Assembly: GCA_949298195.1 (NCBI GenBank)
Contig: CASFVT010000019.1
Span: 1,664-65,663, forward strand
Direction: 5' to 3'
Length of the DNA: 64,000 nucleotides
From: an uncultured Bacillota bacterium
Lineage (GTDB): Bacteria > Bacillota_I > Bacilli_A > RFN20 > CAG-826
The notes under the pieces were generated by a model that saw only the letters and a list, made by a program, of their open reading frames with translations, was not told the DNA's origin and made no database searches. Below are positions 1-64,000 of the stretch, one piece after another. How positions within the stretch are numbered: position 1 is the stretch's first letter; every line of letters starts with the position of its first letter. Both the position numbers and the translations under genes were made by a program.

Positions 1-218
1 AAACCGCCACCGGAAGCCTCGCAACGGATGTCGTACTTCCCGTCGACGCCAAGAAGGGTCAACGGCTGCTTGAGGTTCTGGACGAGGGTCGCGTAGGGCA
101 TGTACTCGTTCACGTCGCGGTCGTTGACGGTGATCTTGCCCTTCCCGGCGGTCAGATAGACGCGGGCGATCGACTTCTTCCGCCGCCCGGTTCCGTAATA
201 GGTGTTCTTGTCGCTCAT
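1..218 (-). CDS. rpsI: 30S ribosomal protein S9, N-terminal part (gene runs off the window start)
   Basis: Reverse translation from the ATG at 216-218 reads MSDKNTYYGTGRRKKSIARVYLTAGKGKITVNDRDV, the conserved S9 N-terminus. An AAGGAG RBS lies in the 9-nt gap after rplM. This is the universal rplM-rpsI order. Confidence 0.9.
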   Translation of the reverse strand, partial: MSDKNTYYGTGRRKKSIARVYLTAGKGKITVNDRDVNEYMPYATLVQNLKQPLTLLGVDGKYDIRCEASGGG

Positions 219-227
219 GGTGTCTCC

Positions 228-650
228 TTACTTCTTGAGATCGAGGACGATCGGCTTCTGGGCCGCTTGCTCGTGCCTATCGTCTGCATAGACGAAGAGC
301 TTCTTGATGATCTTGCGCCCGAGGGGGCCCTTCGAGAGCATGCCCCAGACGGCCCGTTCGACCATCTCGACCGGGAACTCGCGGAGCATCACGCCGGAGC
401 TCCGGGTCCGAAGGCCGCCGTTGTAGCCCGAGACGTTGTAGTAGTTCTTCTTGTGCTCGGCATCGCCAGTCAGCTTCACCTTGGAGGCGTTGATGACGAT
501 GACGAAGTCGCCAAGGTCTTGGTTGGGGGTGTAGATTGGCTTGTCCTTGCCGCTGATGATCATCGCAACCTGCGATGCAAGCCGTCCCAGCGGGATGTCC
601 GTGGCATCGACGAGATACCACTTGCGCTCGATTTCATGGGGTTTGGCCAT
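228..650 (-). CDS. rplM: 50S ribosomal protein L13
   Basis: ORF 228..668. Start moved to the second ATG (650), giving MAKPHEIERKWYLVDA, the canonical L13 N-terminus. Followed by rpsI. Confidence 0.95.
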   Translation of the reverse strand: MAKPHEIERKWYLVDATDIPLGRLASQVAMIISGKDKPIYTPNQDLGDFVIVINASKVKLTGDAEHKKNYYNVSGYNGGLRTRSSGVMLREFPVEMVERAVWGMLSKGPLGRKIIKKLFVYADDRHEQAAQKPIVLDLKK

Positions 651-758
651 GGTCGTTTGACGTTGCATGTTTTCCTTTTCCTTGTTCTGGTCGATGAGAC
701 CTTCCTAATGTCGTTGAACTTTACCGGGGTTTAACTCTTTAGGTCAGTGCCGGCGTTA

Positions 759-787
759 AATATATACGCGTAAGCGCGTGGAGTAAA
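759..787 (-). promoter_or_regulatory. candidate sigma70-type promoter for rplM-rpsI
   Basis: Minus strand reads TTTACT (782-787), a 17-nt spacer, then TATATT (759-764). The spacer contains a 5-bp hairpin ACGCG-N4-CGCGT (766-779) that could also be a weak terminator for the upstream MFS gene. Confidence 0.35.
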
Positions 788-805
788 GTATTTCCGCTTG
801 CTCCC

Positions 806-2113
806 CTAGACACCAGGGGTCCGGTAGGCTTCTTTTTCTTCCTCGCTCAGCGTCTCATCCCGTTTCCGGAGCCGGAAGTCAATGACCTCGTGAAGGAGGA
901 ACATGAAGATGGCAAAGCCGAGGACGAGGTAGGGGAGGATCCCGAACTCATTTCCAAGCGACTTCGCGATGAGCCCGAAAAGAGGCGAAACGACGAGGCT
1001 GCCGAGATAGGCCACCGCCATTTCCATCGACATGGCCGTCTGGGAAAGGCGTTTGGAGAAACGGTACGGCGTAAGGAGGATGATGCTCGGGAAGATGGGG
1101 CCGCAGCCAATGCCGATGAGAAGGAAGCCGGCTGCCGAAACCTGCCAAGGGAGGGGAAGGAGGGCCGTCACGGAACCGATCAATAGGACAATCTCCCCGA
1201 TTCTGATCATCCACCGCGGCTTCAGTTTCACCGATAGAAGACCTGAGAAAAAGCGCCCGACGGCGATTCCGATGTAGAAAAGGGAAGCAAGGGAAGCCGA
1301 GAGGGAACTGTCGAGCCCTTTGGCGTAAGAGAAGAAACTGGCTCCCCAGAACCCCGAGGAGGTCTCAAGGGCGCAATAGGAGAAGAAGCCGAGGACGGCG
1401 AGATAGAAGATGGGCTCTTTCAGGAGCCTCCGATGGTCGCCTTTTTCGATTGGGGCTTCTTCCTCCGGGGCCTTCTTTCCTTGGGCCGCCACCCTGTCCC
1501 AGAGGGGAAGGGTGAGGAAGACAAGCAAGGCGATTGCAAACTGGATGATGGAGATGGTGAGGACCCCGTTAGGCCACCCGTCATCGGTCGCCGGGTCGAT
1601 GAAGGCTCCAAGGATCAAGGGGCTGGTCGAGGCCCCGATGCCCCAGGAGCAATGGAGCCAATTCATGTGGATGGCCTTGTAATGGAGGGCGACGAAGTTA
1701 TTGAGCGCGGCATCGATTCCCCCGGCTCCAAGGCCCACGAGGACGGCAATCGGAAAGAAAGCCCACCACGTATCATTCCTGACAAAGGAGAAAAGCAAGA
1801 GCCCGAGGGCCGTCATGAGAACAGAGACGGCCACGTAGTACTTCGCCTTGACCTTCTGGAGGACGAAAGAGGAGAGGAAGGAGGAGAGGATGGTCGCCGC
1901 GGTAAGCCCGATCCCGATGTAGCCAGCAAGATCGCTAGACAAGCCGAGGTTCCCGGAGATGGCCGGGAAAGAGGAACCGAGGACCGGATCGGGGAGACCG
2001 AGGCTGATGAAAGTCAGGTAGATGACAACAAGAAGGGCAATTGCCATATCCGAAAAGATAATCGTCAAAAGGGGACTGGACAACAAAAAAGCCGTCGCTG
2101 GAACGGCTTTCAT
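806..2113 (-). CDS. MFS-type transporter, substrate unknown
   Basis: 435-aa ORF with about 12 hydrophobic helices and an MFS-like N-terminal loop ISLGLPDPVLGSSFP. An internal Met at 2047 is an alternative start. Confidence 0.8.
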   Translation of the reverse strand: MKAVPATAFLLSSPLLTIIFSDMAIALLVVIYLTFISLGLPDPVLGSSFPAISGNLGLSSDLAGYIGIGLTAATILSSFLSSFVLQKVKAKYYVAVSVLMTALGLLLFSFVRNDTWWAFFPIAVLVGLGAGGIDAALNNFVALHYKAIHMNWLHCSWGIGASTSPLILGAFIDPATDDGWPNGVLTISIIQFAIALLVFLTLPLWDRVAAQGKKAPEEEAPIEKGDHRRLLKEPIFYLAVLGFFSYCALETSSGFWGASFFSYAKGLDSSLSASLASLFYIGIAVGRFFSGLLSVKLKPRWMIRIGEIVLLIGSVTALLPLPWQVSAAGFLLIGIGCGPIFPSIILLTPYRFSKRLSQTAMSMEMAVAYLGSLVVSPLFGLIAKSLGNEFGILPYLVLGFAIFMFLLHEVIDFRLRKRDETLSEEEKEAYRTPGV

Positions 2114-2125
2114 TAGGGGGTTCGA

Positions 2126-2836
2126 TCAGGCGTTGGAAACGTTGTGGTAGACGTTTTGGACGTCCTCGCACTCATTGAGCTCGACGAGCATCTTCTTGAA
2201 GTGCTCGAGGTCCTCGCCCTCGAGGGTGACATACTCGTTGGGGACGAAACTCACCTCGGCCGTCTCGAAATCGTCGTGCCCGAGTCCCTTGATGATGTCC
2301 TTGGCCTTCTCGAGGTCACTCGGGGCAGCCAATATCTCGACGTAACCGTCCTCGAAGGAGACAGAAGCGACGTCGACGTCTCCGAGGATCAACGCTTCCT
2401 CGATTTGGTCGCGCGCCGCCTCATCGCCGGCGAGGTCGATCACGGAGCGCATCTCGAAGTTGTAGAGGACGCTGCCGGGTTTGCCGCCCTTGCGGGTGAC
2501 GATGGTCCTCACCTCGGTCAGGGCGCGGTTCCCATTGTCGCTCATCGTGTCGACGATGACGAGGGAGCCGCCGGGGCCAAAGTACTCGTAACGCCCTTCG
2601 ATGTAGGCGACGCTATCGCCGCCCTTGGCCTTCTCGATGGCCCGATCGATGACGTCGCGTGGGCAACTCTTCCGGTATTTCTCGATGGCACTCCGGAGGG
2701 CCAGGTTGCTGGCTGGATCGGGGATGCCCTTTTTCGCGGCCGCATAGATTTCCTTGCTGGCCCGCATGTAAATGGCGCTTTTCGCCTTGGCCGTCGCGGC
2801 CATCGCGGCCGCCCGGACCTCAAAATGTCTTCCCAT
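2126..2836 (-). CDS. YebC/PmpR (YeeN-type) family transcriptional regulator
   Basis: 236 aa. MGRHFEVRAAAMAATAKAKSAIYMRASKEIYAAAKKGIPDPASN and GRYEYFGPGGSLVIVDT match the YeeN branch of the YebC/TACO1 family. Confidence 0.9.
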   Translation of the reverse strand: MGRHFEVRAAAMAATAKAKSAIYMRASKEIYAAAKKGIPDPASNLALRSAIEKYRKSCPRDVIDRAIEKAKGGDSVAYIEGRYEYFGPGGSLVIVDTMSDNGNRALTEVRTIVTRKGGKPGSVLYNFEMRSVIDLAGDEAARDQIEEALILGDVDVASVSFEDGYVEILAAPSDLEKAKDIIKGLGHDDFETAEVSFVPNEYVTLEGEDLEHFKKMLVELNECEDVQNVYHNVSNA

Positions 2837-2898
2837 GGGAAACTCCTTCTTGAAACCGTGTAATTATAGTCACCGCTTCCTTGTCAGGGAAAGGGGGC

Positions 2899-3738
2899 TT
2901 ACCGGCCCCACTTCTCTTTGAGAAGGGCGATTCGCTTCTCGATCTCGTCCCCGGAAAGGACCTCGAGCCCGTGTCTATTCACGAAAGAGAGGGCATAGGC
3001 GAGGTTGGTGTTCTCCTTGAGGTCGAAGGGAGAATGGGCATCGACCCCGATGACGCACTTGGCCCCGAGCTCACGGGCGAGCTTCCAAAAAGGACTACAT
3101 GGATAGGCATAGGAAAGCTCACCGTCGATTGAATATGGTCTAGTCCAGCGGGTGTAACCGAGATTGACCTCGAGGGGAAGGTCGTGTCGCACCGCTGCCT
3201 CGATGATCTTCCGGGCAGCCTCAATGGCCGTGCGGTCCCAAGCTTGGAGGGGGTTCCAGGACATGTAGAGGTCAGGATGGGCAAGGTAAAGAAAGTAGCC
3301 GCTTTCGATTCCCTCGATGACTTCCCTTGCGTAAAGGGGGAAGGCTCTCTCGCCCAGCGAGGCAAACCAACGTGGCCTCTCCCCGTTGAAGGAAAGGTGA
3401 TGGCCGAGGATAAAGTAATCGAAGCCCTTTTCCCTGTAGAGCCATTCGTAATAGTCATTTCTACGCTCCCCGTACCACTCGGCCTCAAAGGCGAGGAAGA
3501 TCTTGATTTTCGAGGCGAATTCCGCCCGCAAAAGCCCGACTGATGAAATGTAATCGTCGAGTTCGGAATAATCACCACGCATCCCGGGCTGGGAGAGGAA
3601 AGGCAGGATTGCGTGGTCGGAAAAACCGAGGCGCCGATACCCATCGTCGATGGCGTGCTCGACATACTCGCGGTCGGCCCCGAAGGCGTGACCGCAACGG
3701 GCGGTGTGGGTGTGGAAACAGTAATCGAGATTGTCCAT
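2899..3738 (-). CDS. PHP-domain phosphoesterase, HisJ-family histidinol-phosphatase-like
   Basis: 279 aa. N-terminal CFHTHTARCGHA metal-binding motif plus later His/Asp motifs (LGHH, LAHPD, GVDAHSP) typical of the PHP fold. Confidence 0.75.
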   Translation of the reverse strand: MDNLDYCFHTHTARCGHAFGADREYVEHAIDDGYRRLGFSDHAILPFLSQPGMRGDYSELDDYISSVGLLRAEFASKIKIFLAFEAEWYGERRNDYYEWLYREKGFDYFILGHHLSFNGERPRWFASLGERAFPLYAREVIEGIESGYFLYLAHPDLYMSWNPLQAWDRTAIEAARKIIEAAVRHDLPLEVNLGYTRWTRPYSIDGELSYAYPCSPFWKLARELGAKCVIGVDAHSPFDLKENTNLAYALSFVNRHGLEVLSGDEIEKRIALLKEKWGR

Positions 3739-3742
3739 CTGG

Positions 3743-4477
3743 TCAGTATTCTACCTTGAGGAGGGTGAGACCCTCCGCTGGGGCTTTGTAGGAGAGGATC
3801 TTCCTTTCCTTCGAATCCAGCCGGGAGGCGATTTCGTTTAGATCCATCCGTCCTGAGGCCACCCGGAGGGCAGCCCCGACCATGAAGCGTATCATATAGG
3901 TCATGAAGCCGTCCCCGTGGAAGACGGAGACATAGACACCGTCTTTATAGACGACGTCGATCGATTCGATGTGCCTAACGAAACCCTTCCCGTCTTTCAT
4001 CTTGGAGGTAAAGGAGGAGAAATCGTGGGTGCCAGCAAAGAGGGAAAGGGCTTTTTGGAAGAGGGTTTCGGAAAAAGCGCTCCCATGCTCGAGATAGGCA
4101 ATGCCCGAAGCGAGAACATCGCGGGGCGCGAAGGAAAAGGAATACGAGTAGAACTTCCCTTTCGCCTCTTTACGGGGGTCGAAGCCGTCCTCGACTTCCT
4201 CGAAGGAGATGATGGCGAGGTCAAGGGGGAGGCGCCGATCGATGGCCCGGCGCTCCCGTTCGAGGTCATGGATGAGTCGAGGCGGTACGAAGGCAATGAC
4301 TTGCTCGGCCGCATTGACCCCGGCATCGGTCCGCCCGGCCCCCTTGATCTTGATTGGCTTCCTGAAATGGGCACTCAAGGCCTCCTCTAGTTCGCCTTGG
4401 ACCGTCCGTTCGCCTTTTTGGCGTTCGAAACCCTTGAAGAAAGCACCGCGATAGGCGACGAGGGCCTTGATCACCAT
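3743..4477 (-). CDS. truA: tRNA pseudouridine(38-40) synthase TruA
   Basis: 244 aa with the GAGRTDAGVNA catalytic-Asp motif. Lies directly downstream of ecfT, the conserved Firmicute arrangement. Confidence 0.9.
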   Translation of the reverse strand: MVIKALVAYRGAFFKGFERQKGERTVQGELEEALSAHFRKPIKIKGAGRTDAGVNAAEQVIAFVPPRLIHDLERERRAIDRRLPLDLAIISFEEVEDGFDPRKEAKGKFYSYSFSFAPRDVLASGIAYLEHGSAFSETLFQKALSLFAGTHDFSSFTSKMKDGKGFVRHIESIDVVYKDGVYVSVFHGDGFMTYMIRFMVGAALRVASGRMDLNEIASRLDSKERKILSYKAPAEGLTLLKVEY

Positions 4478-5331
4478 GCCGCTACCCCAACGAGTCGGAA
4501 GAGATCCACGTTGGCAATCGATAGATACATTACCCCGGCCGTGAAGGCAGCGACGAGAAGGATCCCGAAAAGGTCGACGAGGTGAAAGGAGAGCTTCCGG
4601 TAGCGGCTCCTCTTCGCGTTCGGGTCATAGCCTCGGGCCTCCATTGCATTGGCCAATTCGTCGCTCCGGACGAAGGACTGGACGAAAAGGGGAACGATGA
4701 GGGAAACCATCGCCTTGATCTTGCTGACGATGGAGCCCTTTTGGTAATCGACCCCGCGGCTGGTCTGGGCCTTCATGATCCGATTGACGTCGTCCATGAT
4801 GGTCGGGATGAAGCGGAGGGCAAGGGATAGCATCATCGCGAAGATATGGGTCGGGAAGCCGATGAACTTGAGGGGATGGAAATACCATTCGAGGGCGTCG
4901 GTGAGGTCGAGGGGACGGGTCGTGGCCGTCAAGACGAGGGAAAACATCACCATGAGGATGAGTCGGAGGAGGATCCTCCCGGTATCGAGGAAGGCTTCCC
5001 AATAGACGTCGAAACCCCAAAGGGTGAAGGCGAGATGGGGGTTCCCCGAACTCCGGTCGGTGAAGAGATAGACGATGAGGAGGAAGAGGATCATGAACCA
5101 GAGGCTCATGATGGATTTCAGGAGGGTCTTCATCTTCATCCGACTCTCGAGGTAAAGAGCAACCGCGATGACGAGGATGACCCCCTCGACGAGGAAACTC
5201 ATCGAATAAGTGACCTGACCCATGAAGATGGAGATCATGAGGAAAATCAAAGCCAGGATCTTGGTTCGGGGATCCATCCGGTGGAGGAAGGTATCGTAGG
5301 GAACGTACCGCCCCATCGATAGCGAATTCAT
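4471..5331 (-). CDS. ecfT: ECF transporter transmembrane component EcfT
   Basis: 286 aa, polytopic. Two Ala-Arg-containing coupling-helix motifs (SLALRFIP, AMEARGY). 4-nt overlap with ecfA2. Confidence 0.85.
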   Translation of the reverse strand: MNSLSMGRYVPYDTFLHRMDPRTKILALIFLMISIFMGQVTYSMSFLVEGVILVIAVALYLESRMKMKTLLKSIMSLWFMILFLLIVYLFTDRSSGNPHLAFTLWGFDVYWEAFLDTGRILLRLILMVMFSLVLTATTRPLDLTDALEWYFHPLKFIGFPTHIFAMMLSLALRFIPTIMDDVNRIMKAQTSRGVDYQKGSIVSKIKAMVSLIVPLFVQSFVRSDELANAMEARGYDPNAKRSRYRKLSFHLVDLFGILLVAAFTAGVMYLSIANVDLFRLVGVAAW

Positions 5332-6179
5332 CGACGGGCCTCCTTGATGGCCCTCGCAAGGCCATTGACGTCCTTGATTCCCTCCGGGGCGACGTGAAGT
5401 CCTCCCTTTTCGAGAAGGGAGAGGAAGGAATAGACCTTCGGGGCCTCGAGGGCGTAGGAAGTCAAATCGACTTCGAGGAGGGAAGAGGGACTACCGTCCT
5501 TCTTCACTTCGCCGTCTTCGAGGACGATAAGGCGATCAGCCGCGGCCAAGACGAGGTCCATGTCGTGGGAAATCAGAATGATCGTCGTCCCTTTGCGGTT
5601 GATTTTCCTGAAAAGTTCCAATGTCTCCCGGCTCGCTTCCGGGTCGAGGCCGGCCGTCGGCTCGTCGAGGACGAGGACATCGGGTTCCATCGCGAGGATT
5701 CCGGCGATGGCCACTTTCCTTTTCTCCCCACCGGAGAGGGCGAACGGGGACCTCGTGAAGAAGCTTTCGTCCAGTCCGACTTCCCTAATGGCGGCATGGG
5801 CTTTCTCAAGGGCCTCATCAAGCTTGGCCCCAAAGTTCCGTGGACCGTAGGCAACGTCTTTCTCTACCGTGTCCAGGAAGAGCTGGTACTCCGGGAACTG
5901 GAAGACGAGACCCACTTTTTTCCGAAGGCCTTTCAGCTTCTTGCTTCGCCTCTTCTTGTTGCTCGAATTGACGAATTCGTCAACGGCGACCTCCCCCGCG
6001 GTCGGGGTAAGGAGGGCGTTGAGGAGTTGGGCCATCGTCGACTTGCCAGAGCCCGTCCGCCCGACGATGGCGACGAAACTCCCCGGCTCAATCGAAAGAT
6101 TCACCTTTGAAAGGGCGTTCGACGAAAAAGGGGAACCGGCTTGGTAGACATAAGAAACATTGGAGAAACTTATCGGCAT
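5328..6179 (-). CDS. ecfA2: ECF transporter ATPase EcfA2
   Basis: Walker A GRTGSGKST, signature LSGGEKRKVAIAG, Walker B VLVLDEPTAGLD. Second ATPase of the ecfA1-ecfA2-ecfT array. Confidence 0.85.
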   Translation of the reverse strand: MPISFSNVSYVYQAGSPFSSNALSKVNLSIEPGSFVAIVGRTGSGKSTMAQLLNALLTPTAGEVAVDEFVNSSNKKRRSKKLKGLRKKVGLVFQFPEYQLFLDTVEKDVAYGPRNFGAKLDEALEKAHAAIREVGLDESFFTRSPFALSGGEKRKVAIAGILAMEPDVLVLDEPTAGLDPEASRETLELFRKINRKGTTIILISHDMDLVLAAADRLIVLEDGEVKKDGSPSSLLEVDLTSYALEAPKVYSFLSLLEKGGLHVAPEGIKDVNGLARAIKEARR

Positions 6180-6994
6180 AGGTACCTCGCGAGGCCTTCC
6201 TCGTCATTGATCTCGGAGGGGATTTCCATCCCAAGCTCCCGGAGCGCGTTCGCCAAACGATAAGCGAAAGGGGCATCAAGGTGGATTTCCCCGAGCAGTT
6301 CCCGCTCCTTGAAGACTTCCCGTGGGGTTCCCTCAAGGACTTTCTTCCCTTCGTTGAGGACGATCACATAATCGCTATTGGCCGCCTCCTCAACGTCGTG
6401 GGTAATGGAAAGGATGCTGAGGCTGGGGTCTTTTTCCCGTAGCCGGTGGACGAGGGAAAGTATTTCCCTCTTTCCAGTGGGATCGAGCATGCTCGTCGCC
6501 TCGTCGAGGATGAGGAGGCGAGGTCCCATCGCGAGAACCCCGGCGATGGCCACCCGTTGTTTCTGACCGCCGGAAAGCCCCTCCGGGGATTTCTTGAGAT
6601 AATCGATCATCCCGACCTCCCGGGCGAATTCGTCGATGATTGCCTGCATCTCCTCCCGCTTGATTCCCCGGTTCTCGAGCCCGAAGGCAATGTCTTCCTC
6701 AACGGTGGAGCCGACGAACTGATTGTCGGGATTCTGAAAGACGAGGCCGATGTCCTTCCGGGCCTTCACGATGCTCTTCTTGTCAAGCAGGGTCCCGAAG
6801 AGGGAAACCTTCCCCTCGTAGGAGAAGCCGAGAAGCCCGCTGATGAGCTTGGCGAGGGTGCTTTTTCCCGACCCGTTGTGGCCAATGAGGGAAACGTAAC
6901 TCCCCTCCTCGATGGAAAAACTCAGATCGGAGACGGCCTTGGGCTCATCCTGGGAGTAGGAAAAGCCGAGGTGTTCGACTTCGAGGGCTTTCAT
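6170..6994 (-). CDS. ecfA1: ECF transporter ATPase EcfA1
   Basis: Walker A GHNGSGKST, signature LSGGQKQRVAIAG, Walker B LLILDEATSMLD. Confidence 0.85.
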   Translation of the reverse strand: MKALEVEHLGFSYSQDEPKAVSDLSFSIEEGSYVSLIGHNGSGKSTLAKLISGLLGFSYEGKVSLFGTLLDKKSIVKARKDIGLVFQNPDNQFVGSTVEEDIAFGLENRGIKREEMQAIIDEFAREVGMIDYLKKSPEGLSGGQKQRVAIAGVLAMGPRLLILDEATSMLDPTGKREILSLVHRLREKDPSLSILSITHDVEEAANSDYVIVLNEGKKVLEGTPREVFKERELLGEIHLDAPFAYRLANALRELGMEIPSEINDEEGLARYLCR

Positions 6995-7212
6995 CGCTTC
7001 TCCTTCTTCTTCCGCTTGGAAAGATGGATGTAGATCTCGTTGGCTAGGACGAGGGTGAGGAGGAGGAAGGCGAGGATCCCGAGGATGAGGTAAGAGACCC
7101 AGTCACCAAGTCCGACCGCGGCCGCGGCGATCCCAAAGCCCGAGCCAAGGAGGATGGCGGCGACCAGGACATAGACGAACAATCGGTATGAAAACGGTTT
7201 GTTGGAACTCAT
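6991..7212 (-). CDS. small two-helix membrane protein with basic tail
   Basis: 73-aa ORF with 4-nt overlaps to both neighbours (comEB upstream, ecfA1 downstream). Two hydrophobic helices and a C-terminal KRKKKEKR tail. No recognisable family. Confidence 0.5.
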   Translation of the reverse strand: MSSNKPFSYRLFVYVLVAAILLGSGFGIAAAAVGLGDWVSYLILGILAFLLLTLVLANEIYIHLSKRKKKEKR

Positions 7213-7700
7213 TTTGCGGAGATTTCGATGTTTTTTCCCTTGTATTCGCGCACATTCACCCCAGCCATCTGAAAGAGGCGGCGCGAGGCTTGGTAGATGG
7301 TCCCCTCGCTATATTTGTCGGAGAGGTAGACAAGTTCCTTGATACCGGTCTGGATGATGGCCTTCGCACACTCGTTGCACGGGAAGAGGGTGACATAGAG
7401 GGTACAGCCCTTGAGGTTGGAGCCACCACGGGCATTGAGGATGGCATTGAATTCGGCATGGCAGACATAGAGGTACTTGCTCTCAAGGCCCTCCCCATGG
7501 CCCCAGGGGATTCTCTCATCGTCGACACCCCGTGGCATGCCATTGTAACCGATGGAGACGACCTTCCGGTCGGAATCGACGATGCAAGCCCCGACCTGGG
7601 TGGAGGGATCCTTGCTCCGCATGGCGGACAGAATGGCGATGCCCATGAAGTACTCGTCCCAGTTGAGATAATCGTCGCGGTGCTTTTCGAACATTGCCAA
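7209..7700 (-). CDS. comEB: dCMP deaminase (ComEB family)
   Basis: 163 aa with the zinc-binding motifs HAEFNAI and PCNECAKAI of the cytidine/deoxycytidylate deaminase family. Confidence 0.85.
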   Translation of the reverse strand: MAMFEKHRDDYLNWDEYFMGIAILSAMRSKDPSTQVGACIVDSDRKVVSIGYNGMPRGVDDERIPWGHGEGLESKYLYVCHAEFNAILNARGGSNLKGCTLYVTLFPCNECAKAIIQTGIKELVYLSDKYSEGTIYQASRRLFQMAGVNVREYKGKNIEISAK

Positions 7701-7769
7701 TCTCTCCTTACGGCGGCTTAGTATACACCAAAGGAACCTTCTTCAGTGAAGAAGGTAGGGCCGCCCCAT

Positions 7770-9404
7770 TCAGCGGATTTCGGCGATCAGGGCCTCGTAT
7801 GGACGGAGGAATTTCTTGTATGTGAGTCCCGCCCCCTCGTAGTTGGAGAGAAGCACTTCCCCGCGGAGGGAACGGATCTGCTTCGGGAGACCCACTTTCC
7901 GGGCCGTGAGGTTGAGGAGGACGAAACGGGTCTTCCCCTCGTAACGACGGTAGAAGGCGAAGATGCGGCTATTAGTCTTCACCGGCTCGAAGCTCCCGTA
8001 AGTGAGGGCCCCGTCCTTCTTCCTAAGGGCGATGAGCTTCCGGTAATAGTTGAGGATTGACTCCCCATCGATTTCTTCCTTCGCCACGTTGATTTCCCGA
8101 TGGTTGGGGTGAACGGGCAGCCAAGTCGCTTGGTTGCTCGAGAAGCCGGCAGCCGCAGTCTCGTCCCACTGCATCGGGATCCTGGCGTGGTCGCGGTTCA
8201 TGTTGTCGACGAATTTCAGACACCGGTTGTCGGAGAAGCCGATCCTCCTAAGGAGCCCGTAGAGCCAGAAATTGACCGGGTCTTGGTACTCCTTCTTCTT
8301 GAAAAGGGGGTAGTCCACCATCCCGATTTCCTCGCCCTGGTAAATGAAGGGGGTACCACGCAGGGTCAGTAGGAGGGTGCCGAGCATCTTGGCGGATAGA
8401 GAGTGGAACCCGGGGCTCCCGAAACGGGAGACGGAACGCTTCTGATCGTGGTTCTCGAGGTAAACAGCATTCCAGTCGACGGCCCCTTCCCAGCCGATCA
8501 AGCTCTTTTTAAAGGCGGGCTGCCAATGTTTCCTGACGAAGATCGGGACGATGAACTTATCCGCGTTCATCGTGTCGAACTGGAAGACGAGGTCGAGTTC
8601 CCCATCGAGGAAGCGCTTGGCGTTCTCGAAGTCCACGTCGTAAGTCTCGCCGACCGTCATGCAGTCGTAATGGGCGAAGACATCGTCGTGGAGGCGCTTG
8701 AGGATGAGATGGTTCCCCTCCTTCATGAGGTAATGTTCCTGGCCGATCAGCCAAGGCTTCCATTTCCCGTCATCGAAGCTCTCCTTGTAGATCTGGTTGA
8801 TGACGTCGCAACGGAACCCGTATATCCCCTTGTCGAGCCAGAAACGGAGGATGGACTCGACTTCCTCGAGGACCTTGGGGTTCCGCCAATTGAGGTCGGG
8901 CTGTTTCTTCGAGAAGAGGTGAAGGTACCACTCATCGAGTTCGGGGATGTATTCCCAAGCCGGGCCCCCGAAATTCGAGGACCAGTTGTTCGGTGGAACC
9001 CCCGGCTTCTTTCCCCTCTTGTAGATGTAGTAATCATGGTAAGGGGAGTTAGGATCCTTCGAGGCTAGGAACCATGGGTGCTCGTCGGAGGTGTGGTTGA
9101 CGACCAGGTCCATGACGATCCTGATTCCCCGTTTCCGGGCCTCGAGGATGAGACGGTCCATGTCCTCCATCGTCCCGAGTTCCGGGTTGATGGCCTTGTA
9201 GTCGGAGATGTCATAACCGAAATCGGCATTCGGGGTCGGGTACACCGGGGAAAGCCAGATGATGTCAATCCCGAGGCTCTTGACGTAATCGAGTTTCGAG
9301 ACGATACCGGGGAGGTCCCCAATGCCGTCCCCGTTGCTGTCCTTGAAGGAACGAGGATAGATTTGGTAGACGATGCCACCGACGAAAGGCTTGTTTTTGT
9401 CCAT
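7770..9404 (-). CDS. GH13 alpha-glucosidase (oligo-1,6-glucosidase / trehalose-6-phosphate hydrolase type)
   Basis: GH13 conserved regions DLVVNHTS, GFRCDVINQI, VGETY and YLENHDQ. Start placed at MDKNKPFVGGIVYQIYPRSF (Met 21 of ORF 7770..9464). Confidence 0.85.
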   Translation of the reverse strand: MDKNKPFVGGIVYQIYPRSFKDSNGDGIGDLPGIVSKLDYVKSLGIDIIWLSPVYPTPNADFGYDISDYKAINPELGTMEDMDRLILEARKRGIRIVMDLVVNHTSDEHPWFLASKDPNSPYHDYYIYKRGKKPGVPPNNWSSNFGGPAWEYIPELDEWYLHLFSKKQPDLNWRNPKVLEEVESILRFWLDKGIYGFRCDVINQIYKESFDDGKWKPWLIGQEHYLMKEGNHLILKRLHDDVFAHYDCMTVGETYDVDFENAKRFLDGELDLVFQFDTMNADKFIVPIFVRKHWQPAFKKSLIGWEGAVDWNAVYLENHDQKRSVSRFGSPGFHSLSAKMLGTLLLTLRGTPFIYQGEEIGMVDYPLFKKKEYQDPVNFWLYGLLRRIGFSDNRCLKFVDNMNRDHARIPMQWDETAAAGFSSNQATWLPVHPNHREINVAKEEIDGESILNYYRKLIALRKKDGALTYGSFEPVKTNSRIFAFYRRYEGKTRFVLLNLTARKVGLPKQIRSLRGEVLLSNYEGAGLTYKKFLRPYEALIAEIR

Positions 9405-9680
9405 GGCTATAGGGTAATCGGAACAAGGGAAAAGAAAAAGACCCCATAGGGGTCGGGTGAGCAAGGGCAGCCTTCACTCGCCCTTCAAATAGAGGTCAAG
9501 GGCGACCGCGTAGGCCTTCCAGAACGTCTCGTCGCTACCAAGGAACGAGGACACGTAATCGGGAGTGAAGAGCTCATCGCCTTCGAAATACGTTTCCCTT
9601 ATGGCCTGATCGCTTCTTTCCACGGCAGCAATTCTCCATGGCGAGAGAAAAGGAGGCAAGGGGGGCAGTTTGGACGTTGT

Positions 9681-9707
9681 CAAAGAAAAGAGGCCCAAGT
9701 CGGCCTC
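9681..9707 (-). terminator. intrinsic terminator after the wHTH gene
   Basis: Minus strand GAGGCC-N6-GGCCTC (9690-9707, overlapping the stop codon) followed by TTTTCTTTG. Confidence 0.55.
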
Positions 9708-10053
9708 AGATCTCGTTTCCGTCTTCGAAGATCATTTTCCTTCGACCTTCGATGAAGCGGTACCCGACCCCGTAGATGGAATCGATTGAGCCGATGTCGA
9801 GGCCAGCGATCTTCTTCCGGATGGAAGCGATGTGCACGTCGACCGTCCGCGTCTTACGCGGAGAATCCGACTTGCCCCAAATCGCCTCGATGAGGATTTC
9901 GCGTTTCACGGTCTTCGGCATTTCGCGCCAGAGGATAACGAGAATTTCCCATTCGTGCGGGGAGAAGAAAATCGCGGTCCGCCCAGCGATCAGCCGACGC
10001 TTGCGAAGGTCAATGTAAACGCTGTTTCCCCGGTGTGGTCTAGAGTAATCCAT
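9706..10053 (-). CDS. stand-alone OmpR/PhoB-type winged-helix DNA-binding protein (no receiver domain)
   Basis: 115 aa. LSPHEWEILVILW...TVDVHIASIRKKI...IDSIYGVGYRF matches the Trans_reg_C effector domain. There is no room for a receiver domain upstream. Confidence 0.7.
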   Translation of the reverse strand: MDYSRPHRGNSVYIDLRKRRLIAGRTAIFFSPHEWEILVILWREMPKTVKREILIEAIWGKSDSPRKTRTVDVHIASIRKKIAGLDIGSIDSIYGVGYRFIEGRRKMIFEDGNEI

Positions 10054-10184
10054 AAGCCTTCTACCCTTTCCTTAGTTATCATTGACGAATATTATAAGCA
10101 AATCAAGCATTGTAAAGGCTTATTCTGGATAATATCCGCTGCTGCCTTTGATCGGGGGCACGTTGATTTTATATCCCCCCATTT

Positions 10185-10361
10185 TCAAATGACGGCCAAA
10201 ACGACGAGGCAGACGACCATCAGGACGGCGACAATCCCGAAAAACAAACACCATCCAATCGGGAAACGGTTTGGATTTCCTTGCTCAAGGCGAATTCCTT
10301 CTTTCTCAGGGATTTCAAGGGGTTCCGCCACCTGCTTTTCCTCATTTTTACCGATTTCCAT
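10185..10361 (-). CDS. possible 58-aa tail-anchored membrane peptide (below the ORF-track cutoff)
   Basis: ATG at 10361 is preceded by GGAGGGAAGCGA (strong SD, about 6-nt spacing). Reads MEIGKNEEKQVAEPLEIPEKEGIRLEQGNPNRFPIGWCLFFGIVAVLMVVCLVVLAVI, then TGA at 10185-10187. Overlaps the folT-like stop by 14 nt. Confidence 0.4.
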   Translation of the reverse strand: MEIGKNEEKQVAEPLEIPEKEGIRLEQGNPNRFPIGWCLFFGIVAVLMVVCLVVLAVI

Positions 10362-11139
10362 CGCTTCCCTCCAATAAACCCAATTTGGACATCACTGAAC
10401 AGTATACATTGACGAAGAAATTGGAGATCATGACGTTGATTGGGAGGGCTGCCGCGAGCATTGAGAGGACGAAGGGAAAGGGGACTGGGGAGGGGCTCGA
10501 CGAGAGGAAGGACAGGAAAAGGCAAAAGGCCCCGGCCTTGAGATATGTCCCGCACAGCAGCTCGGTCGAGTATGCGATGAGGAGGATTCCCCGGCCAAGG
10601 GAGGAAGTCCCCCGCCTCAAGGAAAGGAGGAAATAAAGGAAGGCCCCGAGGTTGAGGAGGACGACGACGGTGAGTACCAGGGGGAGTGCCCATTCGGATG
10701 AGGTACCGAAGAAACCGGCTAGGCCTGGATCGATGACAAGATAGGGAACAAGGGCGGCCATCGAGATGAGGAAGAGGACCGGGAGTGCATAGACGGAAGA
10801 TAACCACGGGAATCTCCGTATGAGGAAAGCAAAAAGGGCTGGGAGGGCCCCGTAGAGCCCATAGACGAGGGTGATGAGGAAATTGACTTCGATGAGGCCG
10901 GTGGGCACCAGAAAGGCCGGAATGAGGTCGGCGAGCATCCCAATGGCCGCTCCATAGAAGGGGCCAAGGAACAAGGAAGAAAAGATGATGAGGGAGGGGG
11001 TGAGGGAAAAACGGACGAAGACGAGGTTTCCCATCGGAACCAATTTGAAGATGGCGGTCGAGACGATGGCCATCGCAAGAAGAAGGGCGGCATAAGTCAA
11101 TTTCCTGCCGGCTTTCATCTTCGGGAAAAAGAGATTCAT
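10348..11139 (-). CDS. ECF-transporter S component, folate-family-like
   Basis: 263-aa polytopic protein. The N-terminal half resembles FolT-type S components. 4-nt overlap with upstream folC. Longer than typical FolT, so the assignment is tentative. Confidence 0.55.
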   Translation of the reverse strand: MNLFFPKMKAGRKLTYAALLLAMAIVSTAIFKLVPMGNLVFVRFSLTPSLIIFSSLFLGPFYGAAIGMLADLIPAFLVPTGLIEVNFLITLVYGLYGALPALFAFLIRRFPWLSSVYALPVLFLISMAALVPYLVIDPGLAGFFGTSSEWALPLVLTVVVLLNLGAFLYFLLSLRRGTSSLGRGILLIAYSTELLCGTYLKAGAFCLFLSFLSSSPSPVPFPFVLSMLAAALPINVMISNFFVNVYCSVMSKLGLLEGSDGNR

Positions 11140-12368
11140 TTTTTCCTCCTGAGTTCCCCGCTAACATAAGAGGCGAACGCCAATGAGCCCGTGAAAAGGA
11201 CGAGGGCATCGGGATGGGTCGAACTAAGACGGGAAATGGCTGCCCGGAAATCGGGAACATAGGGAAGATTGATGCCACGGGCCCGGTAGTCCTCTTCCCT
11301 CATCGCCCGTCTATGGGGAAAGCCGGTGAGGACAGTTCTCCCCAGCCCCTTTTCGTAGATCCGCAATTCTTTATTGACGTCCTTGTCAGAAAAGGAAGCG
11401 AAGACAACGCGGACATCGCGGCTAGGGAAAGCGGCCTTCAAGGACTCGAGGAGGACGGAAGCCGCTTCTGGGTTATGGGCCCCGTCGTAAAGGAAGGGCG
11501 GGTCAACCTCCAGGCGGCATGGGAGCACCCCCTCGAGAAGGCCCTTCCGGATGTCCAATTCACTGAAGGGAAAACGAAGGCGAAGGAGCATTGCTGCCGC
11601 GATGGCCATAGAGGCGTCGGTTGCAAGATAAAGGGCCGGGGACGGAATGAGGAGACCATTATAAGGGGCGAGGTCAAACCTGACATAAGGGTTGGAATAG
11701 ATTACGTTTTGGGGATTGGGGGGGGTTTTTGCAGGTGAATTCCGTTTTGCGGCCTCCATCTCAATCACTTTTTTGGCTTCGGGAGGTAAGTTCCCCAATA
11801 AAACCGGCACGCCATTCTTGATGATGCCGGCCTTATGGAAGGCGACACTGGCGAGGTCATTGCCAAGGAAACGTGTATGTTCGAGGGAGACACTGGTGAT
11901 GATCGATAGAAGGGGCTTCTCGTTAGGCAAATTCGTCGCATCGAGTTTCCCGCCCATCCCGGCCTCCACGATGGCGAGGTCGGGTTTCTTCTCGTTGAAA
12001 TAGGTATACGCGATGGCTACGAGGGCCTCGAAGGCGCTCAAGCCGCATTCCCTGATGTCCGGAAGGAGTTCTTCGATGATCCGGGCAAAAGCCGTTTCCG
12101 ATATGGCCTCCCCGTTGAAAAGCATCATCTCCCGTTCCTCATAAAGGAAGGGCTTTGAGAATAGGGCGGTTTTATAACCGGCCGCTTGGAAGATGGCGTG
12201 GAGAAAAGAGGCGGTCGAGCCTTTGCCGTTACTGCCGGCGATGTGGACGAAAGGGCACTCGAGGTGAAGGCCCGTCTTCCTCACATAGGCATCGAACCGC
12301 GTTCGCTCGTATCGCTCCATCGTGAGGTCGATTGAGCGGAGGTAGGAAATCGCGTCCTGATAAGTCAT
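11136..12368 (-). CDS. folC: folylpolyglutamate synthase / dihydrofolate synthase
   Basis: 410 aa. Mur-ligase/FolC P-loop HIAGSNGKGST and overall FolC-like layout. Contains an in-frame C8 run (11718-11725). Confidence 0.85.
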   Translation of the reverse strand: MTYQDAISYLRSIDLTMERYERTRFDAYVRKTGLHLECPFVHIAGSNGKGSTASFLHAIFQAAGYKTALFSKPFLYEEREMMLFNGEAISETAFARIIEELLPDIRECGLSAFEALVAIAYTYFNEKKPDLAIVEAGMGGKLDATNLPNEKPLLSIITSVSLEHTRFLGNDLASVAFHKAGIIKNGVPVLLGNLPPEAKKVIEMEAAKRNSPAKTPPNPQNVIYSNPYVRFDLAPYNGLLIPSPALYLATDASMAIAAAMLLRLRFPFSELDIRKGLLEGVLPCRLEVDPPFLYDGAHNPEAASVLLESLKAAFPSRDVRVVFASFSDKDVNKELRIYEKGLGRTVLTGFPHRRAMREEDYRARGINLPYVPDFRAAISRLSSTHPDALVLFTGSLAFASYVSGELRRKK

Positions 12369-12844
12369 TATTCTTCGCTTTGCCCGTGGCTTTTCTTTGC
12401 TTCCTTCACGCGCCTGGCCAAATCGCGTTCCTTGATGGAGGCCCGCTTGTCGTAGAGCTTCTTGCCCTTAGCGAGGGCGATTTCGAGCTTCGCCCGGCCG
12501 TGATGGAGGAAGCATTTGGTCGGGACGCAGGTGTATCCGCCTTCCTTCAAGCGGGCCCCGAGCTTCCCAATTTCCTTTTTGTTGAGAAGGAGTTTCCGGT
12601 CGCGGAGGTGGTCGACGTTGAAGATGTTCCCTTCCTTGTAAGGAGCAATGTGCATGTTGGCCACGTAAGCCTCCCCATCCCGGACATAGACGTAGGCATC
12701 GCTAATCGAGGCGTCGCGCCGGCGGAGCGACTTGATCTCGGTGCCGGTAAGGACGAGCCCGGCCGTCAAAAAGTCGGAAAGGAAGTACTCGTAATGGGCA
12801 CGACGGTTCTCAAGCAAAAGCGAACTTTCCTTTTTCCTCACCAT
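12368..12844 (-). CDS. smpB: SsrA-binding protein SmpB
   Basis: 158 aa. ENRRAHYEYFL, LTGTEIKSLR and HIAPY...RKLLL are hallmark SmpB segments. Confidence 0.95.
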   Translation of the reverse strand: MVRKKESSLLLENRRAHYEYFLSDFLTAGLVLTGTEIKSLRRRDASISDAYVYVRDGEAYVANMHIAPYKEGNIFNVDHLRDRKLLLNKKEIGKLGARLKEGGYTCVPTKCFLHHGRAKLEIALAKGKKLYDKRASIKERDLARRVKEAKKSHGQSEE

Positions 12845-12854
12845 GGTGGGTCAA

Positions 12855-14474
12855 TTATAGACTTCCGCTCCGTTCGATGGTGATGGAAACGGAGGAGTCC
12901 CCACCGCTACGGATGCCGTTGACGGTCAATGAATAGCCCCACTCCTCCCCGCGGTTCAGAAGGGCCTTGCCGTCCTTCCCCTCCCGGAAGAAGAAGGAAG
13001 AGAAATTTCGCATGTCGAAACGGGAGTGCTTCTCATCGGGATAAAAGAGAGTTCGGTTGTCTGCCCCGCGGAGGGGCTCTCCCTCAAAGGCCTTCTGATT
13101 CCAGAAGGTCAATTTGCCCTCGGCCTCGAGAAGATGGAGGAGAGGGGCATGGTAATCCCCGGCTGAATAGGAATAGGTGTTTGAGGCAGCCACGTCGAAA
13201 TAGCCATTGATCGGATTGCCGAGACCCTCCCAATCGATGTCGAGCGGATCGCCTTCCATGTAGACGTTCGAGGAGGAGCAATTGGCCCCGAACCCCTTCA
13301 TCCGGGCATCGACATGGTAGATTTTCACCCCGGGCATCGAGTAACCGTTCGGATAGCCATCCTGATAATGGCGGCCGGCATCGTAGCCATTGAGGCCGGT
13401 CGGGGCATAGAACTCGACGAGGATGTATTCGTCGAAGGCATGCCCGCGGTAGGGATGCCCGGCCGCCGGGATGACTAGGAAATCGCCCGAACTCACGAAA
13501 GGCAGCAGTTCGACTGTGATTTCGTCTTTTCCCTCGAAGAGGCTTTCGTCGATGACGTAGGGAGAAGCCCAGCCAATGGCGAACTTGCTGAAGGCACTAT
13601 GGTCGAGGATGCCATAATCCATCATGTCAAGCATCCCGGTCGGGGCGCGGTTCGCTTCCGTAAGCGGGGCATCGGAATCCGCGTTTCCCCGGTCGTTGGA
13701 ATAATAGTCGTCGAGTCCGAATAGATGCCCGGTTTCATGGATGAAGGTATGGGGGTCGAGTTTCAATCCCTTTCCTTTCTCCATGAAGGAAGCGGCAATC
13801 CAGCTATGGGCATTCGGGGCTGGGGAGTCGGGATTGGCTACCGCCCCCGATTGGTAGTAGGTATAGGCCCAAAGCTCGTTGATCTGCTTCTCAGTCAAAG
13901 AACCACCGTAATCGAAGCTCAGGTAGTCGGGGGCGCTATATACGAGGATGGTACCATCGATGAAACCATCCCGGTCCCCGTCGTAAGCGGCAAGGTCGAC
14001 TTCGCTACCGAGGGAAGAGACCGCGAGGGGAAGCAGGTACGAGGAGAGGCGCCTCGGTCCGGCGGCCTCGAAGGCCTCGATGAGGGAAAGCCCGGTTTCA
14101 TAGACGGGGGCAATGTCGAATTCGAGTTCTTTCTGGCCATAGGAGGATTCCTTGTAATAGCGGGCGACCGAGGGATAGCCAGGAAGTTCGGGGTCGTTAT
14201 AAAGGGAATCGAGGGAAGCGACGATTCCCTCCTCAAAGGGATGATCATCGAATTCGATGGGGACGACGAGGAGGCGGCTCTTCCCAAAGGGGGGCAAAGA
14301 GGTCCGCCCACCGGCATCGACTTGGTGGTAGAAATCGTGATAGACGAGGGGCACGCTCTCTGCCTTTTGAGGGGAAACCGTCGCTTCGATATAGGAGAAG
14401 GAATCCCCCAAACCGGCGAGGGAACAGCCCACAAGGAGGAAGGGAAGAAAAATCAACGGCAAAACGGCCTTCAT
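12855..14474 (-). CDS. M6 (immune inhibitor A)-like zinc metalloprotease lipoprotein
   Basis: Start set at MKAVLPLIFLPFLLVGC (lipobox; alternative ATG at 14483). HEXXH site HETGHLFGLDDYY resembles M6 HExGHxLGLPDxY. The longer track ORF (to 15041) overlaps the hemolysin III gene and is Pro/Arg-rich. Confidence 0.75.
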   Translation of the reverse strand: MKAVLPLIFLPFLLVGCSLAGLGDSFSYIEATVSPQKAESVPLVYHDFYHQVDAGGRTSLPPFGKSRLLVVPIEFDDHPFEEGIVASLDSLYNDPELPGYPSVARYYKESSYGQKELEFDIAPVYETGLSLIEAFEAAGPRRLSSYLLPLAVSSLGSEVDLAAYDGDRDGFIDGTILVYSAPDYLSFDYGGSLTEKQINELWAYTYYQSGAVANPDSPAPNAHSWIAASFMEKGKGLKLDPHTFIHETGHLFGLDDYYSNDRGNADSDAPLTEANRAPTGMLDMMDYGILDHSAFSKFAIGWASPYVIDESLFEGKDEITVELLPFVSSGDFLVIPAAGHPYRGHAFDEYILVEFYAPTGLNGYDAGRHYQDGYPNGYSMPGVKIYHVDARMKGFGANCSSSNVYMEGDPLDIDWEGLGNPINGYFDVAASNTYSYSAGDYHAPLLHLLEAEGKLTFWNQKAFEGEPLRGADNRTLFYPDEKHSRFDMRNFSSFFFREGKDGKALLNRGEEWGYSLTVNGIRSGGDSSVSITIERSGSL

Positions 14475-14491
14475 CCCGCACATTTTAGCGA

Positions 14492-15160
14492 TTAGCCGAG
14501 GGAAAGGTAAATGGAGAGGAACATGAGAACGGTCCCAGCGAGGCAAAAGAAGTGGAAGACCGTGTGCCACCATGGCGAATGTTTCTTCCCGATGCCGTAT
14601 AAAGCGGCCCCGATGGAATAGGCAATTCCCCCGGCTAGGAGGAGGGCGGTGCCCGGCCACCAGCCGAGGGCCATGACGATCGGGTAGAAGGCGATGATGC
14701 AGACCCACCCCATAAGGAGATAGTCGACCATCGAGAAGACGGCGAACTTCTTGATGTTGCAGCTGTTGAGAACGATGCCAAGAATCCCCAGCGACATGCA
14801 GATGGCCCAGATCGAAAAACCCCAGGCCGGGGAATAGGAACGGACGAAAGAGAGGCAATAGGGGGTATAGCTCCCCATGATGAGGACGAAGACCATGTCG
14901 TGATCCATCACCCGAAGGACCTTCTTCCCGGCGTGGCGGCCCATCGCATGGTAGAGGCAAGAAAAGAGGTACATGATAAAAATGGCAAAAAGGAACACCG
15001 AAGAGGTCGCGATGTTCCAAGGATCCCCGGTCTCCACGCATTTGATGATGAGAAACGGCCCCCCGACGAGGGCGATGAGGGTACCTAGCCCATGGCTGAT
15101 GGAATTCCAGAGTTCCTGGGCGAGACTGTAATTGGGAAGTTCGATTTGCTTGATGCTCAC
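14492..15160 (-). CDS. hemolysin III / PAQR family membrane protein
   Basis: 222 aa, 7 predicted helices, with motifs SISHGLG, LYHA and HxFxxxG-like (WHTVFHFFCLAG). Confidence 0.85.
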   Translation of the reverse strand: MSIKQIELPNYSLAQELWNSISHGLGTLIALVGGPFLIIKCVETGDPWNIATSSVFLFAIFIMYLFSCLYHAMGRHAGKKVLRVMDHDMVFVLIMGSYTPYCLSFVRSYSPAWGFSIWAICMSLGILGIVLNSCNIKKFAVFSMVDYLLMGWVCIIAFYPIVMALGWWPGTALLLAGGIAYSIGAALYGIGKKHSPWWHTVFHFFCLAGTVLMFLSIYLSLG

Positions 15161-15262
15161 GGGTTAATCATAGTCAACCTAGTTGCCAAATCAAATACAT
15201 TTAGTCTTTGTTACTAGGTTATCGCCGTGTCGTGGCTCGCGATTCATCATATAATCACGGCG

Positions 15263-16453
15263 ATGGTCAATTTTCTCCGCCGCGTCTTCATCAAGGACTA
15301 TCAAAACACCAGCGATCCGAAGGTGAGGGAAGCCCACGGGGTGCTCTCCTCCGTTTTCGGCATCGTCACCAATTTCCTCCTAGTCGTCCTCAAGGCCGTC
15401 GCGGCCATCGTCTTGGCCATTCCGACCGGGATGCTCTCCGTGGCCCTTCTGGCGGATGCCATCAACAACCTGACCGACATGGCTTCATCGCTTGTCTCCC
15501 TCGTCGGCTTCCGGGCAGCCAGCCGCCCGGCCGACAAAGACCATCCATTCGGCCACGGACGGATCGAGTACATTTCCGGTCTCATCGTCAGCATGGTAGT
15601 CGTCCTCGTCGCCGTCGAGCTCTTCAAGGGGTCGCTGGAAAAAGCCATTGAGGGCAGTGTCCAGAATTACGACATCCTGACAATGGCCGTCCTCGGGATC
15701 GCCATCCTCCTAAAGGCCTATCAAGGCTATTTCAACTTCCGGATGGGGAAACTCATCGATTCGACGGCCCTGAAGGCCACCGCGGTCGATTCCCTTTCCG
15801 ATGTCGTGGCCACCGCCTCAGTCCTCGTCTCGGCAGTCCTTGGCTATAGCCTCGGCTGGGGCTTCCTCGATGCCTATCTCGGAATGGCCGTCTCCATCCT
15901 CGTCCTCGTGGCCGGCGTCAGGATGATCATCGACACCAGCCGCCCCCTCATCGGTGAGGCGGCCAAGAAGGATTTCGTCGAGCAGGTCGTCTCCTTCGCC
16001 CTCGAACACCCCGGGATCAAGGGAGTCCACGACGTGATGATCCATAGTTACGGCCCCAACGCCCACTTCATCTCATTCCATGCCGAGATCGATGCCAAGA
16101 TGGCGATGCTCGATGCCCATGACCTCATCGACAACCTCGAAGAGGACATCCGGAAGAAGTTCCACGCCGAGGTCTCCATTCACATGGATCCCATCCTCAT
16201 CGGGGACGAGGCTACCGAAGCTGCCAAGGCCCAGTGCCTCGAGATACTCCAAGGGCTCGACGAGCGTCTTTCCATCCACGATTTCCGACTGGTGGCCGGA
16301 CCGTCCCATCTCAACATGATCTTCGATGTCCTAGTGCCATACGAGACCCAACTCGACGAAGCCAAGATCAGGTCCGCCCTCATGAAAGGATTCGAGAACA
16401 ACGTGCCAAAGGTCAATTTCGTGATTCGAATCGACCGCCCATACGAAGAGTAG
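15263..16453 (+). CDS. cation diffusion facilitator (CDF) family metal efflux transporter
   Basis: Six helices plus a cytoplasmic C-domain. Metal-site motifs LADAINNLTDM and DSLSDVVAT. Start placed at MVNFLRRVFIKDYQNTSDPKVRE (Met 13 of ORF 15227..16453). Confidence 0.85.
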   Translation: MVNFLRRVFIKDYQNTSDPKVREAHGVLSSVFGIVTNFLLVVLKAVAAIVLAIPTGMLSVALLADAINNLTDMASSLVSLVGFRAASRPADKDHPFGHGRIEYISGLIVSMVVVLVAVELFKGSLEKAIEGSVQNYDILTMAVLGIAILLKAYQGYFNFRMGKLIDSTALKATAVDSLSDVVATASVLVSAVLGYSLGWGFLDAYLGMAVSILVLVAGVRMIIDTSRPLIGEAAKKDFVEQVVSFALEHPGIKGVHDVMIHSYGPNAHFISFHAEIDAKMAMLDAHDLIDNLEEDIRKKFHAEVSIHMDPILIGDEATEAAKAQCLEILQGLDERLSIHDFRLVAGPSHLNMIFDVLVPYETQLDEAKIRSALMKGFENNVPKVNFVIRIDRPYEE

Positions 16454-16512
16454 GCGCATTCCTTCTCCCCTAGCGGGAGCTTCTTTATAATTAGGGAAAG
16501 GAGCCACGAACC

Positions 16513-16887
16513 ATGAAGGAAGCCAAAATCTACCGTTGTCCCCATTGCGGGAACATCGTCCTCGTCCTCGTCGACGGAGGGGTCAACCCCGTTTGCTGCG
16601 GGCAAAAGATGGAGCAATTGACCGCCAAGACCGGCGACCAAGGAATGGAAAAACACGTCCCGGAGGTCGTCAAGGACGGAGAAAGCCTCCTCGTCAAGGT
16701 CGGAAGCATTCCCCACCCAATGCTCGAGGAGCATTCCATCCAGTGGATTGCCCTCGTCGGGGAGAAGGACACCTACATCCACTACCTCCACCCGGGCGAG
16801 GCCCCCGAAGCACGCTTCCCCTCCCTGAAGGAAGGGACGGCCTATTCCCATTGCAACATCCACGGTCTCTGGAAGAGCACCTTCTAA
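16513..16887 (+). CDS. dfx: desulfoferrodoxin (superoxide reductase)
   Basis: 124 aa. N-terminal CPHCGN...CCGQ desulforedoxin-type site and a C-terminal neelaredoxin domain ending CNIHGLW. TATAAT and AAAGGAG lie upstream. Confidence 0.85.
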   Translation: MKEAKIYRCPHCGNIVLVLVDGGVNPVCCGQKMEQLTAKTGDQGMEKHVPEVVKDGESLLVKVGSIPHPMLEEHSIQWIALVGEKDTYIHYLHPGEAPEARFPSLKEGTAYSHCNIHGLWKSTF

Positions 16888-16903
16888 GCCCCTCTCCTGA
16901 CCA

Positions 16904-18142
16904 ATGAAAGCCCTCGTCTTATCCGGAGGCGGCTCCCTCGGTTCCTACGAAATGGGGGCCTGGAAGGCCCTTCGCGAGGAGGGCGAGCGCTTTTCCCTTG
17001 TCACGGGAACCTCGATCGGGGCCTTCATCGGGGCCTTCGTCGCCCTCGATAGGTTCGAGGAATGCCTCCGGCTTTGGGAAGGGGCGAAGGTCACCGACGT
17101 GATGAAAGACGGCTTCTCCCTCTCCAAGGATTTCTTCAAGGAAGCGCGGCTGGTCCAGGCCAACAAGCTACTGGCCTTCGCGAAGTCCTACATCACCCAC
17201 CGGGGGGCCGACATCTCCCCTTTCAGGGAGCTGATGGATCGCTACATCGATTACGAGGCCGTCTCGCGTTCGGAGGTGCCGATTGGAATCGTCATGACCG
17301 CCTATCCCTCCCTTCGGGAAGTCGATGTCCGTCTCGACCAACTCGCCCCGGACGAGATCAGGGACTGCCTATTGGCCACCTCGGCCTGCTTTCCCCTTTT
17401 CCCAATCCACTCCTTCAAGGGGCAGAAATGGATTGACGGTGGCTTCACCAACAACCTGCCGATCGATTTGGCCATCAAGATGGGAGCCACCGACATCGTG
17501 GCCGTCTCGCTCCCGGCCATCCCGCGGGTACCCCAGCATAACGAGCTCACCCGCCTCCCCTTCGTCCGCCTAATCGCTCCCCGGGAAGAAATCGGGACCA
17601 TCATGGACTTCGCTCCCCGGCGACTGAAGACGAACATGACCCTCGGGTACCTAGATGCAAGAAGGGCCCTCGGGCTCAACTTGGGCCAGAACTACTATTT
17701 CCGGATGAGCGAGGTCGAGAAACGGGCCGGGGAAAGCTTTGCCTACCAGCTCTTCAAAAAAGACCCCCTACTCCTCGAGCCGATGAATAAGGCCCTCGGC
17801 CTTGAAGAAGGAATCGCTCACCAGGCGATCGACTATCTTTCCTCGACGGCCGAGCTGGCCGCCGCCTCTTTAGAAATCGACCGCCTTCGCGAGTACAAGC
17901 TCCATGAGATCGAATACCTCATCCACGCCAGGCTCGAAGAACAGGCCCTTCCCTTTTACGATGGAAGCAATTTCCGTGACCGCCGTCTTACCCCCAAGAA
18001 GAACAAGGAGTTCCTCTTGACTTGCTATGGAGCCAAAAAACACCGCAAAAAGCCCATATTTCATAAAGACCTTTTCAAAAACAGCCCGGAAGCGGCAGCC
18101 TTGCAACTCCTGGTCAACCTCCTCTTCCGGAGGCGGTTATAA
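16904..18142 (+). CDS. patatin-like phospholipase
   Basis: GGGSLGS oxyanion loop, GTSIGA (GxSxG nucleophile) and WIDGGFTNNLP (catalytic Asp-Gly). Confidence 0.8.
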   Translation: MKALVLSGGGSLGSYEMGAWKALREEGERFSLVTGTSIGAFIGAFVALDRFEECLRLWEGAKVTDVMKDGFSLSKDFFKEARLVQANKLLAFAKSYITHRGADISPFRELMDRYIDYEAVSRSEVPIGIVMTAYPSLREVDVRLDQLAPDEIRDCLLATSACFPLFPIHSFKGQKWIDGGFTNNLPIDLAIKMGATDIVAVSLPAIPRVPQHNELTRLPFVRLIAPREEIGTIMDFAPRRLKTNMTLGYLDARRALGLNLGQNYYFRMSEVEKRAGESFAYQLFKKDPLLLEPMNKALGLEEGIAHQAIDYLSSTAELAAASLEIDRLREYKLHEIEYLIHARLEEQALPFYDGSNFRDRRLTPKKNKEFLLTCYGAKKHRKKPIFHKDLFKNSPEAAALQLLVNLLFRRRL

Positions 18143-18170
18143 AAAGACAGCCCGGCGGGCTGCCTTTTCA
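18143..18170. terminator. bidirectional hairpin terminator between convergent genes
   Basis: AAAAAGA-CAGCCC-GGC-GGGCTG-CCTTTT. An A-run and a T-run flank a 6-bp GC stem (18148-18162). Confidence 0.5.
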
Positions 18171-18182
18171 AGACAACTTGTT

Positions 18183-19283
18183 CTAGATGCTTTCGCCCGG
18201 CCCGGCGGTTCCCGTTCCTTCGAGGGGAACGTAGTCCGATAGGTTGTCGGGATAGTCGATTCCATACGACCCGTCGGGGATACTCAGCTTGATTTCGTAG
18301 TTGAAGCTCAGGTCAAAGCCGATGCTTTGCCCCTCGCCCAACGCGAGTTCCTCAACCGACACTTCGAAGCCGAGGCCGAAGGTGAAGTTGGCCCCGGTCA
18401 GGGTTTGGGTCATGACGGCATTTTCCAACGAGACGCTCTCGAGGAGCAGAAGAAGCGAGACGTATTGGCTCGGATCCTCGGCTTCGCCCATCATCATCCT
18501 GAGGAGCTGCATGATGTTGGCTTTCTCGATGTCGACGGTGACCGAATTGCCATCCTCGACATAACTCGCACTGCCGAGGAAGGAGAAGTCGTTGTGGAGA
18601 AGGGCCACCGAATCGGCCAGCCCGGTCTTCGCCTCGGCGATTTCCTCCTCGCTCATCGAGACCGAGACAGGTGATTGGAAGAGGGGGAAGCCCTCGGGAA
18701 GGACAAGGCTCAGCATCCCGGTGATGCTTGGGGCCATCTTGCTCAAGTCGAGATACATCGTGCCTTCCTTCAAGTAGACGGAATAGGGCAGTTGGTCGGA
18801 CAAAGGCGTGGGGGTGGATGGCACTTCGGGCGTGAGGCTATTGCTCAAACCGATGGTCGCGGCGAAATCCCCGTCCCCTTCGATCCCGATCCCGAGTTCC
18901 TCGTTGGCCTGAAGGCCGGTGAACATCCCACTGGAGGAACTTTCGAACCGATCGATGGAAATGTCGACGTAAGTGATCGATTCCGGCGTGGAGTCCTGGA
19001 GGGTCGGATCGGAACCAGAGGACGAGGCCATGGCCATATCGATGTCTCCATTCATGGATAAGTCCATGTTGACGATCTCGATGTCGCTGGCCGCTGCGTA
19101 GGCCTTCCGCGAGGCCTCGAGGCGGGCTTTGAAGGCTTCTTCCGGCGTCTCCCCCGGATCGGATTGGCTCGTCATCGCCCCTCCGGCGGTCGAAGTGGAA
19201 ATAGAGGCATCTTCACTTGGCTCACATCCGGCAAGGCCGAGGGCCAAAATCACGGCGAGAAGGGGTAAAAACTGTTTTTTCAT
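18183..19283 (-). CDS. lipoprotein, unknown function
   Basis: MKKQFLPLLAVILALGLAGC signal/lipobox. The mature part is acidic and Ser/Thr-rich with no recognisable domain. Confidence 0.7.
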   Translation of the reverse strand: MKKQFLPLLAVILALGLAGCEPSEDASISTSTAGGAMTSQSDPGETPEEAFKARLEASRKAYAAASDIEIVNMDLSMNGDIDMAMASSSGSDPTLQDSTPESITYVDISIDRFESSSSGMFTGLQANEELGIGIEGDGDFAATIGLSNSLTPEVPSTPTPLSDQLPYSVYLKEGTMYLDLSKMAPSITGMLSLVLPEGFPLFQSPVSVSMSEEEIAEAKTGLADSVALLHNDFSFLGSASYVEDGNSVTVDIEKANIMQLLRMMMGEAEDPSQYVSLLLLLESVSLENAVMTQTLTGANFTFGLGFEVSVEELALGEGQSIGFDLSFNYEIKLSIPDGSYGIDYPDNLSDYVPLEGTGTAGPGESI

Positions 19284-19410
19284 GATGGGAATCCTCCTAA
19301 CGGAACTAGGTTATGCCCTTGAAGGGGCCCGGTCAAACCAAACGAGAGGGCAATTCATGGGGTGCATCGAATACATCTGGATTTTCTACGCTCTACTGGA
19401 AAATGGTAGT

Positions 19411-19441
19411 TCAAGAGAAAGGCTCCCATCGTCGGGGAGCC
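19411..19441 (-). terminator. intrinsic terminator downstream of gpmA
   Basis: Minus strand GGCTCCC-N7-GGGAGCC (19421-19441) followed by TTTCTCTTGA. Confidence 0.6.
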
Positions 19442-19458
19442 GGTCTTTTCGAGTGGAT

Positions 19459-20166
19459 TTAGAGGTAGTACTTGTTGATCACCGAGAGGTCTTTCTCGTC
19501 GAGTTCGTAGACGAGAGGCTTACCGGTCGGGATCTCGACCGAGACGATCTCGGCAGCCGTAAGGTGCTCGAGTTCCATCACGAGGGCCCGAAGGCTATTG
19601 CCGTGCGCGGCAATGAGGACCTTCCGCCCCTTCTTGAGGGCCGGGGCAATCGTCGAGTCGAAATACGGTTTGACCCGTTTGGCCGTGTCGACGAGGCACT
19701 CGGTCACCGGGAGATCGTTTTCTTCCATCTCCCCGTTCTTGACGAGGGCTTGGTACTTCGGGTCGTTGCCGGGGAAACGCTCGTCGTCCCTACTTAGGGA
19801 AGGAGGGGGTACGTCCGCGCTCCGCCGCCAGATGTGGACTTGCTCATCCCCCCACTTCTTGGCCGAGTCGGCCTTGTTGAGGCCCTGAAGGGCTCCGTAG
19901 TGACGCTCGTTGAGCCGCCAGGAATAATGCTTCTCGATGCCTTCCTCCCCGAGTTCATGGAGGATGAGGTCCATCGTCCGGTTGGCCCGCTTGAGGACGG
20001 AGGTGTAGGCGACGTCGAAGCTGTAACCGTCCTTTTTCAGGAGACGGCCGGCTTCCTTGGCCTCCTCCACCCCTTGTTCGGAGAGATCGACGTCGGTCCA
20101 GCCGGTGAAGAGGTTCTTGAGGTTCCACTCGCTTTGCCCGTGCCGGCAGAGAACTAGTTTGATCAT
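19459..20166 (-). CDS. gpmA: 2,3-bisphosphoglycerate-dependent phosphoglycerate mutase
   Basis: 235 aa. [12 protein letters not shown] catalytic-His motif, ERHYGALQG and [10 protein letters not shown]. Confidence 0.92.
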
Positions 20167-20199
20167 GTGAATGTCCTTTCTTCCTTGAGGGATTATAGC

Positions 20200-21336
20200 T
20201 TATCGCTTGCTCCCGTTGGGGAGGGAAAACGTCTGATAAACCCCGTCTTTCATCTCGAGGGGGACTTCCCCGCTGACGAGGGGGAGCAGGTAGTCGAGGA
20301 AGAGGGGGTTGACCTCGCGACTGGAGACTACCCATTCGGGCGGGAAAGAGTGCACTTCCCCCATGGCCCTGCCAAGCGGCACGAGTTCGAAGGAGGACTC
20401 ATAGGGATGACTGGCCTCCCGCTTGATGGAGACCATCTTCCCGCTTTCCCCTCCCTTGAAGGACATCACCGAAAGGCGCGAGGAGGCCTCGGCTTCCCAG
20501 ACATCGAGCGGGGAGAGCGAAAGGGGATCGGAGCGGAGGCTCGCCCCGAATACCAGCGATTTGGGGGAGAGCCCATTCTCACGCAGTTTGCAGGTGAGGG
20601 TCTCCACCGCCTTGGCATCGCCGAAGAGATTGGCCTCGACCAGGGCGAGGACCCGCCCCTTCGCTTCGTGGGCTGCCTTGATTTCCCCCACGACGGAATC
20701 GATGCCAGGTACGGTTCCCGGGAGATAGATGAGATCGGGTCGGCTTTCTTCCTCGAGGACGAAGGGAGAGGCCGTCAGCCAAGCACCCGGGGTCTCGAGA
20801 AGGAGGATTTCCCCCTCCCGGCGGGAACGTAGGTCGATGGCAAGTCCCTTGACCGCATTGAGAAGGTGCTTGGCCGCACTCGGATAGCCGAGGGAGTGGT
20901 CGGTGGAGGGAATGGAGTTATTCACCCCCTTGGGGACGACGAGGACTTGGATTTCCTCTCCCTCGGTAAGGAAATAGGAAGAAAGAAGAAGCGCGGTCGA
21001 AATGCTCTTCCGATCCCCGATAAGGAGGAGATAGCCGATGCCGCGTTCATGGAGGCGGTCCTTGATGGAGGCCCCGTCCCCTGGGAGGTCGATGTCCCTC
21101 TCCGAGGTGCCGAGAAACGACCCCGGAGTGGACATCAGGAGGTTGAGGTCGTCTTTCTCAAGTTCCTCGAGATTCACGATTTCGTTGTTCAATAGGCCGT
21201 CAAAACCGAATTTGGCCCCGTAAATCCCGTCAATCCAGGAAGATTTCCGGGCTTCGAGGATGGCCCCGCGAAGTATCGAATTGGCAACCGGGGCCGTCTC
21301 CCCGGATTCGACGATCAAAAGGGATTTCTTGTCCAT
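20200..21336 (-). CDS. phosphofructokinase-fold protein with degenerate active site
   Basis: 378 aa and colinear with PfkA, but key motifs are replaced. SGGDAPGMN becomes SGETAPVAN, IGGDGS becomes IGDRKS, PGTIDNDI becomes PKGVNNSI, and MGR becomes TPG. Confidence 0.6.
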   Translation of the reverse strand: MDKKSLLIVESGETAPVANSILRGAILEARKSSWIDGIYGAKFGFDGLLNNEIVNLEELEKDDLNLLMSTPGSFLGTSERDIDLPGDGASIKDRLHERGIGYLLLIGDRKSISTALLLSSYFLTEGEEIQVLVVPKGVNNSIPSTDHSLGYPSAAKHLLNAVKGLAIDLRSRREGEILLLETPGAWLTASPFVLEEESRPDLIYLPGTVPGIDSVVGEIKAAHEAKGRVLALVEANLFGDAKAVETLTCKLRENGLSPKSLVFGASLRSDPLSLSPLDVWEAEASSRLSVMSFKGGESGKMVSIKREASHPYESSFELVPLGRAMGEVHSFPPEWVVSSREVNPLFLDYLLPLVSGEVPLEMKDGVYQTFSLPNGSKR

Positions 21337-21358
21337 GGCTTCCTAATTATAGGTAGGA

Positions 21359-21381
21359 GGAAGGCCGATGAAAGGCCTTCC
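21359..21381 (-). terminator. perfect 8-bp hairpin after the last gene of the nine-gene operon (no clear U-tract)
   Basis: GGAAGGCC-N7-GGCCTTCC begins 5 nt after the stop at 21386. On the minus strand it is followed by CCTACCTATAATTAGGAAG, a possible -10 and RBS for the PFK-like gene. Confidence 0.4.
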
Positions 21382-21385
21382 CGCC

Positions 21386-22495
21386 TCAAAGGGCCTCGTA
21401 ATGGGCGTAGAGATCGAGATCGCGGTTGACCGGGGTCGTGTCGACGAAATGGCCGGCGTTGGGGTCTTCTATGTCGGACGGGGCCGTCCACCAACCGGTG
21501 AAACGGTGCCCGTCGAGACTCGCGCCCGGGAGTTCGATCGTCTCCGCGGAGGGGACGCTCAGGTAGTAGGTACCCTCCTCCCCGACGATGAGCCCGGGAA
21601 GGAGCTCGATTTCGCCGCCCTCGGGATGGAAGGTCACCGTGAAATTGACCTCCGATCCAAAGGCATGGAACAAAACCCAACTCGTCGAGTTCTTGTAGTA
21701 GATGATCCTGTTCATCGTGTCGATGTAGAAGGAGCCTTCCGCGTAGTCCGCGTAGGAGGGGTTCCCGACCGGGGAACCGGCATCCTGATACCAATGGGCC
21801 CCGTTCTTGGAGGCCCCGACGTCCTCGAGGACGGCATCGGAGCCGTCGGTATAGACGATCGTCACCGTGTAACCACCGGAAACGGGGTTGAACTCGAAGG
21901 AAATGTCTTCGATCCCCCGACCGGGATCGCCCTTTTCGCCCTTCTCGATCGTCTCGACATAAGTCGAGCCGTCGTCGAGGGTGACGGTCATCGTCTTCGC
22001 GCCGGTCACGGCATCGGGTTCCGAGAACTCGATCGAGGCAATCCCGTTCCCGGTCGGGAGGATGATGCTGTCGGACAAGGAGCCGTCCGTGTAAACGAAG
22101 TAGAAACTGGTCGTCGCCCCGGCCTGATTCCGCTCATAGACGATCGAATCGATGCCGACGCCGGTCACGACCGGATAGGTAAGGAGTTCCTCTTCCCGTC
22201 CGTCGCTATATTCGACCCGGACGGTGACTTCCTCTTCGACGGGGTCATAGGTGGCTTCAAGCCCCTCGATCGAGACGCCGCTTTGCCCTTTCGGGATCGT
22301 GAAGACGGTATCCGCGATCCGGGAGTCGGTGTAGGAAATCCGGACCACCGTGTCCCCGACGTCGTTGACGGTGCTGGTCACTTCCTTGATCGAATAATTC
22401 CCGCTGCCGTTGAAGAAACCGCAGGAACTGAGCCCGAAGACGGCCGCCCCGAGCAAGGGCAGCAATAGTCCTTTCGCTTTCTTTTCCATTCTCAT
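21386..22495 (-). CDS. lipoprotein with C-terminal Listeria-Bacteroides (Flg_new) repeat
   Basis: Signal LLPLLGAAVFGLSSC. C-terminal VTFHPEGGE...GHRFTGWWTAP...DLDLYAHY matches the Flg_new/TIGR02543 repeat pattern. 4-nt overlap with the upstream gene. Confidence 0.7.
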   Translation of the reverse strand: MRMEKKAKGLLLPLLGAAVFGLSSCGFFNGSGNYSIKEVTSTVNDVGDTVVRISYTDSRIADTVFTIPKGQSGVSIEGLEATYDPVEEEVTVRVEYSDGREEELLTYPVVTGVGIDSIVYERNQAGATTSFYFVYTDGSLSDSIILPTGNGIASIEFSEPDAVTGAKTMTVTLDDGSTYVETIEKGEKGDPGRGIEDISFEFNPVSGGYTVTIVYTDGSDAVLEDVGASKNGAHWYQDAGSPVGNPSYADYAEGSFYIDTMNRIIYYKNSTSWVLFHAFGSEVNFTVTFHPEGGEIELLPGLIVGEEGTYYLSVPSAETIELPGASLDGHRFTGWWTAPSDIEDPNAGHFVDTTPVNRDLDLYAHYEAL

Positions 22496-24870
22496 TTGCC
22501 TCCTCTTTCCTTAAGGTCGTTCAGATTGACGGTCTCGCCGAATAGATATGGCGTTTCCCCTCCCCGACCGTCGATGCCGAGGTAGAAACGGAAGGGATTG
22601 CTCCCGGCCGCGAGGGGAACGCAACGGGCGAGGTAGGCGGAGTACTGGTTTCCCCCGCTTAGTCCCTCCCCGGTAAGACACGCCCGGGCGTAATCGATGC
22701 TCACTTCCTCCCCGAAGGGATTGACCATGAGTCCCGAGACATCGAGGGTCGAGGTGTTGTGCCCACCGCCATAGAAGGCGATGGCCCCTAGGACTTCCGC
22801 TTCGTCCCCGTCATTATAGACATATCCCTTCCGGGCGGCTTCTTCGCTCAGGAGGGCCTTGATCGGGAAGTAGGAGTCGATCGGGAAGTCAAGCCCTTCC
22901 GTCCCGAGGGAAGCGAGGACGGAGGAGATCTGCTCGTAGATGAGACACGAGGCGTCAATCGAGGCAATCGACTTGTAATCGTAGAAGCGGGTATCCCCGC
23001 TCAACTTGAGATGGACCGGCGAGGAGACCCCGCCGATCTGATGGGGGGAGACCGAGGTGAGTTGGAGGGCTCCCATCACCACGTCGAGGAGTTCCTGGAC
23101 GAAGGAGGGAACCCCACTATAGAGGTAGGCCCCGTTGAAGAGGCTCTCGAAGGCGATGGCGAAGAGTCCCGATCGCTCGAAGAAGCTGTCGCGGACTTCC
23201 ACCCCGTAGCCTTCGCGCAATTCGACGTCGTCGAGTCCGGACTGGATGGAGGCCATGGCCTTCATCGCCTCGTCGGGACTCACGATCGAACGGACGATCG
23301 AATCAAGGATCCGGTCGGCCGCCTTCCCGGGGGCGAGGAGCTCGTCGAGGGTACCGCTTCCGATGATGCCGTTGTAATCAAGGCCGATCCGGGTGAACTC
23401 GTCGGGCCGGCTCACTTCGTTGTTACCGAGCTTGAGGAGGAATTCCCGGGCATTGTTGAGATAACAATTGTCGAGGAGGAAATCCGGGGAGGAATAGACC
23501 CTGAGGGTCACCCGGCCGTTCCGGAGGTAGGTGTCCCTCACCTCGACATTCGAGCCGAGGACGTCCATCGTCGTGCCGACGTATTCGAGGAGGTTGAGGT
23601 CACCGACGTTGTCGACGCTCAGGAGCTTGAGGTCAGACACGGTGATGTCGTCCCCTTCCACGTACATCGTCGAGTTGTCCTGCCCGTAGGCGGTGATGAC
23701 CTGTAGCGAGTAAGGCCCGAGGAAAACATATGGGAGGGGGCCTTCGAAGTTGTCTTTCTCCCCGTCCATCGAGGGGGCCCAGCGGCCGTTGGGCTGATAG
23801 CCGCCATGGTAGGTGTAGGCCAGTTCCTGGGAGGATATCGTGAAGCCGTTTCCGATGAAGTCCTTCTGGACGTGGATGCCGGTCTTCACGAGGGAATGCT
23901 CCGCGGCGGTGCCCTCACTCGGGTTGAGGGCGAAATACTGCTTCAGGAAGTCGTGGGGATAGGTCGTCTCGAACTGATAGAGGTCGAAGGAAGAGGTTTG
24001 GGAGGGGAAGTCGAAGTAACCGAAGAGGCGGGTGTTCTGATTCAATAGCTCATCGACGAAATTCCCGTCGCCGTCCTGGACGTAGGTCGATTTGAGGGAG
24101 AGGAGGTTGCGCTGGAGGCAGATCTTCTCCCCTTCTTCCGAGAGGTTGGTCGCGGCCATGAGGTCACCGTAGTCCTTGACGTTGACCGCTTCTTCCTCGA
24201 CGTAGAAGGAATAGGTCGAGAGGACCGAAGGGGTCTTCTCGAGGCCGAAGCTCACATAGCTCTCCCCCGGGGCATTGATGGTGATGACCCCGTTGGAATA
24301 GGAAAGGTTGTTCGAATGGGCCCGCAAAACGGCCTTGTCGTCATCGTAATCGCTGTAGATGCCGAACTTCAGGTCGACGGTCGCCCGCTTCTTGGAATAT
24401 CGACCGTCGGTCGAGTAGTCGTATTCCCCGTAAGTCCTCTTCTTTTCGAAAGAATCCCCGGAAGCCGGCGTCGAAGCGTCGACGATGGTGATTGCCCCGT
24501 CTTCGTAGACGGTCGCGAGGAAGCTCCGGCTGACGCTCCCCTTCTGGTTGGAGCAGGTCAAGCGGGTCGTCCCTTCCTTCTGGGGATTGAGATAAGTTTC
24601 CTCCCCGCGGACGGTAATCGAGGCAATGTCCGGATCCGCACTCGACCAAACGAGGTCGTTGCCCGGGGCCAGGGCGAAGTTATCGTCGTAGATCGGCTCG
24701 GCGACGAGCTCGCTCTCCACGTCGACCTTGAACCCCTCGGAATCGAGGTAGTCCCATTTGATCCCGGAGATGTCGACCTCGATGAGATTCTTGATCGGGG
24801 TAATCGAAATGTAGGTGAGGATGCTCACCGCGAAGGGGATGAGGAGCAAAAGGGGGAGGGTCTTCTTCAT
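22492..24870 (-). CDS. 792-aa exported or anchored protein: Big_2-like Ig domain plus beta-helix-like region
   Basis: Start at MKKTLPLLLLIPFAVSILTY (Met 344 of track ORF 22492..25899), forming an ATGA overlap with the upstream permease. VWSSADPDIASITVRGEETYLNPQKEGTTRLTC resembles Big_2. The later repetitive V/L/N/D-rich strands suggest a right-handed beta-helix. Confidence 0.7.
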   Translation of the reverse strand: MKKTLPLLLLIPFAVSILTYISITPIKNLIEVDISGIKWDYLDSEGFKVDVESELVAEPIYDDNFALAPGNDLVWSSADPDIASITVRGEETYLNPQKEGTTRLTCSNQKGSVSRSFLATVYEDGAITIVDASTPASGDSFEKKRTYGEYDYSTDGRYSKKRATVDLKFGIYSDYDDDKAVLRAHSNNLSYSNGVITINAPGESYVSFGLEKTPSVLSTYSFYVEEEAVNVKDYGDLMAATNLSEEGEKICLQRNLLSLKSTYVQDGDGNFVDELLNQNTRLFGYFDFPSQTSSFDLYQFETTYPHDFLKQYFALNPSEGTAAEHSLVKTGIHVQKDFIGNGFTISSQELAYTYHGGYQPNGRWAPSMDGEKDNFEGPLPYVFLGPYSLQVITAYGQDNSTMYVEGDDITVSDLKLLSVDNVGDLNLLEYVGTTMDVLGSNVEVRDTYLRNGRVTLRVYSSPDFLLDNCYLNNAREFLLKLGNNEVSRPDEFTRIGLDYNGIIGSGTLDELLAPGKAADRILDSIVRSIVSPDEAMKAMASIQSGLDDVELREGYGVEVRDSFFERSGLFAIAFESLFNGAYLYSGVPSFVQELLDVVMGALQLTSVSPHQIGGVSSPVHLKLSGDTRFYDYKSIASIDASCLIYEQISSVLASLGTEGLDFPIDSYFPIKALLSEEAARKGYVYNDGDEAEVLGAIAFYGGGHNTSTLDVSGLMVNPFGEEVSIDYARACLTGEGLSGGNQYSAYLARCVPLAAGSNPFRFYLGIDGRGGETPYLFGETVNLNDLKERGGK

Positions 24871-26477
24871 ACGGTTGCCCCCATCGATAGGTAAAGCCCC
24901 TTCAGGCGGAAGGGCAGATAGCATAGCGGCAACAAGAGAAGAAGGGCCAAACCGACTTCGGAGAGATAGACGGCATAAGAAGGCAGTTTGAGGAACATGA
25001 GGAGGAAGTGCAGTCCGGCGACGAAGAGGGGAAAGAGGATGGAAATTATGGTCGGGAAGAACTCGTAAACCCCCCGCTTCCCGGTCAATGAGTAGGAGGA
25101 AATGTCGGAAAGAAGACCGTATGAGGCCACCGAGACGATGAGGAGGGAACCAGTCACGAGGGAGACGAAGAAGAGGGGCCAGGCGATTTCGCCAAAAAAG
25201 AGGAGGACGATGTTGGTCACCAGGAAGGAGAAGACGGAGACACCGACCGGGATGAGGAGCTTGTAGAAAGTGGCCTTGAGAGGGGAGACGGGAGTCGTCT
25301 TGAGAAGGAGACGGCCCTTTCCCTCCCGGGTGATGCCATCGCTCGCGCCGGAAGTGAGGATCGAGGCGAACAGGAGCAGGACCAAGAGGGTGATTCCGTT
25401 CGGAAGCTCGGAAAAGTAATCGAGGAAGATGGCGAGGTTCCCATAGAGGAGGGATGAGAGGCTCGAGATGACGACATAGGCGAGGAAGGGCTGCATGAAC
25501 AAGAGGGAGGTGAAAGAGAATAGATACGAGCCGTTGCGGAAAAGGAGGATGAATTCCTTCTTGAGGAGGGCTTTGTCGAGGGAGAGGACCTTGTTTGCTC
25601 TTCCCCCGCTTTTCCTTTTCCCTTCTTTCCCGGGGAGGGCTTCCTTGTTCCGATTGTAGAGGAAGGAGAGGAGATAGAGGCCGAGGAAGGCCATCAGGAA
25701 GACGGAACCGAGGAGAAAGAAAAGGGAACTCACGAGGTTCCCCGTCCCCCGCATGAGGGAGAAGATGGAGCTGCAGGGGATGAGCCAAGCCGCGACCTCG
25801 TGGAGGCCGGTGAGGAAAGAGGCCGAGACGTATTGGTCGAGTCGGCTCCCCTGGACGACCGAGAGGAAGAGGGAAAGAACATACTGGTAGAGGAAGCAAA
25901 GGGCGATGGCGATCAAAGTCCCGAGGATCAACTGGAGGAGGTAACGCCCGCTTAAGAAGGAGTAGACCCTCTCATAGAGGGGGAGGAGGGCCATCGTAAG
26001 CCCGATCCCAACGAAGGAGACGATGAAGGGGTAGGCGGCCGAGAGGACGTAGAAGGACGGGTCGAGGGAACGGCTGCTCCCGTAGGCGACGAGGATCGGG
26101 GTGGCCAGCAAGAGGCTCGACAAGGCGAGGCGGAGATATAGGTAAAGCCCCTTTCCGAGGATGACGTCGTCGGGAGGAATCGGGAGTGGCGAAAGGATCT
26201 TCTCGTCGATGTCCCGGTAGAGGCTCCGGTGGGCGCTCGGGAGGGTGGCCAGGGACGACAAAAGGAAATATAGGAAGAGGAACAGAACGAGGAAATCGTC
26301 GCTTCCGTAGGAGGAGAACTCCTGAAACTGGGCATCGAGGGCCAGGAAAAGATACACCTCGAGGGCGACGAAGAGGCCGGCCCCGAGGAGGAGGAAGAGG
26401 GATTTGAGGATCCGTTCGGTCAAGTTCCCCCGCGGCAGGGCTCCCTTGAACTCGTTGACGAAGATGTTGAGGATCAT
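24867..26477 (-). CDS. polytopic membrane protein, putative permease partner of the adjacent ABC ATPase
   Basis: 536 aa with 12 or more hydrophobic helices. ATGA overlaps on both sides. Size and position fit the putative-ABC-exporter type of Firmicutes. Confidence 0.65.
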   Translation of the reverse strand: MILNIFVNEFKGALPRGNLTERILKSLFLLLGAGLFVALEVYLFLALDAQFQEFSSYGSDDFLVLFLFLYFLLSSLATLPSAHRSLYRDIDEKILSPLPIPPDDVILGKGLYLYLRLALSSLLLATPILVAYGSSRSLDPSFYVLSAAYPFIVSFVGIGLTMALLPLYERVYSFLSGRYLLQLILGTLIAIALCFLYQYVLSLFLSVVQGSRLDQYVSASFLTGLHEVAAWLIPCSSIFSLMRGTGNLVSSLFFLLGSVFLMAFLGLYLLSFLYNRNKEALPGKEGKRKSGGRANKVLSLDKALLKKEFILLFRNGSYLFSFTSLLFMQPFLAYVVISSLSSLLYGNLAIFLDYFSELPNGITLLVLLLFASILTSGASDGITREGKGRLLLKTTPVSPLKATFYKLLIPVGVSVFSFLVTNIVLLFFGEIAWPLFFVSLVTGSLLIVSVASYGLLSDISSYSLTGKRGVYEFFPTIISILFPLFVAGLHFLLMFLKLPSYAVYLSEVGLALLLLLPLCYLPFRLKGLYLSMGATV

Positions 26478-27268
26478 CGGGGGTGTTCCCCGTAAACGCG
26501 GAAGAAGATGAGTTTGAGGTCCTTCCGCTTGAGGGGCTCCTTGTGGAAATCGATGAGGGTGGCGACCTTCCCTTCGTCGATGATGGCCACCCGGTCGCAG
26601 ACATCGGCGATGAGGTCGATGTTATGGGAGGTAAGGAGGATGGTGTTCCCGTTCTCCCCATAGGCCTTCATCATCGAGAGGAGGGTCTCGTAGGCCATCA
26701 CGTCGAGCCCGACCGTCGGTTCGTCGAGGATCCAGAGTTTGGGATTGTGGATGAGGGAGGCGATGAGCCCCTCTTTTTGCTTCATGCCGTGGGAATAGCC
26801 GTCGATTCGGCGGCTGAGGGCCTCTTCCCCGAGTTCGAACTTCCCGTCGAGGAAGGCGAGGTTCTTATCGAAGCTCTCCTGGCTGATCCCGTAGGCCGAG
26901 GCGACGAATTGGAGGTACTCGTAGCCGCTCATCTGCTCGTAAAGAAGGGGCTCGGAAGGCACATAGCCGTATAGCGACTTCACCTCGAGGGGATATTCGT
27001 CGACCGGGAGGCCGAAGACCTCAATCGAGCCGCTCTCGTAGCCCTTGGCCCCGATGATGGAGTCGATGGTCGTCGATTTGCCAACCCCGTTTTTGCCGAG
27101 CAGCCCGAAGATTTCCCCGCGATGGACCGTGAAATCGAGTCCCTTGAGGACTTCGTGGGAGCCGTATGATTTGTGGACGTCATGGACGGCCACCGCCTCG
27201 ACGGAGAGGTCATCGGCCAGGCGGTCGATGTCGACGATGGTCGATTTCTTGATCTTGGCCATCATCAT
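26474..27268 (-). CDS. ABC transporter ATP-binding protein
   Basis: Walker A GKNGVGKST, degenerate signature YSHGMKQK, Walker B LWILDEPTVGLD, H-loop LTSHN. Confidence 0.9.
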   Translation of the reverse strand: MMMAKIKKSTIVDIDRLADDLSVEAVAVHDVHKSYGSHEVLKGLDFTVHRGEIFGLLGKNGVGKSTTIDSIIGAKGYESGSIEVFGLPVDEYPLEVKSLYGYVPSEPLLYEQMSGYEYLQFVASAYGISQESFDKNLAFLDGKFELGEEALSRRIDGYSHGMKQKEGLIASLIHNPKLWILDEPTVGLDVMAYETLLSMMKAYGENGNTILLTSHNIDLIADVCDRVAIIDEGKVATLIDFHKEPLKRKDLKLIFFRVYGEHPR

Positions 27269-28578
27269 CTCCCCCTGATCCCCTTGATCCAGATGGCTGG
27301 ATCGACGTTCCCCCCGAGGAGGGAAACCTGGCTATGGCAATCGAGGCAAGTCAAGTCCTTTTTGCCGGTTTTGAGGAGACGTGGGGCCCCGCAGACGGGG
27401 CAGAAGAGGAGCTTCCTCCCATCGAGGGGGAGGACCAGCGAGAGGGTCTTGAATAGCCGCGGGAAAATGGATTCCGTAATCTCCGGATTGACCTCGAGGA
27501 TGCCCTCGTAAACCCCGGAGGCGTTCTTGAGGGCGATGACGTAGGAATCGCGGAGAAGGGCCAGGTTCTCGCTCTTCTTCTTGAACTCGCCATAAAGCCT
27601 GATTTCCCGCCTTGAGATTGCCCCGCGGTAGAGAATCTCGACCCTTAGGGTCTTCTCCTCGACCTTGCAGTGGTAAAGGAACCCGTCTTTGTTGAAGGCG
27701 AAGGCGGATATGACGATCTTCCCGTCCTTCCACTTGAAAGTCGGCTCCTGGGCCAGGCGGTAACCGTCCGCGAGGAGTTCCTTGAGTAGACGATAGGCGA
27801 AATAGGCGTACGGCGGTTCGTCGACTTCCTTCCCGAAGTCGCTCAGATGGGAGAGGTAATACCGGTAGAGGCGGTTGTAACGGGGATCGTGGATGAGGAT
27901 GTTGGTCGCTAGAAAGGGGGTGCTCACCTTCTTCCCCTTCCTCTCGAGGAAGCGGACGAAGGAAGATAGCGAAAGGCGCCTGGCCTTCGAAACGGCCTTC
28001 GAGAGAAGGGAAGCATTCCCCTCCTCACTCAAAGAGGAAAGGTAGGAAGCGGCCGCCTCCTCGCTGTTTTCAAGCTGGCTGATCGGGCCCGCCTCCGGGA
28101 AGATGGCCAATGGGGACTGGTAAAGGCGTTCGAGGGAACGCCCTTCCTTGATCGTCCCGCTTTCCTCGATTGAGGAAAGGCGGTCCTTGAGGCCGTCGAA
28201 GATGGCGAGGGCCACTTCGTTTTCGTAGGTGAGGAGGGAGTCCCCGTATTCCTCCCCATAGACGTATTCCGGGGCAAAGTCCCCATCCCCTTTCTTCCGC
28301 CAGAAAGAGGGCTCGAGGCTGGTCTTGTGGAACTGCTCGGGGGTAAGGGAGGCGGAGAGTTCGCTCCGAAGGACGATTTCCTCCGGTTCGCTTTTCCGGT
28401 GGGGGTTCATGGCAATGTCCATGAAGGTGTCGAGAAGGGAGGATATTTCGTTTATTTCATCCGTGCTTTGCTCGTGGTATTCGAATTCGAGCGGTTTTTC
28501 GCAGAAGGAAAGGAACCCCGCGCGTTTGACGACCAGCAGGGACAATGCCTCATTGAAACTGCTCGCAAACGAGGGCAT
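27265..28578 (-). CDS. McrC/DUF2357-like partner protein with C-terminal CxxC-N14-CxxC zinc ribbon
   Basis: 437 aa, 11 nt downstream of the McrB-like gene. LLTYENEVALAIFDGL resembles the (T)xENR motif of DUF2357/McrC by eye. A possible D-x8-EEK (KDGFLYHCKVEEK) follows. Ends with CPVCGAPRLLKTGKKDLTCLDC. Confidence 0.5.
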   Translation of the reverse strand: MPSFASSFNEALSLLVVKRAGFLSFCEKPLEFEYHEQSTDEINEISSLLDTFMDIAMNPHRKSEPEEIVLRSELSASLTPEQFHKTSLEPSFWRKKGDGDFAPEYVYGEEYGDSLLTYENEVALAIFDGLKDRLSSIEESGTIKEGRSLERLYQSPLAIFPEAGPISQLENSEEAAASYLSSLSEEGNASLLSKAVSKARRLSLSSFVRFLERKGKKVSTPFLATNILIHDPRYNRLYRYYLSHLSDFGKEVDEPPYAYFAYRLLKELLADGYRLAQEPTFKWKDGKIVISAFAFNKDGFLYHCKVEEKTLRVEILYRGAISRREIRLYGEFKKKSENLALLRDSYVIALKNASGVYEGILEVNPEITESIFPRLFKTLSLVLPLDGRKLLFCPVCGAPRLLKTGKKDLTCLDCHSQVSLLGGNVDPAIWIKGIRGR

Positions 28579-28589
28579 CTCGTCTTTCC

Positions 28590-30386
28590 TCAGCTAAAGC
28601 GCCGGAGATAGTGCGCAAGACGCTCGTGGGTGAGGGGGAAGGCGTTCTTCCCATACGTCCGGTCGATTTCGTCGCGGAGGGCGATGAGGGCGTCCTTGAC
28701 GAATTCCTCGTATCGACCCTCGAGCTTACTCGCGATCTTCTCCGCGAACATGAAGTCGAGGGCTTCTTCCTTGCTTCCCCCGCAGGCGACGAAGACCGGG
28801 ACGAAGAGCTCGATCTGGTGGTAGACGCGGTTGCCGAAGGTGATTTCGAAATCCTCATAGGTCTTGTTGAGGATGGAGCGGAACTTCGACCAGTCGGCCT
28901 TGCTGAGGCGCTTTTCCTCATCCTTCTGGGCTTCCGCGAAGAGGCCCATGAGGTGCGAATAGGAAATGGAAATCGGTTCCGGGATTTTCTTGACCGAGAA
29001 TGGCTCGTTCCGGTCGTTGAAGGAAATGACGATGGCCCGGTCGTAGACCTTGTCGGTGATCGTGTAGGTCGAATCGTCCCGGTTGGCCGTTCCGATGAAC
29101 CAGGTGGTCTCGGGGATTTTCAGGTTGCCGTCCTGGAGATGCTCCGGCGGGGTGAAGTCATAAGGGAGGTTCATGATCTTGAGAACCCGTTCGTCGAGGG
29201 GGTATTCCATGATGGATAGGAAGTCGGCGAAGTAGTACTCGATCCGGGCGATGTTCATCTCGTCGAGGACCATGACGTTGATGTCCTGGCTCTCGTAGGT
29301 GGCTTGGTAGAGGCGCTTGAGGAACTCAGTTTCGTTATAGGTCTTCGAGAAATCGTTCCAGTAGCCGAGGATGGATGTCCGGTCCCTCCAGGTGGCCTGG
29401 ACGAGGACGAAGAAGCTCTTCTCCGAGATGAAGTTGGAGAAATAACGGGCAATGGAACTCTTGCCGGTGCCCGAAAGGCCTTGGAGGATGATGAGCCGGG
29501 AGGCCGATAAGCCTGCCACGAAGGCCCGAACTGCCGTCTTCTCGTAATAGAGGCCCTCTTCCCCGGCAAGGTAATCGCGGAAGGAATCGGCGATGGTTCT
29601 CAAATCGAGTCCATCGTCGTCGAACTTCTTGACATCGACCATCTCGGCCCGGGAATCGATGAGGGAGAGGCCAGGGAAGACCCGGTTCCGGTCGAGGCCA
29701 TAGAAATCGTCGTTTGGGAGGGGGCCGCTGGCCGTCCCGACCGCGGTTGCCCGCTCACGGGTGGCGAAGGCGGAGGAAACGTCCTCCACGTCCATGACCT
29801 CGTCGACCTTGGCTTCAAGTTCCTCGAGCTTCTCGGCTTCCTCGCTTTTCGGGCTGCTCTCCTCGAGGGGCTTCCGCCGGTAAACGAGGGAATAGACGAG
29901 GAGGACAAGGAAGAAGAGGCTGAGGTAGAGGACGAGGGCCACCACGAGGGCAACGAGGAAGGATTCGCCGGTGAAGGCGAGGGATTGCCCGAGAAGGTCC
30001 ATCCCGTTCTCAAAGGCGAGGTGGGAGGCCGAGCCGATCCCGATTCCCAGCCCGAAGAGGACGATGAAGCTCGCCGCGTAGATGGAAATCCATTTGGCCG
30101 AATAGGGCTTTTCGTCGTAGTAACCGGCAAGCCTCACCTCGATGACGACCGCGAGGGCAAAGAGGAAGGCGTAGACGGCCATTAGGACGAGCATGATGTA
30201 GCTCTGCATCCCGACCGATTCGACGGTCACGAAGCCGAAGGCCGTGGCCAAGGAAGCAATCGGGTTGCCGTTCATCACCACCGTCGAGTTCGGGTCGAGG
30301 CAGATGCCGCTAAAGACGACGATCAGGAGATAGAAGAAGACAAGCGAGAGGGCAATCCCATCGATCCTTTTGAAGAGAGTTCTCAT
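28590..30386 (-). CDS. membrane-anchored McrB-like AAA+ (AAA_5) NTPase
   Basis: 598 aa. Residues 1 to about 170 form 4-5 hydrophobic helices, followed by an acidic linker. Walker A LQGLSGTGKSS, Walker B with McrB-like extension VMVLDEMNIARIEYYFADFLSIME, and McrB signature-like FIGTANRDDSTYTITDKVYDRA (compare GTMNTADRS). Confidence 0.75.
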   Translation of the reverse strand: MRTLFKRIDGIALSLVFFYLLIVVFSGICLDPNSTVVMNGNPIASLATAFGFVTVESVGMQSYIMLVLMAVYAFLFALAVVIEVRLAGYYDEKPYSAKWISIYAASFIVLFGLGIGIGSASHLAFENGMDLLGQSLAFTGESFLVALVVALVLYLSLFFLVLLVYSLVYRRKPLEESSPKSEEAEKLEELEAKVDEVMDVEDVSSAFATRERATAVGTASGPLPNDDFYGLDRNRVFPGLSLIDSRAEMVDVKKFDDDGLDLRTIADSFRDYLAGEEGLYYEKTAVRAFVAGLSASRLIILQGLSGTGKSSIARYFSNFISEKSFFVLVQATWRDRTSILGYWNDFSKTYNETEFLKRLYQATYESQDINVMVLDEMNIARIEYYFADFLSIMEYPLDERVLKIMNLPYDFTPPEHLQDGNLKIPETTWFIGTANRDDSTYTITDKVYDRAIVISFNDRNEPFSVKKIPEPISISYSHLMGLFAEAQKDEEKRLSKADWSKFRSILNKTYEDFEITFGNRVYHQIELFVPVFVACGGSKEEALDFMFAEKIASKLEGRYEEFVKDALIALRDEIDRTYGKNAFPLTHERLAHYLRRFS

Positions 30387-31309
30387 TTTTCGACCTCCTG
30401 GTTGGTTTGTTCTTCTTGTTTGGGCAGTTCGCCATCGGGAAGAAGGTACTCTTTCCCATCATAGGTAAGTACTTCCTGGAAGGAAACGTCGGCTTCCCTA
30501 TCGGGAGCGAAGGGAAGCAGGGAGAGGAGCCCCTCGGTCCTCTTCTCGATTGAGCGATCCATCTTCCTCCGGTAGTACTCGAAGATGAGGAAGCAATAGA
30601 CAATCGAGACGATGCAGATGACCCCGGCCCCGCTTTGGAGGAAGAGGACGAAGGCCCCGGCCGCCGGGATGCGGAAGCCATCGTAATGGCCGACCACCTG
30701 TTGGAACGGGAGGTAGTCGCCGTAGAAGACGTTCTGGTCGGTCTTGTCGTTCGCGTCGCCTTGGGTGATGAACATCTTCCCGTCGCTGGTGTCGACGATG
30801 TCGACTACCCGGTGGACGACGATCGAGCCGTCACTGCCTTGGTAGGCCAAGACATCGTAGAGTTCCACCTCGTCGACCTCCCGGTACGGGGTGACGACGA
30901 TGATGTCGTAGGTATTGAACTGGTCGTCCAGTCCATTCGCGAAGAGGTAGGGGTTCGAGGGGTGCTTCTCCGACATCGAGCCCGAGACGATGACGAGGGG
31001 GATATTCCCCCCGAAGTTCATTGCCGTGCCCATGAAGCGGGAGGCGAGACTATAGGCGAAGACCCCGACCAAGACGAGGAGAAGGAGGTAGGATAGTCCT
31101 TTCCCGGTGTAATGGAGGATCTTCCGCGGGAGGGATTTTTCTTTCCGGCGGTTGCTTTCCTCGATGAGGAGTTCGACATCCTCTTCCCCGCTGTCGACCG
31201 CCTCGATGATGCCCCGGAAGTAGTTCCGGAAGAGGAAGGTGAAGACGAAGGAGAGGCTAACAAGGGCGACGATGGTCACGATGAGGGAGAGGATTTCAAT
31301 GCTGCTCAT
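30383..31309 (-). CDS. sipW: SipW-type (ER/archaeal-type) signal peptidase I with N- and C-terminal extensions
   Basis: Catalytic Ser box VVSGSMSEKHP, His box VVHRVVDI and ITQGDANDKTDQ (compare TKGDNN). N-terminal helix plus charged segment, and a C-terminal helix plus tail. The stop overlaps the AAA+ gene start (ATGA). Confidence 0.8.
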   Translation of the reverse strand: MSSIEILSLIVTIVALVSLSFVFTFLFRNYFRGIIEAVDSGEEDVELLIEESNRRKEKSLPRKILHYTGKGLSYLLLLVLVGVFAYSLASRFMGTAMNFGGNIPLVIVSGSMSEKHPSNPYLFANGLDDQFNTYDIIVVTPYREVDEVELYDVLAYQGSDGSIVVHRVVDIVDTSDGKMFITQGDANDKTDQNVFYGDYLPFQQVVGHYDGFRIPAAGAFVLFLQSGAGVICIVSIVYCFLIFEYYRRKMDRSIEKRTEGLLSLLPFAPDREADVSFQEVLTYDGKEYLLPDGELPKQEEQTNQEVEK

Positions 31310-31384
31310 CTAAGTCGACCCCCTCATAAAGACACGGCCTAGCCAACGAACACGCCGGCTAGGCCATAGATGGAGAAATGGCAA

Positions 31385-32170
31385 TCAATAGCCTGCCGCC
31401 AAGTAAGGCGTGACGGTGATGGTGAACTTGGCGTTGCTGGCCTTTTCAAGGAGCGAGAGGGCCGACATGGCGACCGAGGCCGACTCCGAATTGCCATCGT
31501 AATCGCCGGGATTGCCGTATCCGAAGAAGGACCCCCACCCAAAGGAGAGCGTCAGGTTCACGTCGAGGGTAGAACCGTCGGCATTCGCGGCCACATACCC
31601 GGTGACCCCACCGTCATGGTCGGTTACAGCTTTCTTATTGAAAGTACTCGAAGAGGTTCCGGCAGCGTTCAAAGGGGTGTCCGCCTTGGCGAATTCGGTA
31701 GGAGAATCCGTGGAATTCGACACCGGGAGGACAAGATAGCTACTTGAGATGGCATCGTTGAGGTAAGAGCCGGTGGTCGTATCTTCCCCATCGGTCTTGA
31801 CGGTCATCGAGAGCTTGAAACCGCCGTAATGATCGGCGAAGGCAGCGTTCTTCACCGCATTGGTGATCTGGAAGGAGAGGCCGAAGCTCAGCTGCTCGCC
31901 ACCGCCATCCTCGGATCCGTATTGGATGAGGCCACTGGTGTCGCTCGTCGCGGCATCGAAGCGGAGGGGCGGCTCGTTGTCGACGTCCACCGCGTCGATC
32001 TTCATACTGTAATCCTTGACCTCGCCGGTGACGACGGTAATCGGACTCGTGGTATCCGGTTCTTGCTGGCTCAGGATCCAGGCGCCGAAGGCCGTGCCGG
32101 CCAAGGCGATGGTCCCGGCTCCGACCAAGACGTAGGCAATCGATTTGTTGCCCTTCAATTTGCTAGCCAT
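31385..32170 (-). CDS. secreted protein with SipW-cognate-type signal peptide (TasA/camelysin-style leader), paralog 2
   Basis: N-terminus KGNKSIAYVLVGAGTIALAGTAFGAWILS resembles the TIGR04088-type leader. Shares LSFGWGSFFGYG and a C-terminal ...FTITVTPY block with the upstream paralog. Confidence 0.6.
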   Translation of the reverse strand: MASKLKGNKSIAYVLVGAGTIALAGTAFGAWILSQQEPDTTSPITVVTGEVKDYSMKIDAVDVDNEPPLRFDAATSDTSGLIQYGSEDGGGEQLSFGLSFQITNAVKNAAFADHYGGFKLSMTVKTDGEDTTTGSYLNDAISSSYLVLPVSNSTDSPTEFAKADTPLNAAGTSSSTFNKKAVTDHDGGVTGYVAANADGSTLDVNLTLSFGWGSFFGYGNPGDYDGNSESASVAMSALSLLEKASNAKFTITVTPYLAAGY

Positions 32171-32193
32171 GTTGGTTGTTCCTTTGCTCTTTA

Positions 32194-33009
32194 TCAGGCA
32201 CCGGCCCCGTACTTTTCGACCTTGACGGTCAAGACGAGGTCCTCGCCGTTGAGGGCCTTATACATCGCATCCATCTCGGCCGCGATGTTCTGGGCAGCCG
32301 TGACGGTCAGGGCCTCGCGGCTATCGGTAGCTTCCCCGTCAAGAGCCGAACCCGAGTCATCGGCCTTGTAATAAAGGTCATTGTAGAAAGTGGCCGGGCT
32401 ACTACCGCCGAAGAAAGTCCCCCACTTGAAGCTGACTTCCTGATTCTGGACAGTGACTGTATAGGTGCCGTTGGTGGCCGTGCCGGCTGGCGTAAGATCC
32501 TGCGTGGTGGTCGCGAGGTCAACGTAGGTCCATTTGCCGTCTTGGGTCGCTGTCTCCGAAGACCGTTTGCTCCCGAGTTTGTTGCCGTCGCTAGCCACGA
32601 GGTTGGCTGCATTGGCCCCATCGGCATACCCAAGTGAGAAAACGAGCCGCAGATCGTTCTCATCGTCGGTCAGGTAACCGGAACCGTAATTGATGGTGAG
32701 GGTCGGCAGGGTGATCTTGAGATTCCCGGTGTTCGTCCCGTCCCAGCCAACGGCATGGGTATCCTCGTCGATCGTTGCGCCCGTCTCGCTGAGGGTGATT
32801 GCCAGGCCAGTGCCACTGGCCATCGTGAGTTCGACGAAATCACCGCTCACGGTGTCGACGGTGACGCCAACATTCGGATTCTGCGTGGTGTTCGAAACCG
32901 AGATGATGTAGGTAGCGGTCGCCGTGGTCAACAAGGCGATGGCTCCGAGGCCCAAAACGGTTCCGAGAATCGTCTTGCGCCGCTTTTCTAGTTTGGTCTG
33001 TTTTCTCAT
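32194..33009 (-). CDS. secreted protein with SipW-cognate-type signal peptide, paralog 1 (first gene of the operon)
   Basis: N-terminus KRRKTILGTVLGLGAIALLTTATATYIIS. Shares VSFKWGTFFGGS and ...LVLTVKVEKY with paralog 2. The RBS GGGGGG lies 5 nt upstream of the ATG. Confidence 0.6.
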   Translation of the reverse strand: MRKQTKLEKRRKTILGTVLGLGAIALLTTATATYIISVSNTTQNPNVGVTVDTVSGDFVELTMASGTGLAITLSETGATIDEDTHAVGWDGTNTGNLKITLPTLTINYGSGYLTDDENDLRLVFSLGYADGANAANLVASDGNKLGSKRSSETATQDGKWTYVDLATTTQDLTPAGTATNGTYTVTVQNQEVSFKWGTFFGGSSPATFYNDLYYKADDSGSALDGEATDSREALTVTAAQNIAAEMDAMYKALNGEDLVLTVKVEKYGAGA

Positions 33010-33061
33010 TTAGACCCCCCTTTGCTTCGCGCTGGATGAGGCAGTCGGGTCTTATGAATAA

Positions 33062-33070
33062 CCCCCCCCC
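33062..33070 (-). repeat. G9 homopolymer (C9 on the plus strand) in the operon leader
   Basis: accccccccc aacgg at 33061-33075. Lies 53-61 nt upstream of the ATG at 33009 and downstream of the candidate promoter. Confidence 0.9.
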
Positions 33071-33143
33071 AACGGAATCGACGGGACCTTCAACCGACGA
33101 ACGGACCCAACGAAGCAAGGGATGCCTTGTCCGGCGACACGCA

Positions 33144-33172
33144 TTTTTACCATTCCCAACCCCTTACTTCAA
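33144..33172 (-). promoter_or_regulatory. candidate extended -10 sigma70 promoter of the nine-gene operon
   Basis: Minus strand TTGAAG (33167-33172), a 17-nt spacer ending in TGG, then TAAAAA (33144-33149). This is the only good match in the 560-nt divergent intergenic region. Confidence 0.4.
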
Positions 33173-33568
33173 GGAAAAGACAACATCACGAAAATACCAA
33201 AACCGATATCTCCGCAAAAGCTCCTTTTTCCGTTAGTTTTTCGTAAGGTTGTTTTACCCGGCTTTTCCTCCAAAATGAGCGCCTGTGCAACGAAATTGGT
33301 AAGCCCCAGGCAACGTATGTCTTCGAAGAACAATAGCTATCATCTATTTTCGCCTCTAGAGCGACAAGACTAGCAAATAGGGGTTTTCTATCTTAACAGT
33401 TAATCTTTCTATCGCTTCTCGTGGTCATACCCGGGTCTACCTTGAAGGACATTTCCGGGTACTTCCATTCCAAGGTTACCACGGGAATGTTGCACATTTG
33501 TCATTTTCCATATAGGGGAATGGCGGTTTCTTGTTTACAATAGTCTAAACAGAATAGAGGAGCGAGCC

Positions 33569-34303
33569 ATGAGCGAAAACATCTACTTGTCCTCGAAGAA
33601 AAGAGTCGAGGACGTTCTCTCATCCACGGCCAAGATCAAAAAGGTCAACTCAATCAAAGACCTTTCGGAAGTCGATGGCTATCAAAACGGCATCAAGACT
33701 TGGATTGCCGCCCTCGCCATCGACATCCGCAACGCCGCTTCCCTCTTCTCGGAAGAGGACAACGCAGACGTCATCAGAATCACCAAGGCGTTCTTCGGGG
33801 AGGCCAACCGGATTGCTAGGTCCAATCCACGCTGCATCCAGACCGAAATCCAAGGTGACAAATTCTTTGCCTACTATGCCACCCCTGGGCAGAACGACTT
33901 GGTGCAACTCCTCGAGGACGCGGTATACCTCAACACTTTCCATGCGATGCTGATCAAGATCCTCGATCTCAAGAACATGCCGGTCTTCGACATCGGAATC
34001 GGCATTTCCAGCTCCGAGTGCATCATTGCGAGGTCAGGTGATGCCGGCTCACCATACATTTTCATCGGGGATGCCGTCTTCAATGCCACCCGTCTGGCAA
34101 GACAGGGCAATAAGGATGGCTTCGGGGAAATCATCGTCGACCGCCTCTTCTATGACAACGTCAAGAACTACGCGGCCAACGAGAAACAGGGCTACTGGGA
34201 GTTCTTCAAGAGGAAATTCTCAAAACTACTGAACATGTGGTGCTTCCACACCTCGGCAATCGACGCGGCTTACAGCGAGTGGATTGACCAGAAGGTCAAG
34301 TAA
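33569..34303 (+). CDS. stand-alone class III nucleotidyl cyclase domain protein
   Basis: 244 aa. ALAIDIRNAASLF (first metal Asp, compare FxDIxGFT), IQGDKFFAYY (second metal Asp, GDxxxA), GIGISSSECIIARSGD (compare GIHTGxVxxG) and IGDAVFNATRLARQG (compare GDxVNxAxRL with Asn/Arg). The RBS AGAGGAG lies upstream. Confidence 0.7.
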   Translation: MSENIYLSSKKRVEDVLSSTAKIKKVNSIKDLSEVDGYQNGIKTWIAALAIDIRNAASLFSEEDNADVIRITKAFFGEANRIARSNPRCIQTEIQGDKFFAYYATPGQNDLVQLLEDAVYLNTFHAMLIKILDLKNMPVFDIGIGISSSECIIARSGDAGSPYIFIGDAVFNATRLARQGNKDGFGEIIVDRLFYDNVKNYAANEKQGYWEFFKRKFSKLLNMWCFHTSAIDAAYSEWIDQKVK

Positions 34304-34321
34304 GCGATAAGTGTTAAAAAT

Positions 34322-34349
34322 GCCGGTGTCCGTAAGGGCATCGGCTTTT
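34322..34349. terminator. bidirectional intrinsic terminator
   Basis: AAAAAT-GCCGGTG-N10-CATCGGC-TTTT. Serves the cyclase gene on the plus strand, and potentially the convergent GT4 gene on the minus strand (ATTTTT follows). Confidence 0.55.
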
Positions 34350-34533
34350 CCGGTTCTACTGGCTTTGGCGTGGTGACGTTGAGAGAAATTTCAAACTAAG
34401 ACTTTCGCTTCTTACTAATGCAACGACACGCCAATAAGAACCGTTTTCAATTTGCCGTCCAAAACCACCAGCCAAGAGATCCACGTGTGCTGACAAGTGA
34501 CGGAAATCGTGTCAAAGCCGGTGCAGCTCTTAT

Positions 34534-35628
34534 TCAATGCGAGGAGCCCGCAGACGGTAGAAGGCTTACAAAGAGGTCGGCGTATTCGTTTGCCATTGTC
34601 GTGTCGGAGTGCTTTTTGGATTCCGCCAAAGCACCTTGTGAAAGCCGTTGTAGTTGCTTCGAATCTCGTAATACATTCGCTATTGTCTTGGCTGCCCCTT
34701 GGATATCACCGACTTCGAACGTATATCCGTTTTCTCCATCGTGAACCATATCGGGAACGCCCCCTACTGAGGTTGCGATTACTGGGATGCCAAATGCATT
34801 TGCCTCCAATATTACGATCGGCGACCCTTCTCTTTCGGAGGTCAAGACAAACAATTTGCTCCTTTCATATAGTTCATCTGTTTTTTGCCCCTTCCCAAAA
34901 AAATCCACATACTGGCGAATGCCAATGGCATCAGCCTCCCGTTCCAACTCCGCCTGAAGCGCTCCATATCCGGCAATCGCTCCTCTAACCTGAATCCCAA
35001 TATCGTGTAACGATTTAATGATCTTTAGGAAGTCTGATTGCCTTTTGACGGCATCCATACGCCCGACAGTCAAAAGATCATAAGTCTTGGCAGTGTGGTT
35101 GTCATTCGAAGGAAGATGGATGCCGTTGTCAATCGCTCGCACAGATGAACGATAGATCGACTCGGCTTCCCCCATCAGTCTATGGTGACATGCCACGATG
35201 ATTATGTTCCTTTTTTTGACGTTGCCACTTATTGATGCACGATAAATTGCTGGGAGATCGTTTTTGGGCTTGGCATGGATGGTATGAACGATTTTGCATC
35301 TCTTGTAATCGACGATCAGATTGAGATAAAAGACGCACGTAAGGTGAGAACTAATAATATCCGGGTCGATATGCGCAACCGTCCGTCTGAGTTCAAACAT
35401 AAAGGGGATGTCAATCGTGCATTTTTTGTGGAGGATATAGACCCGAACGGATGGGTCACGGAGGAGCGATGAATACCTACCGTCTATGCGATCGAAGAAA
35501 ACTATCAGGCTGATTTCAAACCTCGAATCGCCCTTCAAGCGATTAACCAAATCGTAAACGACTTGCGATGAGCCACCCACATCCAACGACTGGATGGCAA
35601 AGCAAAGCTTGATTCTTTTTTCTTTCAT
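34534..35628 (-). CDS. GT4-family glycosyltransferase
   Basis: Start at MKEKRIKLCFAIQSLDVGG (Met 23 of ORF 34534..35694). C-terminal EREGSPIVILEANAFGIPVIATSVGGVPDMV is the GT4 E-x7-E region. Confidence 0.85.
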   Translation of the reverse strand: MKEKRIKLCFAIQSLDVGGSSQVVYDLVNRLKGDSRFEISLIVFFDRIDGRYSSLLRDPSVRVYILHKKCTIDIPFMFELRRTVAHIDPDIISSHLTCVFYLNLIVDYKRCKIVHTIHAKPKNDLPAIYRASISGNVKKRNIIIVACHHRLMGEAESIYRSSVRAIDNGIHLPSNDNHTAKTYDLLTVGRMDAVKRQSDFLKIIKSLHDIGIQVRGAIAGYGALQAELEREADAIGIRQYVDFFGKGQKTDELYERSKLFVLTSEREGSPIVILEANAFGIPVIATSVGGVPDMVHDGENGYTFEVGDIQGAAKTIANVLRDSKQLQRLSQGALAESKKHSDTTMANEYADLFVSLLPSAGSSH

Positions 35629-35805
35629 CAACCAAAGGATACAAGAAGCGTATTCTAATGGCGAGACGCCTGCCAAGCATCCAACACGCAGCAAGGATTA
35701 TCCAGCAATCGGAGTGATAGTCGCTTTCTTTGAAATAACAGCCGCTTTTCACATTGGTCACTGTGCGAAACAATCAGTGCCCCACCAGCTAAAAACCACT
35801 AAACT

Positions 35806-37164
35806 ATGTCTGGCTTTATGAAATCGTTCCTTACTAAAACGAAAGCAGTTCTCAAGACAATCGGTTCTTGGTTCTCCGCCGCTTTTGACTTCATTAGGGA
35901 TTCAGTCTGTCAATTGAGGAACCCCCTTCATCATTGGCAAACATATGTTGTTCTCGCTCTTTATGTTGCCGGGGTTATCTCGGCCTCGTTTGCTTTTAGA
36001 GGAAACGTCGCAATGGATGTATGGCCCCAAGGTTTCCTCATTGCTGAAAAACTAGCTCATGAAAATTCACTTGTATCCTACACGATACAAAGCGAACCAA
36101 CAGTCCTTGACGATTGGCGGGAAAATAACCGATTTTCCTCAATGGTTTCCGATATAAATACCTACACATATGATGGGTATTCCGTTCTCTCACCATCGAA
36201 CGAGGATTTAAGCCCAACACTTGGGGAGATTGTTTGGATTGGCGACAAACAAAACGAAATTAGTGGAATATCATGCGGTAGCATCGATGTATGCAACTAC
36301 ATCGGTGGGGCTGTTGGCTGGGAATATCTTTCAGGTATCACCATGAACTGCCTCTACACTGAACTCGAAAATATAGTTTGGTCTGAATTCAATTTTCCAA
36401 ACAAAGAAGCATCTTCGTATATCCCCACAACACTGGCCGATATGATAATTGCATTCGATGAGAACGACTCATTTCAAACGTATGACGATTTGATAGGTTT
36501 GGCTTTTGGTTATCGATTTGTCGAAAAGACACTCGCTTTCTCGATCAACAACATCTACGACGCCGAAACGCTTTATGGCCCTGCTGTTACAACGACGTTT
36601 GTCAATCCCATCATTACCGATTCAAAAACGATTTTCGACAAGCATCCGGTATCCCTCTATGCTGGAACAAACCGTGATGCAATCGTATATAGGGAATTGG
36701 TTTATCAGCTCGGAATCGTGGCGGGCTGGGGCTATGACTTCACATCATATTTCGTCGACACAAATTCACGCCGTCTGCCGTCAAATGACGATACAGCTCA
36801 CATCATCAAGAACCTGACAAACAATGGCCCGGCGTTTTTCAACGGAACGAACGCGCTTTGGTTTTCGTTTCTCGTAGTATGTCTTTTGGCTTCTCTTCTC
36901 TTATTGGCCTTTTCCGGTTTCAAGAATTATTGGGTTCCTTTTTCGAACATGCATTTCCTCTGGGCGTTCTCCCTGTCCGTTCTCTTCATGTTGGCATCCG
37001 GCGTCGGATTTGCTGCCCTTGGATGGGGTTTAGCAGCATATAAGGCAATCAACCCAGCGTACGGCATCGTCGGTGTTTTCTTGCCTTATATCGGAATGGG
37101 AATGTTCTTTCTTGGCGCCAAAATTGGGAGAAGGAGGGTGATGACAAATGAAAAACTTGTTTAG
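35806..37164 (+). CDS. membrane protein of unknown function (large extracytoplasmic domain, C-terminal helix bundle)
   Basis: 452 aa. One N-terminal helix, about 270 non-hydrophobic residues, then about 4 C-terminal helices. First gene of the plus-strand glycan genes. No recognisable motif. Confidence 0.55.
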   Translation: MSGFMKSFLTKTKAVLKTIGSWFSAAFDFIRDSVCQLRNPLHHWQTYVVLALYVAGVISASFAFRGNVAMDVWPQGFLIAEKLAHENSLVSYTIQSEPTVLDDWRENNRFSSMVSDINTYTYDGYSVLSPSNEDLSPTLGEIVWIGDKQNEISGISCGSIDVCNYIGGAVGWEYLSGITMNCLYTELENIVWSEFNFPNKEASSYIPTTLADMIIAFDENDSFQTYDDLIGLAFGYRFVEKTLAFSINNIYDAETLYGPAVTTTFVNPIITDSKTIFDKHPVSLYAGTNRDAIVYRELVYQLGIVAGWGYDFTSYFVDTNSRRLPSNDDTAHIIKNLTNNGPAFFNGTNALWFSFLVVCLLASLLLLAFSGFKNYWVPFSNMHFLWAFSLSVLFMLASGVGFAALGWGLAAYKAINPAYGIVGVFLPYIGMGMFFLGAKIGRRRVMTNEKLV

Positions 37165-38386
37165 CCGCTCCACATCAGCATATAAATCGGAATTCGAGAC
37201 GGTTAGGGAAGCCGTGAAGAATAAGGATTGGCCATTCCTTCTTGCATCGATCCTCTTCTTTGCCTACATCCTCTTGTTTCTTTGCTTCGCCCGTCCCCCG
37301 TTCAATAGTCTTTATAACCCGATATTCATCGTTTTGTCTTTGGCGGTCATCTTCTTTTGCGTTTGGCGCACCGGACTGAAATTTAATATCGGCGTTTTCG
37401 GTGTCTTATGCTACCTCATCATCGTTTTTGCCATAAACGCTGCGAAAGGCATCTATTCGCTAAGTCCTTTAATTCCCCCAATTGCCATCTTAGTCACATA
37501 CGAATTTGCCTCTTCTTGTCGAAAAAGGGAAAATGAACTTCTTCTCCGTTTGGTTTACATCGCCCTCATCATTCTTCTCGTCTGGTCATACATCCGTTAT
37601 ATGCCTGATTGGATTGAGACAAGAGATGTGTCGATTTTCCTGGATGGTTTCTTTGAGAATTTGGATGGCCTCACCGATTATTTTGCAATCCTTTTTGCCA
37701 TCTCGCTCCACTATGTGGGGAAAAAACAATGGGAATCAATCATGGTAAGCCTCGCTTCTCTCTTCTTCATAATCGCAAGCGAAAGAAGAACGGGATTGCT
37801 GCTATGTCTTGGGGCCATTGTCCTTTTCGCATATTTCAAATTCGGACACAAGAATCCACCGGCCTTTGCCATTGGCTTGGCGATGTCTTTGGTTGTGGCT
37901 CTCCTGATTCTCATCCTCGTTCCCCAATTCCAGAGTCTGGGAGATCGAATACTGGCTGCCGTTCAATCAATCCTTACCTACGAGGGGCAATTCGCCGGGG
38001 AACCGAGGTTGGCTCTGGTAATTCGGGGACTCGTATACGGCTTCTCGAATTTCTTCGGGGCAATGGGTTATGATAGCATCGCCAACCTCTTGAATAGCAC
38101 CCCTGCGCACGATTTGATTGGTGATCTCTCACAGAATTACGGCGGTTTGGTTGGAATTACCACCGTCGTGTTCTTCTCGATAATCGCCTTCAAAATGCTA
38201 TTCAAATCCCGGGGTGATCGTTATCTCAATTCGTTTTACGGTCTTTTCTTCTTCCTTTTCATTTTTCTGGGAACGTTTTTGTACAATCGAGCTTTTTGTT
38301 TTTTTGGCGGCTTCTTTGCCGCTTTCTCGTTCAATAGTGTTGCGTCGCCCGCCTTCCCCAAAAAGAGGGCATTGGTAGTTTGCTAA
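37148..38386 (+). CDS. O-antigen polymerase/ligase (Wzy-like) family membrane protein
   Basis: 412 aa with 10 or more helices. The central segment ASERRTGLLLCLGAIVLF resembles the Wzy_C region. 17-nt overlap with the upstream gene. Confidence 0.6.
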   Translation: MKNLFSRSTSAYKSEFETVREAVKNKDWPFLLASILFFAYILLFLCFARPPFNSLYNPIFIVLSLAVIFFCVWRTGLKFNIGVFGVLCYLIIVFAINAAKGIYSLSPLIPPIAILVTYEFASSCRKRENELLLRLVYIALIILLVWSYIRYMPDWIETRDVSIFLDGFFENLDGLTDYFAILFAISLHYVGKKQWESIMVSLASLFFIIASERRTGLLLCLGAIVLFAYFKFGHKNPPAFAIGLAMSLVVALLILILVPQFQSLGDRILAAVQSILTYEGQFAGEPRLALVIRGLVYGFSNFFGAMGYDSIANLLNSTPAHDLIGDLSQNYGGLVGITTVVFFSIIAFKMLFKSRGDRYLNSFYGLFFFLFIFLGTFLYNRAFCFFGGFFAAFSFNSVASPAFPKKRALVVC

Positions 38387-38426
38387 AACATGTAAGGCCG
38401 TATTGATTTGAATATCCCAATGGGAT

Positions 38427-40031
38427 ATGTTGCACCACTGTATGTCGGAATCTGAACTGAAAGGCAAATCCCCCGAGGAAAAGCACGACGAAGCCAAAAG
38501 CAACCACAAAATAGCTTTTGGCAGCCTTGCAAGTTATCTCTTCATCGCCTTGCAAATAATCAGTGGCATTGTCTTCATTCCCATCATTTCGAAAACATAC
38601 GGCCAGAATCAATACGGCCTCATTACTCTTTCCAATTCTTTCGTAACCTTGTTCTTGACGGATATTGGTTTATCGGTCGTCGCCACGAAGTACCTCTCCC
38701 AGTTCAATGCCGAAGGGCGCCACGACGAAGCCAGAACGCTCATTGGCCTTATCTACAAAATATTCTTTCTCATTTCCGGAATAGCTTTTGTAATCCTATT
38801 CGTCGCTTATTTTTTCTTGGGTGACATCTATGCCGGCCTCACAGCTGACGAAATACCCGTCTTCCGAATCATATTCTCCATTACGGCAATCTTTGGGGTC
38901 GTCTCCCTTCCTTTCATGACGCTGGAAGGAGTCCTGAATGCTTACGAGGAATATACGGCAATTCGCATAATCAACATTATTCAACGACTCTTGTACATTT
39001 CATTTTGCTTGTTGTCTGTTCTACTAAAATGGCCAATTTATGCCATTGCGCTTGCGGCATCTGGAACAGGTTTAATTTCGTATTTGCTGAAATATGCATA
39101 TTCCAAGAAGAAGACCGGGTTCAAAGCCGATCTTAAATCGAAATTGCCGACCTCTTTGAAAAGAGAAATCGTAGTCTTTTCAATTTGGAATATCATCGTC
39201 TCGATTTGTTGGCGTCTATTCACTTTTGTCGGTCCTTCGATTCTTGGCATTGTCTCAGATTCATCCAATATTGCGGTTTTTACCGTTGCTGCCCAAATAG
39301 AATCTTACGGGTTTGCCATATGCGGCGTCCTGAATACTTATTTCCTTCCGAAATTATCAAGGATATTTGCCTCCACCGAACTAACCCTCGAGGAACAGTA
39401 CAAAAGAGTTATTTCTCTTGGATCGAAGGTGGCTATCCTCACTTCCAGCCTGATAATCATCATCTGTGTTGGATTTGCTTCATGTGGGCAAGAATTCGTG
39501 ACGGTTTGGATGGACGATCCCGGCTATAACAACGTCTATCCGTGCTCCCTCATCATGCTCTGTGGAATCGCCTTCACGTTGCCGAATACTGTTCTGAAAA
39601 ACGCCTTGAACTACCATGGGCAAATTAAGTACCTGGCCATCACCCAAATCATTGGCGTCATTGTTTTTTTGGCTGTGTCTTTCGCTCTTAGCTGGTTCGC
39701 AGGGGCCCTAGGGACCGCAATCGGAGCGGCTATTGGTGAAATCGTTTCCTTCGTTGGAATGAATGTCTGCTACAAAAGGCTCTGGGGAATGAAGCTTGCC
39801 CCTTTCTACTTGAAGGTTTATGCAAGACAAATCGTTCCTCTTTCCCTGTCTTTGCTGGTCGGGCTTCTCCTTCACTTCTACTTGCCATTGTCGGAACCGT
39901 GGAAACTTGTAGTCATCGCAATCGCCGTATCCATAGTTTACTTACCGATTTGTTGGTTCTTTGTCTTTGACCACGAACTCAGAGGGGGCCTGCTGTCCAT
40001 CTTCTTCAAGAAGAAAGCTAAAGGAACATGA
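38427..40031 (+). CDS. wzx: Wzx-type oligosaccharide flippase (MOP superfamily)
   Basis: 534 aa with about 14 helices. The N-terminus LQIISGIVFIPIISKTYGQNQYGL is typical of polysaccharide biosynthesis (Polysacc_synt) proteins. Confidence 0.75.
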   Translation: MLHHCMSESELKGKSPEEKHDEAKSNHKIAFGSLASYLFIALQIISGIVFIPIISKTYGQNQYGLITLSNSFVTLFLTDIGLSVVATKYLSQFNAEGRHDEARTLIGLIYKIFFLISGIAFVILFVAYFFLGDIYAGLTADEIPVFRIIFSITAIFGVVSLPFMTLEGVLNAYEEYTAIRIINIIQRLLYISFCLLSVLLKWPIYAIALAASGTGLISYLLKYAYSKKKTGFKADLKSKLPTSLKREIVVFSIWNIIVSICWRLFTFVGPSILGIVSDSSNIAVFTVAAQIESYGFAICGVLNTYFLPKLSRIFASTELTLEEQYKRVISLGSKVAILTSSLIIIICVGFASCGQEFVTVWMDDPGYNNVYPCSLIMLCGIAFTLPNTVLKNALNYHGQIKYLAITQIIGVIVFLAVSFALSWFAGALGTAIGAAIGEIVSFVGMNVCYKRLWGMKLAPFYLKVYARQIVPLSLSLLVGLLLHFYLPLSEPWKLVVIAIAVSIVYLPICWFFVFDHELRGGLLSIFFKKKAKGT

Positions 40032-40152
40032 AAAGCAGTCCGGCGTCTTTGCTAAACTAAATGAGCATGATGTCAGTGACAATGTGCTTGTACTATGGAT
40101 CAGCCAAGTAGGAGCCCCTGGACTGACAACGCTTCTGCAATGAGGTTATTAC

Positions 40153-41313
40153 ATGGGGACTTTTGAACACAGAGCTGGATCCGACCGCGGGAATCCATGG
40201 CTCAGCGTCATCATTCCTTGCTATGAATCACAGCAATATTTTCAAGCTTTGGTCGATTCGTTGATTGCAGGCCAATCTGACGAATCAGTGGGGGTGGAGT
40301 TGATTTTCGTCAATGACGGCTCGAAAGCCTTTCATGATTTTTACTGTCGTTGGTGCAGCGAAAACGGCATTGCCTACCCTCACCCGCAAAGCCATTCACA
40401 AGACCGCTATCGTGGATTCGAATTTGTGTATTTATGGCAAAGCAATAAGGGGCCAGCCACTGCAAGAAACAAAGGCTTGTCGTTGGCAAAAGGCGAGTTC
40501 GTCGCCTTCTTCGATTCTGATGACTCCGTAAAGCCCGAGTGGCTAAAAATCTTGAGAACAGCGATAAAGATTCCTTCCGACATAACGATATTCCAGTTCT
40601 TCGTTTCGAAAGATCAAGAAGCTTCCCCGGCAATCGATTTCCGGGAAAACGCAATTGATATCAAGGACACGAGAATCGTGCCTTTTGATGCGTTCCTTAG
40701 ATTCTGCACCAGCTCACTGGATAAAGGATTCTTTGCAGGCGCAAGCAAGGAAAAATGGGCCGGCCCCTATCGCTTTCTCTTCAAGCGGAGTTTCATCATG
40801 GCGAACGATTTGGTTTTTCCAACGGAAATTCGCTACATGGAGGACAACCTTTTTCTCGGCATGGCACTTCTGCGGAACCCTTCCATACGGGAACTGCCTA
40901 TTGGATATTACGTATACAATTGTCGGAACCAAGGAATTTCTCAGAGTTTTTTTGAGAAAAACGATTGCAAAAGCAATCTGGATTTTATAAAAACCTTCCT
41001 AAGACTGAAACAGGATTCACTTATGGCTTGGCGAGCTAAGGGCTTCCTAATCGCTCCATCGATGATGACCGGGTATATCTATCACATAGTGATGTCCATG
41101 CTCCCCTTCCTCAATAAAACGGCCGTGAATGAACTTAGGGTTATCCTTTCCCAAAAATCCCTTCTCGGGGTTCTATCGAATATCGATACGGGCATCGAGG
41201 GAATTAGCTTGGTCAGGAGATTTGCAGTTGCCTTGTTCAAAAAGCGTCATTTAGCGGCCTTAAAATTCATGCTTAAAATCAAGGCTTTCGTTCGAGGGGG
41301 GCGAAAAAATTGA
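40153..41313 (+). CDS. GT2-family glycosyltransferase
   Basis: LSVIIPCYESQQYF, FVNDGS and FFDSDD (DxD) motifs. Confidence 0.8.
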   Translation: MGTFEHRAGSDRGNPWLSVIIPCYESQQYFQALVDSLIAGQSDESVGVELIFVNDGSKAFHDFYCRWCSENGIAYPHPQSHSQDRYRGFEFVYLWQSNKGPATARNKGLSLAKGEFVAFFDSDDSVKPEWLKILRTAIKIPSDITIFQFFVSKDQEASPAIDFRENAIDIKDTRIVPFDAFLRFCTSSLDKGFFAGASKEKWAGPYRFLFKRSFIMANDLVFPTEIRYMEDNLFLGMALLRNPSIRELPIGYYVYNCRNQGISQSFFEKNDCKSNLDFIKTFLRLKQDSLMAWRAKGFLIAPSMMTGYIYHIVMSMLPFLNKTAVNELRVILSQKSLLGVLSNIDTGIEGISLVRRFAVALFKKRHLAALKFMLKIKAFVRGGRKN

Positions 41314-42518
41314 AAAGGCTGCTACTGTACATAGGCTATGATTTCGGCCGTGAAATCGAGGAAGAGCTCATTCTCCATCAAAAAGCAAATTCGCGTCTTT
41401 CAGGGCTCATCTATTCTGGCAAAATCCTTCCTGGTCTCGAAAATGTCTATGGGGATTCTTGGCTTGAATACTTGGTCTTCCCTGCCGGCTGGTGGCCACG
41501 TTTCTCCAAGAAACTCAGGATTCGAGGATTAAGTTCTTCCGAGAAAAGAAAACGAAAGCCATCTTATTGCAATATCGTCGGTCTAAAAGCCGACTCGATC
41601 TATCGATCATTAAAAAGGGATTTTACATCCTTACTAAGAGACGGAACCGTTTCTAGTGACGATGAACTTGACATCTTTGTCTCCGAAACAAAAAGGGGTT
41701 ATCTGAAATTTGCCAAATACGTAAAATCCCTTTGCCCCGCTTCGAAGATAATCGCAGACGTCCAAGACGTGCCAGGAATCAATTACGAGCCCCTGCGTGG
41801 GTTGTCCAGATTCAAAGTGTTTGACGATTGGCTAACGATGTCGCTTCTGAAAAGAATCACCGATGCCTATGTTTTATTGTCCCCTTTCATGATGGATGAG
41901 ATCAAACAATCCGATAAACCATTCATCGTCTCGGAAGGTATATGTTCACCGGTTAATCGCGAGATTCCGCAGACAATAAGGCATTCGATCGTTTACACAG
42001 GTTCTTTAGTTGAAAGCCGTTGCAACGCATCGATTCTCATAGAAGCATTTAAATTGATAAAGGCTACATTCCCGGATGCTCGCCTTTTGATTGCCGGATC
42101 AGAACCAAACGAGGCTATTGTAAAAGCGAAGAATATGGTTGGATTTACTTATCTGGGTAATGTTTCCCCGGAAGAGGCAAAAAAAGTCCAACGTTCGGCT
42201 GAAGTTCTGGTTAACCTGCGTTCCCCGAACCCCAAGTTCAAATACGCCTTCCCCTCTAAACTGACCGATTATCTAAGTGCAGGAAAGCCGATTATCAGCT
42301 CAGCTCTTGATTTCTTGCCAGTTGAGTACACGGATGTTGTCTTCGTTCCGGACTCCCTTACGGCCGAAGGCGTTGCTTCAAAAATAGATTATATCTTCCG
42401 GCTCAAAGACCATGAATTAATGGAGATAGGTGCCAAAGCCATTAACTTGGCAAATAGTAAAGACGGCCTTTCATTTGGCAAAAATGTAAAATCTTTATTT
42501 GATAGTTTGAGATCATGA
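41310..42518 (+). CDS. GT1/GT4-like glycosyltransferase
   Basis: TTG start in a TTGA overlap with the upstream stop. C-terminal YAFPSKLTDYLSAGKPIISS resembles the GT-B donor-binding helix. Confidence 0.65.
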   Translation: MKRLLLYIGYDFGREIEEELILHQKANSRLSGLIYSGKILPGLENVYGDSWLEYLVFPAGWWPRFSKKLRIRGLSSSEKRKRKPSYCNIVGLKADSIYRSLKRDFTSLLRDGTVSSDDELDIFVSETKRGYLKFAKYVKSLCPASKIIADVQDVPGINYEPLRGLSRFKVFDDWLTMSLLKRITDAYVLLSPFMMDEIKQSDKPFIVSEGICSPVNREIPQTIRHSIVYTGSLVESRCNASILIEAFKLIKATFPDARLLIAGSEPNEAIVKAKNMVGFTYLGNVSPEEAKKVQRSAEVLVNLRSPNPKFKYAFPSKLTDYLSAGKPIISSALDFLPVEYTDVVFVPDSLTAEGVASKIDYIFRLKDHELMEIGAKAINLANSKDGLSFGKNVKSLFDSLRS

Positions 42519-43471
42519 CTGCGGTATCGTTCGTCATACCGGCCTTTAATGCCGAAAAAACATTGGAAACTTGTATTTCCTCACTCTATAAACATCATCC
42601 ATCATCTGATTTCGAATGCATAGTCGTCAATGATGGTTCAAGGGATTCAACCGAAGCGATTTGCATCGCTTTCGCGAATCGCTTTGAAAATTTCAAATAC
42701 TTCACAATTCCCAATTCCGGAGTAAGCGTCGCTAGGAACAAGGGGATAAAAATGGCAACCGGTAAATATCTATGTTTCGTCGATTCAGACGACTTTTTGG
42801 TTTCTGCCGTCGACGTTTCTTCAATTTACTCAAGAAGCGCCGACATGATACTCTTCCCCCTCCTCTCGACTAGACATCCTGTTGAGAGTGGCTGTATCGA
42901 TCGAGCATCGCTATTTGAATGGACACTGGACAACCGTCACCCGGAATTGAATTTGCGCAGCGTGTGGTCGAAATTGTATCTCAGAAGCAAAATAGTGGAG
43001 TCCGGCACTTCTTTTCCAAATGGAATCAACATGGGAGAAGACTGGTTATTCAACCTTTCGTTTGTGCAGTCCATCGGAACTTGTGAAATCGACCCTCGTA
43101 TATTTTATGTCCACGTCGAGAACCAAAACGGCCTTTCCAGTGGCTACAACCCAAACTACTTCGAAAGCGACCGCAAGTTCCATACCGTCCTCGCCAGGAT
43201 TTTGAATGATAAGAAATATGGCGGCTTCTTGAAACGCCTAAAATTCGAGGGATTGCTCACGGGCTTCCAACTATGCACATTCAATTCAAGAAATGTCTCG
43301 TCATATGGACAGCGAAAGAAATCGTTCCTTGCTATATTGAATGACCCTTGCTATTCAGACACCTTTGTTAAACCTTTTCCCGAGCTAAGAAATTGGAAAG
43401 AGCGTCTTCTTTATCGAATCATCAGTCATAAAGCGTTTGCCTTATTGGAGTTTATATTCCGACTCAATTAA
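42515..43471 (+). CDS. GT2-family glycosyltransferase
   Basis: VSFVIPAFNAEKTLETCISSL, VVNDGSRD and FVDSDD motifs. ATGA overlap with the upstream gene. Confidence 0.8.
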   Translation: MTAVSFVIPAFNAEKTLETCISSLYKHHPSSDFECIVVNDGSRDSTEAICIAFANRFENFKYFTIPNSGVSVARNKGIKMATGKYLCFVDSDDFLVSAVDVSSIYSRSADMILFPLLSTRHPVESGCIDRASLFEWTLDNRHPELNLRSVWSKLYLRSKIVESGTSFPNGINMGEDWLFNLSFVQSIGTCEIDPRIFYVHVENQNGLSSGYNPNYFESDRKFHTVLARILNDKKYGGFLKRLKFEGLLTGFQLCTFNSRNVSSYGQRKKSFLAILNDPCYSDTFVKPFPELRNWKERLLYRIISHKAFALLEFIFRLN

Positions 43472-43513
43472 CCAAAAGCTAGACAGACGCAATTCGACCA
43501 TAGCTGGCAAACA

Positions 43514-44722
43514 TCAATCGCGACCATATAAATCTCGCGAATAGACCTTTGAAAGGAAAGGAGTCAGCCTTTCGTCAACCCTATTGGCAAGTATGAGCGT
43601 GGATGATTCGATGAATTCATCGAAATCGGCAACAATGGAAACCCCGTGATATTCTTCAAGATCCAAAGATGGCTCGTAAACGATTAAATCTATACCTTTT
43701 TTAAGGAGTAGCTCCATGACCCCTTGAACAGATGATTGACGAAAGTTGTCGGAATTGGCTTTCATCGTGAGACGATAGACACCGACAATAGGCTTAGTTG
43801 GCGAATTCCGATTGTCTTCCAGTATTTTCAGAATGTCGTCGGCAATGAATTGTTTTCGTGTCTGATTGGCTTCGACAATAGCCGAGATCAGATTCTCGGG
43901 AACATCCCGGAAGTTAGCTCGAAGTTGTTTGGAATCCTTGGGTAGACAATAACCTCCATATCCAAACGATGGATTGTTGTAATAAAGACCTATTCTTGGG
44001 TCGAGGCACACACCGTCAATGATGTTCTTTGTAGAGAGTCCTTTTGCTTCCGAATAGGTGTCGAGTTCGTTGAAGAAAGAAACACGAAGGGCAAGGTAAG
44101 TGTTGGCGAATAACTTTACTGCCTCAGCTTCGCTGGAATTCATGAAACGAAGCGGGACGTTGTTTTTCAACGCGCTGTCACTCAACACTTTCGCAAATTG
44201 CTCTGCCCGGCGTTCGCTATCGGGGTCTTTTGTGGGGTAGCCGACGATTATTCTCGATGGGCAAAGGTTATCGTACAGGGCTTTCGATTCCCTAAGAAAT
44301 TCTGGCGAGAAAAGCAAGTGGAGTTTAGGATGCAACTCTTGTGCGCGAGCCGTATATCCAACCGGAACAGTGGACTTAATTACAACGGTCGCTGTAGGAG
44401 AAGTCTCCTCAATTTCTTCCAACACACCGTCAACGCTCGATGTATCGAAAAAATCCTTTTCCTGATCATAATCAGTCGGAACGGCAACAATGATCAAATC
44501 GCGGTTTGAGTATCCTTCTACTGCCGAGTCCGTGGCAACAAGATTGAGTCGTCGGTTCTTGAGAAAATCGGCAATATCATCATCTTTGACAGGCGATATT
44601 CCAGAATTTAACAGGTCGACCTTTTTCTTGACGACGTCAACAGCTACTACTTCGTTATGCTGAGAAAGAAGAACCGCTAACGATAGCCCAACATATCCCA
44701 ATCCAGCAACTGCTATCTTCAT
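43514..44722 (-). CDS. ugd: UDP-glucose 6-dehydrogenase
   Basis: Start at MKIAVAGLGYVGLS (Rossmann GxGxxG; Met 41 of track ORF 43514..44842, which begins at a TTG). GGYCLPKD catalytic-Cys motif. Confidence 0.9.
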   Translation of the reverse strand: MKIAVAGLGYVGLSLAVLLSQHNEVVAVDVVKKKVDLLNSGISPVKDDDIADFLKNRRLNLVATDSAVEGYSNRDLIIVAVPTDYDQEKDFFDTSSVDGVLEEIEETSPTATVVIKSTVPVGYTARAQELHPKLHLLFSPEFLRESKALYDNLCPSRIIVGYPTKDPDSERRAEQFAKVLSDSALKNNVPLRFMNSSEAEAVKLFANTYLALRVSFFNELDTYSEAKGLSTKNIIDGVCLDPRIGLYYNNPSFGYGGYCLPKDSKQLRANFRDVPENLISAIVEANQTRKQFIADDILKILEDNRNSPTKPIVGVYRLTMKANSDNFRQSSVQGVMELLLKKGIDLIVYEPSLDLEEYHGVSIVADFDEFIESSTLILANRVDERLTPFLSKVYSRDLYGRD

Positions 44723-45066
44723 GAAATGGCCCAATTCAAAAAATAAACTACTACATTTCCATTCGGTTGTCTCGGGAACCAGCCCCATTTCAAGAAAGGA
44801 GTTGAAGAAATAACAACCCACACCGTTGTGTTGTAACCGCAACGGTGAAACAGAGAGTAAGCCATGGAAAATCTAACACAAGAGACCATGAGAGAGTGGC
44901 CCCGAAGACCGGCGTTAACATTTCAAAAATCTGATTAGAAGAAAGTGTACGTCCTCAATCGTTCGAGCAGTAAAAGAGAACCCCATCAAAAATCTTAAAT
45001 TTTCGGTGATGACGGATATCTTACCGATGGATAAGCGCAGGTAACAATTGTCTTCCATAGGGGTTC

Positions 45067-45822
45067 TTAATATTTTAGAAACACCTTATTGAATATGACC
45101 GAAACCACATAGAAACAGGATTTCAATACTCCCATTTTTTCTTGCTTCCGATACATGGAAAAAAGAAACTTCAATGTTTCCAATTTGTGGGAGGAAAGAG
45201 AAGAGCTCCCGACTCGGTAAGAGGCTAGGCATTGTCCGACCGATAAGGCAGAACACCGTGAATCACGAAGGATTTCCAACCAGCAGGCATAGTCTTCGCA
45301 CAATTTGGTAGCAGGAAAAAGTCGTTTGCCCAGCGAGGCAGTGTCGTAAACGACGGTAAGGGTACCGATGTAATTGGAATGTAGAAGTTTTTTATGGGTA
45401 AGCTTTTCCGGCGGGGCAAAAGAAGTTTCTTTCCCATTTTCATAAATCACCCGATACGGACCATAAGAGAAATTGGCCTTCTTTTCCTCCATGAAAGCGA
45501 TTTGCCTTTCCAGTTTCGTCGACAACCATGAATCGTCGCTATCAAGGAAGGCAATATAACGCCCGCTGGCTAATTTGATACCTTCGTTTCTTGCCTCGCC
45601 GGCCCAAAGACGAGAAGGCAAATTGACAAGTTTGATTCGGGGATCTTTTTTCGCAAATTGTTCAAGGATCACGGAAGTTCGATCGGTTGAACCCGGGTTC
45701 ACCACGATTAATTCAAAATCATCCATCGTCTGGGCAAGGGCAGATTCCAAAGAAACGGCTATGTGTCGCTCGGCGTTATAGGCCGGCATGATGATGCTTA
45801 CCAAGGGACTATTACCATTCAT
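45067..45822 (-). CDS. GT2-family glycosyltransferase
   Basis: VSIIMPAYNAERHIAVSLESALAQT, VVNPGSTD and FLDSDD motifs. Confidence 0.85.
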   Translation of the reverse strand: MNGNSPLVSIIMPAYNAERHIAVSLESALAQTMDDFELIVVNPGSTDRTSVILEQFAKKDPRIKLVNLPSRLWAGEARNEGIKLASGRYIAFLDSDDSWLSTKLERQIAFMEEKKANFSYGPYRVIYENGKETSFAPPEKLTHKKLLHSNYIGTLTVVYDTASLGKRLFPATKLCEDYACWLEILRDSRCSALSVGQCLASYRVGSSSLSSHKLETLKFLFSMYRKQEKMGVLKSCFYVVSVIFNKVFLKY

Positions 45823-45930
45823 CGCAATTAAGGACCGAATATTTGGCTAAATCATTTTATCCAGCTTGGCAAAGAAAGGACAAACCGGATGCGCTCCCCA
45901 TTGCCTAGGTCCGCTGGTATAATGCCGCCG

Positions 45931-46554
45931 ATGAAAGCGGGGAAACACCTTAACCGGTGCAAGCGGGCCTACTTGGCCTTCAAGCGATTCGTCGATATCT
46001 CTGGTTCCCTTTTTGGCCTCATCGTCTTATCGCCTTTCTTCCTCCTCTGTGCAATCGGGACCAAGTGCTCCAGCAAAGGACCTGTAATTTTCAAGCAAGA
46101 ACGAATCGGGCTCTATCAAAGACCATTTTCCTTCTACAAGTTTCGTTCCATGCGCATCGATGCCCCCCAAGTCGCCCCAAGCGACATCACGGTCAGCAAA
46201 CAGCAAGCTCTCGTCACCCCATGGGGATCGTTCATGCGGAAGACGTCTCTTGATGAACTCCCCCAACTCGTCAATATCCTCAAAGGAGACATGTCCTTCA
46301 TAGGCCCCCGGCCATCGCAGGGAAAGAGTGTGGAAGGCGAACTCATTGCCCTCCGGGAAAGCAAGGATCCATCGCCTTACGAAGTCCGTCCAGGTTTAAG
46401 CGGCATGGCCCAGATCTATCTCGACCGCAACCACGACCCGGCCAAGAAATCCGAACTCGATTCCCTTTATGTGAAAAAACTGAGCCTCTGGCTCGATATC
46501 AAACTCTTCTTGCTATCGTTCGCCGTGTTGTTCGGCTATGAACCCGGGAGGTAA
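45931..46554 (+). CDS. small (PglC-like) undecaprenyl-phosphate sugar phosphotransferase (initiating transferase)
   Basis: Bacterial sugar transferase motifs KRFVDISGSLFGLIVLSP, GPVIFKQERIG, YKFRSM and DELPQLVNILKGDMSFIGPRP. Start uncertain (track ORF begins at 45889; Met at 45931 chosen). Confidence 0.8.
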   Translation: MKAGKHLNRCKRAYLAFKRFVDISGSLFGLIVLSPFFLLCAIGTKCSSKGPVIFKQERIGLYQRPFSFYKFRSMRIDAPQVAPSDITVSKQQALVTPWGSFMRKTSLDELPQLVNILKGDMSFIGPRPSQGKSVEGELIALRESKDPSPYEVRPGLSGMAQIYLDRNHDPAKKSELDSLYVKKLSLWLDIKLFLLSFAVLFGYEPGR

Positions 46555-46560
46555 ATTGGC

Positions 46561-47691
46561 ATGGGCAAACTAAAACTCGCCACCATAGTCGGGACCCGTC
46601 CGGAGATAATCCGGTTAAGCGAGGTCATCAAAAAGGCCGACAAATATTTCGACCACATCCTCATTCACACAGGTCAAAACTATGATTACGAACTCAACGA
46701 GATCTTCTTCAAGGAACTCGGCCTCCGTTCCCCCGACTACCTCCTGTCCTGCTCCGGCAAGGATCTCGGGGAAACGATGGGCAACGTGATTGCCAAAACC
46801 TACGAGATCCTCAAGGAGGGAAACCCGGATGCCGTTTTGATCCTCGGGGATACCAACTCGGCCCTCTCCGCCATCGCGGCCAAGCGTCTCAAGCTCCCCA
46901 TCTTCCATATGGAAGCCGGGAACCGCTGCTGGGATTGGAACGTGGCCGAGATGACCAACCGAACCATCGTCGACCACATCGCGGACGTCAACCTCCCCTA
47001 CACTGAGAACTCGAGGCTCTATCTCCTCAAGGAGGGAATCGATCCCAAGCGGATCTTCGTTACCGGTTCCCCCATGCACGAGGTCATCGAAGCCCACCGG
47101 GAAGAGATCGACAATGCCCGGGTGCTCGATAAGATCGGACTCCAGAGGAAGAAATACATCCTCCTCTCCGCCCACCGGGAAGAAAACATCGACATCGATG
47201 AGAATCTGGACGAACTGGTTGGCTCAATCAACGCGATTGCCGAAAAGTACGGCTTGCCGATTGTCTATTCCCTCCATCCACGTTCGCGAAAGAAACTCGA
47301 GACGCGCGGCCTGAGATTCCATTCCCTCGTCAGGGAAATGAAGCCTTTCGGCTTCTTCGAATACGTTTCCCTCGAACGGAACGCGAAGCTGGTGATAAGC
47401 GATTCCGGTACCCTCACCGAGGAAAGCGCGATGGCCGATTTCCCCGCCGTCCTCCTAAGGACCTCGACCGAACGCCCGGAAGGCCTCGATGAGGGCAACA
47501 TCGTCATTGGGGGCATCAAGAAGGAAGATGTCCTTCGGGCCGCGGAATTGGCCATCTCCCTCAGGGACAATCACGACGATGCCTATGGCCTCCCCCGCGA
47601 CTACGAGGACATGGACGTTTCCAGCAAGGTCATCAAGATCATTCAGAGCTACTACCACATCGTCAAAACTGAGACGTGGCTCAAGCGTTAA
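46561..47691 (+). CDS. fnlC: UDP-N-acetylglucosamine 2-epimerase, FnlC/Cap5G type
   Basis: 376 aa. ATIVGTRPEIIRLSEVI...HTGQNYDYELNEIFF matches non-hydrolysing WecB/Cap5G-type epimerases. Convergent with the fnlA-fnlB genes. Confidence 0.85.
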   Translation: MGKLKLATIVGTRPEIIRLSEVIKKADKYFDHILIHTGQNYDYELNEIFFKELGLRSPDYLLSCSGKDLGETMGNVIAKTYEILKEGNPDAVLILGDTNSALSAIAAKRLKLPIFHMEAGNRCWDWNVAEMTNRTIVDHIADVNLPYTENSRLYLLKEGIDPKRIFVTGSPMHEVIEAHREEIDNARVLDKIGLQRKKYILLSAHREENIDIDENLDELVGSINAIAEKYGLPIVYSLHPRSRKKLETRGLRFHSLVREMKPFGFFEYVSLERNAKLVISDSGTLTEESAMADFPAVLLRTSTERPEGLDEGNIVIGGIKKEDVLRAAELAISLRDNHDDAYGLPRDYEDMDVSSKVIKIIQSYYHIVKTETWLKR

Positions 47692-47700
47692 AGCAGGCAC

Positions 47701-47722
47701 AAAGAGGATTTGGACCTCTTTT
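47701..47722 (+). terminator. hairpin terminator after fnlC
   Basis: AAAGAGG-N7-CCTCTTT followed by T, 10 nt after the stop codon. Confidence 0.4.
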
Positions 47723-47758
47723 AGGATGTTTTAAAAAAGCTTTTGCGGTTGTTTTTGC

Positions 47759-48856
47759 TTAATCTTGATAAGTATCAGGAGTCGAATCGTCATATTCCTC
47801 GTTAGCCCAAATGACCGTCAGGGCCTCTTGATCTCCGATGTTTTCGATTTCATGGAGATAACCGGGTTTCACGTCGACGATGATGTATTCGTCCTTGACC
47901 TCGATTTCCGTTTCCTTGGTTTCCTCCGGGTGAAAGAGGGGATACGTCCGATAGATGACGTGCCCGGAGAGGAAAGCGAATTTCTCGATCTTCGTCTCGT
48001 GGTAATGGCCGCCTTTCTTCTCGCGGGGAGCGATGACGTTGATGGAAACCTGCCCCATTCCCCCAAGGCGGAACAACTCGTTGAAGGAGCCCCGCTTCTC
48101 TTTCCTTATGGACAAGGAATAAGAAATGTCATCGTCCTCCAGATAGGAAATGTAAGTCGCGTACAGTTTCTTCCCGATGCCGGCTTGGAGGGGCAAATGA
48201 CGGGTAAGGCGGCTACTCCCGCATTCGCGGAGAAAGGACAGGATGTCCCCAAGTCTCATTTCATAGACCGGCTTGGCCTCGAGGTAGAGGGGGATTTCCT
48301 TCAAGGCAAGCCGCCCAACCACGTCATTCACGAAGTCGTCGACATAAAGGAGGCGGAGCTTCTTGTCTGGGTCATCGATGACCGGGGTCCCGCCGCGGGT
48401 CAATTGATGACACCAAGTCGCGATGACGGAGTTGTAGAAGGGCCGGGCCCCCTTGCCGAAGACATTGGGGAGACGGTAGATGCCCACTTGGGTGCCGTGA
48501 CGTTCCCTGAGGGATTCCAAGACCTTCTCCGCCTCTTTCTTGCTCCGCCCATAGGGATTGTCTAGTTCCGCTTGAATCGACGAGGCGAAGAAAAGCTTCT
48601 TGGCTGGGTCTTCTTTTTCGAGGATTCCCGCTAGTTGGGCCGTCAAGCCGTAGTTGACCCGGCGGAAGTCCCCCACGTCATCTGGTCTGTTTTCCCCGGC
48701 CAAATGGACGATGGCTTCGGCTTCATGGACCAAGGCACCTAGTTCATCGAGGGTGTTGTCGCGGTCGAAAGAAAGGACCTCATGGCCCTCTCTTATTAGA
48801 TAACGGGCAAAGGTCTTCCCAATGAAGCCGTTTGAACCGGTGACGAGGACTTTCAT
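47759..48856 (-). CDS. fnlB: CapF/FnlB-type bifunctional reductase/epimerase with C-terminal cupin
   Basis: 365 aa. MKVLVTGSNGFIGK Rossmann, NPYGRSK, YNSVIATWCHQL and the cupin segment RGSFNELF...GGHYHETKIEKF, colinear with S. aureus Cap5F. Confidence 0.8.
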   Translation of the reverse strand: MKVLVTGSNGFIGKTFARYLIREGHEVLSFDRDNTLDELGALVHEAEAIVHLAGENRPDDVGDFRRVNYGLTAQLAGILEKEDPAKKLFFASSIQAELDNPYGRSKKEAEKVLESLRERHGTQVGIYRLPNVFGKGARPFYNSVIATWCHQLTRGGTPVIDDPDKKLRLLYVDDFVNDVVGRLALKEIPLYLEAKPVYEMRLGDILSFLRECGSSRLTRHLPLQAGIGKKLYATYISYLEDDDISYSLSIRKEKRGSFNELFRLGGMGQVSINVIAPREKKGGHYHETKIEKFAFLSGHVIYRTYPLFHPEETKETEIEVKDEYIIVDVKPGYLHEIENIGDQEALTVIWANEEYDDSTPDTYQD

Positions 48857-49867
48857 TCAGTCTCCCGCGAAGAGATCGAGCCGGCGGAGCTCCTTCTCCA
48901 TTCCCTCCACGTCGAGGCGGTTGGTGTTGTGGGAGGTATAGGGTTCGGCCAAATCGATGTGGCGGTTTCCCTTCTCCACGTATTTGTCGTAGTTGAGGTC
49001 CCGGTTATCGGCCTTGATTCGGTAGAAGCCTCCCTCATCGACGGCCCGGACCATCTCCTCGCTGGTGACGAGGGTCTCGTAAAGTTTCTCCCCGTGCCTG
49101 GTCCCGATGTAGTCGATTCCGACATCGGAATGCTTCAATTCGAGGACGGCCTCGGCCAAGGTGGCGATCGTCGCGGCCGGGGCCTTTTGGACGAAGAGGT
49201 CACCCTGCTTGGCATGCTCGAAGGCATAGAGGACGAGCTCCACCGCATCGGAGAGGGTCATCATGAAGCGGGTCATCTCGGGATTGGTGACCGTGAGGGG
49301 CCTATGGGCCGCGATTTGTTCGAGGAAGAGGGGGATGACGCTCCCGCGGCTGGCCATGACGTTGCCATAGCGCGTGAGGCAGAAGACGGTATCCCCGGGT
49401 AAGCACTGCCTGGAACGGGCGATGACGTTTTTCTCCATGAGGGCCTTGCTCATCCCCATCGCGTTGATCGGGTAGGCGGCCTTGTCGGTGGAAAGGAAGA
49501 CGGCCTTCTTCACGTGGTTGTGGAGACAGGCGGTCATCACGTTGTCGGTTCCGATGACGTTCGTCTTCACGGCTTCCATCGGGTAGAACTCACAAGACGG
49601 AACCTGCTTGAGGGCCGCGGCCGCGAAGACGAAATCGACCCCGCGGAAGGCTCCCTCGATGGCCGAGAGATCGCGGACATCCCCGATGTAGAACTTCAAG
49701 CGGTCGTCTTGGTAGGACTTCCGCATGTCGTCCTGCTTCTTCTCGTCCCGGGAAAGGATGCGGATTTCCTTGATGTCGGTCTGGAGGAAGCGCTCGACCG
49801 CGGCATGTCCGAAACTGCCGGTCCCGCCCGTAATGAGGAGAACTTGATCGCGATAACTGACTGCCAT
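48857..49867 (-). CDS. fnlA: UDP-GlcNAc 4,6-dehydratase/5-epimerase, CapE/FnlA type
   Basis: 336 aa. LLITGGTGSFGHAAVERFLQTDIKEIRILSRDEKKQDDMRKSY is close to the Cap5E/FnlA N-terminus. Abuts fnlB with no gap. Confidence 0.85.
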   Translation of the reverse strand: MAVSYRDQVLLITGGTGSFGHAAVERFLQTDIKEIRILSRDEKKQDDMRKSYQDDRLKFYIGDVRDLSAIEGAFRGVDFVFAAAALKQVPSCEFYPMEAVKTNVIGTDNVMTACLHNHVKKAVFLSTDKAAYPINAMGMSKALMEKNVIARSRQCLPGDTVFCLTRYGNVMASRGSVIPLFLEQIAAHRPLTVTNPEMTRFMMTLSDAVELVLYAFEHAKQGDLFVQKAPAATIATLAEAVLELKHSDVGIDYIGTRHGEKLYETLVTSEEMVRAVDEGGFYRIKADNRDLNYDKYVEKGNRHIDLAEPYTSHNTNRLDVEGMEKELRRLDLFAGD

Positions 49868-49883
49868 TGTTTGACTCCTTCTT

Positions 49884-50873
49884 TCAACGTCCCGTCCCTT
49901 TCTTCCTGAGCGAAAGAATAAGAAGCGGGAAACTCACCAATAGGAAAGTGTAAACGACGCCCAAATACAAGTGCGACGGGGCGAGGGACAAGGGGGAAGA
50001 CGGAAAAACGGCGGCCAGTAGGTAAGAGAAGCCCACGGCCAAGGCAAAGGAAACGATGTCGATGAAAACGGTAACGAAAGCCATTGGCTCTTTATCCCTG
50101 CCGGACGAGTCTTCGCCCCACGAGGAAGTGACGACATAGCCGTGCATGAGGAAGGTGAAGAGGGCCAAGACGAGCAAGACGGCCCCGAGGGCGGCGTCTC
50201 CGAAAGCGAAAAGCCCCCCGGCAAAGGACAGGGAATAAATGCCAAGGAAGGCGAAGATGGAGAGGAAGGGGAAGGCGGTTTTGCCCTGCTTCCAAATGGC
50301 TCTTAGGCCAAGGGGCTTATTGGAAATCAGATTGCGCCTATGGCGTTTGATCTCCCGCAAGCTCGCCTTGGGGCTTTCCCTACTTTGATGAAAAGCCAAC
50401 GGGAGTTCGAAATGACCCGCAAAAGCGGACTCGATTCGCGAAAGATTTTCTGTGTTCCCCTTCTTCGAGAGGTCGATCGAGAGATACATGGCCTCTTCTT
50501 CCTCGAGAACGGAAAGGGCCTTTTCGAGCTTCGCCTCGGGGGAAAGGGACGTCTCCCTAAAAGAAGAGAGGCGGTCGAGAACGGTCTTTTCCTTGGACCG
50601 CGCATCTTCACTACTTACGAGGAAGACCGCGGTCATCTCGACCAGTCCGGCAATCAGGACGTCGAGTTCGAAAAACGAAAGGTCCTCGGGCCTTTTTGAA
50701 GAAAAGATTTCTTCCTGACCCTCGAAGAAGCTTACTTCCCCCACCTCATAGGCTTCGTCGAGGAAGAGGATGAGTCCCTGTTTGGACTTGTCGACGAGAT
50801 TGTAGCCCGGGCTCAAAACGAGGGTCTTGGTTTCCCCATTTGAATCGGCAACGATCCTGAGAGTCGGTCTCAT
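49884..50873 (-). CDS. hypothetical protein: cytoplasmic N-domain plus four C-terminal helices
   Basis: Start set at MRPTLRIVADSNG (Met 33 of ORF 49884..50969), 7 nt after the upstream flippase stop. No recognisable motif. Confidence 0.5.
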   Translation of the reverse strand: MRPTLRIVADSNGETKTLVLSPGYNLVDKSKQGLILFLDEAYEVGEVSFFEGQEEIFSSKRPEDLSFFELDVLIAGLVEMTAVFLVSSEDARSKEKTVLDRLSSFRETSLSPEAKLEKALSVLEEEEAMYLSIDLSKKGNTENLSRIESAFAGHFELPLAFHQSRESPKASLREIKRHRRNLISNKPLGLRAIWKQGKTAFPFLSIFAFLGIYSLSFAGGLFAFGDAALGAVLLVLALFTFLMHGYVVTSSWGEDSSGRDKEPMAFVTVFIDIVSFALAVGFSYLLAAVFPSSPLSLAPSHLYLGVVYTFLLVSFPLLILSLRKKGTGR

Positions 50874-50880
50874 GGGGCAA

Positions 50881-52452
50881 TCATACCCTTTCTTGTCCCC
50901 GCTTGGGCCAGAGGGAGGAGATGTCCTTCCAATAGGCCACCGTCGAAAACAGGAGATAAGGCACGGCATAGAAGAGGGCCGCGAGGATGAAGGAGGGGAG
51001 GTGCCCGATGCTTTCGACCGGGATGAGGCTCATGAGCCCGCGGGAAACCGCAACCCCGGCCGCGGCAAACAAAAGAAGAACGAGGAAGGAGAGGAGGCTC
51101 CTGCCTATCGGGAGTTTCATCTTGAACCGATAGATGAGGTTGTTGACGATGCCGAAAGAGACAAAGGAAGAGCCACCGAGTCCGAAGAGGGGGCCATAGA
51201 CCTTCGTCTCGTCCGGCAAATAGACGACGAGGAGGGCGCTGACGAGGGCCCCGAGGAGGGCTATCGCCAAGTCGAGGATCCCGATGATGGCATGTTCTTT
51301 CCTGGCCCGGGCAATCTCGAGGGAGGCATTCCCGGCCAGGGGAAGGGCAAAGAGAATCAAATATCCCACCCCGAGGCAATATACGGTATCCTTGGCCCAT
51401 TCGTTCAAGGGGGTGTGACCGAGCCAAGCGTAGACGAACTCGCGGCCGGAGGAGACGAAGCCCCCGACGATGAGCATGAGAAGGAAACTGACGGCCAAGG
51501 TGCACTTCCGGTGGAGTTCCTTGGCCTTTTCCTCGTCCCCGGCCGCCACCGCCTCGTTGAGGGAGGGAATGAAGACCCGGGAAACGGAAAGGGCGAAGAG
51601 GGACTCGTAGACGTAGAACTCGATGCCATAGGCGATGAGGGTGACGTCCTCCACCGCCCCGAAGGCCCCGACCGCCCAACGGCCAAAGCCGGCATTGAGC
51701 TCGGAGACGACCATCGAGAGAAAGACGAAGACCGAGAAAGAGAGTATCTCCTTGAGATAGGGCTTGGCCTCTGAGAAGGCCATCCTCTCAAAACGCATCT
51801 CGTGATGATGGAGGGAAGCCACGAGGCAAAGGAGCCCAGAGAAAATGTTTGCCGCGAAGGCCGCGATGGCTACATAGATGGCATCGCCCCCGATCGCGAG
51901 GGCAATGGCCCCGATGCTGGCCGAGAGGATCTTGGTGAGGATGTGGGCTCCTTGGTAGACAACGAAGTGGGTTTTGAAGAAGAGGTGCCACGAGAATAGC
52001 GAAAGGAAAAAGCCGAGTCCCTGCGATAGGCCCAGGAGCAGGAGGTAATTGCACATCAACTCGTGCTCTTCGGGGTCGTAGCCGGTCGAGACGGCCCCGG
52101 ACTTGAAGACCGAGTAGACGATGAGGGTGCCGACGACCTGGGCAATCCCGATCAAGGCGAAAACGACGAGATAGAGGAAGTTGACCTTCCGTAGGGCGTC
52201 TCCCCCTTCCTTCTCGGCCCGGGTGGCAAAGCGGATGTAGGAGTTCTCGATCCCGAAGGAAAGCAACGACATGAAGAGAACGATCGAGGCGGCATATTGA
52301 TAAATGCCGTCTTTCGTCTCCCCGACGATCGAGAGGGCGAAGGGAGGGTATAGAAGCGAGACGACGAGGGAGACGAAGACGGCGATCATCGACATGATGA
52401 CCCCGGTCCTGATCGAAGAGCCGTGACGCGGCTCAAGCACCTTGGAAGGCAT
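50881..52452 (-). CDS. second Wzx/MOP-type polysaccharide flippase (high-GC, native)
   Basis: 523 aa with about 14 helices. Polysacc_synt-like N-terminus YPPFALSIVGETKDGIYQY. TAATG 1-nt overlap with the upstream gene. Confidence 0.7.
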   Translation of the reverse strand: MPSKVLEPRHGSSIRTGVIMSMIAVFVSLVVSLLYPPFALSIVGETKDGIYQYAASIVLFMSLLSFGIENSYIRFATRAEKEGGDALRKVNFLYLVVFALIGIAQVVGTLIVYSVFKSGAVSTGYDPEEHELMCNYLLLLGLSQGLGFFLSLFSWHLFFKTHFVVYQGAHILTKILSASIGAIALAIGGDAIYVAIAAFAANIFSGLLCLVASLHHHEMRFERMAFSEAKPYLKEILSFSVFVFLSMVVSELNAGFGRWAVGAFGAVEDVTLIAYGIEFYVYESLFALSVSRVFIPSLNEAVAAGDEEKAKELHRKCTLAVSFLLMLIVGGFVSSGREFVYAWLGHTPLNEWAKDTVYCLGVGYLILFALPLAGNASLEIARARKEHAIIGILDLAIALLGALVSALLVVYLPDETKVYGPLFGLGGSSFVSFGIVNNLIYRFKMKLPIGRSLLSFLVLLLFAAAGVAVSRGLMSLIPVESIGHLPSFILAALFYAVPYLLFSTVAYWKDISSLWPKRGQERV

Positions 52453-54557
52453 TAGGCTTTCCCTCCTTTTCCCTGGCGGCGGAATGGCACCCGCCCTTTC
52501 TTTTCGATTTTCCGTTCATAAAGGGCGGCCAGTTTCCCTTCCGAGACGAACAAGAGGCGTTCATAGGCCCGTTCCGGGTAAATGATGGCCCCATCGAAGC
52601 CCGAGAGGCAACATTCAAACGGAGCCACGACGTAAACGAGGACGTAGACGAAGGCACAGGTGGTGGTTAGGAGGAGGTGGTAGAAGCCGTTCGGGGCCAC
52701 GTAGGAGTGGAGGAAATAGGCAAAGACGGAGGAGGAAACGATGACGAAAGCAAACGGGAGATAAAGGAGGGCCCAGCCGCGGCCCTTGATGCCCAGGCCA
52801 GCCAAGCCAATGACGAGGATGGCGGCAACGGGGAGGACGAGGCTGACGAGCATCGAGGCCACGGGGGGTAGTAGAAGCGGCCCGAGGATGGCGTTGAGTA
52901 GAAGGAGGAAGCCGAACAAGAGGGGCCAGAAACGGCCGCCAAAGCCTTCCTCGGCCTTATATGAGCCGAAGGAGTATGTACCGGCGATGGCATAAGCGAG
53001 GAGGGAAAGAAAATAAAGGAAGACCTCCCCGTGGGGGAAGAAGGGGTTTGAGACGACGTAGGGAAAGAGGAAGACGAGGGGGATGGCACTCGCGGAAAGA
53101 GCCAAGCGGAGACTCCGATAAGGGAGCCTCTTCGCGGCTGTCTTCTGGTTCGAGAAATCCTCGATCACCTGTTCTCCGACCTCAGGGTGAAGGTGATGGT
53201 GGTTATGGACGAGGGGAATCATCAATATGACGCCATAGAAGCCGAGCGACCAGGCATCGAAGAGCATGAGTCCCCCGCTTTCGACGAACGTCCGGGCGAG
53301 GATGGCGAAGTAGAGGATGAGGGCGAACTGGGATTCCCGGTTCCCCCTGACCATGGCCTTGAGGATGATGATGAGCCCGGCGAGCCATAAGAGGAGTTCG
53401 AGGGCCATCCCGAGAGCCCCGGCATTGACGAAGGCATAGACCCACTCGATGTCGATAGCCACGGTCGAGGAGGGATTTCCCCGGAGGAGGGAATACAAAA
53501 CGACGAGGCTCGACTTGAACCCGAGGCCGAAGACGGTGGCCAAGGGCCCCATGCCGTTCACCGCATCCATCGCCTCCTTGGCGAGGGAGATGCGGGCAAG
53601 GAGGTTCTGGGAGCCGTTGGTAAGAACCGAGGTGAAGAAATCCTTCAGGATGTCAAAGAGGTCGCTCGAACCCCGTTCGCCCGGAACCGTCCAGACGGCA
53701 ATGAGGGCGGCAAAAGCAATCAGGACAAGGGCCAAGAGGACGTTGTTCCTGATCTTGTGGGCCTTGAGGCTCCGGGCGTAGGCAAGGAGGGGGAGGATGA
53801 GGATGAGGACGGCGGTGATGATGACCTGGGTCCTGGAAAGAAGGGGTACCTGGATGAGGGCGAGGAGGATGGCGAGGAGCCACCGCCACCACCGGGGGGA
53901 GCCGGTTACGAGGATCATCTCGGCGGCAAAGCCGATGAAAAGGACGGTCGCGAAGATGTTCTTGTTCCGGTATAAGCCGCTGATCCCTTCGTTACCGATG
54001 TCGAAGGTCGTGAAGAACTCCTTCCAGACCTCGAACTCCAACAAGAGGGAGGCAAAGAAGGAGAAAAAGGCCACGACGACGAGGCCCTTGAGGACGAGAC
54101 GGGGGAAGAAAGTCCCCCCGACCACCCGGGGAAGAATGGCAAAGAGGAAATAGAAGAGCATCGCGTTGAGGAGGCCAACGATGATGTAACGGGCTTTGAG
54201 GACGTCGGTGAAGGCGAGGACAAGGTTCCCCTCGAAATAGACGTCCTTGCAATTGAGCGTGACCGCGACGGTGTTCCCGATGGCAAGGGCAAGGGCAAAG
54301 AAAAGCCACCCCCAGTGGACACTCGTCCTGAAACCCCGATAGGCAATGAGGAGGATGACCGCGTAGAGGAGGAAGGCCAACGCGGACAAAAAGAAAAACT
54401 GGTTGTTGGTGATGTCGCCGATGATGAGGTCCTCGGCGAAGATGCCATGCCCCTCGAGGAGAAGGAAGAAAACGAGAACGAAAAGAAGGCCGGCGATGGA
54501 AGCGACGATGCTTTCCCGCCGGCGGGTACTGATCTTCTTGCCTCGAAAGGCGAGCAT
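52452..54557 (-). CDS. large polytopic O-antigen ligase/polymerase-like membrane protein
   Basis: About 700 aa with about 18 helices. The central YRNKNIFATVLF and FVNAGALGMALELLLW resemble Wzy_C/O-antigen ligase segments. Start at MLAFRGKK (the track ORF start 54587 would overlap the hydrolase gene by 28 nt). Confidence 0.55.
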   Translation of the reverse strand: MLAFRGKKISTRRRESIVASIAGLLFVLVFFLLLEGHGIFAEDLIIGDITNNQFFFLSALAFLLYAVILLIAYRGFRTSVHWGWLFFALALAIGNTVAVTLNCKDVYFEGNLVLAFTDVLKARYIIVGLLNAMLFYFLFAILPRVVGGTFFPRLVLKGLVVVAFFSFFASLLLEFEVWKEFFTTFDIGNEGISGLYRNKNIFATVLFIGFAAEMILVTGSPRWWRWLLAILLALIQVPLLSRTQVIITAVLILILPLLAYARSLKAHKIRNNVLLALVLIAFAALIAVWTVPGERGSSDLFDILKDFFTSVLTNGSQNLLARISLAKEAMDAVNGMGPLATVFGLGFKSSLVVLYSLLRGNPSSTVAIDIEWVYAFVNAGALGMALELLLWLAGLIIILKAMVRGNRESQFALILYFAILARTFVESGGLMLFDAWSLGFYGVILMIPLVHNHHHLHPEVGEQVIEDFSNQKTAAKRLPYRSLRLALSASAIPLVFLFPYVVSNPFFPHGEVFLYFLSLLAYAIAGTYSFGSYKAEEGFGGRFWPLLFGFLLLLNAILGPLLLPPVASMLVSLVLPVAAILVIGLAGLGIKGRGWALLYLPFAFVIVSSSVFAYFLHSYVAPNGFYHLLLTTTCAFVYVLVYVVAPFECCLSGFDGAIIYPERAYERLLFVSEGKLAALYERKIEKKGRVPFRRQGKGGKA

Positions 54558-54559
54558 CG

Positions 54560-55477
54560 TTACCCGCCCACTCCCTTGAGGGCCCAAGCGGCGATTTCCC
54601 CATACGGGGCCGCCTTCCCTTCTTCGTTGAGGATCTCGTGACGCATCTTCGGGTAGACGATGACCCGAAGATCCTGGACACCCTGCTTCTCGTACATCTT
54701 CTTCAGGCGTTCGATGCCGATTCCCATTTCCCCGACCGGGTCGCCTTCCCCGGCCAGGATGAGGATCCTCTCCTTCGGGCTGACCTTCCCGATTTCCCTT
54801 TTCTCGTAAAGATGCGACATCCCCCTAAGGAATTCCTTCCAGAAGATGTTCGTGTTGGTGATGCCGCAGAGAGGATCATCGTGATAAGCCTGGATGTTCT
54901 CTTCGCTATAGGAGAGCCAGTCCAAGGGCCCTTTCCGATCCTTGATGGCCCGTTCATAGGCCCCGATGCCAAGTGACTGGATGAATTTCGATGGTTTCTT
55001 GGCGTTTTTCCCGTTCACGATGAGGGAAGCGAGAAAATAGGATATCTTCATCTTGGCTAGGCAGGGGCCGTTCGAGCCGATGATCCCGACGAAATCGGCC
55101 TCGCCGGGGTAAAGCTCCAGGAAGCGCTGGGTCATGAAAGACCCCATCGAGTGGCCCATGATGCCGGTCGGGAGGGCGGTCCGGGTTTTCACCTCCAGGA
55201 GTTTCTCGTGCCCCAAGGAAACGGTTCGGTCGAAATCGCCTTCCACCCAAACCTGGGGAAGCTTTCCTTTCCCCTCATCGATGTTGAGACCCTGTCCCGG
55301 GGCATCAAGGACGTAAAGGGAGATTCCGCGGTCATTCAAATAGGAGGCGAAGTCCGCGTAACGGAGGGCGTGCTCCTCCATCCCGGTGAAAAAGACGATG
55401 TTGGCCTTGGCCGTAGGGGTTTCCCAAGCCCGGCCCAAGAGGGAATGCCCGTTTTTGGCAATGCTGAACACTTCCAT
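54560..55477 (-). CDS. alpha/beta hydrolase (lysophospholipase/monoacylglycerol lipase-like)
   Basis: 305 aa with the nucleophile elbow GHSMGS and an N-terminal HG-type oxyanion region (VFFTGMEEH). Confidence 0.8.
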   Translation of the reverse strand: MEVFSIAKNGHSLLGRAWETPTAKANIVFFTGMEEHALRYADFASYLNDRGISLYVLDAPGQGLNIDEGKGKLPQVWVEGDFDRTVSLGHEKLLEVKTRTALPTGIMGHSMGSFMTQRFLELYPGEADFVGIIGSNGPCLAKMKISYFLASLIVNGKNAKKPSKFIQSLGIGAYERAIKDRKGPLDWLSYSEENIQAYHDDPLCGITNTNIFWKEFLRGMSHLYEKREIGKVSPKERILILAGEGDPVGEMGIGIERLKKMYEKQGVQDLRVIVYPKMRHEILNEEGKAAPYGEIAAWALKGVGG

Positions 55478-55541
55478 GTGACGGCCCTTATTATACGCGA
55501 GGGCGCGCGCTCGCCCAGCCCCAAAGGCAGGTCTCGCGATT

Positions 55542-56143
55542 TCACTTCATCGACAATAGAAATTTCACAAGGCGATGGACCTGAGTCCGACCATTGATTG
55601 GAACTGCATCCCCTGCTACCTGGGTATCAAGGGACTCGGAAAACGAGATGGCGTTTTCCGTGCGGCTTTGAATCATGGAGAATACATCGTAATTCTTCGT
55701 ATATCCGGGAATGTACTTTCGAATAGTGCCCAAAACCTTCTCCTGACTGGGAAGTAGGCAGGTGATTCGAGAAAATGGCATAGGAACCACATTTCGAAAC
55801 ATGGATTGGAAAAACAAACGGCAATCTTTTGATATTCCTTCTGCAAAAACAGCTTGTTTTTCATCAATTCATTTCTTTTCCGATCAGTATCGACATCAAC
55901 CAAGAGATAGGCCCTGTCGCCTCTATTTGAATTGAATCCTCGGCGTTTGAGAGTATCCAAGGCATAGTCGAACATCCCCTTTAAATCACTGTGTTTGGAG
56001 CTTATCGCTCGAATGGAATATGCATTCTGAAGACCATGGAAATGGGAAAAATAGTTGACCTCGGTCTTGTTGTCGTTGCCCTCGCAGAAAATGAAACAGA
56101 CTGGCTTTCTTTTCTTCAGCCCCGATTTCATAACTCGAGGCAT
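55542..56143 (-). pseudogene. RloB-like (Toprim-like) protein gene, disrupted by a 1-nt frameshift
   Basis: N-part (ORF 55673..56143) reads KPVCFIFCEGNDNKTEVNYF...CFSNPCFEMWFLCHF, typical of RloB. The expected C-part SRITCLLPSQEKVLGTIRKYIPGYTKNYD...ENAISFSESL lies in the frame of ORF 55542..55817. The frames join if the T4 run (minus strand, 55772-55775) is read as T5, giving about 200 aa. Confidence 0.65.
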
Positions 56144-57376
56144 TCCTCCCCAATGTAAGGAAGGTCGACATATCTACCGGCCAAATACCCCTTGAGGACA
56201 TCGTCGCTTTTTCGAACGGAATAGGCGGCAAGTGGGCTCAGAAAGGTAGTTCCCTTTTCCCTGTCCCTTTCGGTGAAGACGATTTGATCCCTCCTCAGCA
56301 ATCCCTCGTCCATCAAGAGGAGGTCGTGGGAATTGAAGAGGATTTGAGCCCCTGTTTTGTTCACGTCGGGATCAAAGAAGAGAGAAAGCAAATAGGTAGC
56401 CAGCTCGTGATGGAGCGAGGAGCCGAATTCATCGATCACAAGCAAAAGTCCATTGTTGAGGGCATTGAAGAACAGACCGGACAGGGCCATTACCTTCTGC
56501 GTGCCCAAGGATTCCTCATAGAGCCCGAGCTCATGCGTCTTCCCATCGATCACGTGTCTTGAAAAAACACGATTGATTTCACCGTTGAACTGAGGATTTC
56601 CCTGAGATGAAAAGGGGAGGTTCAGCGGGAGGGCAAATTGAACCTTCTCCTTCCTTTCGCTTATGTCATCGATACTCAAATCGGAGACCCTGAGTAGTGA
56701 AAGAAGGAACTTGCGATACGCGTTTGACGAGCCAAGCAATTGTCCTATCCCGTCTTCGTTGGGTTGGAAGCCTTCTGGCTGAAAAATGAGCCCACGGGCA
56801 AAGAAATCGAAAGCCTCTGAAAGGTAGTTGACGTTGAGCTGGGCCCCGAGGGTCAAAACGGGCTTGCAGTCAAGGATTCTCGCAGCAAGCAATTTGACGA
56901 GGTCATCGGAGAAAAGGGCCTTATTGAAACGAACGACCCCCTCATTGTCGCGGACGAAAACGACCGTTTTCCTTTTCTTGAGGTAGGTGATCAACTCTTC
57001 CCGCTCGATCCGTTCGGAGGTAAGGGAAACCGAATAGGCGAACTCTCTCTTGGTGGGAAAAGCGTATGGCAAAAGAAGTCGCCCCCTTGGCCGTCGTGCC
57101 ATCGAAGGCAAATGGGATAATCCACGGGAGTTTGAAACCGGCAACCGCATTGACGGTCCCGATCACGGTTTGTTGAAGGGCGCTGACGGCTTTGACAACG
57201 TTGCTTTTGCCGGTCGCATTGCCACCGAAAAGACCCACGGCCTTCAGAATGCGTTTACCGCCGTTTTCAAAGTAAGCCGGATAACGGACATTGTCGTCGA
57301 GCCCATTCCCGGCAAAGGAGACAGAGACTCTTTCTTTGATGGAGCGGAAGTTGGCTACCGAGAATTCGAAAAGCAT
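56128..57376 (-). pseudogene. AAA_21/ABC-type ATPase gene (AbiLi/AriA-like), disrupted by a frameshift
   Basis: N-part (ORF 56942..57376) reads MLFEFSVANFRSIKERVSVSF...GLFGGNATGKSNVVKA (Walker A). The continuation EFAYSVSLTSERIEREELITYL...LLVIDEFGSSLHHEL (Walker B)...FNSHDLLLMD lies in the frame of ORF 56128..57150. The switch maps to the (AG)4 run at 57043-57050. The stop overlaps the RloB start by 16 nt. Confidence 0.7.
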
Positions 57377-57505
57377 GCTATGACCTCTGTCGCCATTATA
57401 TAGGTTGATATAGATATTTGCATGAAATTAGCAAATATCATTTTTTATAGTGTGATAAGAGGACACTTTTAAAATATTTTGCTTATTTTTTGCAAATTAT
57501 AGAAA

Positions 57506-58522
57506 TCACTTGATTCCTTCCGGGTTCATTTTCTGGAAGTTGTAAGCATCGCGGCAGGCATCCTCGACGGTGAGGACGGCCCTCCAGTGGAGCTCCCTTT
57601 CGGCCTTCGAGCAGTCGGCGTAGTTGCTGGCAACGTCTCCTGGCCGCCGGGGAGCGATGACATAGGGAATCTTGACCCCGGTCGCTTTCTCAAAAGCTTT
57701 CACGACCTCAAGGACAGAGGTTCCACGGCCGGTTCCGAGATTGTAGACATCGACCCCCTTGAGGGTCTCTAGGCGCTTGAGGGCCGCGACATGCCCGCGG
57801 GCCAAATCGACGACGTGGATGTAGTCGCGCACCCCGGTCCCGTCCGGGGTCGGGTAGTCGTCCCCGTTGACATTCAGGTGATTTAGGCGACCGATGGCCA
57901 CTTGGCTCACATACGGCATGAGGTTATTGGGGATGCCGTTCGGATCCTCGCCCAAAAGCCCCGATGGATGGGCTCCGATGGGGTTGAAGTAACGTAGGAG
58001 GATGCCTTTGAAATCCGGGTCGGCCTTTGCCTCGTCCTCGATGATCCGTTCAATCATGATCTTGGTTTCCCCATAGGGGTTGGTTGCTTCCTGCACGGGG
58101 TCGGTCTCGACGAGGGGCAAGCGGCTGGGAACCCCATAGACGGTAGCCGAGGAGGAGAAGATGATTCCGTGGACGTCGTGCCGTTTCATGAGGCGGAGGA
58201 CGACGATGGAGGAAAGGAGGTTGTTTCGGTAATACTCGAGGGGCTTCTCCACGCTTTCGGCCACGGCCTTGTAGCCGGCAAAGTGGATGACCGCATCGAT
58301 TTCATTTTCCCCGAAGACTTTTTCAAGGGCCTTTTCATCGCAGCAATCGACCTGGTAAAAGGCCGGTCGGACCTTGGTAAGTTCCTCAATGCGGTCGAGG
58401 ACGGCCGACTTGCTATTGAAGAGATTGTCGACCACGACCGGCTCATAGCCGTTCTTGATCAACTCGATGGTCGTCTCGCTTCCGATGAAGCCGAGGCCCC
58501 CGGTGACCAGTATCCTTTTCAT
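57506..58522 (-). CDS. galE: UDP-glucose 4-epimerase
   Basis: 338 aa. ILVTGGLGFIGS Rossmann, YGETK (YxxxK) and overall GalE colinearity. Confidence 0.92.
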   Translation of the reverse strand: MKRILVTGGLGFIGSETTIELIKNGYEPVVVDNLFNSKSAVLDRIEELTKVRPAFYQVDCCDEKALEKVFGENEIDAVIHFAGYKAVAESVEKPLEYYRNNLLSSIVVLRLMKRHDVHGIIFSSSATVYGVPSRLPLVETDPVQEATNPYGETKIMIERIIEDEAKADPDFKGILLRYFNPIGAHPSGLLGEDPNGIPNNLMPYVSQVAIGRLNHLNVNGDDYPTPDGTGVRDYIHVVDLARGHVAALKRLETLKGVDVYNLGTGRGTSVLEVVKAFEKATGVKIPYVIAPRRPGDVASNYADCSKAERELHWRAVLTVEDACRDAYNFQKMNPEGIK

Positions 58523-59238
58523 TCCCCTTCCTCCTTCTTCTGCCTTTTCTTGGCATCCTTCTTTTTCATCTTGAGGGCAGCGTCTTTCTTCTCCCGGAGT
58601 TCCTTGGCCGCGTCGACATCGAGGCGGGCCATCCCCTTCTCGAGCTTCCGGTTCTTCTTGAGAGGGCTTTCGCCCTTCTCCTCGGCCACATAGGAGAGGA
58701 GGAGGGAAGCCAGCATTTTGTGCGCGGTGGCTTCGATCGAGGCGCGGAGGGCCAAGAGGGCGGCCCGGTCGCGGAGGGCCTTCTCGTCGCTTGCATCGAT
58801 TCCTTCTTTGAAACGCTTCAACCTCGAGGCGAGGCGGCTGGCACTCTCCTTCATGATGTCCGCGCTCATCGAACGGAAGAAACCGTAGAGGACGCTCTTG
58901 TCCTTGCTGAGCTCGGAATCGAGTTCGATGAGCATGGCGATTTCCGACATCGAAAGTGTCTTCTTCAAAGTGGAAATCGCCAGCAAATAGCCAATGTGTT
59001 CCTTGGAATAGCGTTTCTTCTCGGGTTCGGAGATGATTCTTGCCTTCACGTAGTTGTTGACCATGAAGGAGGTGAGGAGGGGTTCCCCGCCTTTGTTGAT
59101 CGGGGCAAAGACGTCCCGGACGTAATCGGTCACCTGTTCCATGTATAAACCGATACCCGGAAGATCCTTGTAAGGAGGGAGCTCAAAGGAAGCGAGGCTT
59201 TCCACGTACTCTTCCAGTTCGTCGTATCTGTCTTTCAT
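58519..59238 (-). CDS. DUF1836-family protein with Lys-rich C-terminal tail
   Basis: LYMEQVTDYV...LTSFMVNNYVKARIISEPEKKRYSKEHIGYLLAISTLKKTLSMSEI matches the DUF1836 pattern. The tail reads KMKKKDAKKRQKKEEGE. 4-nt overlap with galE. Confidence 0.6.
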   Translation of the reverse strand: MKDRYDELEEYVESLASFELPPYKDLPGIGLYMEQVTDYVRDVFAPINKGGEPLLTSFMVNNYVKARIISEPEKKRYSKEHIGYLLAISTLKKTLSMSEIAMLIELDSELSKDKSVLYGFFRSMSADIMKESASRLASRLKRFKEGIDASDEKALRDRAALLALRASIEATAHKMLASLLLSYVAEEKGESPLKKNRKLEKGMARLDVDAAKELREKKDAALKMKKKDAKKRQKKEEGE

Positions 59239-59312
59239 GCCCGTTTGTAATTCTAGCGTTTTTCAGGGCACCCTTCCTCTACAAGGAAAAGACCGCCATG
59301 GAAATCCGCATA

Positions 59313-59334
59313 TCAAAAGGGGCCCGAAGGCCCC
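59313..59334 (-). terminator. intrinsic terminator of the gatCAB operon
   Basis: Minus strand GGGGCC-TTCG-GGCCCC followed by TTTTGATAT, 8 nt after the gatB stop. Confidence 0.7.
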
Positions 59335-59341
59335 AACTTGA

Positions 59342-60769
59342 TCACCTCTTCGCGAGTTCCTCCTTGAGGAGCTCCATCACCAAGGACGGCTTGGCCTTTC
59401 CCTTCGAGAGTTTCATAACCTGCCCGACCAGATAGGAGATGGCCCGGTCCTTCCCGGCCTTGTAATCGGCGATGGACTGGGGATTGTTATCCAAAGCCGC
59501 GTTCACGAATTCGAGGACGGCCGCGCGGTCATCGAGCATGGCGACGATCCCGAGGGCGCTTTTGGCCTCAAGGGGCCGCAAGCCGTCGTTCAGGCACTTG
59601 AAGAGGATGTCCGCACCCTGCTTATGGGTGAGGTTCTCCTTCTTGAGGAGAAGGACGATTTCCCCGAGATCGAGCGGATCGAGGCTTATTCCGTCGATGG
59701 ACTTCCCGGTTTTGTTGAGATGGGAATTCATTTCGACAATGAGGAAGTTGGCCACTTCCTTGCTCGAGGCCCCACCGGAAACGGCCTTCTCGAAATAAGA
59801 AGCCATCGCCGGGTCCATCAGAATGATCTCGGCATCCTTTTCGGAGAGGCCCATCGCAAGGTAACGCTCGAATTTGCTCTCATAGAGCTCGGGGCAGCTC
59901 CTGATTGCCTCCGCGACGAAATCCTCGCTCAGGCGGATGGGGGTGATGTTCGGCTCGGCGAAGTACTTGTAGTCCACCGCATCCGTCTTCACACGCATGA
60001 GGGAGGTCACCCCCCGACTCTCGTCGTAACGCCGGGTCTCCTGGAGGATCTTCTCGCCCGACAAAAGGGCCCTCGATTGGCGGAGGATCTCATAATCGAT
60101 CGCGTCTTGGATGTTCCTTATGGAGTTGAGGTTCTTGATTTCGACCTTTGTCCCGAACTCGCTTTGGCCATAGGGACGGAGGGAGATGTTCACGTCGACC
60201 CGGAGTGAGCCTTCTTCCATCTTGCCGTCCGAGGTTCCCGAATAGACGACGATGTTCCGAATGGCCTCGACGTATTTCATCGCGTCGTAGCCATCGTGCA
60301 TCTCCGGCCGGGAAACAATCTCGACGAGGGGCACCCCAGCCCGGTTGTAGTCAAGGAGGGTGTAGTCGACGAAGTGGGTCTGCTTACAGGTGTCTTCCTC
60401 CATGTGGATCCGTTCGATCCCGATCCGCTTCTTCTTCCCATCCCGCCTGATCTCGAGATAGCCGTCGGAGCCGATGGGCCGCCTCTGCTGGGTGATCTGA
60501 TAGCCCTTCGGGAGGTCGGGATAGAAATAATTCTTCCGATCGAAATGGAGTTCGCGGTCGATTTTCATGTGGAGGGCGTTGGCCACCCGGATGGCTTTCC
60601 GCACGGCTTCCTTGTTTACGACCGGCATCGTCCCCGGGAAGGCCATGTCGAGGGGGGCCACTTCGGTATTGACGTTCCGGGAGAAAGAGTTCGGCGCGGC
60701 GGAGAACATCTTGCTCCGCGTCTTCATCTCGACGTGGATCTCGAGCCCGATGACCGCTTCGAAGTTCAT
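59342..60769 (-). CDS. gatB: Asp-tRNA(Asn)/Glu-tRNA(Gln) amidotransferase subunit B
   Basis: 475 aa. MNFEAVIGLEIHVEMKTRSKMFS and IERIHMEEDTCK are hallmark GatB segments. ATGA overlap with gatA. Confidence 0.95.
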   Translation of the reverse strand: MNFEAVIGLEIHVEMKTRSKMFSAAPNSFSRNVNTEVAPLDMAFPGTMPVVNKEAVRKAIRVANALHMKIDRELHFDRKNYFYPDLPKGYQITQQRRPIGSDGYLEIRRDGKKKRIGIERIHMEEDTCKQTHFVDYTLLDYNRAGVPLVEIVSRPEMHDGYDAMKYVEAIRNIVVYSGTSDGKMEEGSLRVDVNISLRPYGQSEFGTKVEIKNLNSIRNIQDAIDYEILRQSRALLSGEKILQETRRYDESRGVTSLMRVKTDAVDYKYFAEPNITPIRLSEDFVAEAIRSCPELYESKFERYLAMGLSEKDAEIILMDPAMASYFEKAVSGGASSKEVANFLIVEMNSHLNKTGKSIDGISLDPLDLGEIVLLLKKENLTHKQGADILFKCLNDGLRPLEAKSALGIVAMLDDRAAVLEFVNAALDNNPQSIADYKAGKDRAISYLVGQVMKLSKGKAKPSLVMELLKEELAKR

Positions 60770-62235
60770 AAGAGGCCCTCCTTCTTGTTGATGGCGGAGA
60801 CACCGGCGAGTCCGGTGACCTTCTCCACTTCGTAGGCAAAGCGGAAGAGGGTCTTCTCTTCGTGAGCCCGGCCCATCGCGTTGACCCCGAGGGGGAGGCC
60901 GTCCTCGAAAGCGAGCGGAAGGCTAATCGAGGGGAGCCCGGCGAAGTTGCCGAGGGCAAGGTGGTTGTCGTCGATGAGGTAGGAAGAGGAAAGCCGGTCG
61001 CTACTCGCGTCGAAGCGGGGGGCCACTCCCGGCGCGGCCGGTAAGTAAACGATGTCGTGCGAACCGTAGATCTCGTTCAGCCGGTCGACGATGAGCCGCC
61101 GGAGGCGTTGGGCCCGGAGGAAGAGTTCTTCCTGGTTCTCCCTCATCAGGCAATAGCTACCGATGACGAAACGGCGCTTGATGAGCTCGCTGAAGCCATT
61201 GGTACGAGCCTTCTTAATCGTTTCCTCGTAGTTCTTCCCCTCGTAATGGGGCCCGAACTTGATGCCATCGAGGTTGGCGTCGTTGCTGGTCGCCTCGGCA
61301 CATGAAATGACCATGTAGGCCGGATAGACGGCTCTCAGGAGGTCGAGCCCGAATTCCACTTCCTCGACCATCGCCCCGCGCTTACTCAGGCGGTCGAGGG
61401 ACGCGAAGAACTTGTCCTTGAGGGTCTTCGAGGGCAAGGAATCGACGATTTCCTTGAAGTAGGCGACCCTGAGCCCGGCGATTCCCCGATCGATGTCGAC
61501 GAGGCAATCGTCGATGGGGAGGGAAGAACTGGTCGCGTCCTTTTCGTCACGACCGGCAAGGGCCGAGAAAAGGACGGCTGCGCCCTTGACTTCGCGGGTG
61601 AAATAGCCGACGTGGTCAAGGGAAGGGGCAAAGGGGAAAAGCCCGTAGCGGGATATCCTCCCCCAAGTCGGCTTCACCCCGACAAGCCCCCCGTACGCGG
61701 CCGGCTTCCGAACCGAATCCCCGGTATCGCTGCCAAGGGAGAAACTTCCGATTCCGGCGGCCAAGGAGGCGGCCGAACCGGAGGAGGAACCACCAATCAT
61801 CCGTTCGTGAGAGGGGTCGTAGGGATTGTAGGTCGGCCCGAGGTGGGAGGTCGTTCCCGTCCCGCCCATCGCGAGTTCGTCCATCGAGGCCTTGGCGATG
61901 AGGACGCACTTCCTATCCTTCAACTTGGCAATGACCGTCGCGTCGAAAAGGGGCACGTAGCCTTTGAGGACGTTACTCGAGGCAGTCGTTTCGATCCCCT
62001 TGGTCGAGAAATTGTCCTTGGCCACGTACGGGAGCCCCCATAGAAGGTTGTCCTTCTCCGGCTCGACGAGGGCGGTCGCCTCCTCAATGGCTTCCTTTTC
62101 GAGGATCTTCTCGAAGGAATTCGTCTTATCGGCCTTCGCCCTCTTCAGGGCTTCCCGAGCCAATTCCAATGGCGTCGTCTTTTTGCTCACGAGGGCTTCG
62201 TGGAGTTCCACGATCCCCAAATCAAGATAGTGCAT
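60766..62235 (-). CDS. gatA: Asp-tRNA(Asn)/Glu-tRNA(Gln) amidotransferase subunit A
   Basis: 489 aa with the amidase signature GGSSSGSAASLAAG...GSDTGDSVRKPAA. Confidence 0.95.
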   Translation of the reverse strand: MHYLDLGIVELHEALVSKKTTPLELAREALKRAKADKTNSFEKILEKEAIEEATALVEPEKDNLLWGLPYVAKDNFSTKGIETTASSNVLKGYVPLFDATVIAKLKDRKCVLIAKASMDELAMGGTGTTSHLGPTYNPYDPSHERMIGGSSSGSAASLAAGIGSFSLGSDTGDSVRKPAAYGGLVGVKPTWGRISRYGLFPFAPSLDHVGYFTREVKGAAVLFSALAGRDEKDATSSSLPIDDCLVDIDRGIAGLRVAYFKEIVDSLPSKTLKDKFFASLDRLSKRGAMVEEVEFGLDLLRAVYPAYMVISCAEATSNDANLDGIKFGPHYEGKNYEETIKKARTNGFSELIKRRFVIGSYCLMRENQEELFLRAQRLRRLIVDRLNEIYGSHDIVYLPAAPGVAPRFDASSDRLSSSYLIDDNHLALGNFAGLPSISLPLAFEDGLPLGVNAMGRAHEEKTLFRFAYEVEKVTGLAGVSAINKKEGLL

Positions 62236-62532
62236 CTAGCCTACCACCTTCGGGAGTTTGATCTCCCCGTCTTTGACACTGCCGGCGTTGGCCAATACCT
62301 CGTCCCGACTGAGGGGCTCCTCGGGAGTGTCCTCCCGAAGGTAGGCGGTCGCACACTCGAAAGGGAAGGTCATGGGCTCGATTTGGCTTAATCCTTCCAC
62401 CTTTTCCATCATTTCCATCTGGGCAAGGAGGATCTTGAATTCCTCCAGGAGGAGGTCGTATTCCTTGTCGCTCATCGAGAAGAGGAGCCGGTTCGCGGCA
62501 TCGATGAGCACGTCTTTGTCTACTTTCTTCAT
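62236..62532 (-). CDS. gatC: Asp-tRNA(Asn)/Glu-tRNA(Gln) amidotransferase subunit C
   Basis: 98 aa, directly abutting gatA. GatC-like LREDTPEEPLSRDEVLANA. Confidence 0.9.
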   Translation of the reverse strand: MKKVDKDVLIDAANRLLFSMSDKEYDLLLEEFKILLAQMEMMEKVEGLSQIEPMTFPFECATAYLREDTPEEPLSRDEVLANAGSVKDGEIKLPKVVG

Positions 62533-62559
62533 ATTCGCTTTCCAGGCATCTTAGCACAT

Positions 62560-64000
<1,441 letters not shown>

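Follow-up and report, generated by a model that had tools for sequence, protein, structure and literature searches.

A nine-gene locus conserved in uncultured gut Bacilli (RF39) combines a nuclease-less McrBC relative with a SipW-type signal peptidase, an ABC exporter and surface proteins

Described systems related to the locus

An McrBC system of the NxD clade linked to a signal peptidase has been named 'CoCoPALM' and is covered in one paragraph, as an uncharacterised system, by Bell et al. 2024 (eLife 13:RP94800; PMC11090510). The members of the NxD clade tied to signal peptidases were interpreted there as pilus assembly systems, McrBC and the NxD clade being otherwise defence systems. A literature search did not find the further CoCoPALM publication announced in PMC11090510. 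The stretch of DNA analysed here (64,000 nt, referred to as the window) contains nine genes, g1 to g9 (Table 1), which share with CoCoPALM an McrB-like NxD GTPase (g4, in which N-x-D is invariant and followed by D/E, as described in PMC11090510), a McrC-like DUF2357 partner (g5), an N-terminal fusion anchoring the GTPase to the membrane, a conserved association with a gene of the signal peptidase family, and their occurrence in Bacillota. The membrane anchors differ: in CoCoPALM the fusion is FtsB-like, consisting of a single TM helix and a coiled coil, and each of the two proteins has coiled coils (PMC11090510), whereas 4–5 TM helices are predicted for g4 and no long coiled coil is evident. 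Comparison of g4 with FtsB showed no similarity (hhalign probability 0.25%), and none of 10 g4 homologues matched the DivIC/FtsB Pfam family. Leader-bearing cargo families, an ABC exporter, a β-helix protein and a Flg_new lipoprotein are not mentioned in PMC11090510. The preliminary description of the locus had not recognised the combination as a described system; this holds for the ABC, β-helix and lipoprotein components, but not for the core, which corresponds to CoCoPALM.

The g4-g5 pair also resembles Escherichia coli McrBC (6ut6, 6hz4, 7vsr) in having a homologous GTPase domain with Walker A, Walker B and an Asn-containing signature, a partner of the DUF2357 McrC-N family, and adjacent genes in the order B then C. 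However, the g4 signature is NxD rather than NxxD, and the pair lies within an operon for surface proteins. Since a TM domain takes the place of the DNA-binding N-domain of McrB, and g5 has a zinc ribbon and no detectable PD-(D/E)xK nuclease, the pair lacks the features of a restriction enzyme.

The modules tapA-sipW-tasA and calY-sipW of Bacillus, and sipW-bsaABC of Clostridium perfringens, are similar in that a dedicated SipW lies beside small secreted proteins, the leaders have a long hydrophobic stretch followed by a terminal motif that contains an aromatic residue, and the subunit genes are multiplied. Unlike the present locus, they have no GTPase pair, ABC exporter, β-helix protein or lipoprotein. 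The signal peptidase g3 is longer than the SipW of these matrix-fibre modules, having one more TM helix and additional segments in the cytosol, and it scores under the cutoff for the Bacillus SipW equivalog (NF046067; 69.6 bits, cutoff 190). A further likeness is to PDC-M26, a phage-defence candidate in PADLOC for which no mention was found in the literature. Matches to its PDC-M26A model lie in the GTPase domain, both of g4 (124 bits) and of all tested homologues (124–144 bits), and take in profile positions ∼280–440 of 724 only, while g5 and the partner genes of the tested homologues match no PADLOC model, PDC-M26B included.

Organisation of the locus

An ORF check of the window placed the nine minus-strand genes between positions 21386 and 33009. 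The coordinates, the five 4-nt ATGA overlaps (g3/g4, g5/g6, g6/g7, g7/g8 and g8/g9) and the gaps at the other junctions (23 nt between g1 and g2, 75 nt between g2 and sipW, 11 nt between g4 and g5) are all as given in the preliminary description. Every gene has an ATG start, a TGA stop and a purine-rich, Shine-Dalgarno-like stretch upstream. The ATGA overlaps confirm translational coupling within the operon. The GC content of the operon (58.3%) is in line with that of the genome. In the flanks, where no defence genes were seen within the window, lie a glycan island and genes for glycolysis.

Table 1. Coordinates of the genes and candidate signals of the locus in the window
Feature	Position	Strand	Remarks
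Upstream intergenic region, presumed promoter/5′-UTR	33010..33568	-	559-nt gap to divergent gene at 33569
Candidate promoter of the preliminary description	33144-33172		within upstream intergenic region
g1, 271-aa leader-bearing protein, putative surface/fibre subunit	32194..33009	-	ORF confirmed
g2, 261-aa paralogue of g1	31385..32170	-	leader ends GTAFGAWIL
Internal stem-loop in 75-nt g2-sipW gap	31333..31368	-	16 bp, 9 G-C
g3 (sipW), 308-aa SipW/ER-type signal peptidase I	30383..31309	-	TIGR02228 54.4 bits (cutoff 51.85)
g4, 598-aa membrane-anchored McrB-family GTPase, NxD clade	28590..30386	-	start overlaps sipW stop (ATGA)
g5, 437-aa McrC-like partner	27265..28578	-	DUF2357-type N-domain, middle domain, C-terminal CxxC...CxxC zinc ribbon
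g6, 264-aa ABC ATPase, ABC-2/DrrA/GldA-like exporter type	26474..27268	-	ABC_tran 79.2 bits
g7, 536-aa polytopic ABC permease	24867..26477	-	PF16949 ABC_tran_2 30.6 bits (GA 25.7)
g8, 792-aa protein, one N-terminal TM/signal anchor and extracytoplasmic region	22492..24870	-	TM helix at 5-23
g9, 369-aa lipoprotein	21386..22495	-	lipobox LSSC, Cys25
Terminal stem-loop, overlapping g9 stop codon	21355..21386	-	-23.3 kcal/mol, z = -3.6

The transcription signals were less clear. A consensus scan called no sigma-70-like site in the upstream intergenic region, the earlier candidate promoter included, which leaves that candidate unsupported; in all, the scan called 3 sites in the region that it covered, with 3.5 expected by chance, and none of them at the candidate. 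The upstream intergenic region contains a G9 tract (33062-33070); the window has just one other G/C run of at least 8. The terminal hairpin has no U-tract and was not called by a terminator scan, and the start of a PFK gene in the same strand (position 21336) lies 23 nt downstream, which makes it uncertain where the transcript has its 3′-end. The locus had been pictured as bounded by a single promoter and a single strong hairpin. The terminal hairpin does fold stably, but a stronger one (-33.4 kcal/mol, z = -4.5) had been missed in the g2-sipW gap, which makes that picture incomplete. Most orthologous loci of the same gene order (type 1, see below) have a stem-loop at this position, of unrelated sequence, and the internal hairpin is likely to be an attenuator or partial terminator. 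It could also separate two transcription units, which counts against reading the nine genes as a single system.

Proteins encoded by the locus

The g1 leader consists of MRKQTKLEKRRKT, a hydrophobic stretch and ATATYII; both leaders are basic-hydrophobic and end in A-(T/S)-W/Y-I-I. The two proteins are distant paralogues (hhalign probability 99.3%, E = 2e-20) with a common C-terminal motif, FxWGSFFG..(S/N)P..Y, and at 50% identity the g1 family forms 1339 clusters. Searches of g1 against Pfam and NCBIfam gave no family, and neither TIGR04088, proposed earlier for the leaders, nor the TasA/camelysin families matched g1 or g2. The AF2 model of g1 (pLDDT 77.8, pTM 0.74) has a beta-rich core at residues 53-270 with no structural neighbour, TasA-like or pilin-like included, in PDB or BFVD. 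Because this confidently predicted fold matches nothing there, g1 and g2 are not demonstrably TasA-like. Their designation as SipW-type substrates is accordingly weaker than had been claimed, its basis being leader resemblance and gene adjacency. These are the most divergent genes of the locus (24–48% identity, versus 45–82% for g4 and g6), and each locus has from 1 to 8 copies of them; some loci also contain leader-bearing proteins of ∼960 aa. This variation in copy number, together with the large leader-bearing proteins, is reminiscent of major subunits, minor subunits and an adhesin.

The remaining assignments of the preliminary description were mostly borne out. The score of g3 against TIGR02228 identifies it as a SipW-type signal peptidase; its sequence contains the motifs GSMS, HRV and GDAN, and besides three predicted TM helices (9-27, 71-89 and 219-237) the protein has an additional loop in the cytosol and a tail at the C terminus. 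The description of g4 as a polytopic McrB-like AAA+ protein stands: AAA_5 is matched above threshold (25.5 bits, GA 22), the McrB model NF008457 is matched with E = 1.6e-5, E. coli McrB provides the only PDB matches at E < 0.001 (E ∼5e-5), and the predicted TM helices are N-terminal, with the GTPase domain (about residues 278-460) coming after an acidic linker. Across the family there is little or no variation in the motifs GLSGTGKS, VLDEMN and N-x-D-[DE].

The partner g5 adjoins g4 in all loci. Its assignment as a zinc-ribbon McrC-like protein agrees with the matches to DUF2357 in 9 of 26 orthologues, three of them above GA (35.1, 31.6 and 29.1 bits versus 23.3), and with the invariance of the four Cys, as well as W93, PE103-104, YEN118-120 and TN225-226, in the family. 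The DUF524 domain also proposed for g5 was not found: neither g5 nor its orthologues matched a DUF524/PD-(D/E)xK (PDDEXK) nuclease family, and the C-terminal half of g5 has no invariant acidic or Lys residue. The structure model of g5 was poor (pLDDT 56.5).

The ABC_tran and ABC_tran_2 matches bear out the view of g6 and g7 as an ABC exporter; DrrA and GldA were the best NCBIfam subfamily matches of g6, and ∼10–12 hydrophobic segments are predicted in g7. For g9, the lipobox and the match of the family profile to the InlB B-repeat 2y5p (E = 4.3e-5) agree with a Flg_new lipoprotein, although the window protein itself scores below threshold (21.5 bits, GA 27); the protein has repeated G-x-GI beta units, and its Flg_new/InlB-B-repeat domain is C-terminal. 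The proposed Big_2/beta-helix-like character of g8 is weakly backed, and its length hardly makes it a giant protein. The window protein matched no Pfam or NCBIfam family, Beta_helix matches were found in 2 of 16 orthologues and a Big_2 match in 1 of 16, and the g8 profile weakly matches endopolygalacturonase 1k5c (E = 0.0086), lending weak support, from sequence comparison, to a possible Ig-like and right-handed beta-helix character.

Conservation and possible functions

Among 129 related loci, 39 keep the order g1/g2-sipW-g4-g5-ABC-permease-g8-g9 (type 1), and 12 have the same parts rearranged, with extra leader-bearing proteins (type 2). Since the same order occurs in 39 independent loci and a rearranged one in 12 more, the arrangement is far beyond chance, and the co-conservation of the nine genes, the lack of which had been named as grounds for abandoning the proposal, is thereby upheld. 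SipW adjoins the g4-g5 pair in 82 of the 109 loci informative for this adjacency. In the other 27 the pair is present and SipW is not, so SipW is dispensable for the working of the pair; a g4-g5-g4 arrangement was seen in some loci. The SipW-g4-g5 core was also found in Clostridia, Erysipelotrichaceae and Acholeplasmataceae, flanked by 2–5 small proteins whose leaders have the form '...xAW(F/Y)'; the leader in RF39 can be aligned with this class, while the mature domains are unrelated. The core common to many Bacillota is SipW, a membrane-anchored NxD McrB GTPase and a nuclease-less DUF2357/zinc-ribbon partner; the ABC exporter, g8 and g9 are RF39-specific additions to it.

We consider it somewhat probable that the nine genes are one RF39 system that exports, processes and deploys its own g1 and g2 proteins, a filament or surface layer being the most likely product. 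In such a system g1 and g2 would be transcribed in excess, the hairpin after g2, conserved in position, attenuating read-through into the genes of the machinery. The leaders would insert both proteins in the membrane, and the SipW of the operon, to judge from adjacency and the shared leader class, would cleave near A-(T/S)-W/Y-I-I. SipW and g4, co-produced via their ATGA overlap, may associate in the membrane, with g4 forming a hexameric GTPase ring at the cytoplasmic face that, as the E. coli McrBC structures suggest, the DUF2357 domain of g5 would plug and stimulate. More speculatively, GTP hydrolysis might do mechanical or gating work through the g4 TM domain, coupling cleavage to subunit release or polymerisation, and, beyond the membrane, g6/g7, g8 and g9 might have the part of an exporter, a base, an anchor or an adhesin. 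We infer the role of the GTPase wholly from its association with the other genes. The cleavage of g1/g2 by SipW and their polymerisation are likewise putative. Several results count against this reading: g1 and g2 match neither TIGR04088 nor the TasA/camelysin families, the g1 model has no pilin-like or TasA-like neighbour, 27 informative loci have g4-g5 but no SipW, and the GTPase domain resembles PDC-M26A and has relatives on plasmids.

The cargo might instead be non-polymerising surface or secreted proteins, g1 and g2 being monomeric coat proteins, adhesins or enzymes, and the GTPase pair serving to regulate SipW cleavage or leader-peptide clearance, or to control their quality, rather than acting as an assembly motor. 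The predicted g1 fold, neither pilin-like nor TasA-like, and the ABC exporter would fit this alternative, as would the cargo families, which differ entirely from lineage to lineage around a conserved core, as expected of a general cargo-handling device. We nevertheless find it rather unlikely: small paralogous cargo genes in tandem, in up to 8 copies, and an attenuator-like hairpin after them are typical of structural subunits. That g4-g5 is an autonomous McrBC-derived conflict or defence module, sitting in or guarding a surface operon (e.g. sensing phage at a pilus receptor) with no part in assembly, appears distinctly unlikely, although the McrBC and NxD relatives are otherwise defensive (PMC11090510), PDC-M26A matches the GTPase domain, relatives of this domain occur on plasmids and two faecal phage contigs, and the pair can be found apart from SipW, sometimes as g4-g5-g4. 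Against it, neither a nuclease nor any other effector domain could be detected in g5 or the genes beside it, PDC-M26B was never matched, and no TM-fused form turned up on plasmids or phages, whose matches all cover less than 80% of the protein. The pair is also fixed and translationally coupled beside SipW across orders and two operon architectures, the flanks are free of defence genes, and synteny is stable at 45–77% identity, which is unusual for defence islands.

The structure might also belong to the spore surface, as an appendage or coat layer, rather than to vegetative cells, by analogy with the original spore association of Bacillus TasA/CotN-SipW. Most RF39 bacteria are predicted to have a wall and the ability to form spores (PMC10868615), and the core is present in spore-forming Clostridia; the window shows no sporulation genes or recognisable sporulation promoters, however, and the core also occurs in loci of Acholeplasmataceae and Erysipelotrichaceae, making this highly unlikely. 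It is a variant of the main explanation, differing in the site of building and not in mechanism.

One dedicated machine, as the nine genes had been called, remains the best interpretation, one inferred from their association. The nine-gene block, conserved among the uncultured RF39 Bacilli of the gut, unites a nuclease-less McrBC relative with SipW, an exporter and surface proteins, and elaborates the CoCoPALM core (PMC11090510) in this lineage. The combination suggests the reuse of a restriction-enzyme motor for building a cell-surface structure.

Organization of the operon and its surroundings

Inspection of the minus strand recovered the nine ORFs of the operon (g1 to g9, numbered in transcription order) exactly where the preliminary description had placed them. 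All nine genes start with ATG, end with TGA and are preceded by a purine-rich stretch. The five ATGA overlaps proposed earlier were also found (g3/g4, g5/g6, g6/g7, g7/g8 and g8/g9), and couple translation across these junctions; the remaining three junctions are gaps of 23, 75 and 11 nt. The operon had been thought to be bounded by one promoter and one strong hairpin. The terminal hairpin does fold (−23.3 kcal/mol, z = −3.6, without a U-tract), but a stronger one had been overlooked in the gap between g2 and the signal peptidase gene g3 (sipW), with 16 bp, −33.4 kcal/mol and z = −4.5. The proposed promoter was not called by a consensus scan, which detected no site upstream of g1 and returned site counts at chance level. 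In most type-1 loci, that is, those with the gene order of the window, a hairpin follows the last cargo gene, its sequence being unrelated between loci. A PFK gene starts 23 nt past the terminal hairpin, on the operon's own strand. An Rfam search of the window found no RNA family, and a second copy of the system was looked for within the window and not found.

Besides the G9 homopolymer upstream of g1, the 64 kb contain just one further G/C run of at least 8 nt. The homopolymer is a possible phase-variation tract; tracts resembling it were present upstream in few orthologous loci only (L005, L007, L010, L062 and L119). The GC content of the operon (58.3%) equals that of the surrounding genome, in contrast to the island lying directly upstream (about 45% versus about 57% GC), probably a surface-glycan cluster gained by horizontal transfer. 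The product of the 244-aa ORF (…GIGISSSECIIARSGDAG…IGDAVFNATRLARQG…) resembles, by eye, the core of class III nucleotidyl cyclases and, judged from this resemblance, could be a regulator or signalling enzyme.

Features of the window and of related loci (L-numbers), with positions in the respective sequence
Feature	Sequence	Position	Strand	Remarks
728-aa ORF	window	12855-15041	−	no Pfam family
Cation-efflux protein	window	15227-16453		between 728-aa ORF and 366-aa lipoprotein
Patatin-like phospholipase	window	16904-18142		between 728-aa ORF and 366-aa lipoprotein
366-aa lipoprotein	window	18183-19283	−	lipobox LAGC; no Pfam family
Hairpin	window	31333-31368		inside the 75-nt g2-sipW gap
G9 homopolymer	window	33062-33070	−	operon strand; 53-61 nt upstream of g1 start codon
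244-aa ORF	window	33569-34303	+	divergent from operon; no Pfam match at E ≤ 0.001
Low-GC island	window	34000-46500		directly upstream of operon
GT4 glycosyltransferase	window	34534-35694		low-GC island
Wzy_C-like protein	window	37148-38386		low-GC island
Polysacc_synt flippase	window	38427-40031		low-GC island
Seven tandem g1/g2-family paralogues	L063	2868-8877		upstream of sipW
Extra leader-bearing proteins	L006	5319-6050, 7071-9956
Extra leader-bearing proteins	L057	14101-14880, 14877-17765

The GTPase, its partner and the proteins encoded downstream

The description of g4 as a membrane McrB-like NTPase was borne out. The protein matched AAA_5 above threshold (25.5 bits; GA 22), the only PDB sequence matches of its GTPase domain below E = 0.001 were to E. 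coli McrB (about 5e-5), and 4-5 hydrophobic TM segments are predicted within residues 1-165. The Walker A (GxSGTGK[ST]) and Walker B (MVLDEMNI) motifs were invariant in the g4 family (50 members), and GT[ACIV]N-x-D-[DE]-S was present in 50/50 members examined. The NxD signature defines a major branch of McrB, in which it is "usually followed by E or a second D" (Bell et al. 2024, PMC11090510); on sequence grounds, g4 is an NxD variant of the McrB-like GTPases. While canonical McrB carries a DNA-binding domain at its N-terminus, g4 has TM segments there instead. Profile searches with Pfam and NCBIfam matched no DNA-binding family in g4, and the linker of the protein is charged and short, at about 30 residues.

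In all of the 129 loci scanned that had sequence at that position, g5 came next after g4. The g5 protein of the window matched no family on its own. DUF2357, the N-terminal domain of McrC, was matched by 9 of 26 g5 orthologues, three of them above GA, over the stretch in which the invariant W93/PE/YEN residues lie, and the C-terminus of g5 forms a four-Cys zinc ribbon. These features agree with its designation as an McrC-like zinc-ribbon partner, and a DUF2357 domain encoded next to g4, seen through the g5 orthologues, is a likeness to canonical McrBC. Canonical McrC differs in having a PD-(D/E)xK nuclease, which at the sequence level was detectable neither in the g5 of the window nor in its orthologues: a profile search identified no PDDEXK/DUF524 family among the 26 orthologues, and their alignment contained no invariant acidic or Lys residue after residue 234 and no conserved catalytic residues. 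Restriction-enzyme features are absent from the pair. The AF2 model of g5, built on an alignment of 5 homologues, was of low confidence (pLDDT 56.5, pTM 0.42; longest helix 36 residues), and Foldseek with this model gave no meaningful matches.

The two following genes, which share an ATGA overlap, encode the ABC exporter proposed earlier: both the ATPase g6 (ABC_tran, 79.2 bits) and its cognate permease g7 (ABC_tran_2, 30.6 bits; GA 25.7) scored above threshold. The Big_2/beta-helix character ascribed to the 792-aa protein g8 fared less well, as Ig-like and beta-helix signals were weak and limited to some orthologues; g8 has one N-terminal TM helix. The last gene, g9, encodes a lipoprotein, as described, but its Flg_new match in the window protein lay below GA (21.5 bits versus 27), and the g9 family profile matched the InlB B-repeat (2y5p, E = 4.3e-5).

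The signal peptidase and the leader-bearing proteins

The g3 protein matched TIGR02228 (ER-type/SipW, S26B) above the cutoff (54.4 bits; cutoff 51.85) over residues 100-244, in line with its assignment as a SipW-type signal peptidase. Against NF046067, the equivalog of Bacillus SipW, it scored 69.6 bits, under the cutoff of 190. By these profile scores, g3 shares the type of Bacillus SipW but is not orthologous to it at equivalog level. Its translation contains the segments GSMS, VVHRVV and QGDAND, which we take to be the Ser and His boxes of the catalytic site and the GDxN box of S26B peptidases. The protein is predicted to have three TM helices, along with long segments on the cytosolic side.

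The g1 and g2 proteins, encoded beside this dedicated sipW, are distant paralogues (hhalign probability 99.3%). They have in common a leader whose n-region is basic and is followed by a long hydrophobic segment ending in G-(F/A)-A-(T/S)-W-(I/V)-(I/V), and a C-terminal motif, FxWGSFFG..(S/N)P..YYN. Their designation as two SipW-type substrates is consistent with the SipW-like leader and the adjacency to sipW, but the family and fold expected of such substrates were not matched. The TIGR04088 leader model gave zero matches on g1, g2 and 30 relatives (32 leaders from RF39 and its relatives); among ten distant proteins with canonical 'AWF' leaders it matched two, both sub-threshold (11.5 and 10 bits versus 19). 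Pfam detected no TasA, Peptidase_M73 or camelysin family in g1 or g2, and their profiles had no match in the PDB. The g1 AF2 model, from a 120-sequence alignment, was confident (pLDDT 77.8, pTM 0.74), and Foldseek found no neighbour for it in PDB or BFVD (best E 0.15, TM below 0.2). With neither profile matches in the PDB nor structural matches in PDB or BFVD, a TasA-like identity of g1/g2 was rejected. The system thus resembles TasA/camelysin modules in having a dedicated SipW beside its cargo, and differs from them in lacking TIGR04088 and TasA/Peptidase_M73.

The g1 family comprises 1339 clusters at 50% identity. An exhaustive profile search with it returned only close relatives among the best 150 matches listed, with no bridge to a known family. 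The g1 and g2 proteins belong to a large uncharacterised family with a SipW-like leader that is not demonstrably TasA-like. The number of g1/g2 copies per locus ranged from 1 to 8. Additional leader-bearing proteins, none with a Pfam family, are encoded in some RF39 operons. They include ones about 960 aa long, whose leaders read, for example, GSAAYLVE or EAGYIIPD, and could be adhesins or tip proteins.

Conservation, relation to known systems and interpretation

The window comes from one of the RF39-type Bacilli, and relatives of the organism are found in Onthovivens, Enterosoma and Alloenteromonas. The number of species-level genomes that encode a relative of g4 is at least 595. A scan with HMMs derived from the operon covered 129 loci, 109 of them informative and 20 too short for judgement. 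The nine genes are co-conserved: the full order of the window was kept in 39 of the 129 loci, and 12 more had a type-2 order (cargo-sipW-g4-g5-g9-extra leader proteins-ABC-permease-g8). In another 31 loci SipW lay next to the g4-g5 pair with the full set missing, and 27 informative loci were without SipW; SipW adjoins the pair in 82 of the 109 informative loci. The loci of Clostridia, Erysipelotrichaceae and Acholeplasmataceae are arranged as sipW-g4-g5(-sipW), and genes for 2-5 small proteins bearing '...xAW(F/Y)' leaders lie on the flanks. The leaders of RF39 and non-RF39 cargo align, while their mature parts are unrelated; homology between RF39 and Clostridial cargo was rejected, since the alignment is confined to the leader.

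Some genomes, although small, contain two or three paralogous systems, some spending more than 30 kb on copies. Such pairs of loci are L035 and L066 (both on contig CALVXH010000007.1), L019 and L038 (UMGS236), L069 and L095 (SUG2459), and L085 and L108 (HGM10921); one genome has type-1 and type-2 operons in tandem on one contig. A g4-g5-g4 variant, in which two GTPase genes flank the McrC-like gene with no SipW nearby, occurs in Clostridia MAGs (L100, L109, L113, L121, L122, L127 and L129). Relatives of the g4 GTPase domain (33-41% identity) are found on plasmids (H1-H10) of Deinococcus, cyanobacteria, Rhodoferax and Polaromonas, and also on a human-faecal phage contig (MT835511.1, H11); these consist of the GTPase domain alone, none having a TM domain.

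The name CoCoPALM was given to signal-peptidase-linked NxD McrBC systems by Bell et al. (2024, PMC11090510), who deferred details to a forthcoming paper. A literature search found no follow-up, and the text-form supplements of that paper contained no mention of CoCoPALM. The search found no functional link between SipW and McrB, their co-mention arising only through E. coli strain genotypes, and nothing on RF39 with TasA or on PDC-M26. The window system resembles CoCoPALM in its NxD GTPase, DUF2357 partner, membrane anchoring and signal-peptidase link, here a sipW/g4 ATGA overlap. It differs in that the CoCoPALM GTPase has an FtsB-like fusion (a single TM helix with a coiled coil), whereas g4 has 4-5 TM helices, and in adding an ABC exporter, g8 and g9. 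An FtsB-like fusion in g4 was not found by two tests, both of low sensitivity: hhalign against E. coli FtsB (probability 0.25%) and FtsB/DivIC Pfam matches (0/10 homologues). The system represents a new, elaborated form of a class which so far has a name but no characterisation.

The best-supported reading is that of one conserved system that exports, processes and deploys the leader-bearing surface proteins it encodes, probably in the form of a filament or layer. The leader peptidase would be SipW, cleaving the cargo, and the McrBC-derived g4-g5 pair may serve as a membrane-associated energy or gating module, perhaps with a mechanical role; by analogy with E. coli McrBC, g4 would form hexamers and be activated by g5. 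The dedicated surface-structure machine put forward in the preliminary description is supported in part: the layout of the operon, the identities of its genes, their coupled translation, their conservation together and the lack of restriction-enzyme features are established, while cleavage by SipW, formation of hexamers, their activation by g5 and any mechanical role are what we infer. A bolder proposal, which we hold to be rather unlikely as a whole, sees in a membrane-anchored NxD McrB ring with a nuclease-less McrC-like plug the energy-transducing core of an uncharacterised Gram-positive surface-filament or surface-layer assembly. Using SipW as leader peptidase, this assembly would parallel, with GTP as its driving force, the PilB/PilC/PilD logic of type IV pili and would have evolved by exapting a restriction motor. 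It would occur widely among gut Bacillota (at least 595 species genomes), and g1/g2 would be subunits of a structurally new class.

The two main rival readings are a pathway for handling cargo that does not polymerise and a defence or conflict module, formed by g4-g5 and embedded in the operon. The latter is favoured by a partial match of PADLOC PDC-M26A to g4 (124 bits, profile positions 297-430 of 724), by the plasmid-borne relatives of the GTPase domain and by the existence of SipW-less loci; against it stand the membrane anchor of g4, the stable synteny, the non-defence genes in the flanks and the failure to detect an effector domain. Further, no partner gene of g4 matched any PADLOC model, so the B component of PDC-M26 went unmatched. 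As to where the structure would lie, RF39 bacteria are, by prediction, for the most part walled and capable of sporulation (PMC10868615), so a location on the spore surface is possible; for the same reason, the idea of a wall-less host was dropped.

If the reading holds, a motor so far known from DNA restriction alone would have become part of a machine for protein export or surface assembly. We regard this as fairly notable, because a surface-protein pathway that has exapted a restriction GTPase would be surprising, is widespread and is directly testable. It would provide a new route for the biogenesis of surface structures in Gram-positive bacteria, a function for several large families that lack an assigned one (g1/g2 with its 1339 clusters, the DUF2357/zinc-ribbon partners, g8 and g9), and concrete, testable content for the CoCoPALM class, so far only a name. 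Among uncultured gut bacteria with reduced genomes, the system occurs abundantly. RF39 has turned up time and again in gut surveys of humans and animals and has, to our knowledge, never been cultured; if the reading is true, its likely adhesion or colonisation apparatus would have been identified.

Follow-up and report, generated by a model that had tools for sequence, protein, structure and literature searches.

What does a McrBC-like gene pair do when its NTPase begins with a membrane domain and its neighbors encode a signal peptidase and an ABC exporter? Such a pair lies on the minus strand of the 64,000-nucleotide (nt) window, which is the whole stretch of DNA analyzed, from an uncultured Bacillota bacterium. 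The first gene encodes a 598-amino-acid (aa) McrB-like AAA+ protein (28590-30386), and the open reading frame (ORF) of its 437-aa partner (27265-28578) starts 11 nt past the AAA+ stop codon. We examined the ancestry of the two proteins, the operon in which they lie, and the functions that the combination suggests.

Ancestry and membrane domain of the AAA+ protein

An earlier note on this DNA had read the motif GLSGTGKSS, together with VLDEMNIARIEYYFADFLSIME and FIGTANRDDSTYTITDKVYDRA, as a McrB-type AAA+ core. Every coordinate and motif that the note gave was confirmed, and all three were present (GLSGTGKSS at residues 303-311) in a NTPase domain spanning aa 233-598 (28590..29690, minus strand). 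Its motifs are Walker A at G303-LSGTGKS, Walker B at D375-E376, and the signature N435-R-D437-D438, which is the NxD variant. Pfam AAA_5 matched the domain with an E value of 1.5e-5. McrB was the only sequence relative in the PDB (phmmer, E 5.5e-5, residues 278-451), the McrB equivalog was the best NCBIfam match, and hhalign against E. coli McrB gave a probability of 87.7%. The best-scoring curated HMM for the core was that of a PADLOC defense candidate, PDC-M26A (E 2.3e-36). The regular expression [GA]T[AMS]N-x-D-[DE] was matched by 119 of the 150 nearest representatives, mostly as GTAN-x-D-[DE]; in Bell et al. 2024 (PMC11090510), the pattern N-x-D-[D/E] defines the NxD branch of the McrB family.

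By homology, as judged from sequence, we consider it solid that the ATPase belongs with McrB, in the NxD branch, and not with MoxR or CbbQ. The fold search alone did not separate McrB from MoxR, NorQ, or MCM, and the AAA_5 fold is common to the MoxR, NorQ, and CbbQ chaperones, all close to McrB in its ranking. These likenesses favor a MoxR-like chaperone or quality control role. An anchored ring, together with the partner, would then act on a client in the membrane or among the exported proteins, either remodeling it, inserting it, or pulling it out; the client could be the permease, SipW, a signal-anchored precursor, or a cleaved signal peptide. No fiber would be made, and the whole operon would serve envelope maintenance or export in general. 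We regard this role as possible but rather unlikely. In the phmmer search of the PDB no MoxR or RavA chain reached an E value of 1, and the MoxR- or CbbQ-like placement that the earlier note had named as counting against its reading was not what the sequence profiles gave.

The note's 4 or 5 hydrophobic helices followed by an acidic linker resolved into four transmembrane (TM) helices, at residues 7-30, 60-89, 97-120, and 128-168, on which hydropathy and AlphaFold2 (AF2) agreed. The AF2 model had a mean pLDDT of 80, with values of 70 to 94 in the TM helices. These helices make up a membrane domain (aa 1-168; 29883..30386, minus strand) also supported by charge and conservation. The positive-inside charge distribution puts the AAA+ domain, like the N terminus, on the cytoplasmic side (N-in/C-in). 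D31 and N41-P42 were conserved in the external loop, as was E83-x-R85 at the cytoplasmic end of TM2. An acidic linker, defined by composition and AF2 (aa 169-232; 29691..29882, minus strand), joins the membrane domain to the NTPase; it consists of an acidic helix at 182-208 (EEAEKLEELEAKVDEVMDVED...) and then a disordered stretch. Residues 168-260 include 23 D/E versus 13 K/R, and pLDDT fell below 50 at 171-184 and 201-228. Conservation was 0.53 to 0.63 in the membrane domain versus 0.46 in the linker, the least conserved segment.

The architecture of four TM helices plus an AAA+ domain recurred in thousands of metagenomic proteins and at least 582 species-level genomes. This recurrence, together with the invariant motifs, takes the feature far beyond chance. 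The nearest nonmembrane relatives are 700 to 870 aa long, with long N-terminal coiled coils, and the 4-TM proteins formed a nearly pure clade of their own (46 of 47 in a neighbor-joining [NJ] tree).

The partner protein

The partner occupies the position of McrC, and its TYENE motif (residues 117-121) had been taken as reminiscent of DUF2357/McrC. At the level of the family this likeness held: 17 of 33 orthologues matched PF09823 (DUF2357), with a best E value of 3.1e-11, and orthologues P0126, P0131, and P0133 scored 26 to 27 bits against a cutoff of 23.3. For the window's own copy the match was below detection, and hhalign against E. coli McrC found nothing. Foldseek against the PDB returned McrC-like chains as four of the top seven matches (9a5m_A, 6hz4_M, 6ut7_G, and 6ut6_G), with weak E values (0.011 to 0.3). 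Across the 33 orthologues the invariant residues were P103, Y118-E119-N120 (in TYEN), T225-N226 (in PTN), Y234, and four cysteines. As judged from the family, then, the partner retains the N-terminal (DUF2357) domain of McrC, here a DUF2357-like scaffold or finger region at about aa 55-245 (27844..28416, minus strand). This is a further point against a chaperone role, since the proteins found with MoxR-class ATPases are VWA proteins.

The McrC nuclease sits where the partner has a poorly conserved alpha/beta domain (aa ~257-385; 27424..27810, minus strand; AF2 and alignment), modeled as a helix at 257-270 followed by five strands at 274-332. None of the alignment columns between 242 and 392 was invariant or nearly so among the 33 orthologues, and none held a conserved catalytic D, E, or K of the PD-(D/E)xK type. 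The D299-x8-E308-E309-K310 motif, which the earlier note had called a questionable nuclease candidate, deserved that doubt: D299, E308, and K310 varied among close relatives, even at 57% identity, and we rejected it. A HNH motif was also rejected, no H or N being conserved between the cysteine pairs. The terminal CPVC-N14-CLDC (393-396 and 411-414) was present as described, with all four cysteines invariant, and makes up a C4 zinc ribbon (27319..27411, minus strand). Its profile matched L37Ae, RpoM, and similar zinc-ribbon proteins (E ~0.01 to 0.05), and 18 of the 33 orthologues matched Zn_Ribbon_TF.

A degenerate remnant, that is, a decaying, nonfunctional pair carried in an otherwise functional sipW/ABC operon, could be expected to lack the DNA reader and the nuclease residues, as this pair does. 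The conservation data effectively refute this reading, to which we assign almost no probability. Among 55 homologues with 47 to 77% identity, Walker A, Walker B, the signature, and about 110 further positions were invariant, conserved residues were present in the TM domain, including its external loop, and both ORFs were intact in 81 of 82 loci.

The surrounding operon

The pair belongs to an operon of nine genes, all on the minus strand, that is translationally coupled and inherited as a unit in uncultured gut Bacillota. In 84 related loci the order was fixed: one to seven small secreted paralogues, SipW, the TM-McrB protein, the partner, an ABC ATPase, a permease, an exported protein of about 800 aa, and a lipoprotein. 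SipW adjoined the AAA+ gene in 73 of 78 loci; the partner was adjacent in 81 of 82 and the ABC ATPase in 76 of 79. The sipW stop overlaps the AAA+ start by 4 nt (ATGA), the start of the ABC ATPase gene overlaps the partner stop by 4 nt, and the start codon of the exported protein overlaps the permease stop (24870-24868 versus 24869-24867). The coupling to sipW and an ABC exporter that the earlier note had pointed out is thus near invariant. Divergence of the AAA+ protein covaried with that of every other operon protein (Spearman 0.60 to 0.88). The flanks held housekeeping genes, which differed between genomes, and no defense island. A low-GC island, which may be acquired, adjoins the operon.

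SipW (308 aa; 30383..31309) is a type I signal peptidase of the archaeal/ER type (NCBIfam sigpep_I_arch, 54.4 bits against a cutoff of 51.85; SipW model, E 2.4e-19). It has the motifs SGSM109, HRV166, and GDAN184, TM segments at 1-31, 67-94, and 214-247, an extra N-terminal TM and charged segment, and a cytoplasmic C-terminal tail of about 60 aa. Upstream of sipW are two small secreted proteins. Protein 1 (271 aa; 32194..33009) has a basic N-terminal tail and a single N-terminal hydrophobic helix that closes with ...TATATYIIS; its C-terminal motif is F-x-W-G-x-F-F-G, and W196, G197, and P205 were invariant in its family alignment (A6). Protein 2 (261 aa; 31385..32170) is its paralogue (HMM of the small proteins, E 1.3e-56), with a signal region ending in ...GTAFGAWILS. 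Protein 1 is a putative SipW substrate or fiber subunit. Since profiles detected no homology to TasA, camelysin, or solved structures, the label "fiber subunit" is a guess based on number, signal motif, and position. A terminator-like scan found a hairpin with a 16-bp stem and nine G-C pairs between these genes and sipW (31333..31368, minus strand), a possible attenuator.

Downstream of the pair lie the ABC-2/DrrA-type ATPase (264 aa; 26474..27268; ABC_tran, E 5.8e-22; drrA subfamily, E 7e-48, and GldA, E 2e-45, each below cutoff) and the polytopic permease (536 aa; 24867..26477), with at least 10 hydrophobic segments by hydropathy, an ABC_tran_2 match of E 2.1e-7, and a weak 12TM_1 match on its orthologue in L001. 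The syntenic exported protein (~792 aa; 22492..24870), the start of which was verified, has an N-terminal signal or anchor; 3 of 25 orthologues matched a right-handed Beta_helix (E 2.5e-5) and 1 of 25 the Ig-like Big_2. The conserved block ends with a syntenic 369-aa lipoprotein (21386..22495) that has the lipobox ...LSSC and a Listeria-Bacteroides (Flg_new) repeat (E 2.5e-4). An ABC-2 exporter and a large beta-helix or Ig-like exported protein would suit the chaperone role, with its export or envelope work and no polymer, as would small proteins that are not demonstrably TasA-like. However, one to seven small secreted paralogues with a hairpin after them resemble structural-subunit genes.

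The same context bears on defense, the other function that the earlier note had proposed beside that of a repurposed membrane NTPase. A membrane-tethered antiphage or antiplasmid system derived from type IV restriction would work at the membrane, sensing nucleic acid as it enters or blocking it. Its zinc ribbon would bind nucleic acid, a further effector would do the damage, and sipW and the ABC genes would be either neighbors without a connection to it or accessory effectors. The PDC-M26A match, the frequent binding of nucleic acids by zinc ribbons, the possibly acquired island, and the position of the CoCoNuT systems, predicted to be defensive, within the NxD branch (PMC11090510) are in its favor. 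So are two loci, L079 and L081, that carry the pair without sipW or ABC genes; therefore, the pair can exist apart from the operon. Nevertheless, the near-invariant, coupled gene order, the joint divergence of the operon proteins, and the housekeeping flanks all argue against it, as does a pair with neither a DNA-reading domain nor conserved nuclease residues, whose partner matched PADLOC models in 0 of 33 orthologues. We consider defense improbable, and of the two proposals the membrane NTPase is the one that synteny, flanks, and the lack of a PADLOC match to the partner support.

Proposed function and comparison with known systems

Because the DNA reader and the nuclease have been lost, a membrane anchor and a zinc ribbon gained, and the pair set in a surface-protein operon, it probably helps to build a cell surface structure rather than to defend against phage. 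Our preferred reading, drawn from context alone and with about an even chance of being correct, is that it is a McrBC-type NTPase, anchored in the membrane and nuclease dead, that was exapted into a SipW-dependent machine for assembling surface fibers or the envelope. A module of the NxD branch would have left DNA restriction for work at the membrane, where the four TM helices and the flexible acidic linker keep its AAA+ domain on the cytoplasmic face. If solved McrBC complexes are a guide, six subunits would assemble into a ring with 24 TM helices as its anchor, and the DUF2357 domain of the partner, in the ring pore, would switch on hydrolysis of NTP (probably GTP) one site at a time, as in the rotary model of activation by McrC (PMC7680126). 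From context, the cycle may serve the assembly, gating, or anchoring of a SipW-processed fiber or envelope layer and not the cutting of nucleic acid. A point against this reading is that TasA-type donor-strand fibers require no cytoplasmic energy source.

Like canonical McrBC (E. coli and T. gammatolerans; PDB 6UT6, 6HZ4, and 6UT7), the pair has an AAA+ core that includes the consensus loop and both Walker motifs (A and B), an activator gene immediately downstream, and in that activator the N-terminal domain that in McrC fills the ring pore and stimulates hydrolysis (PMC7680126). It differs in having four TM helices in place of the N-terminal DNA-binding domain, a NxD and not a NxxD signature, a partner with a zinc ribbon and without the PD-(D/E)xK residues, and a fixed place within a surface-protein operon, not among restriction or defense loci. 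CoCoNuT systems and PDC-M26 share the NxD AAA+ core, but their proteins are soluble and paired with HEPN or other nucleases, whereas the window pair is membrane anchored and has no nuclease.

The biofilm fiber operons tapA-sipW-tasA of B. subtilis and sipW-bsaABC of C. perfringens also set a dedicated SipW beside several paralogous secreted proteins, with signal regions ending in an aromatic-containing motif. Unlike the window, they encode neither an AAA+ NTPase nor a McrC-like protein nor an ABC exporter, and the window's small proteins lack sequence-detectable TasA/camelysin homology. A precedent is the SipW-dependent BsaA fibers, which stay membrane anchored and may depend in part on type IV pilus machinery for export; export of BsaA oligomers was reduced in several type IV pilus mutants, evidence that the paper calls inconclusive (PMC11580942). 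Type IV pili and archaella offer an analogy only, in that their assembly machines have a matching set of parts: a hexameric NTPase in the cytoplasm, a polytopic membrane platform, a dedicated leader peptidase, and one major and several minor subunit paralogues. The window's peptidase, NTPase, and pilin-like paralogues might cooperate by a similar logic. There is no homology; the NTPase is an AAA+ protein of McrB type, not PilB/FlaI, the platform is fused to it, and the peptidase is type I (SipW), which removes the hydrophobic helix instead of leaving it on the subunit.

The closest parallel is CoCoPALM, which Bell, Koonin et al. (eLife 2024; PMC11090510) name in two sentences, without further description, linking such systems to "pilus assembly"; our literature search found no later account. 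As an independent parallel, we found a separate NxD clade, with one or two TM helices and a coiled coil, that matches this description: sipW lies directly upstream and a DUF2357 partner downstream (E 1.5e-10 for that of L114), and secreted proteins that carry SipW-type signals are also encoded there. CoCoPALM and the window family have in common a NxD McrB-like NTPase fused at its N terminus to a membrane-spanning region, a DUF2357/McrC-like partner directly downstream with no evident nuclease, an adjoining gene for a SipW-type peptidase, and secreted proteins with SipW-type signals. In contrast to the FtsB-like single TM and leucine-zipper coiled coil of CoCoPALM, the window protein has four TM helices and a short acidic helix, and its partner, at only 437 aa, has a zinc ribbon at the end and no long coiled coil. 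The window operon also adds the ABC-2 exporter, the ~800-aa exported protein, and the lipoprotein, which were absent from 80 loci of the 1-2-TM clade. The SipW-McrB-DUF2357 core is common to the window family and the 1-2-TM clade.

Membrane domain and McrB-type core of the AAA+ protein

A Kyte-Doolittle scan found four hydrophobic stretches in residues 1 to 168 of the 598-aa AAA+ protein (ORF 28590-30386, minus strand). Its K/R-rich segments are the N-terminal tail, the loop at 85-100, and the stretch following the fourth helix (YRRK); K and R are absent from the loops at 30-60 and 120-140. This charge distribution, together with the four hydrophobic stretches, indicates a four-TM topology with both ends of the domain inside, which puts the AAA+ domain in the cytoplasm. 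An AlphaFold2 model built from 55 homologs (mean pLDDT, 80.4) has helices at 7-30, 60-89, 97-120, and 128-168, followed by an acidic helix of about 27 residues (182-208), a disordered stretch, and the AAA+ fold from about residue 233. Scans of Pfam and NCBIfam gave no match to a DNA-binding specificity domain in this protein, and its N terminus consists of the four TM helices instead. Hydropathy, charge distribution, and the AlphaFold2 model thus all agree with the earlier note, which had claimed that a membrane domain, followed by an acidic linker, replaces the DNA reader of McrB.

In the first external loop (aa 31-59), D31 and N41-P42 are each conserved in at least 90% of the 55 homologs. 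Because of these conserved residues, the membrane domain seems to do more than anchor the protein passively, and it may contact an extracytoplasmic partner.

The motifs that the earlier note quotes are all present in the 598-aa protein. The Walker A (GLSGTGKSS, residues 303-311) and Walker B (VLDE, residues 373-376) motifs are invariant among the 55 homologs, and Pfam AAA_5 matched the protein at 25.5 bits (cutoff, 22). The top NCBIfam model was the McrB equivalog, far under its cutoff. When the single sequence was searched against the PDB, the sole matches at E < 0.1 were three E. coli McrB entries (E = 5.5e-5, residues 278-451), and hhalign matched the 55-sequence profile to E. coli McrB with 87.7% probability. 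We relied on these two results because the narrow family profile (A1) lost the McrB match in the PDB search and recovered only TM-plus-helix proteins, as weak matches to ATP synthase subunit b (E = 0.03 to 0.7). A fold search did not discriminate McrB from MoxR: MCM, dynein, MoxR (2r44), NorQ, McrB, RavA, and BrxL all fell between E values of 3e-4 and 1e-2, and McrB ranked 12th, with MCM, MoxR, and NorQ above it.

A major branch of McrB proteins is defined by the shortening of the NxxD signature to NxD, "usually followed by E or a second D," and no protein of this branch has been characterized (PMC11090510). Across the family studied here, the signature loop reads T433-A434-N435-[K/R]-D437-[D/E]-S439-T440. 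D437 never varies, N435 is found in at least 90% of the sequences, and position 438 holds D or E; the window copy has N435-R-D437-D438. Judged from sequence, this consensus loop is the decisive feature placing the protein in the NxD branch. The claim that the 598-aa product has a McrB-type AAA+ core therefore stands on the PDB matches, the hhalign result, and the NxD loop. No second copy was found within the window.

The McrC-like partner

The partner gene (27265-28578, minus strand) starts 11 nt past the ATPase stop codon and encodes a 437-aa protein carrying TYENE, D299-x8-EEK, and CPVC-N14-CLDC. A hydropathy scan found no hydrophobic segment in it. Because direct scans of the window copy against Pfam, NCBIfam, PADLOC, and the PDB gave no significant match, its homology to DUF2357 surfaced only through its orthologs. 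We collected 33 of these from syntenic loci and scanned each singly. DUF2357 (PF09823) was matched by 17 of the 33, with a best E value of 3.1e-11; three database homologs (P0126, P0131, and P0133) scored 26 to 27 bits, above the gathering score of 23.3, over DUF2357 positions of about 95 to 235. The suggested kinship with DUF2357/McrC thus holds at the level of the family, the window copy itself having no match.

The 33 orthologs share P103, Y118-E119-N120, T225-N226, Y234, and all four cysteines without exception. Between positions 242 and 392, none of the columns reaches 90% conservation, and D299, E308, and K310 vary among relatives at 57% identity. We therefore conclude that a PD-(D/E)xK active site is not maintained, and we rejected D299-x8-ExK as the basis of such an activity; the earlier note was right to call this candidate questionable. 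An HNH-like reading of the zinc ribbon was also rejected, since neither H nor N shows conservation between the Cys pairs.

An AlphaFold2 model of the partner (13 sequences; pLDDT, 74) has a beta-rich N-terminal part, long helices at 118-153 and 173-214, and, in the C-terminal half, a five-stranded sheet (274-332) followed by the zinc ribbon. Foldseek found nothing significant with this model, and four of its seven top chains were McrC-like: B. subtilis YdjA (9a5m_A; E = 0.011) and McrC chains from E. coli (6hz4_M and 6ut6_G) and T. gammatolerans (6ut7_G), with E values of 0.08 to 0.3. We take YdjA to be a member of the BsuMI McrBC-type system. The abstract of a preprint describes BsuMI as a noncanonical McrBC homolog. 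When the partner profile was aligned with E. coli McrC alone, hhalign gave no signal. We assume that E. coli McrC perhaps belongs to a Pfam family other than DUF2357. As judged by its orthologs, the partner has the N-terminal domain of McrC but no maintained nuclease residues.

The operon, its distribution, and its surroundings

Every gene of interest here is encoded on the minus strand. The sipW gene overlaps the start of the ATPase gene (ATGA), and the gene for the ABC ATPase overlaps the partner stop codon. The permease gene in turn overlaps the ABC gene, the gene for an exported protein of about 792 aa overlaps the permease stop codon, and the lipoprotein gene overlaps the exported-protein gene. 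SipW passes the archaeal-type signal peptidase model sigpep_I_arch, keeps GDAN as well as SGSM109 and HRV166 with the catalytic Ser and His, and is extended at its termini by additional TM and charged segments. The ABC ATPase falls in the ABC-2/DrrA-GldA-NodI group, and the permease is polytopic and of the ABC_tran_2/12TM_1 type. Orthologs of the large exported protein occasionally match right-handed beta-helix and Ig-like models, and the operon closes with the gene for a lipoprotein that carries a Flg_new repeat.

Each of the two small proteins has a basic N-terminal tail, a single hydrophobic helix that terminates in T-x-A-x-[YW]-I, a beta-like NVxVGTVxDxS segment after the helix, and an invariant W-G...P motif near the C terminus. 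A profile of 34 small proteins found no TasA, camelysin (Peptidase_M73), or other known relative in the PDB or Pfam, and with these searches empty, we rejected a TasA/camelysin identity at the sequence level. The small proteins gave weak, nonsignificant HMM matches to neighbor genes of the 1-2-TM/coiled-coil clade, which is described below. The 75-nt gap between the second small-protein gene and sipW holds a strong hairpin (31333-31368, minus strand) with a 16-bp stem and 9 G-C pairs, which could attenuate read-through so that subunits exceed machinery.

A survey of one genome per species, which gives a lower bound, found a relative in at least 582 species. By NCBI lineage, carriers are labeled uncultured Bacilli, Mollicutes, Acholeplasmatales, Anaeroplasmataceae, Ca. 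Onthovivens, and Ca. Enteromonas, and others are labeled Clostridia, Christensenellaceae, or Ca. Scatosoma. We sampled 84 loci and counted adjacency only where the flank sufficed. SipW was the immediate upstream neighbor of the ATPase in 73 of 78 loci and the partner its immediate downstream neighbor in 81 of 82; the ABC ATPase was adjacent in 76 of 79. The complete set, from the small proteins to the lipoprotein, was detected in 41 of 54 loci; most of the misses in the incomplete loci were the fast-evolving small proteins, of which zero to seven paralogs per locus, most often two, were detectable upstream. The similarity of each operon protein to its window copy correlated with that of the AAA+ protein (Spearman coefficients of 0.60 to 0.88), as would be expected of a block that is passed on whole.

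Identical gene order occurred on three contigs with homologs at 49 to 77% identity; their flanks differ, and all are housekeeping (PFK, LDH, Fe-ADH, and P-type ATPase). We saw no variable, island-like defense context: the nine-gene order is fixed, and the flanks are housekeeping. This is a conserved operon, not a defense island. The top PADLOC model for the AAA+ core was the defense candidate PDC-M26A (E = 2.3e-36), and only that core matches; none of the 33 partner orthologs has a PADLOC match. A membrane-tethered defense function, toward which the PDC-M26A match would point, is quite improbable, being disfavored by the synteny, the housekeeping flanks, and the missing effector. Of the two options first raised for the pair, an atypical defense module and a repurposed NTPase acting at the membrane, it is the second that we favor.

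A few loci depart from this order. One (L083) is rearranged, and two others (L079, 9956-13046; L081, 9431-12486) have the TM-anchored McrB-like protein and the partner but, within 10 kb, neither sipW nor an ABC or permease gene. The neighbors in L079 include two ORFs of about 535 aa and one of 393 aa, all of unknown function, and a gene like that of the CCA-adding enzyme. In Bacillales bacterium UBA4855 (L065), a second pair (106-2877 and 2877-4451) lies directly upstream of the operon. Its ATPase has 923 aa, about 12 TM helices, and the same GTANRDE loop, and its partner has 524 aa, an IYEN motif, and two zinc ribbons. The combination of about 12 TM helices with the same NxD AAA+ core indicates that the membrane domain of the family is modular.

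Several features of the window surround the operon. A 244-aa ORF (33569-34303, plus strand) is divergent from it and matches Guanylate_cyc at E = 0.0018, below the cutoff; we rejected this cyclase-like gene as part of the system because L001 and L005, the two nearest relatives, are the only ones to retain it beside the operon. Directly upstream of the operon is a low-GC block (about 34000-47000; 43 to 47% versus 57 to 60% elsewhere) that encodes a GT4 glycosyltransferase on the minus strand (34534-35694) and a Wzy_C-like membrane protein on the plus strand (37148-38386). The block is probably an acquired surface-polysaccharide island. Between 19000 and 27000, on both strands, there are many long ORFs antisense to real genes (e.g., 21368-22468 and 23011-23706, both plus strand). 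A 1,135-aa TTG-started extension of the large exported protein (22492-25899) was also rejected, as its true start is the ATG at 24870. Both the antisense ORFs and this extension are artifacts of high GC content.

Relatives, proposed role, and comparison with known systems

An exhaustive HMMER search that used just the AAA+ domain gave 8,125 clusters at 50% identity, 699 of them at E < 1e-30. The nearest 150 representatives have three architectures: (a) four TM helices, as in the window ATPase; (b) 700 to 870 aa with no TM helix and a long N-terminal coiled coil (CoCoNuT/PDC-M26A-like); and (c) 450 to 530 aa, in which hydrophobic N-terminal helices are combined with one long TM and a coiled coil resembling a leucine zipper (e.g., P0197 and P0198). 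The regular expression [GA]T[AMS]N-x-D-[DE] matched 119 of the 150, mostly as GTAN-x-D-[DE]. In a neighbor-joining tree rooted on E. coli McrB, (a) was a nearly pure clade (46/47), (c) was a pure clade (34/34), and (b) was paraphyletic; the three lie at much the same distance from each other (0.65), and each is far removed from E. coli McrB (0.89).

CoCoPALM systems, as named by Bell et al., are found with signal peptidases, and their GTPase carries a fused FtsB-like TM and coiled coil (PMC11090510). Architecture (c) fits this description. A metagenome scan with (c) yielded 80 loci in which the ATPase is followed by a homolog of the window's partner (E = 1e-6 to 1e-24 with the A3 family profile). 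A sipW gene precedes the ATPase in roughly half of these loci, sometimes with a second sipW downstream, and none of the 80 has the ABC, permease, large-protein, or lipoprotein genes. At one of the (c) loci (L114, 4538-13958), two sipW copies flank the McrB-like and DUF2357 genes, the latter matching DUF2357 at E = 1.5e-10. Three secreted proteins there have ATYAWFT/SLAWFT signal motifs, two of them carry a C-terminal WLEGxDxxC, and none matched Pfam or NCBIfam. A core of SipW, a TM-anchored NxD McrB, a DUF2357 partner, and SipW-type secreted proteins is thus common to two separate clades, and the window system is a distinct, extended variant of that core. We found no further description of CoCoPALM in the papers searched, and the supplementary files of the CoCoNuT paper held no CoCoPALM, FtsB, or signal-peptidase entries. 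The kind of system has therefore been named already, yet neither described nor tested.

In solved McrBC complexes, McrB forms a hexamer whose pore is filled by the finger domain of McrC. McrC inserts one Arg or Lys beside the NxxD loop of a single active site, and hydrolysis proceeds stepwise around the McrB ring, which the authors liken to F/V-ATPases (PMC7680126). By analogy, six ATPase subunits would form a ring tethered by 24 TM helices via acidic linkers of about 65 residues, with the zinc-ribbon partner as its central activator or shaft. The NTPase cycle would be coupled through the conserved TM domain and its external loop (D31 and N41-P42) to SipW and the secreted paralogs and, in the window clade, also to the ABC-2 exporter. 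Going by context only, the cycle would serve in assembling, gating, or anchoring a surface polymer or layer. What is demonstrated here is the homology, the topology, that both the DNA reader and the nuclease residues have been lost, and the coupling within the operon. The homology claims are strong; the mechanism and biological role we infer. We consider the chances evenly balanced that a McrBC-type ring helps to assemble, gate, or anchor such a surface structure. The main rival, chaperoning or quality control of a membrane client without fiber formation, seems to us unlikely.

According to one C. perfringens study (PMC11580942), SipW-dependent BsaA fibers stay membrane anchored, and several type IV pilus mutants export less BsaA oligomer, evidence that its authors call inconclusive. 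Their clearer result is that secretion of the co-operonic BsaC needs the full type IV pilus gene set. On these findings, an energy-dependent helper for such proteins is not unprecedented. A broader proposal, possible if somewhat doubtful, is that McrBC, so far known only for restricting DNA, was converted at least twice, in the four-TM and the 1-2-TM/coiled-coil clades, into the cytoplasmic engine of an unrecognized class of Gram-positive surface-fiber machines in uncultured gut Bacilli and Clostridia. In such a machine, a membrane-anchored hexameric GTPase would be the stator ring and a nuclease-less McrC-like partner the shaft; with a SipW peptidase (here also an ABC exporter), the two would assemble the pilin-like secreted paralogs.

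If true, this would be a clear case of a defense-type motor exapted for cell-envelope biogenesis and would reveal a new, NTP-driven way of assembling surface proteins that SipW processes. At least 582 species-level genomes, labeled as uncultured gut Bacilli, Mollicutes-like bacteria, and Clostridia, carry the operon. To our knowledge, little is known about the cell surfaces of these carriers. The untested NxD branch gains a tractable, nuclease-free model, which opens the question of how a McrB ring and a McrC plug act mechanically with no DNA to cut, and the CoCoPALM idea, so far two sentences in the literature, gains concrete detail. For annotation with PADLOC and similar tools, an AAA+ match alone should not make these genes defense systems.

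The type IV pilus machine has a parallel parts list without any homology to the window operon. The window system differs from CoCoPALM in that its ATPase has four TM helices and an acidic helix of about 27 residues, not an FtsB-like TM plus coiled coil. CoCoPALM has coiled coils on both homologs. The window's partner has long helices in its AlphaFold2 model (118-153 and 173-214), though no long coiled coil like that of the L114 partner. The two are alike in having an NxD McrB-like GTPase with a McrC homolog and in their association with a signal-peptidase gene, which in the window is the sipW that overlaps the AAA+ gene and that is adjacent to it in 73 of 78 loci.
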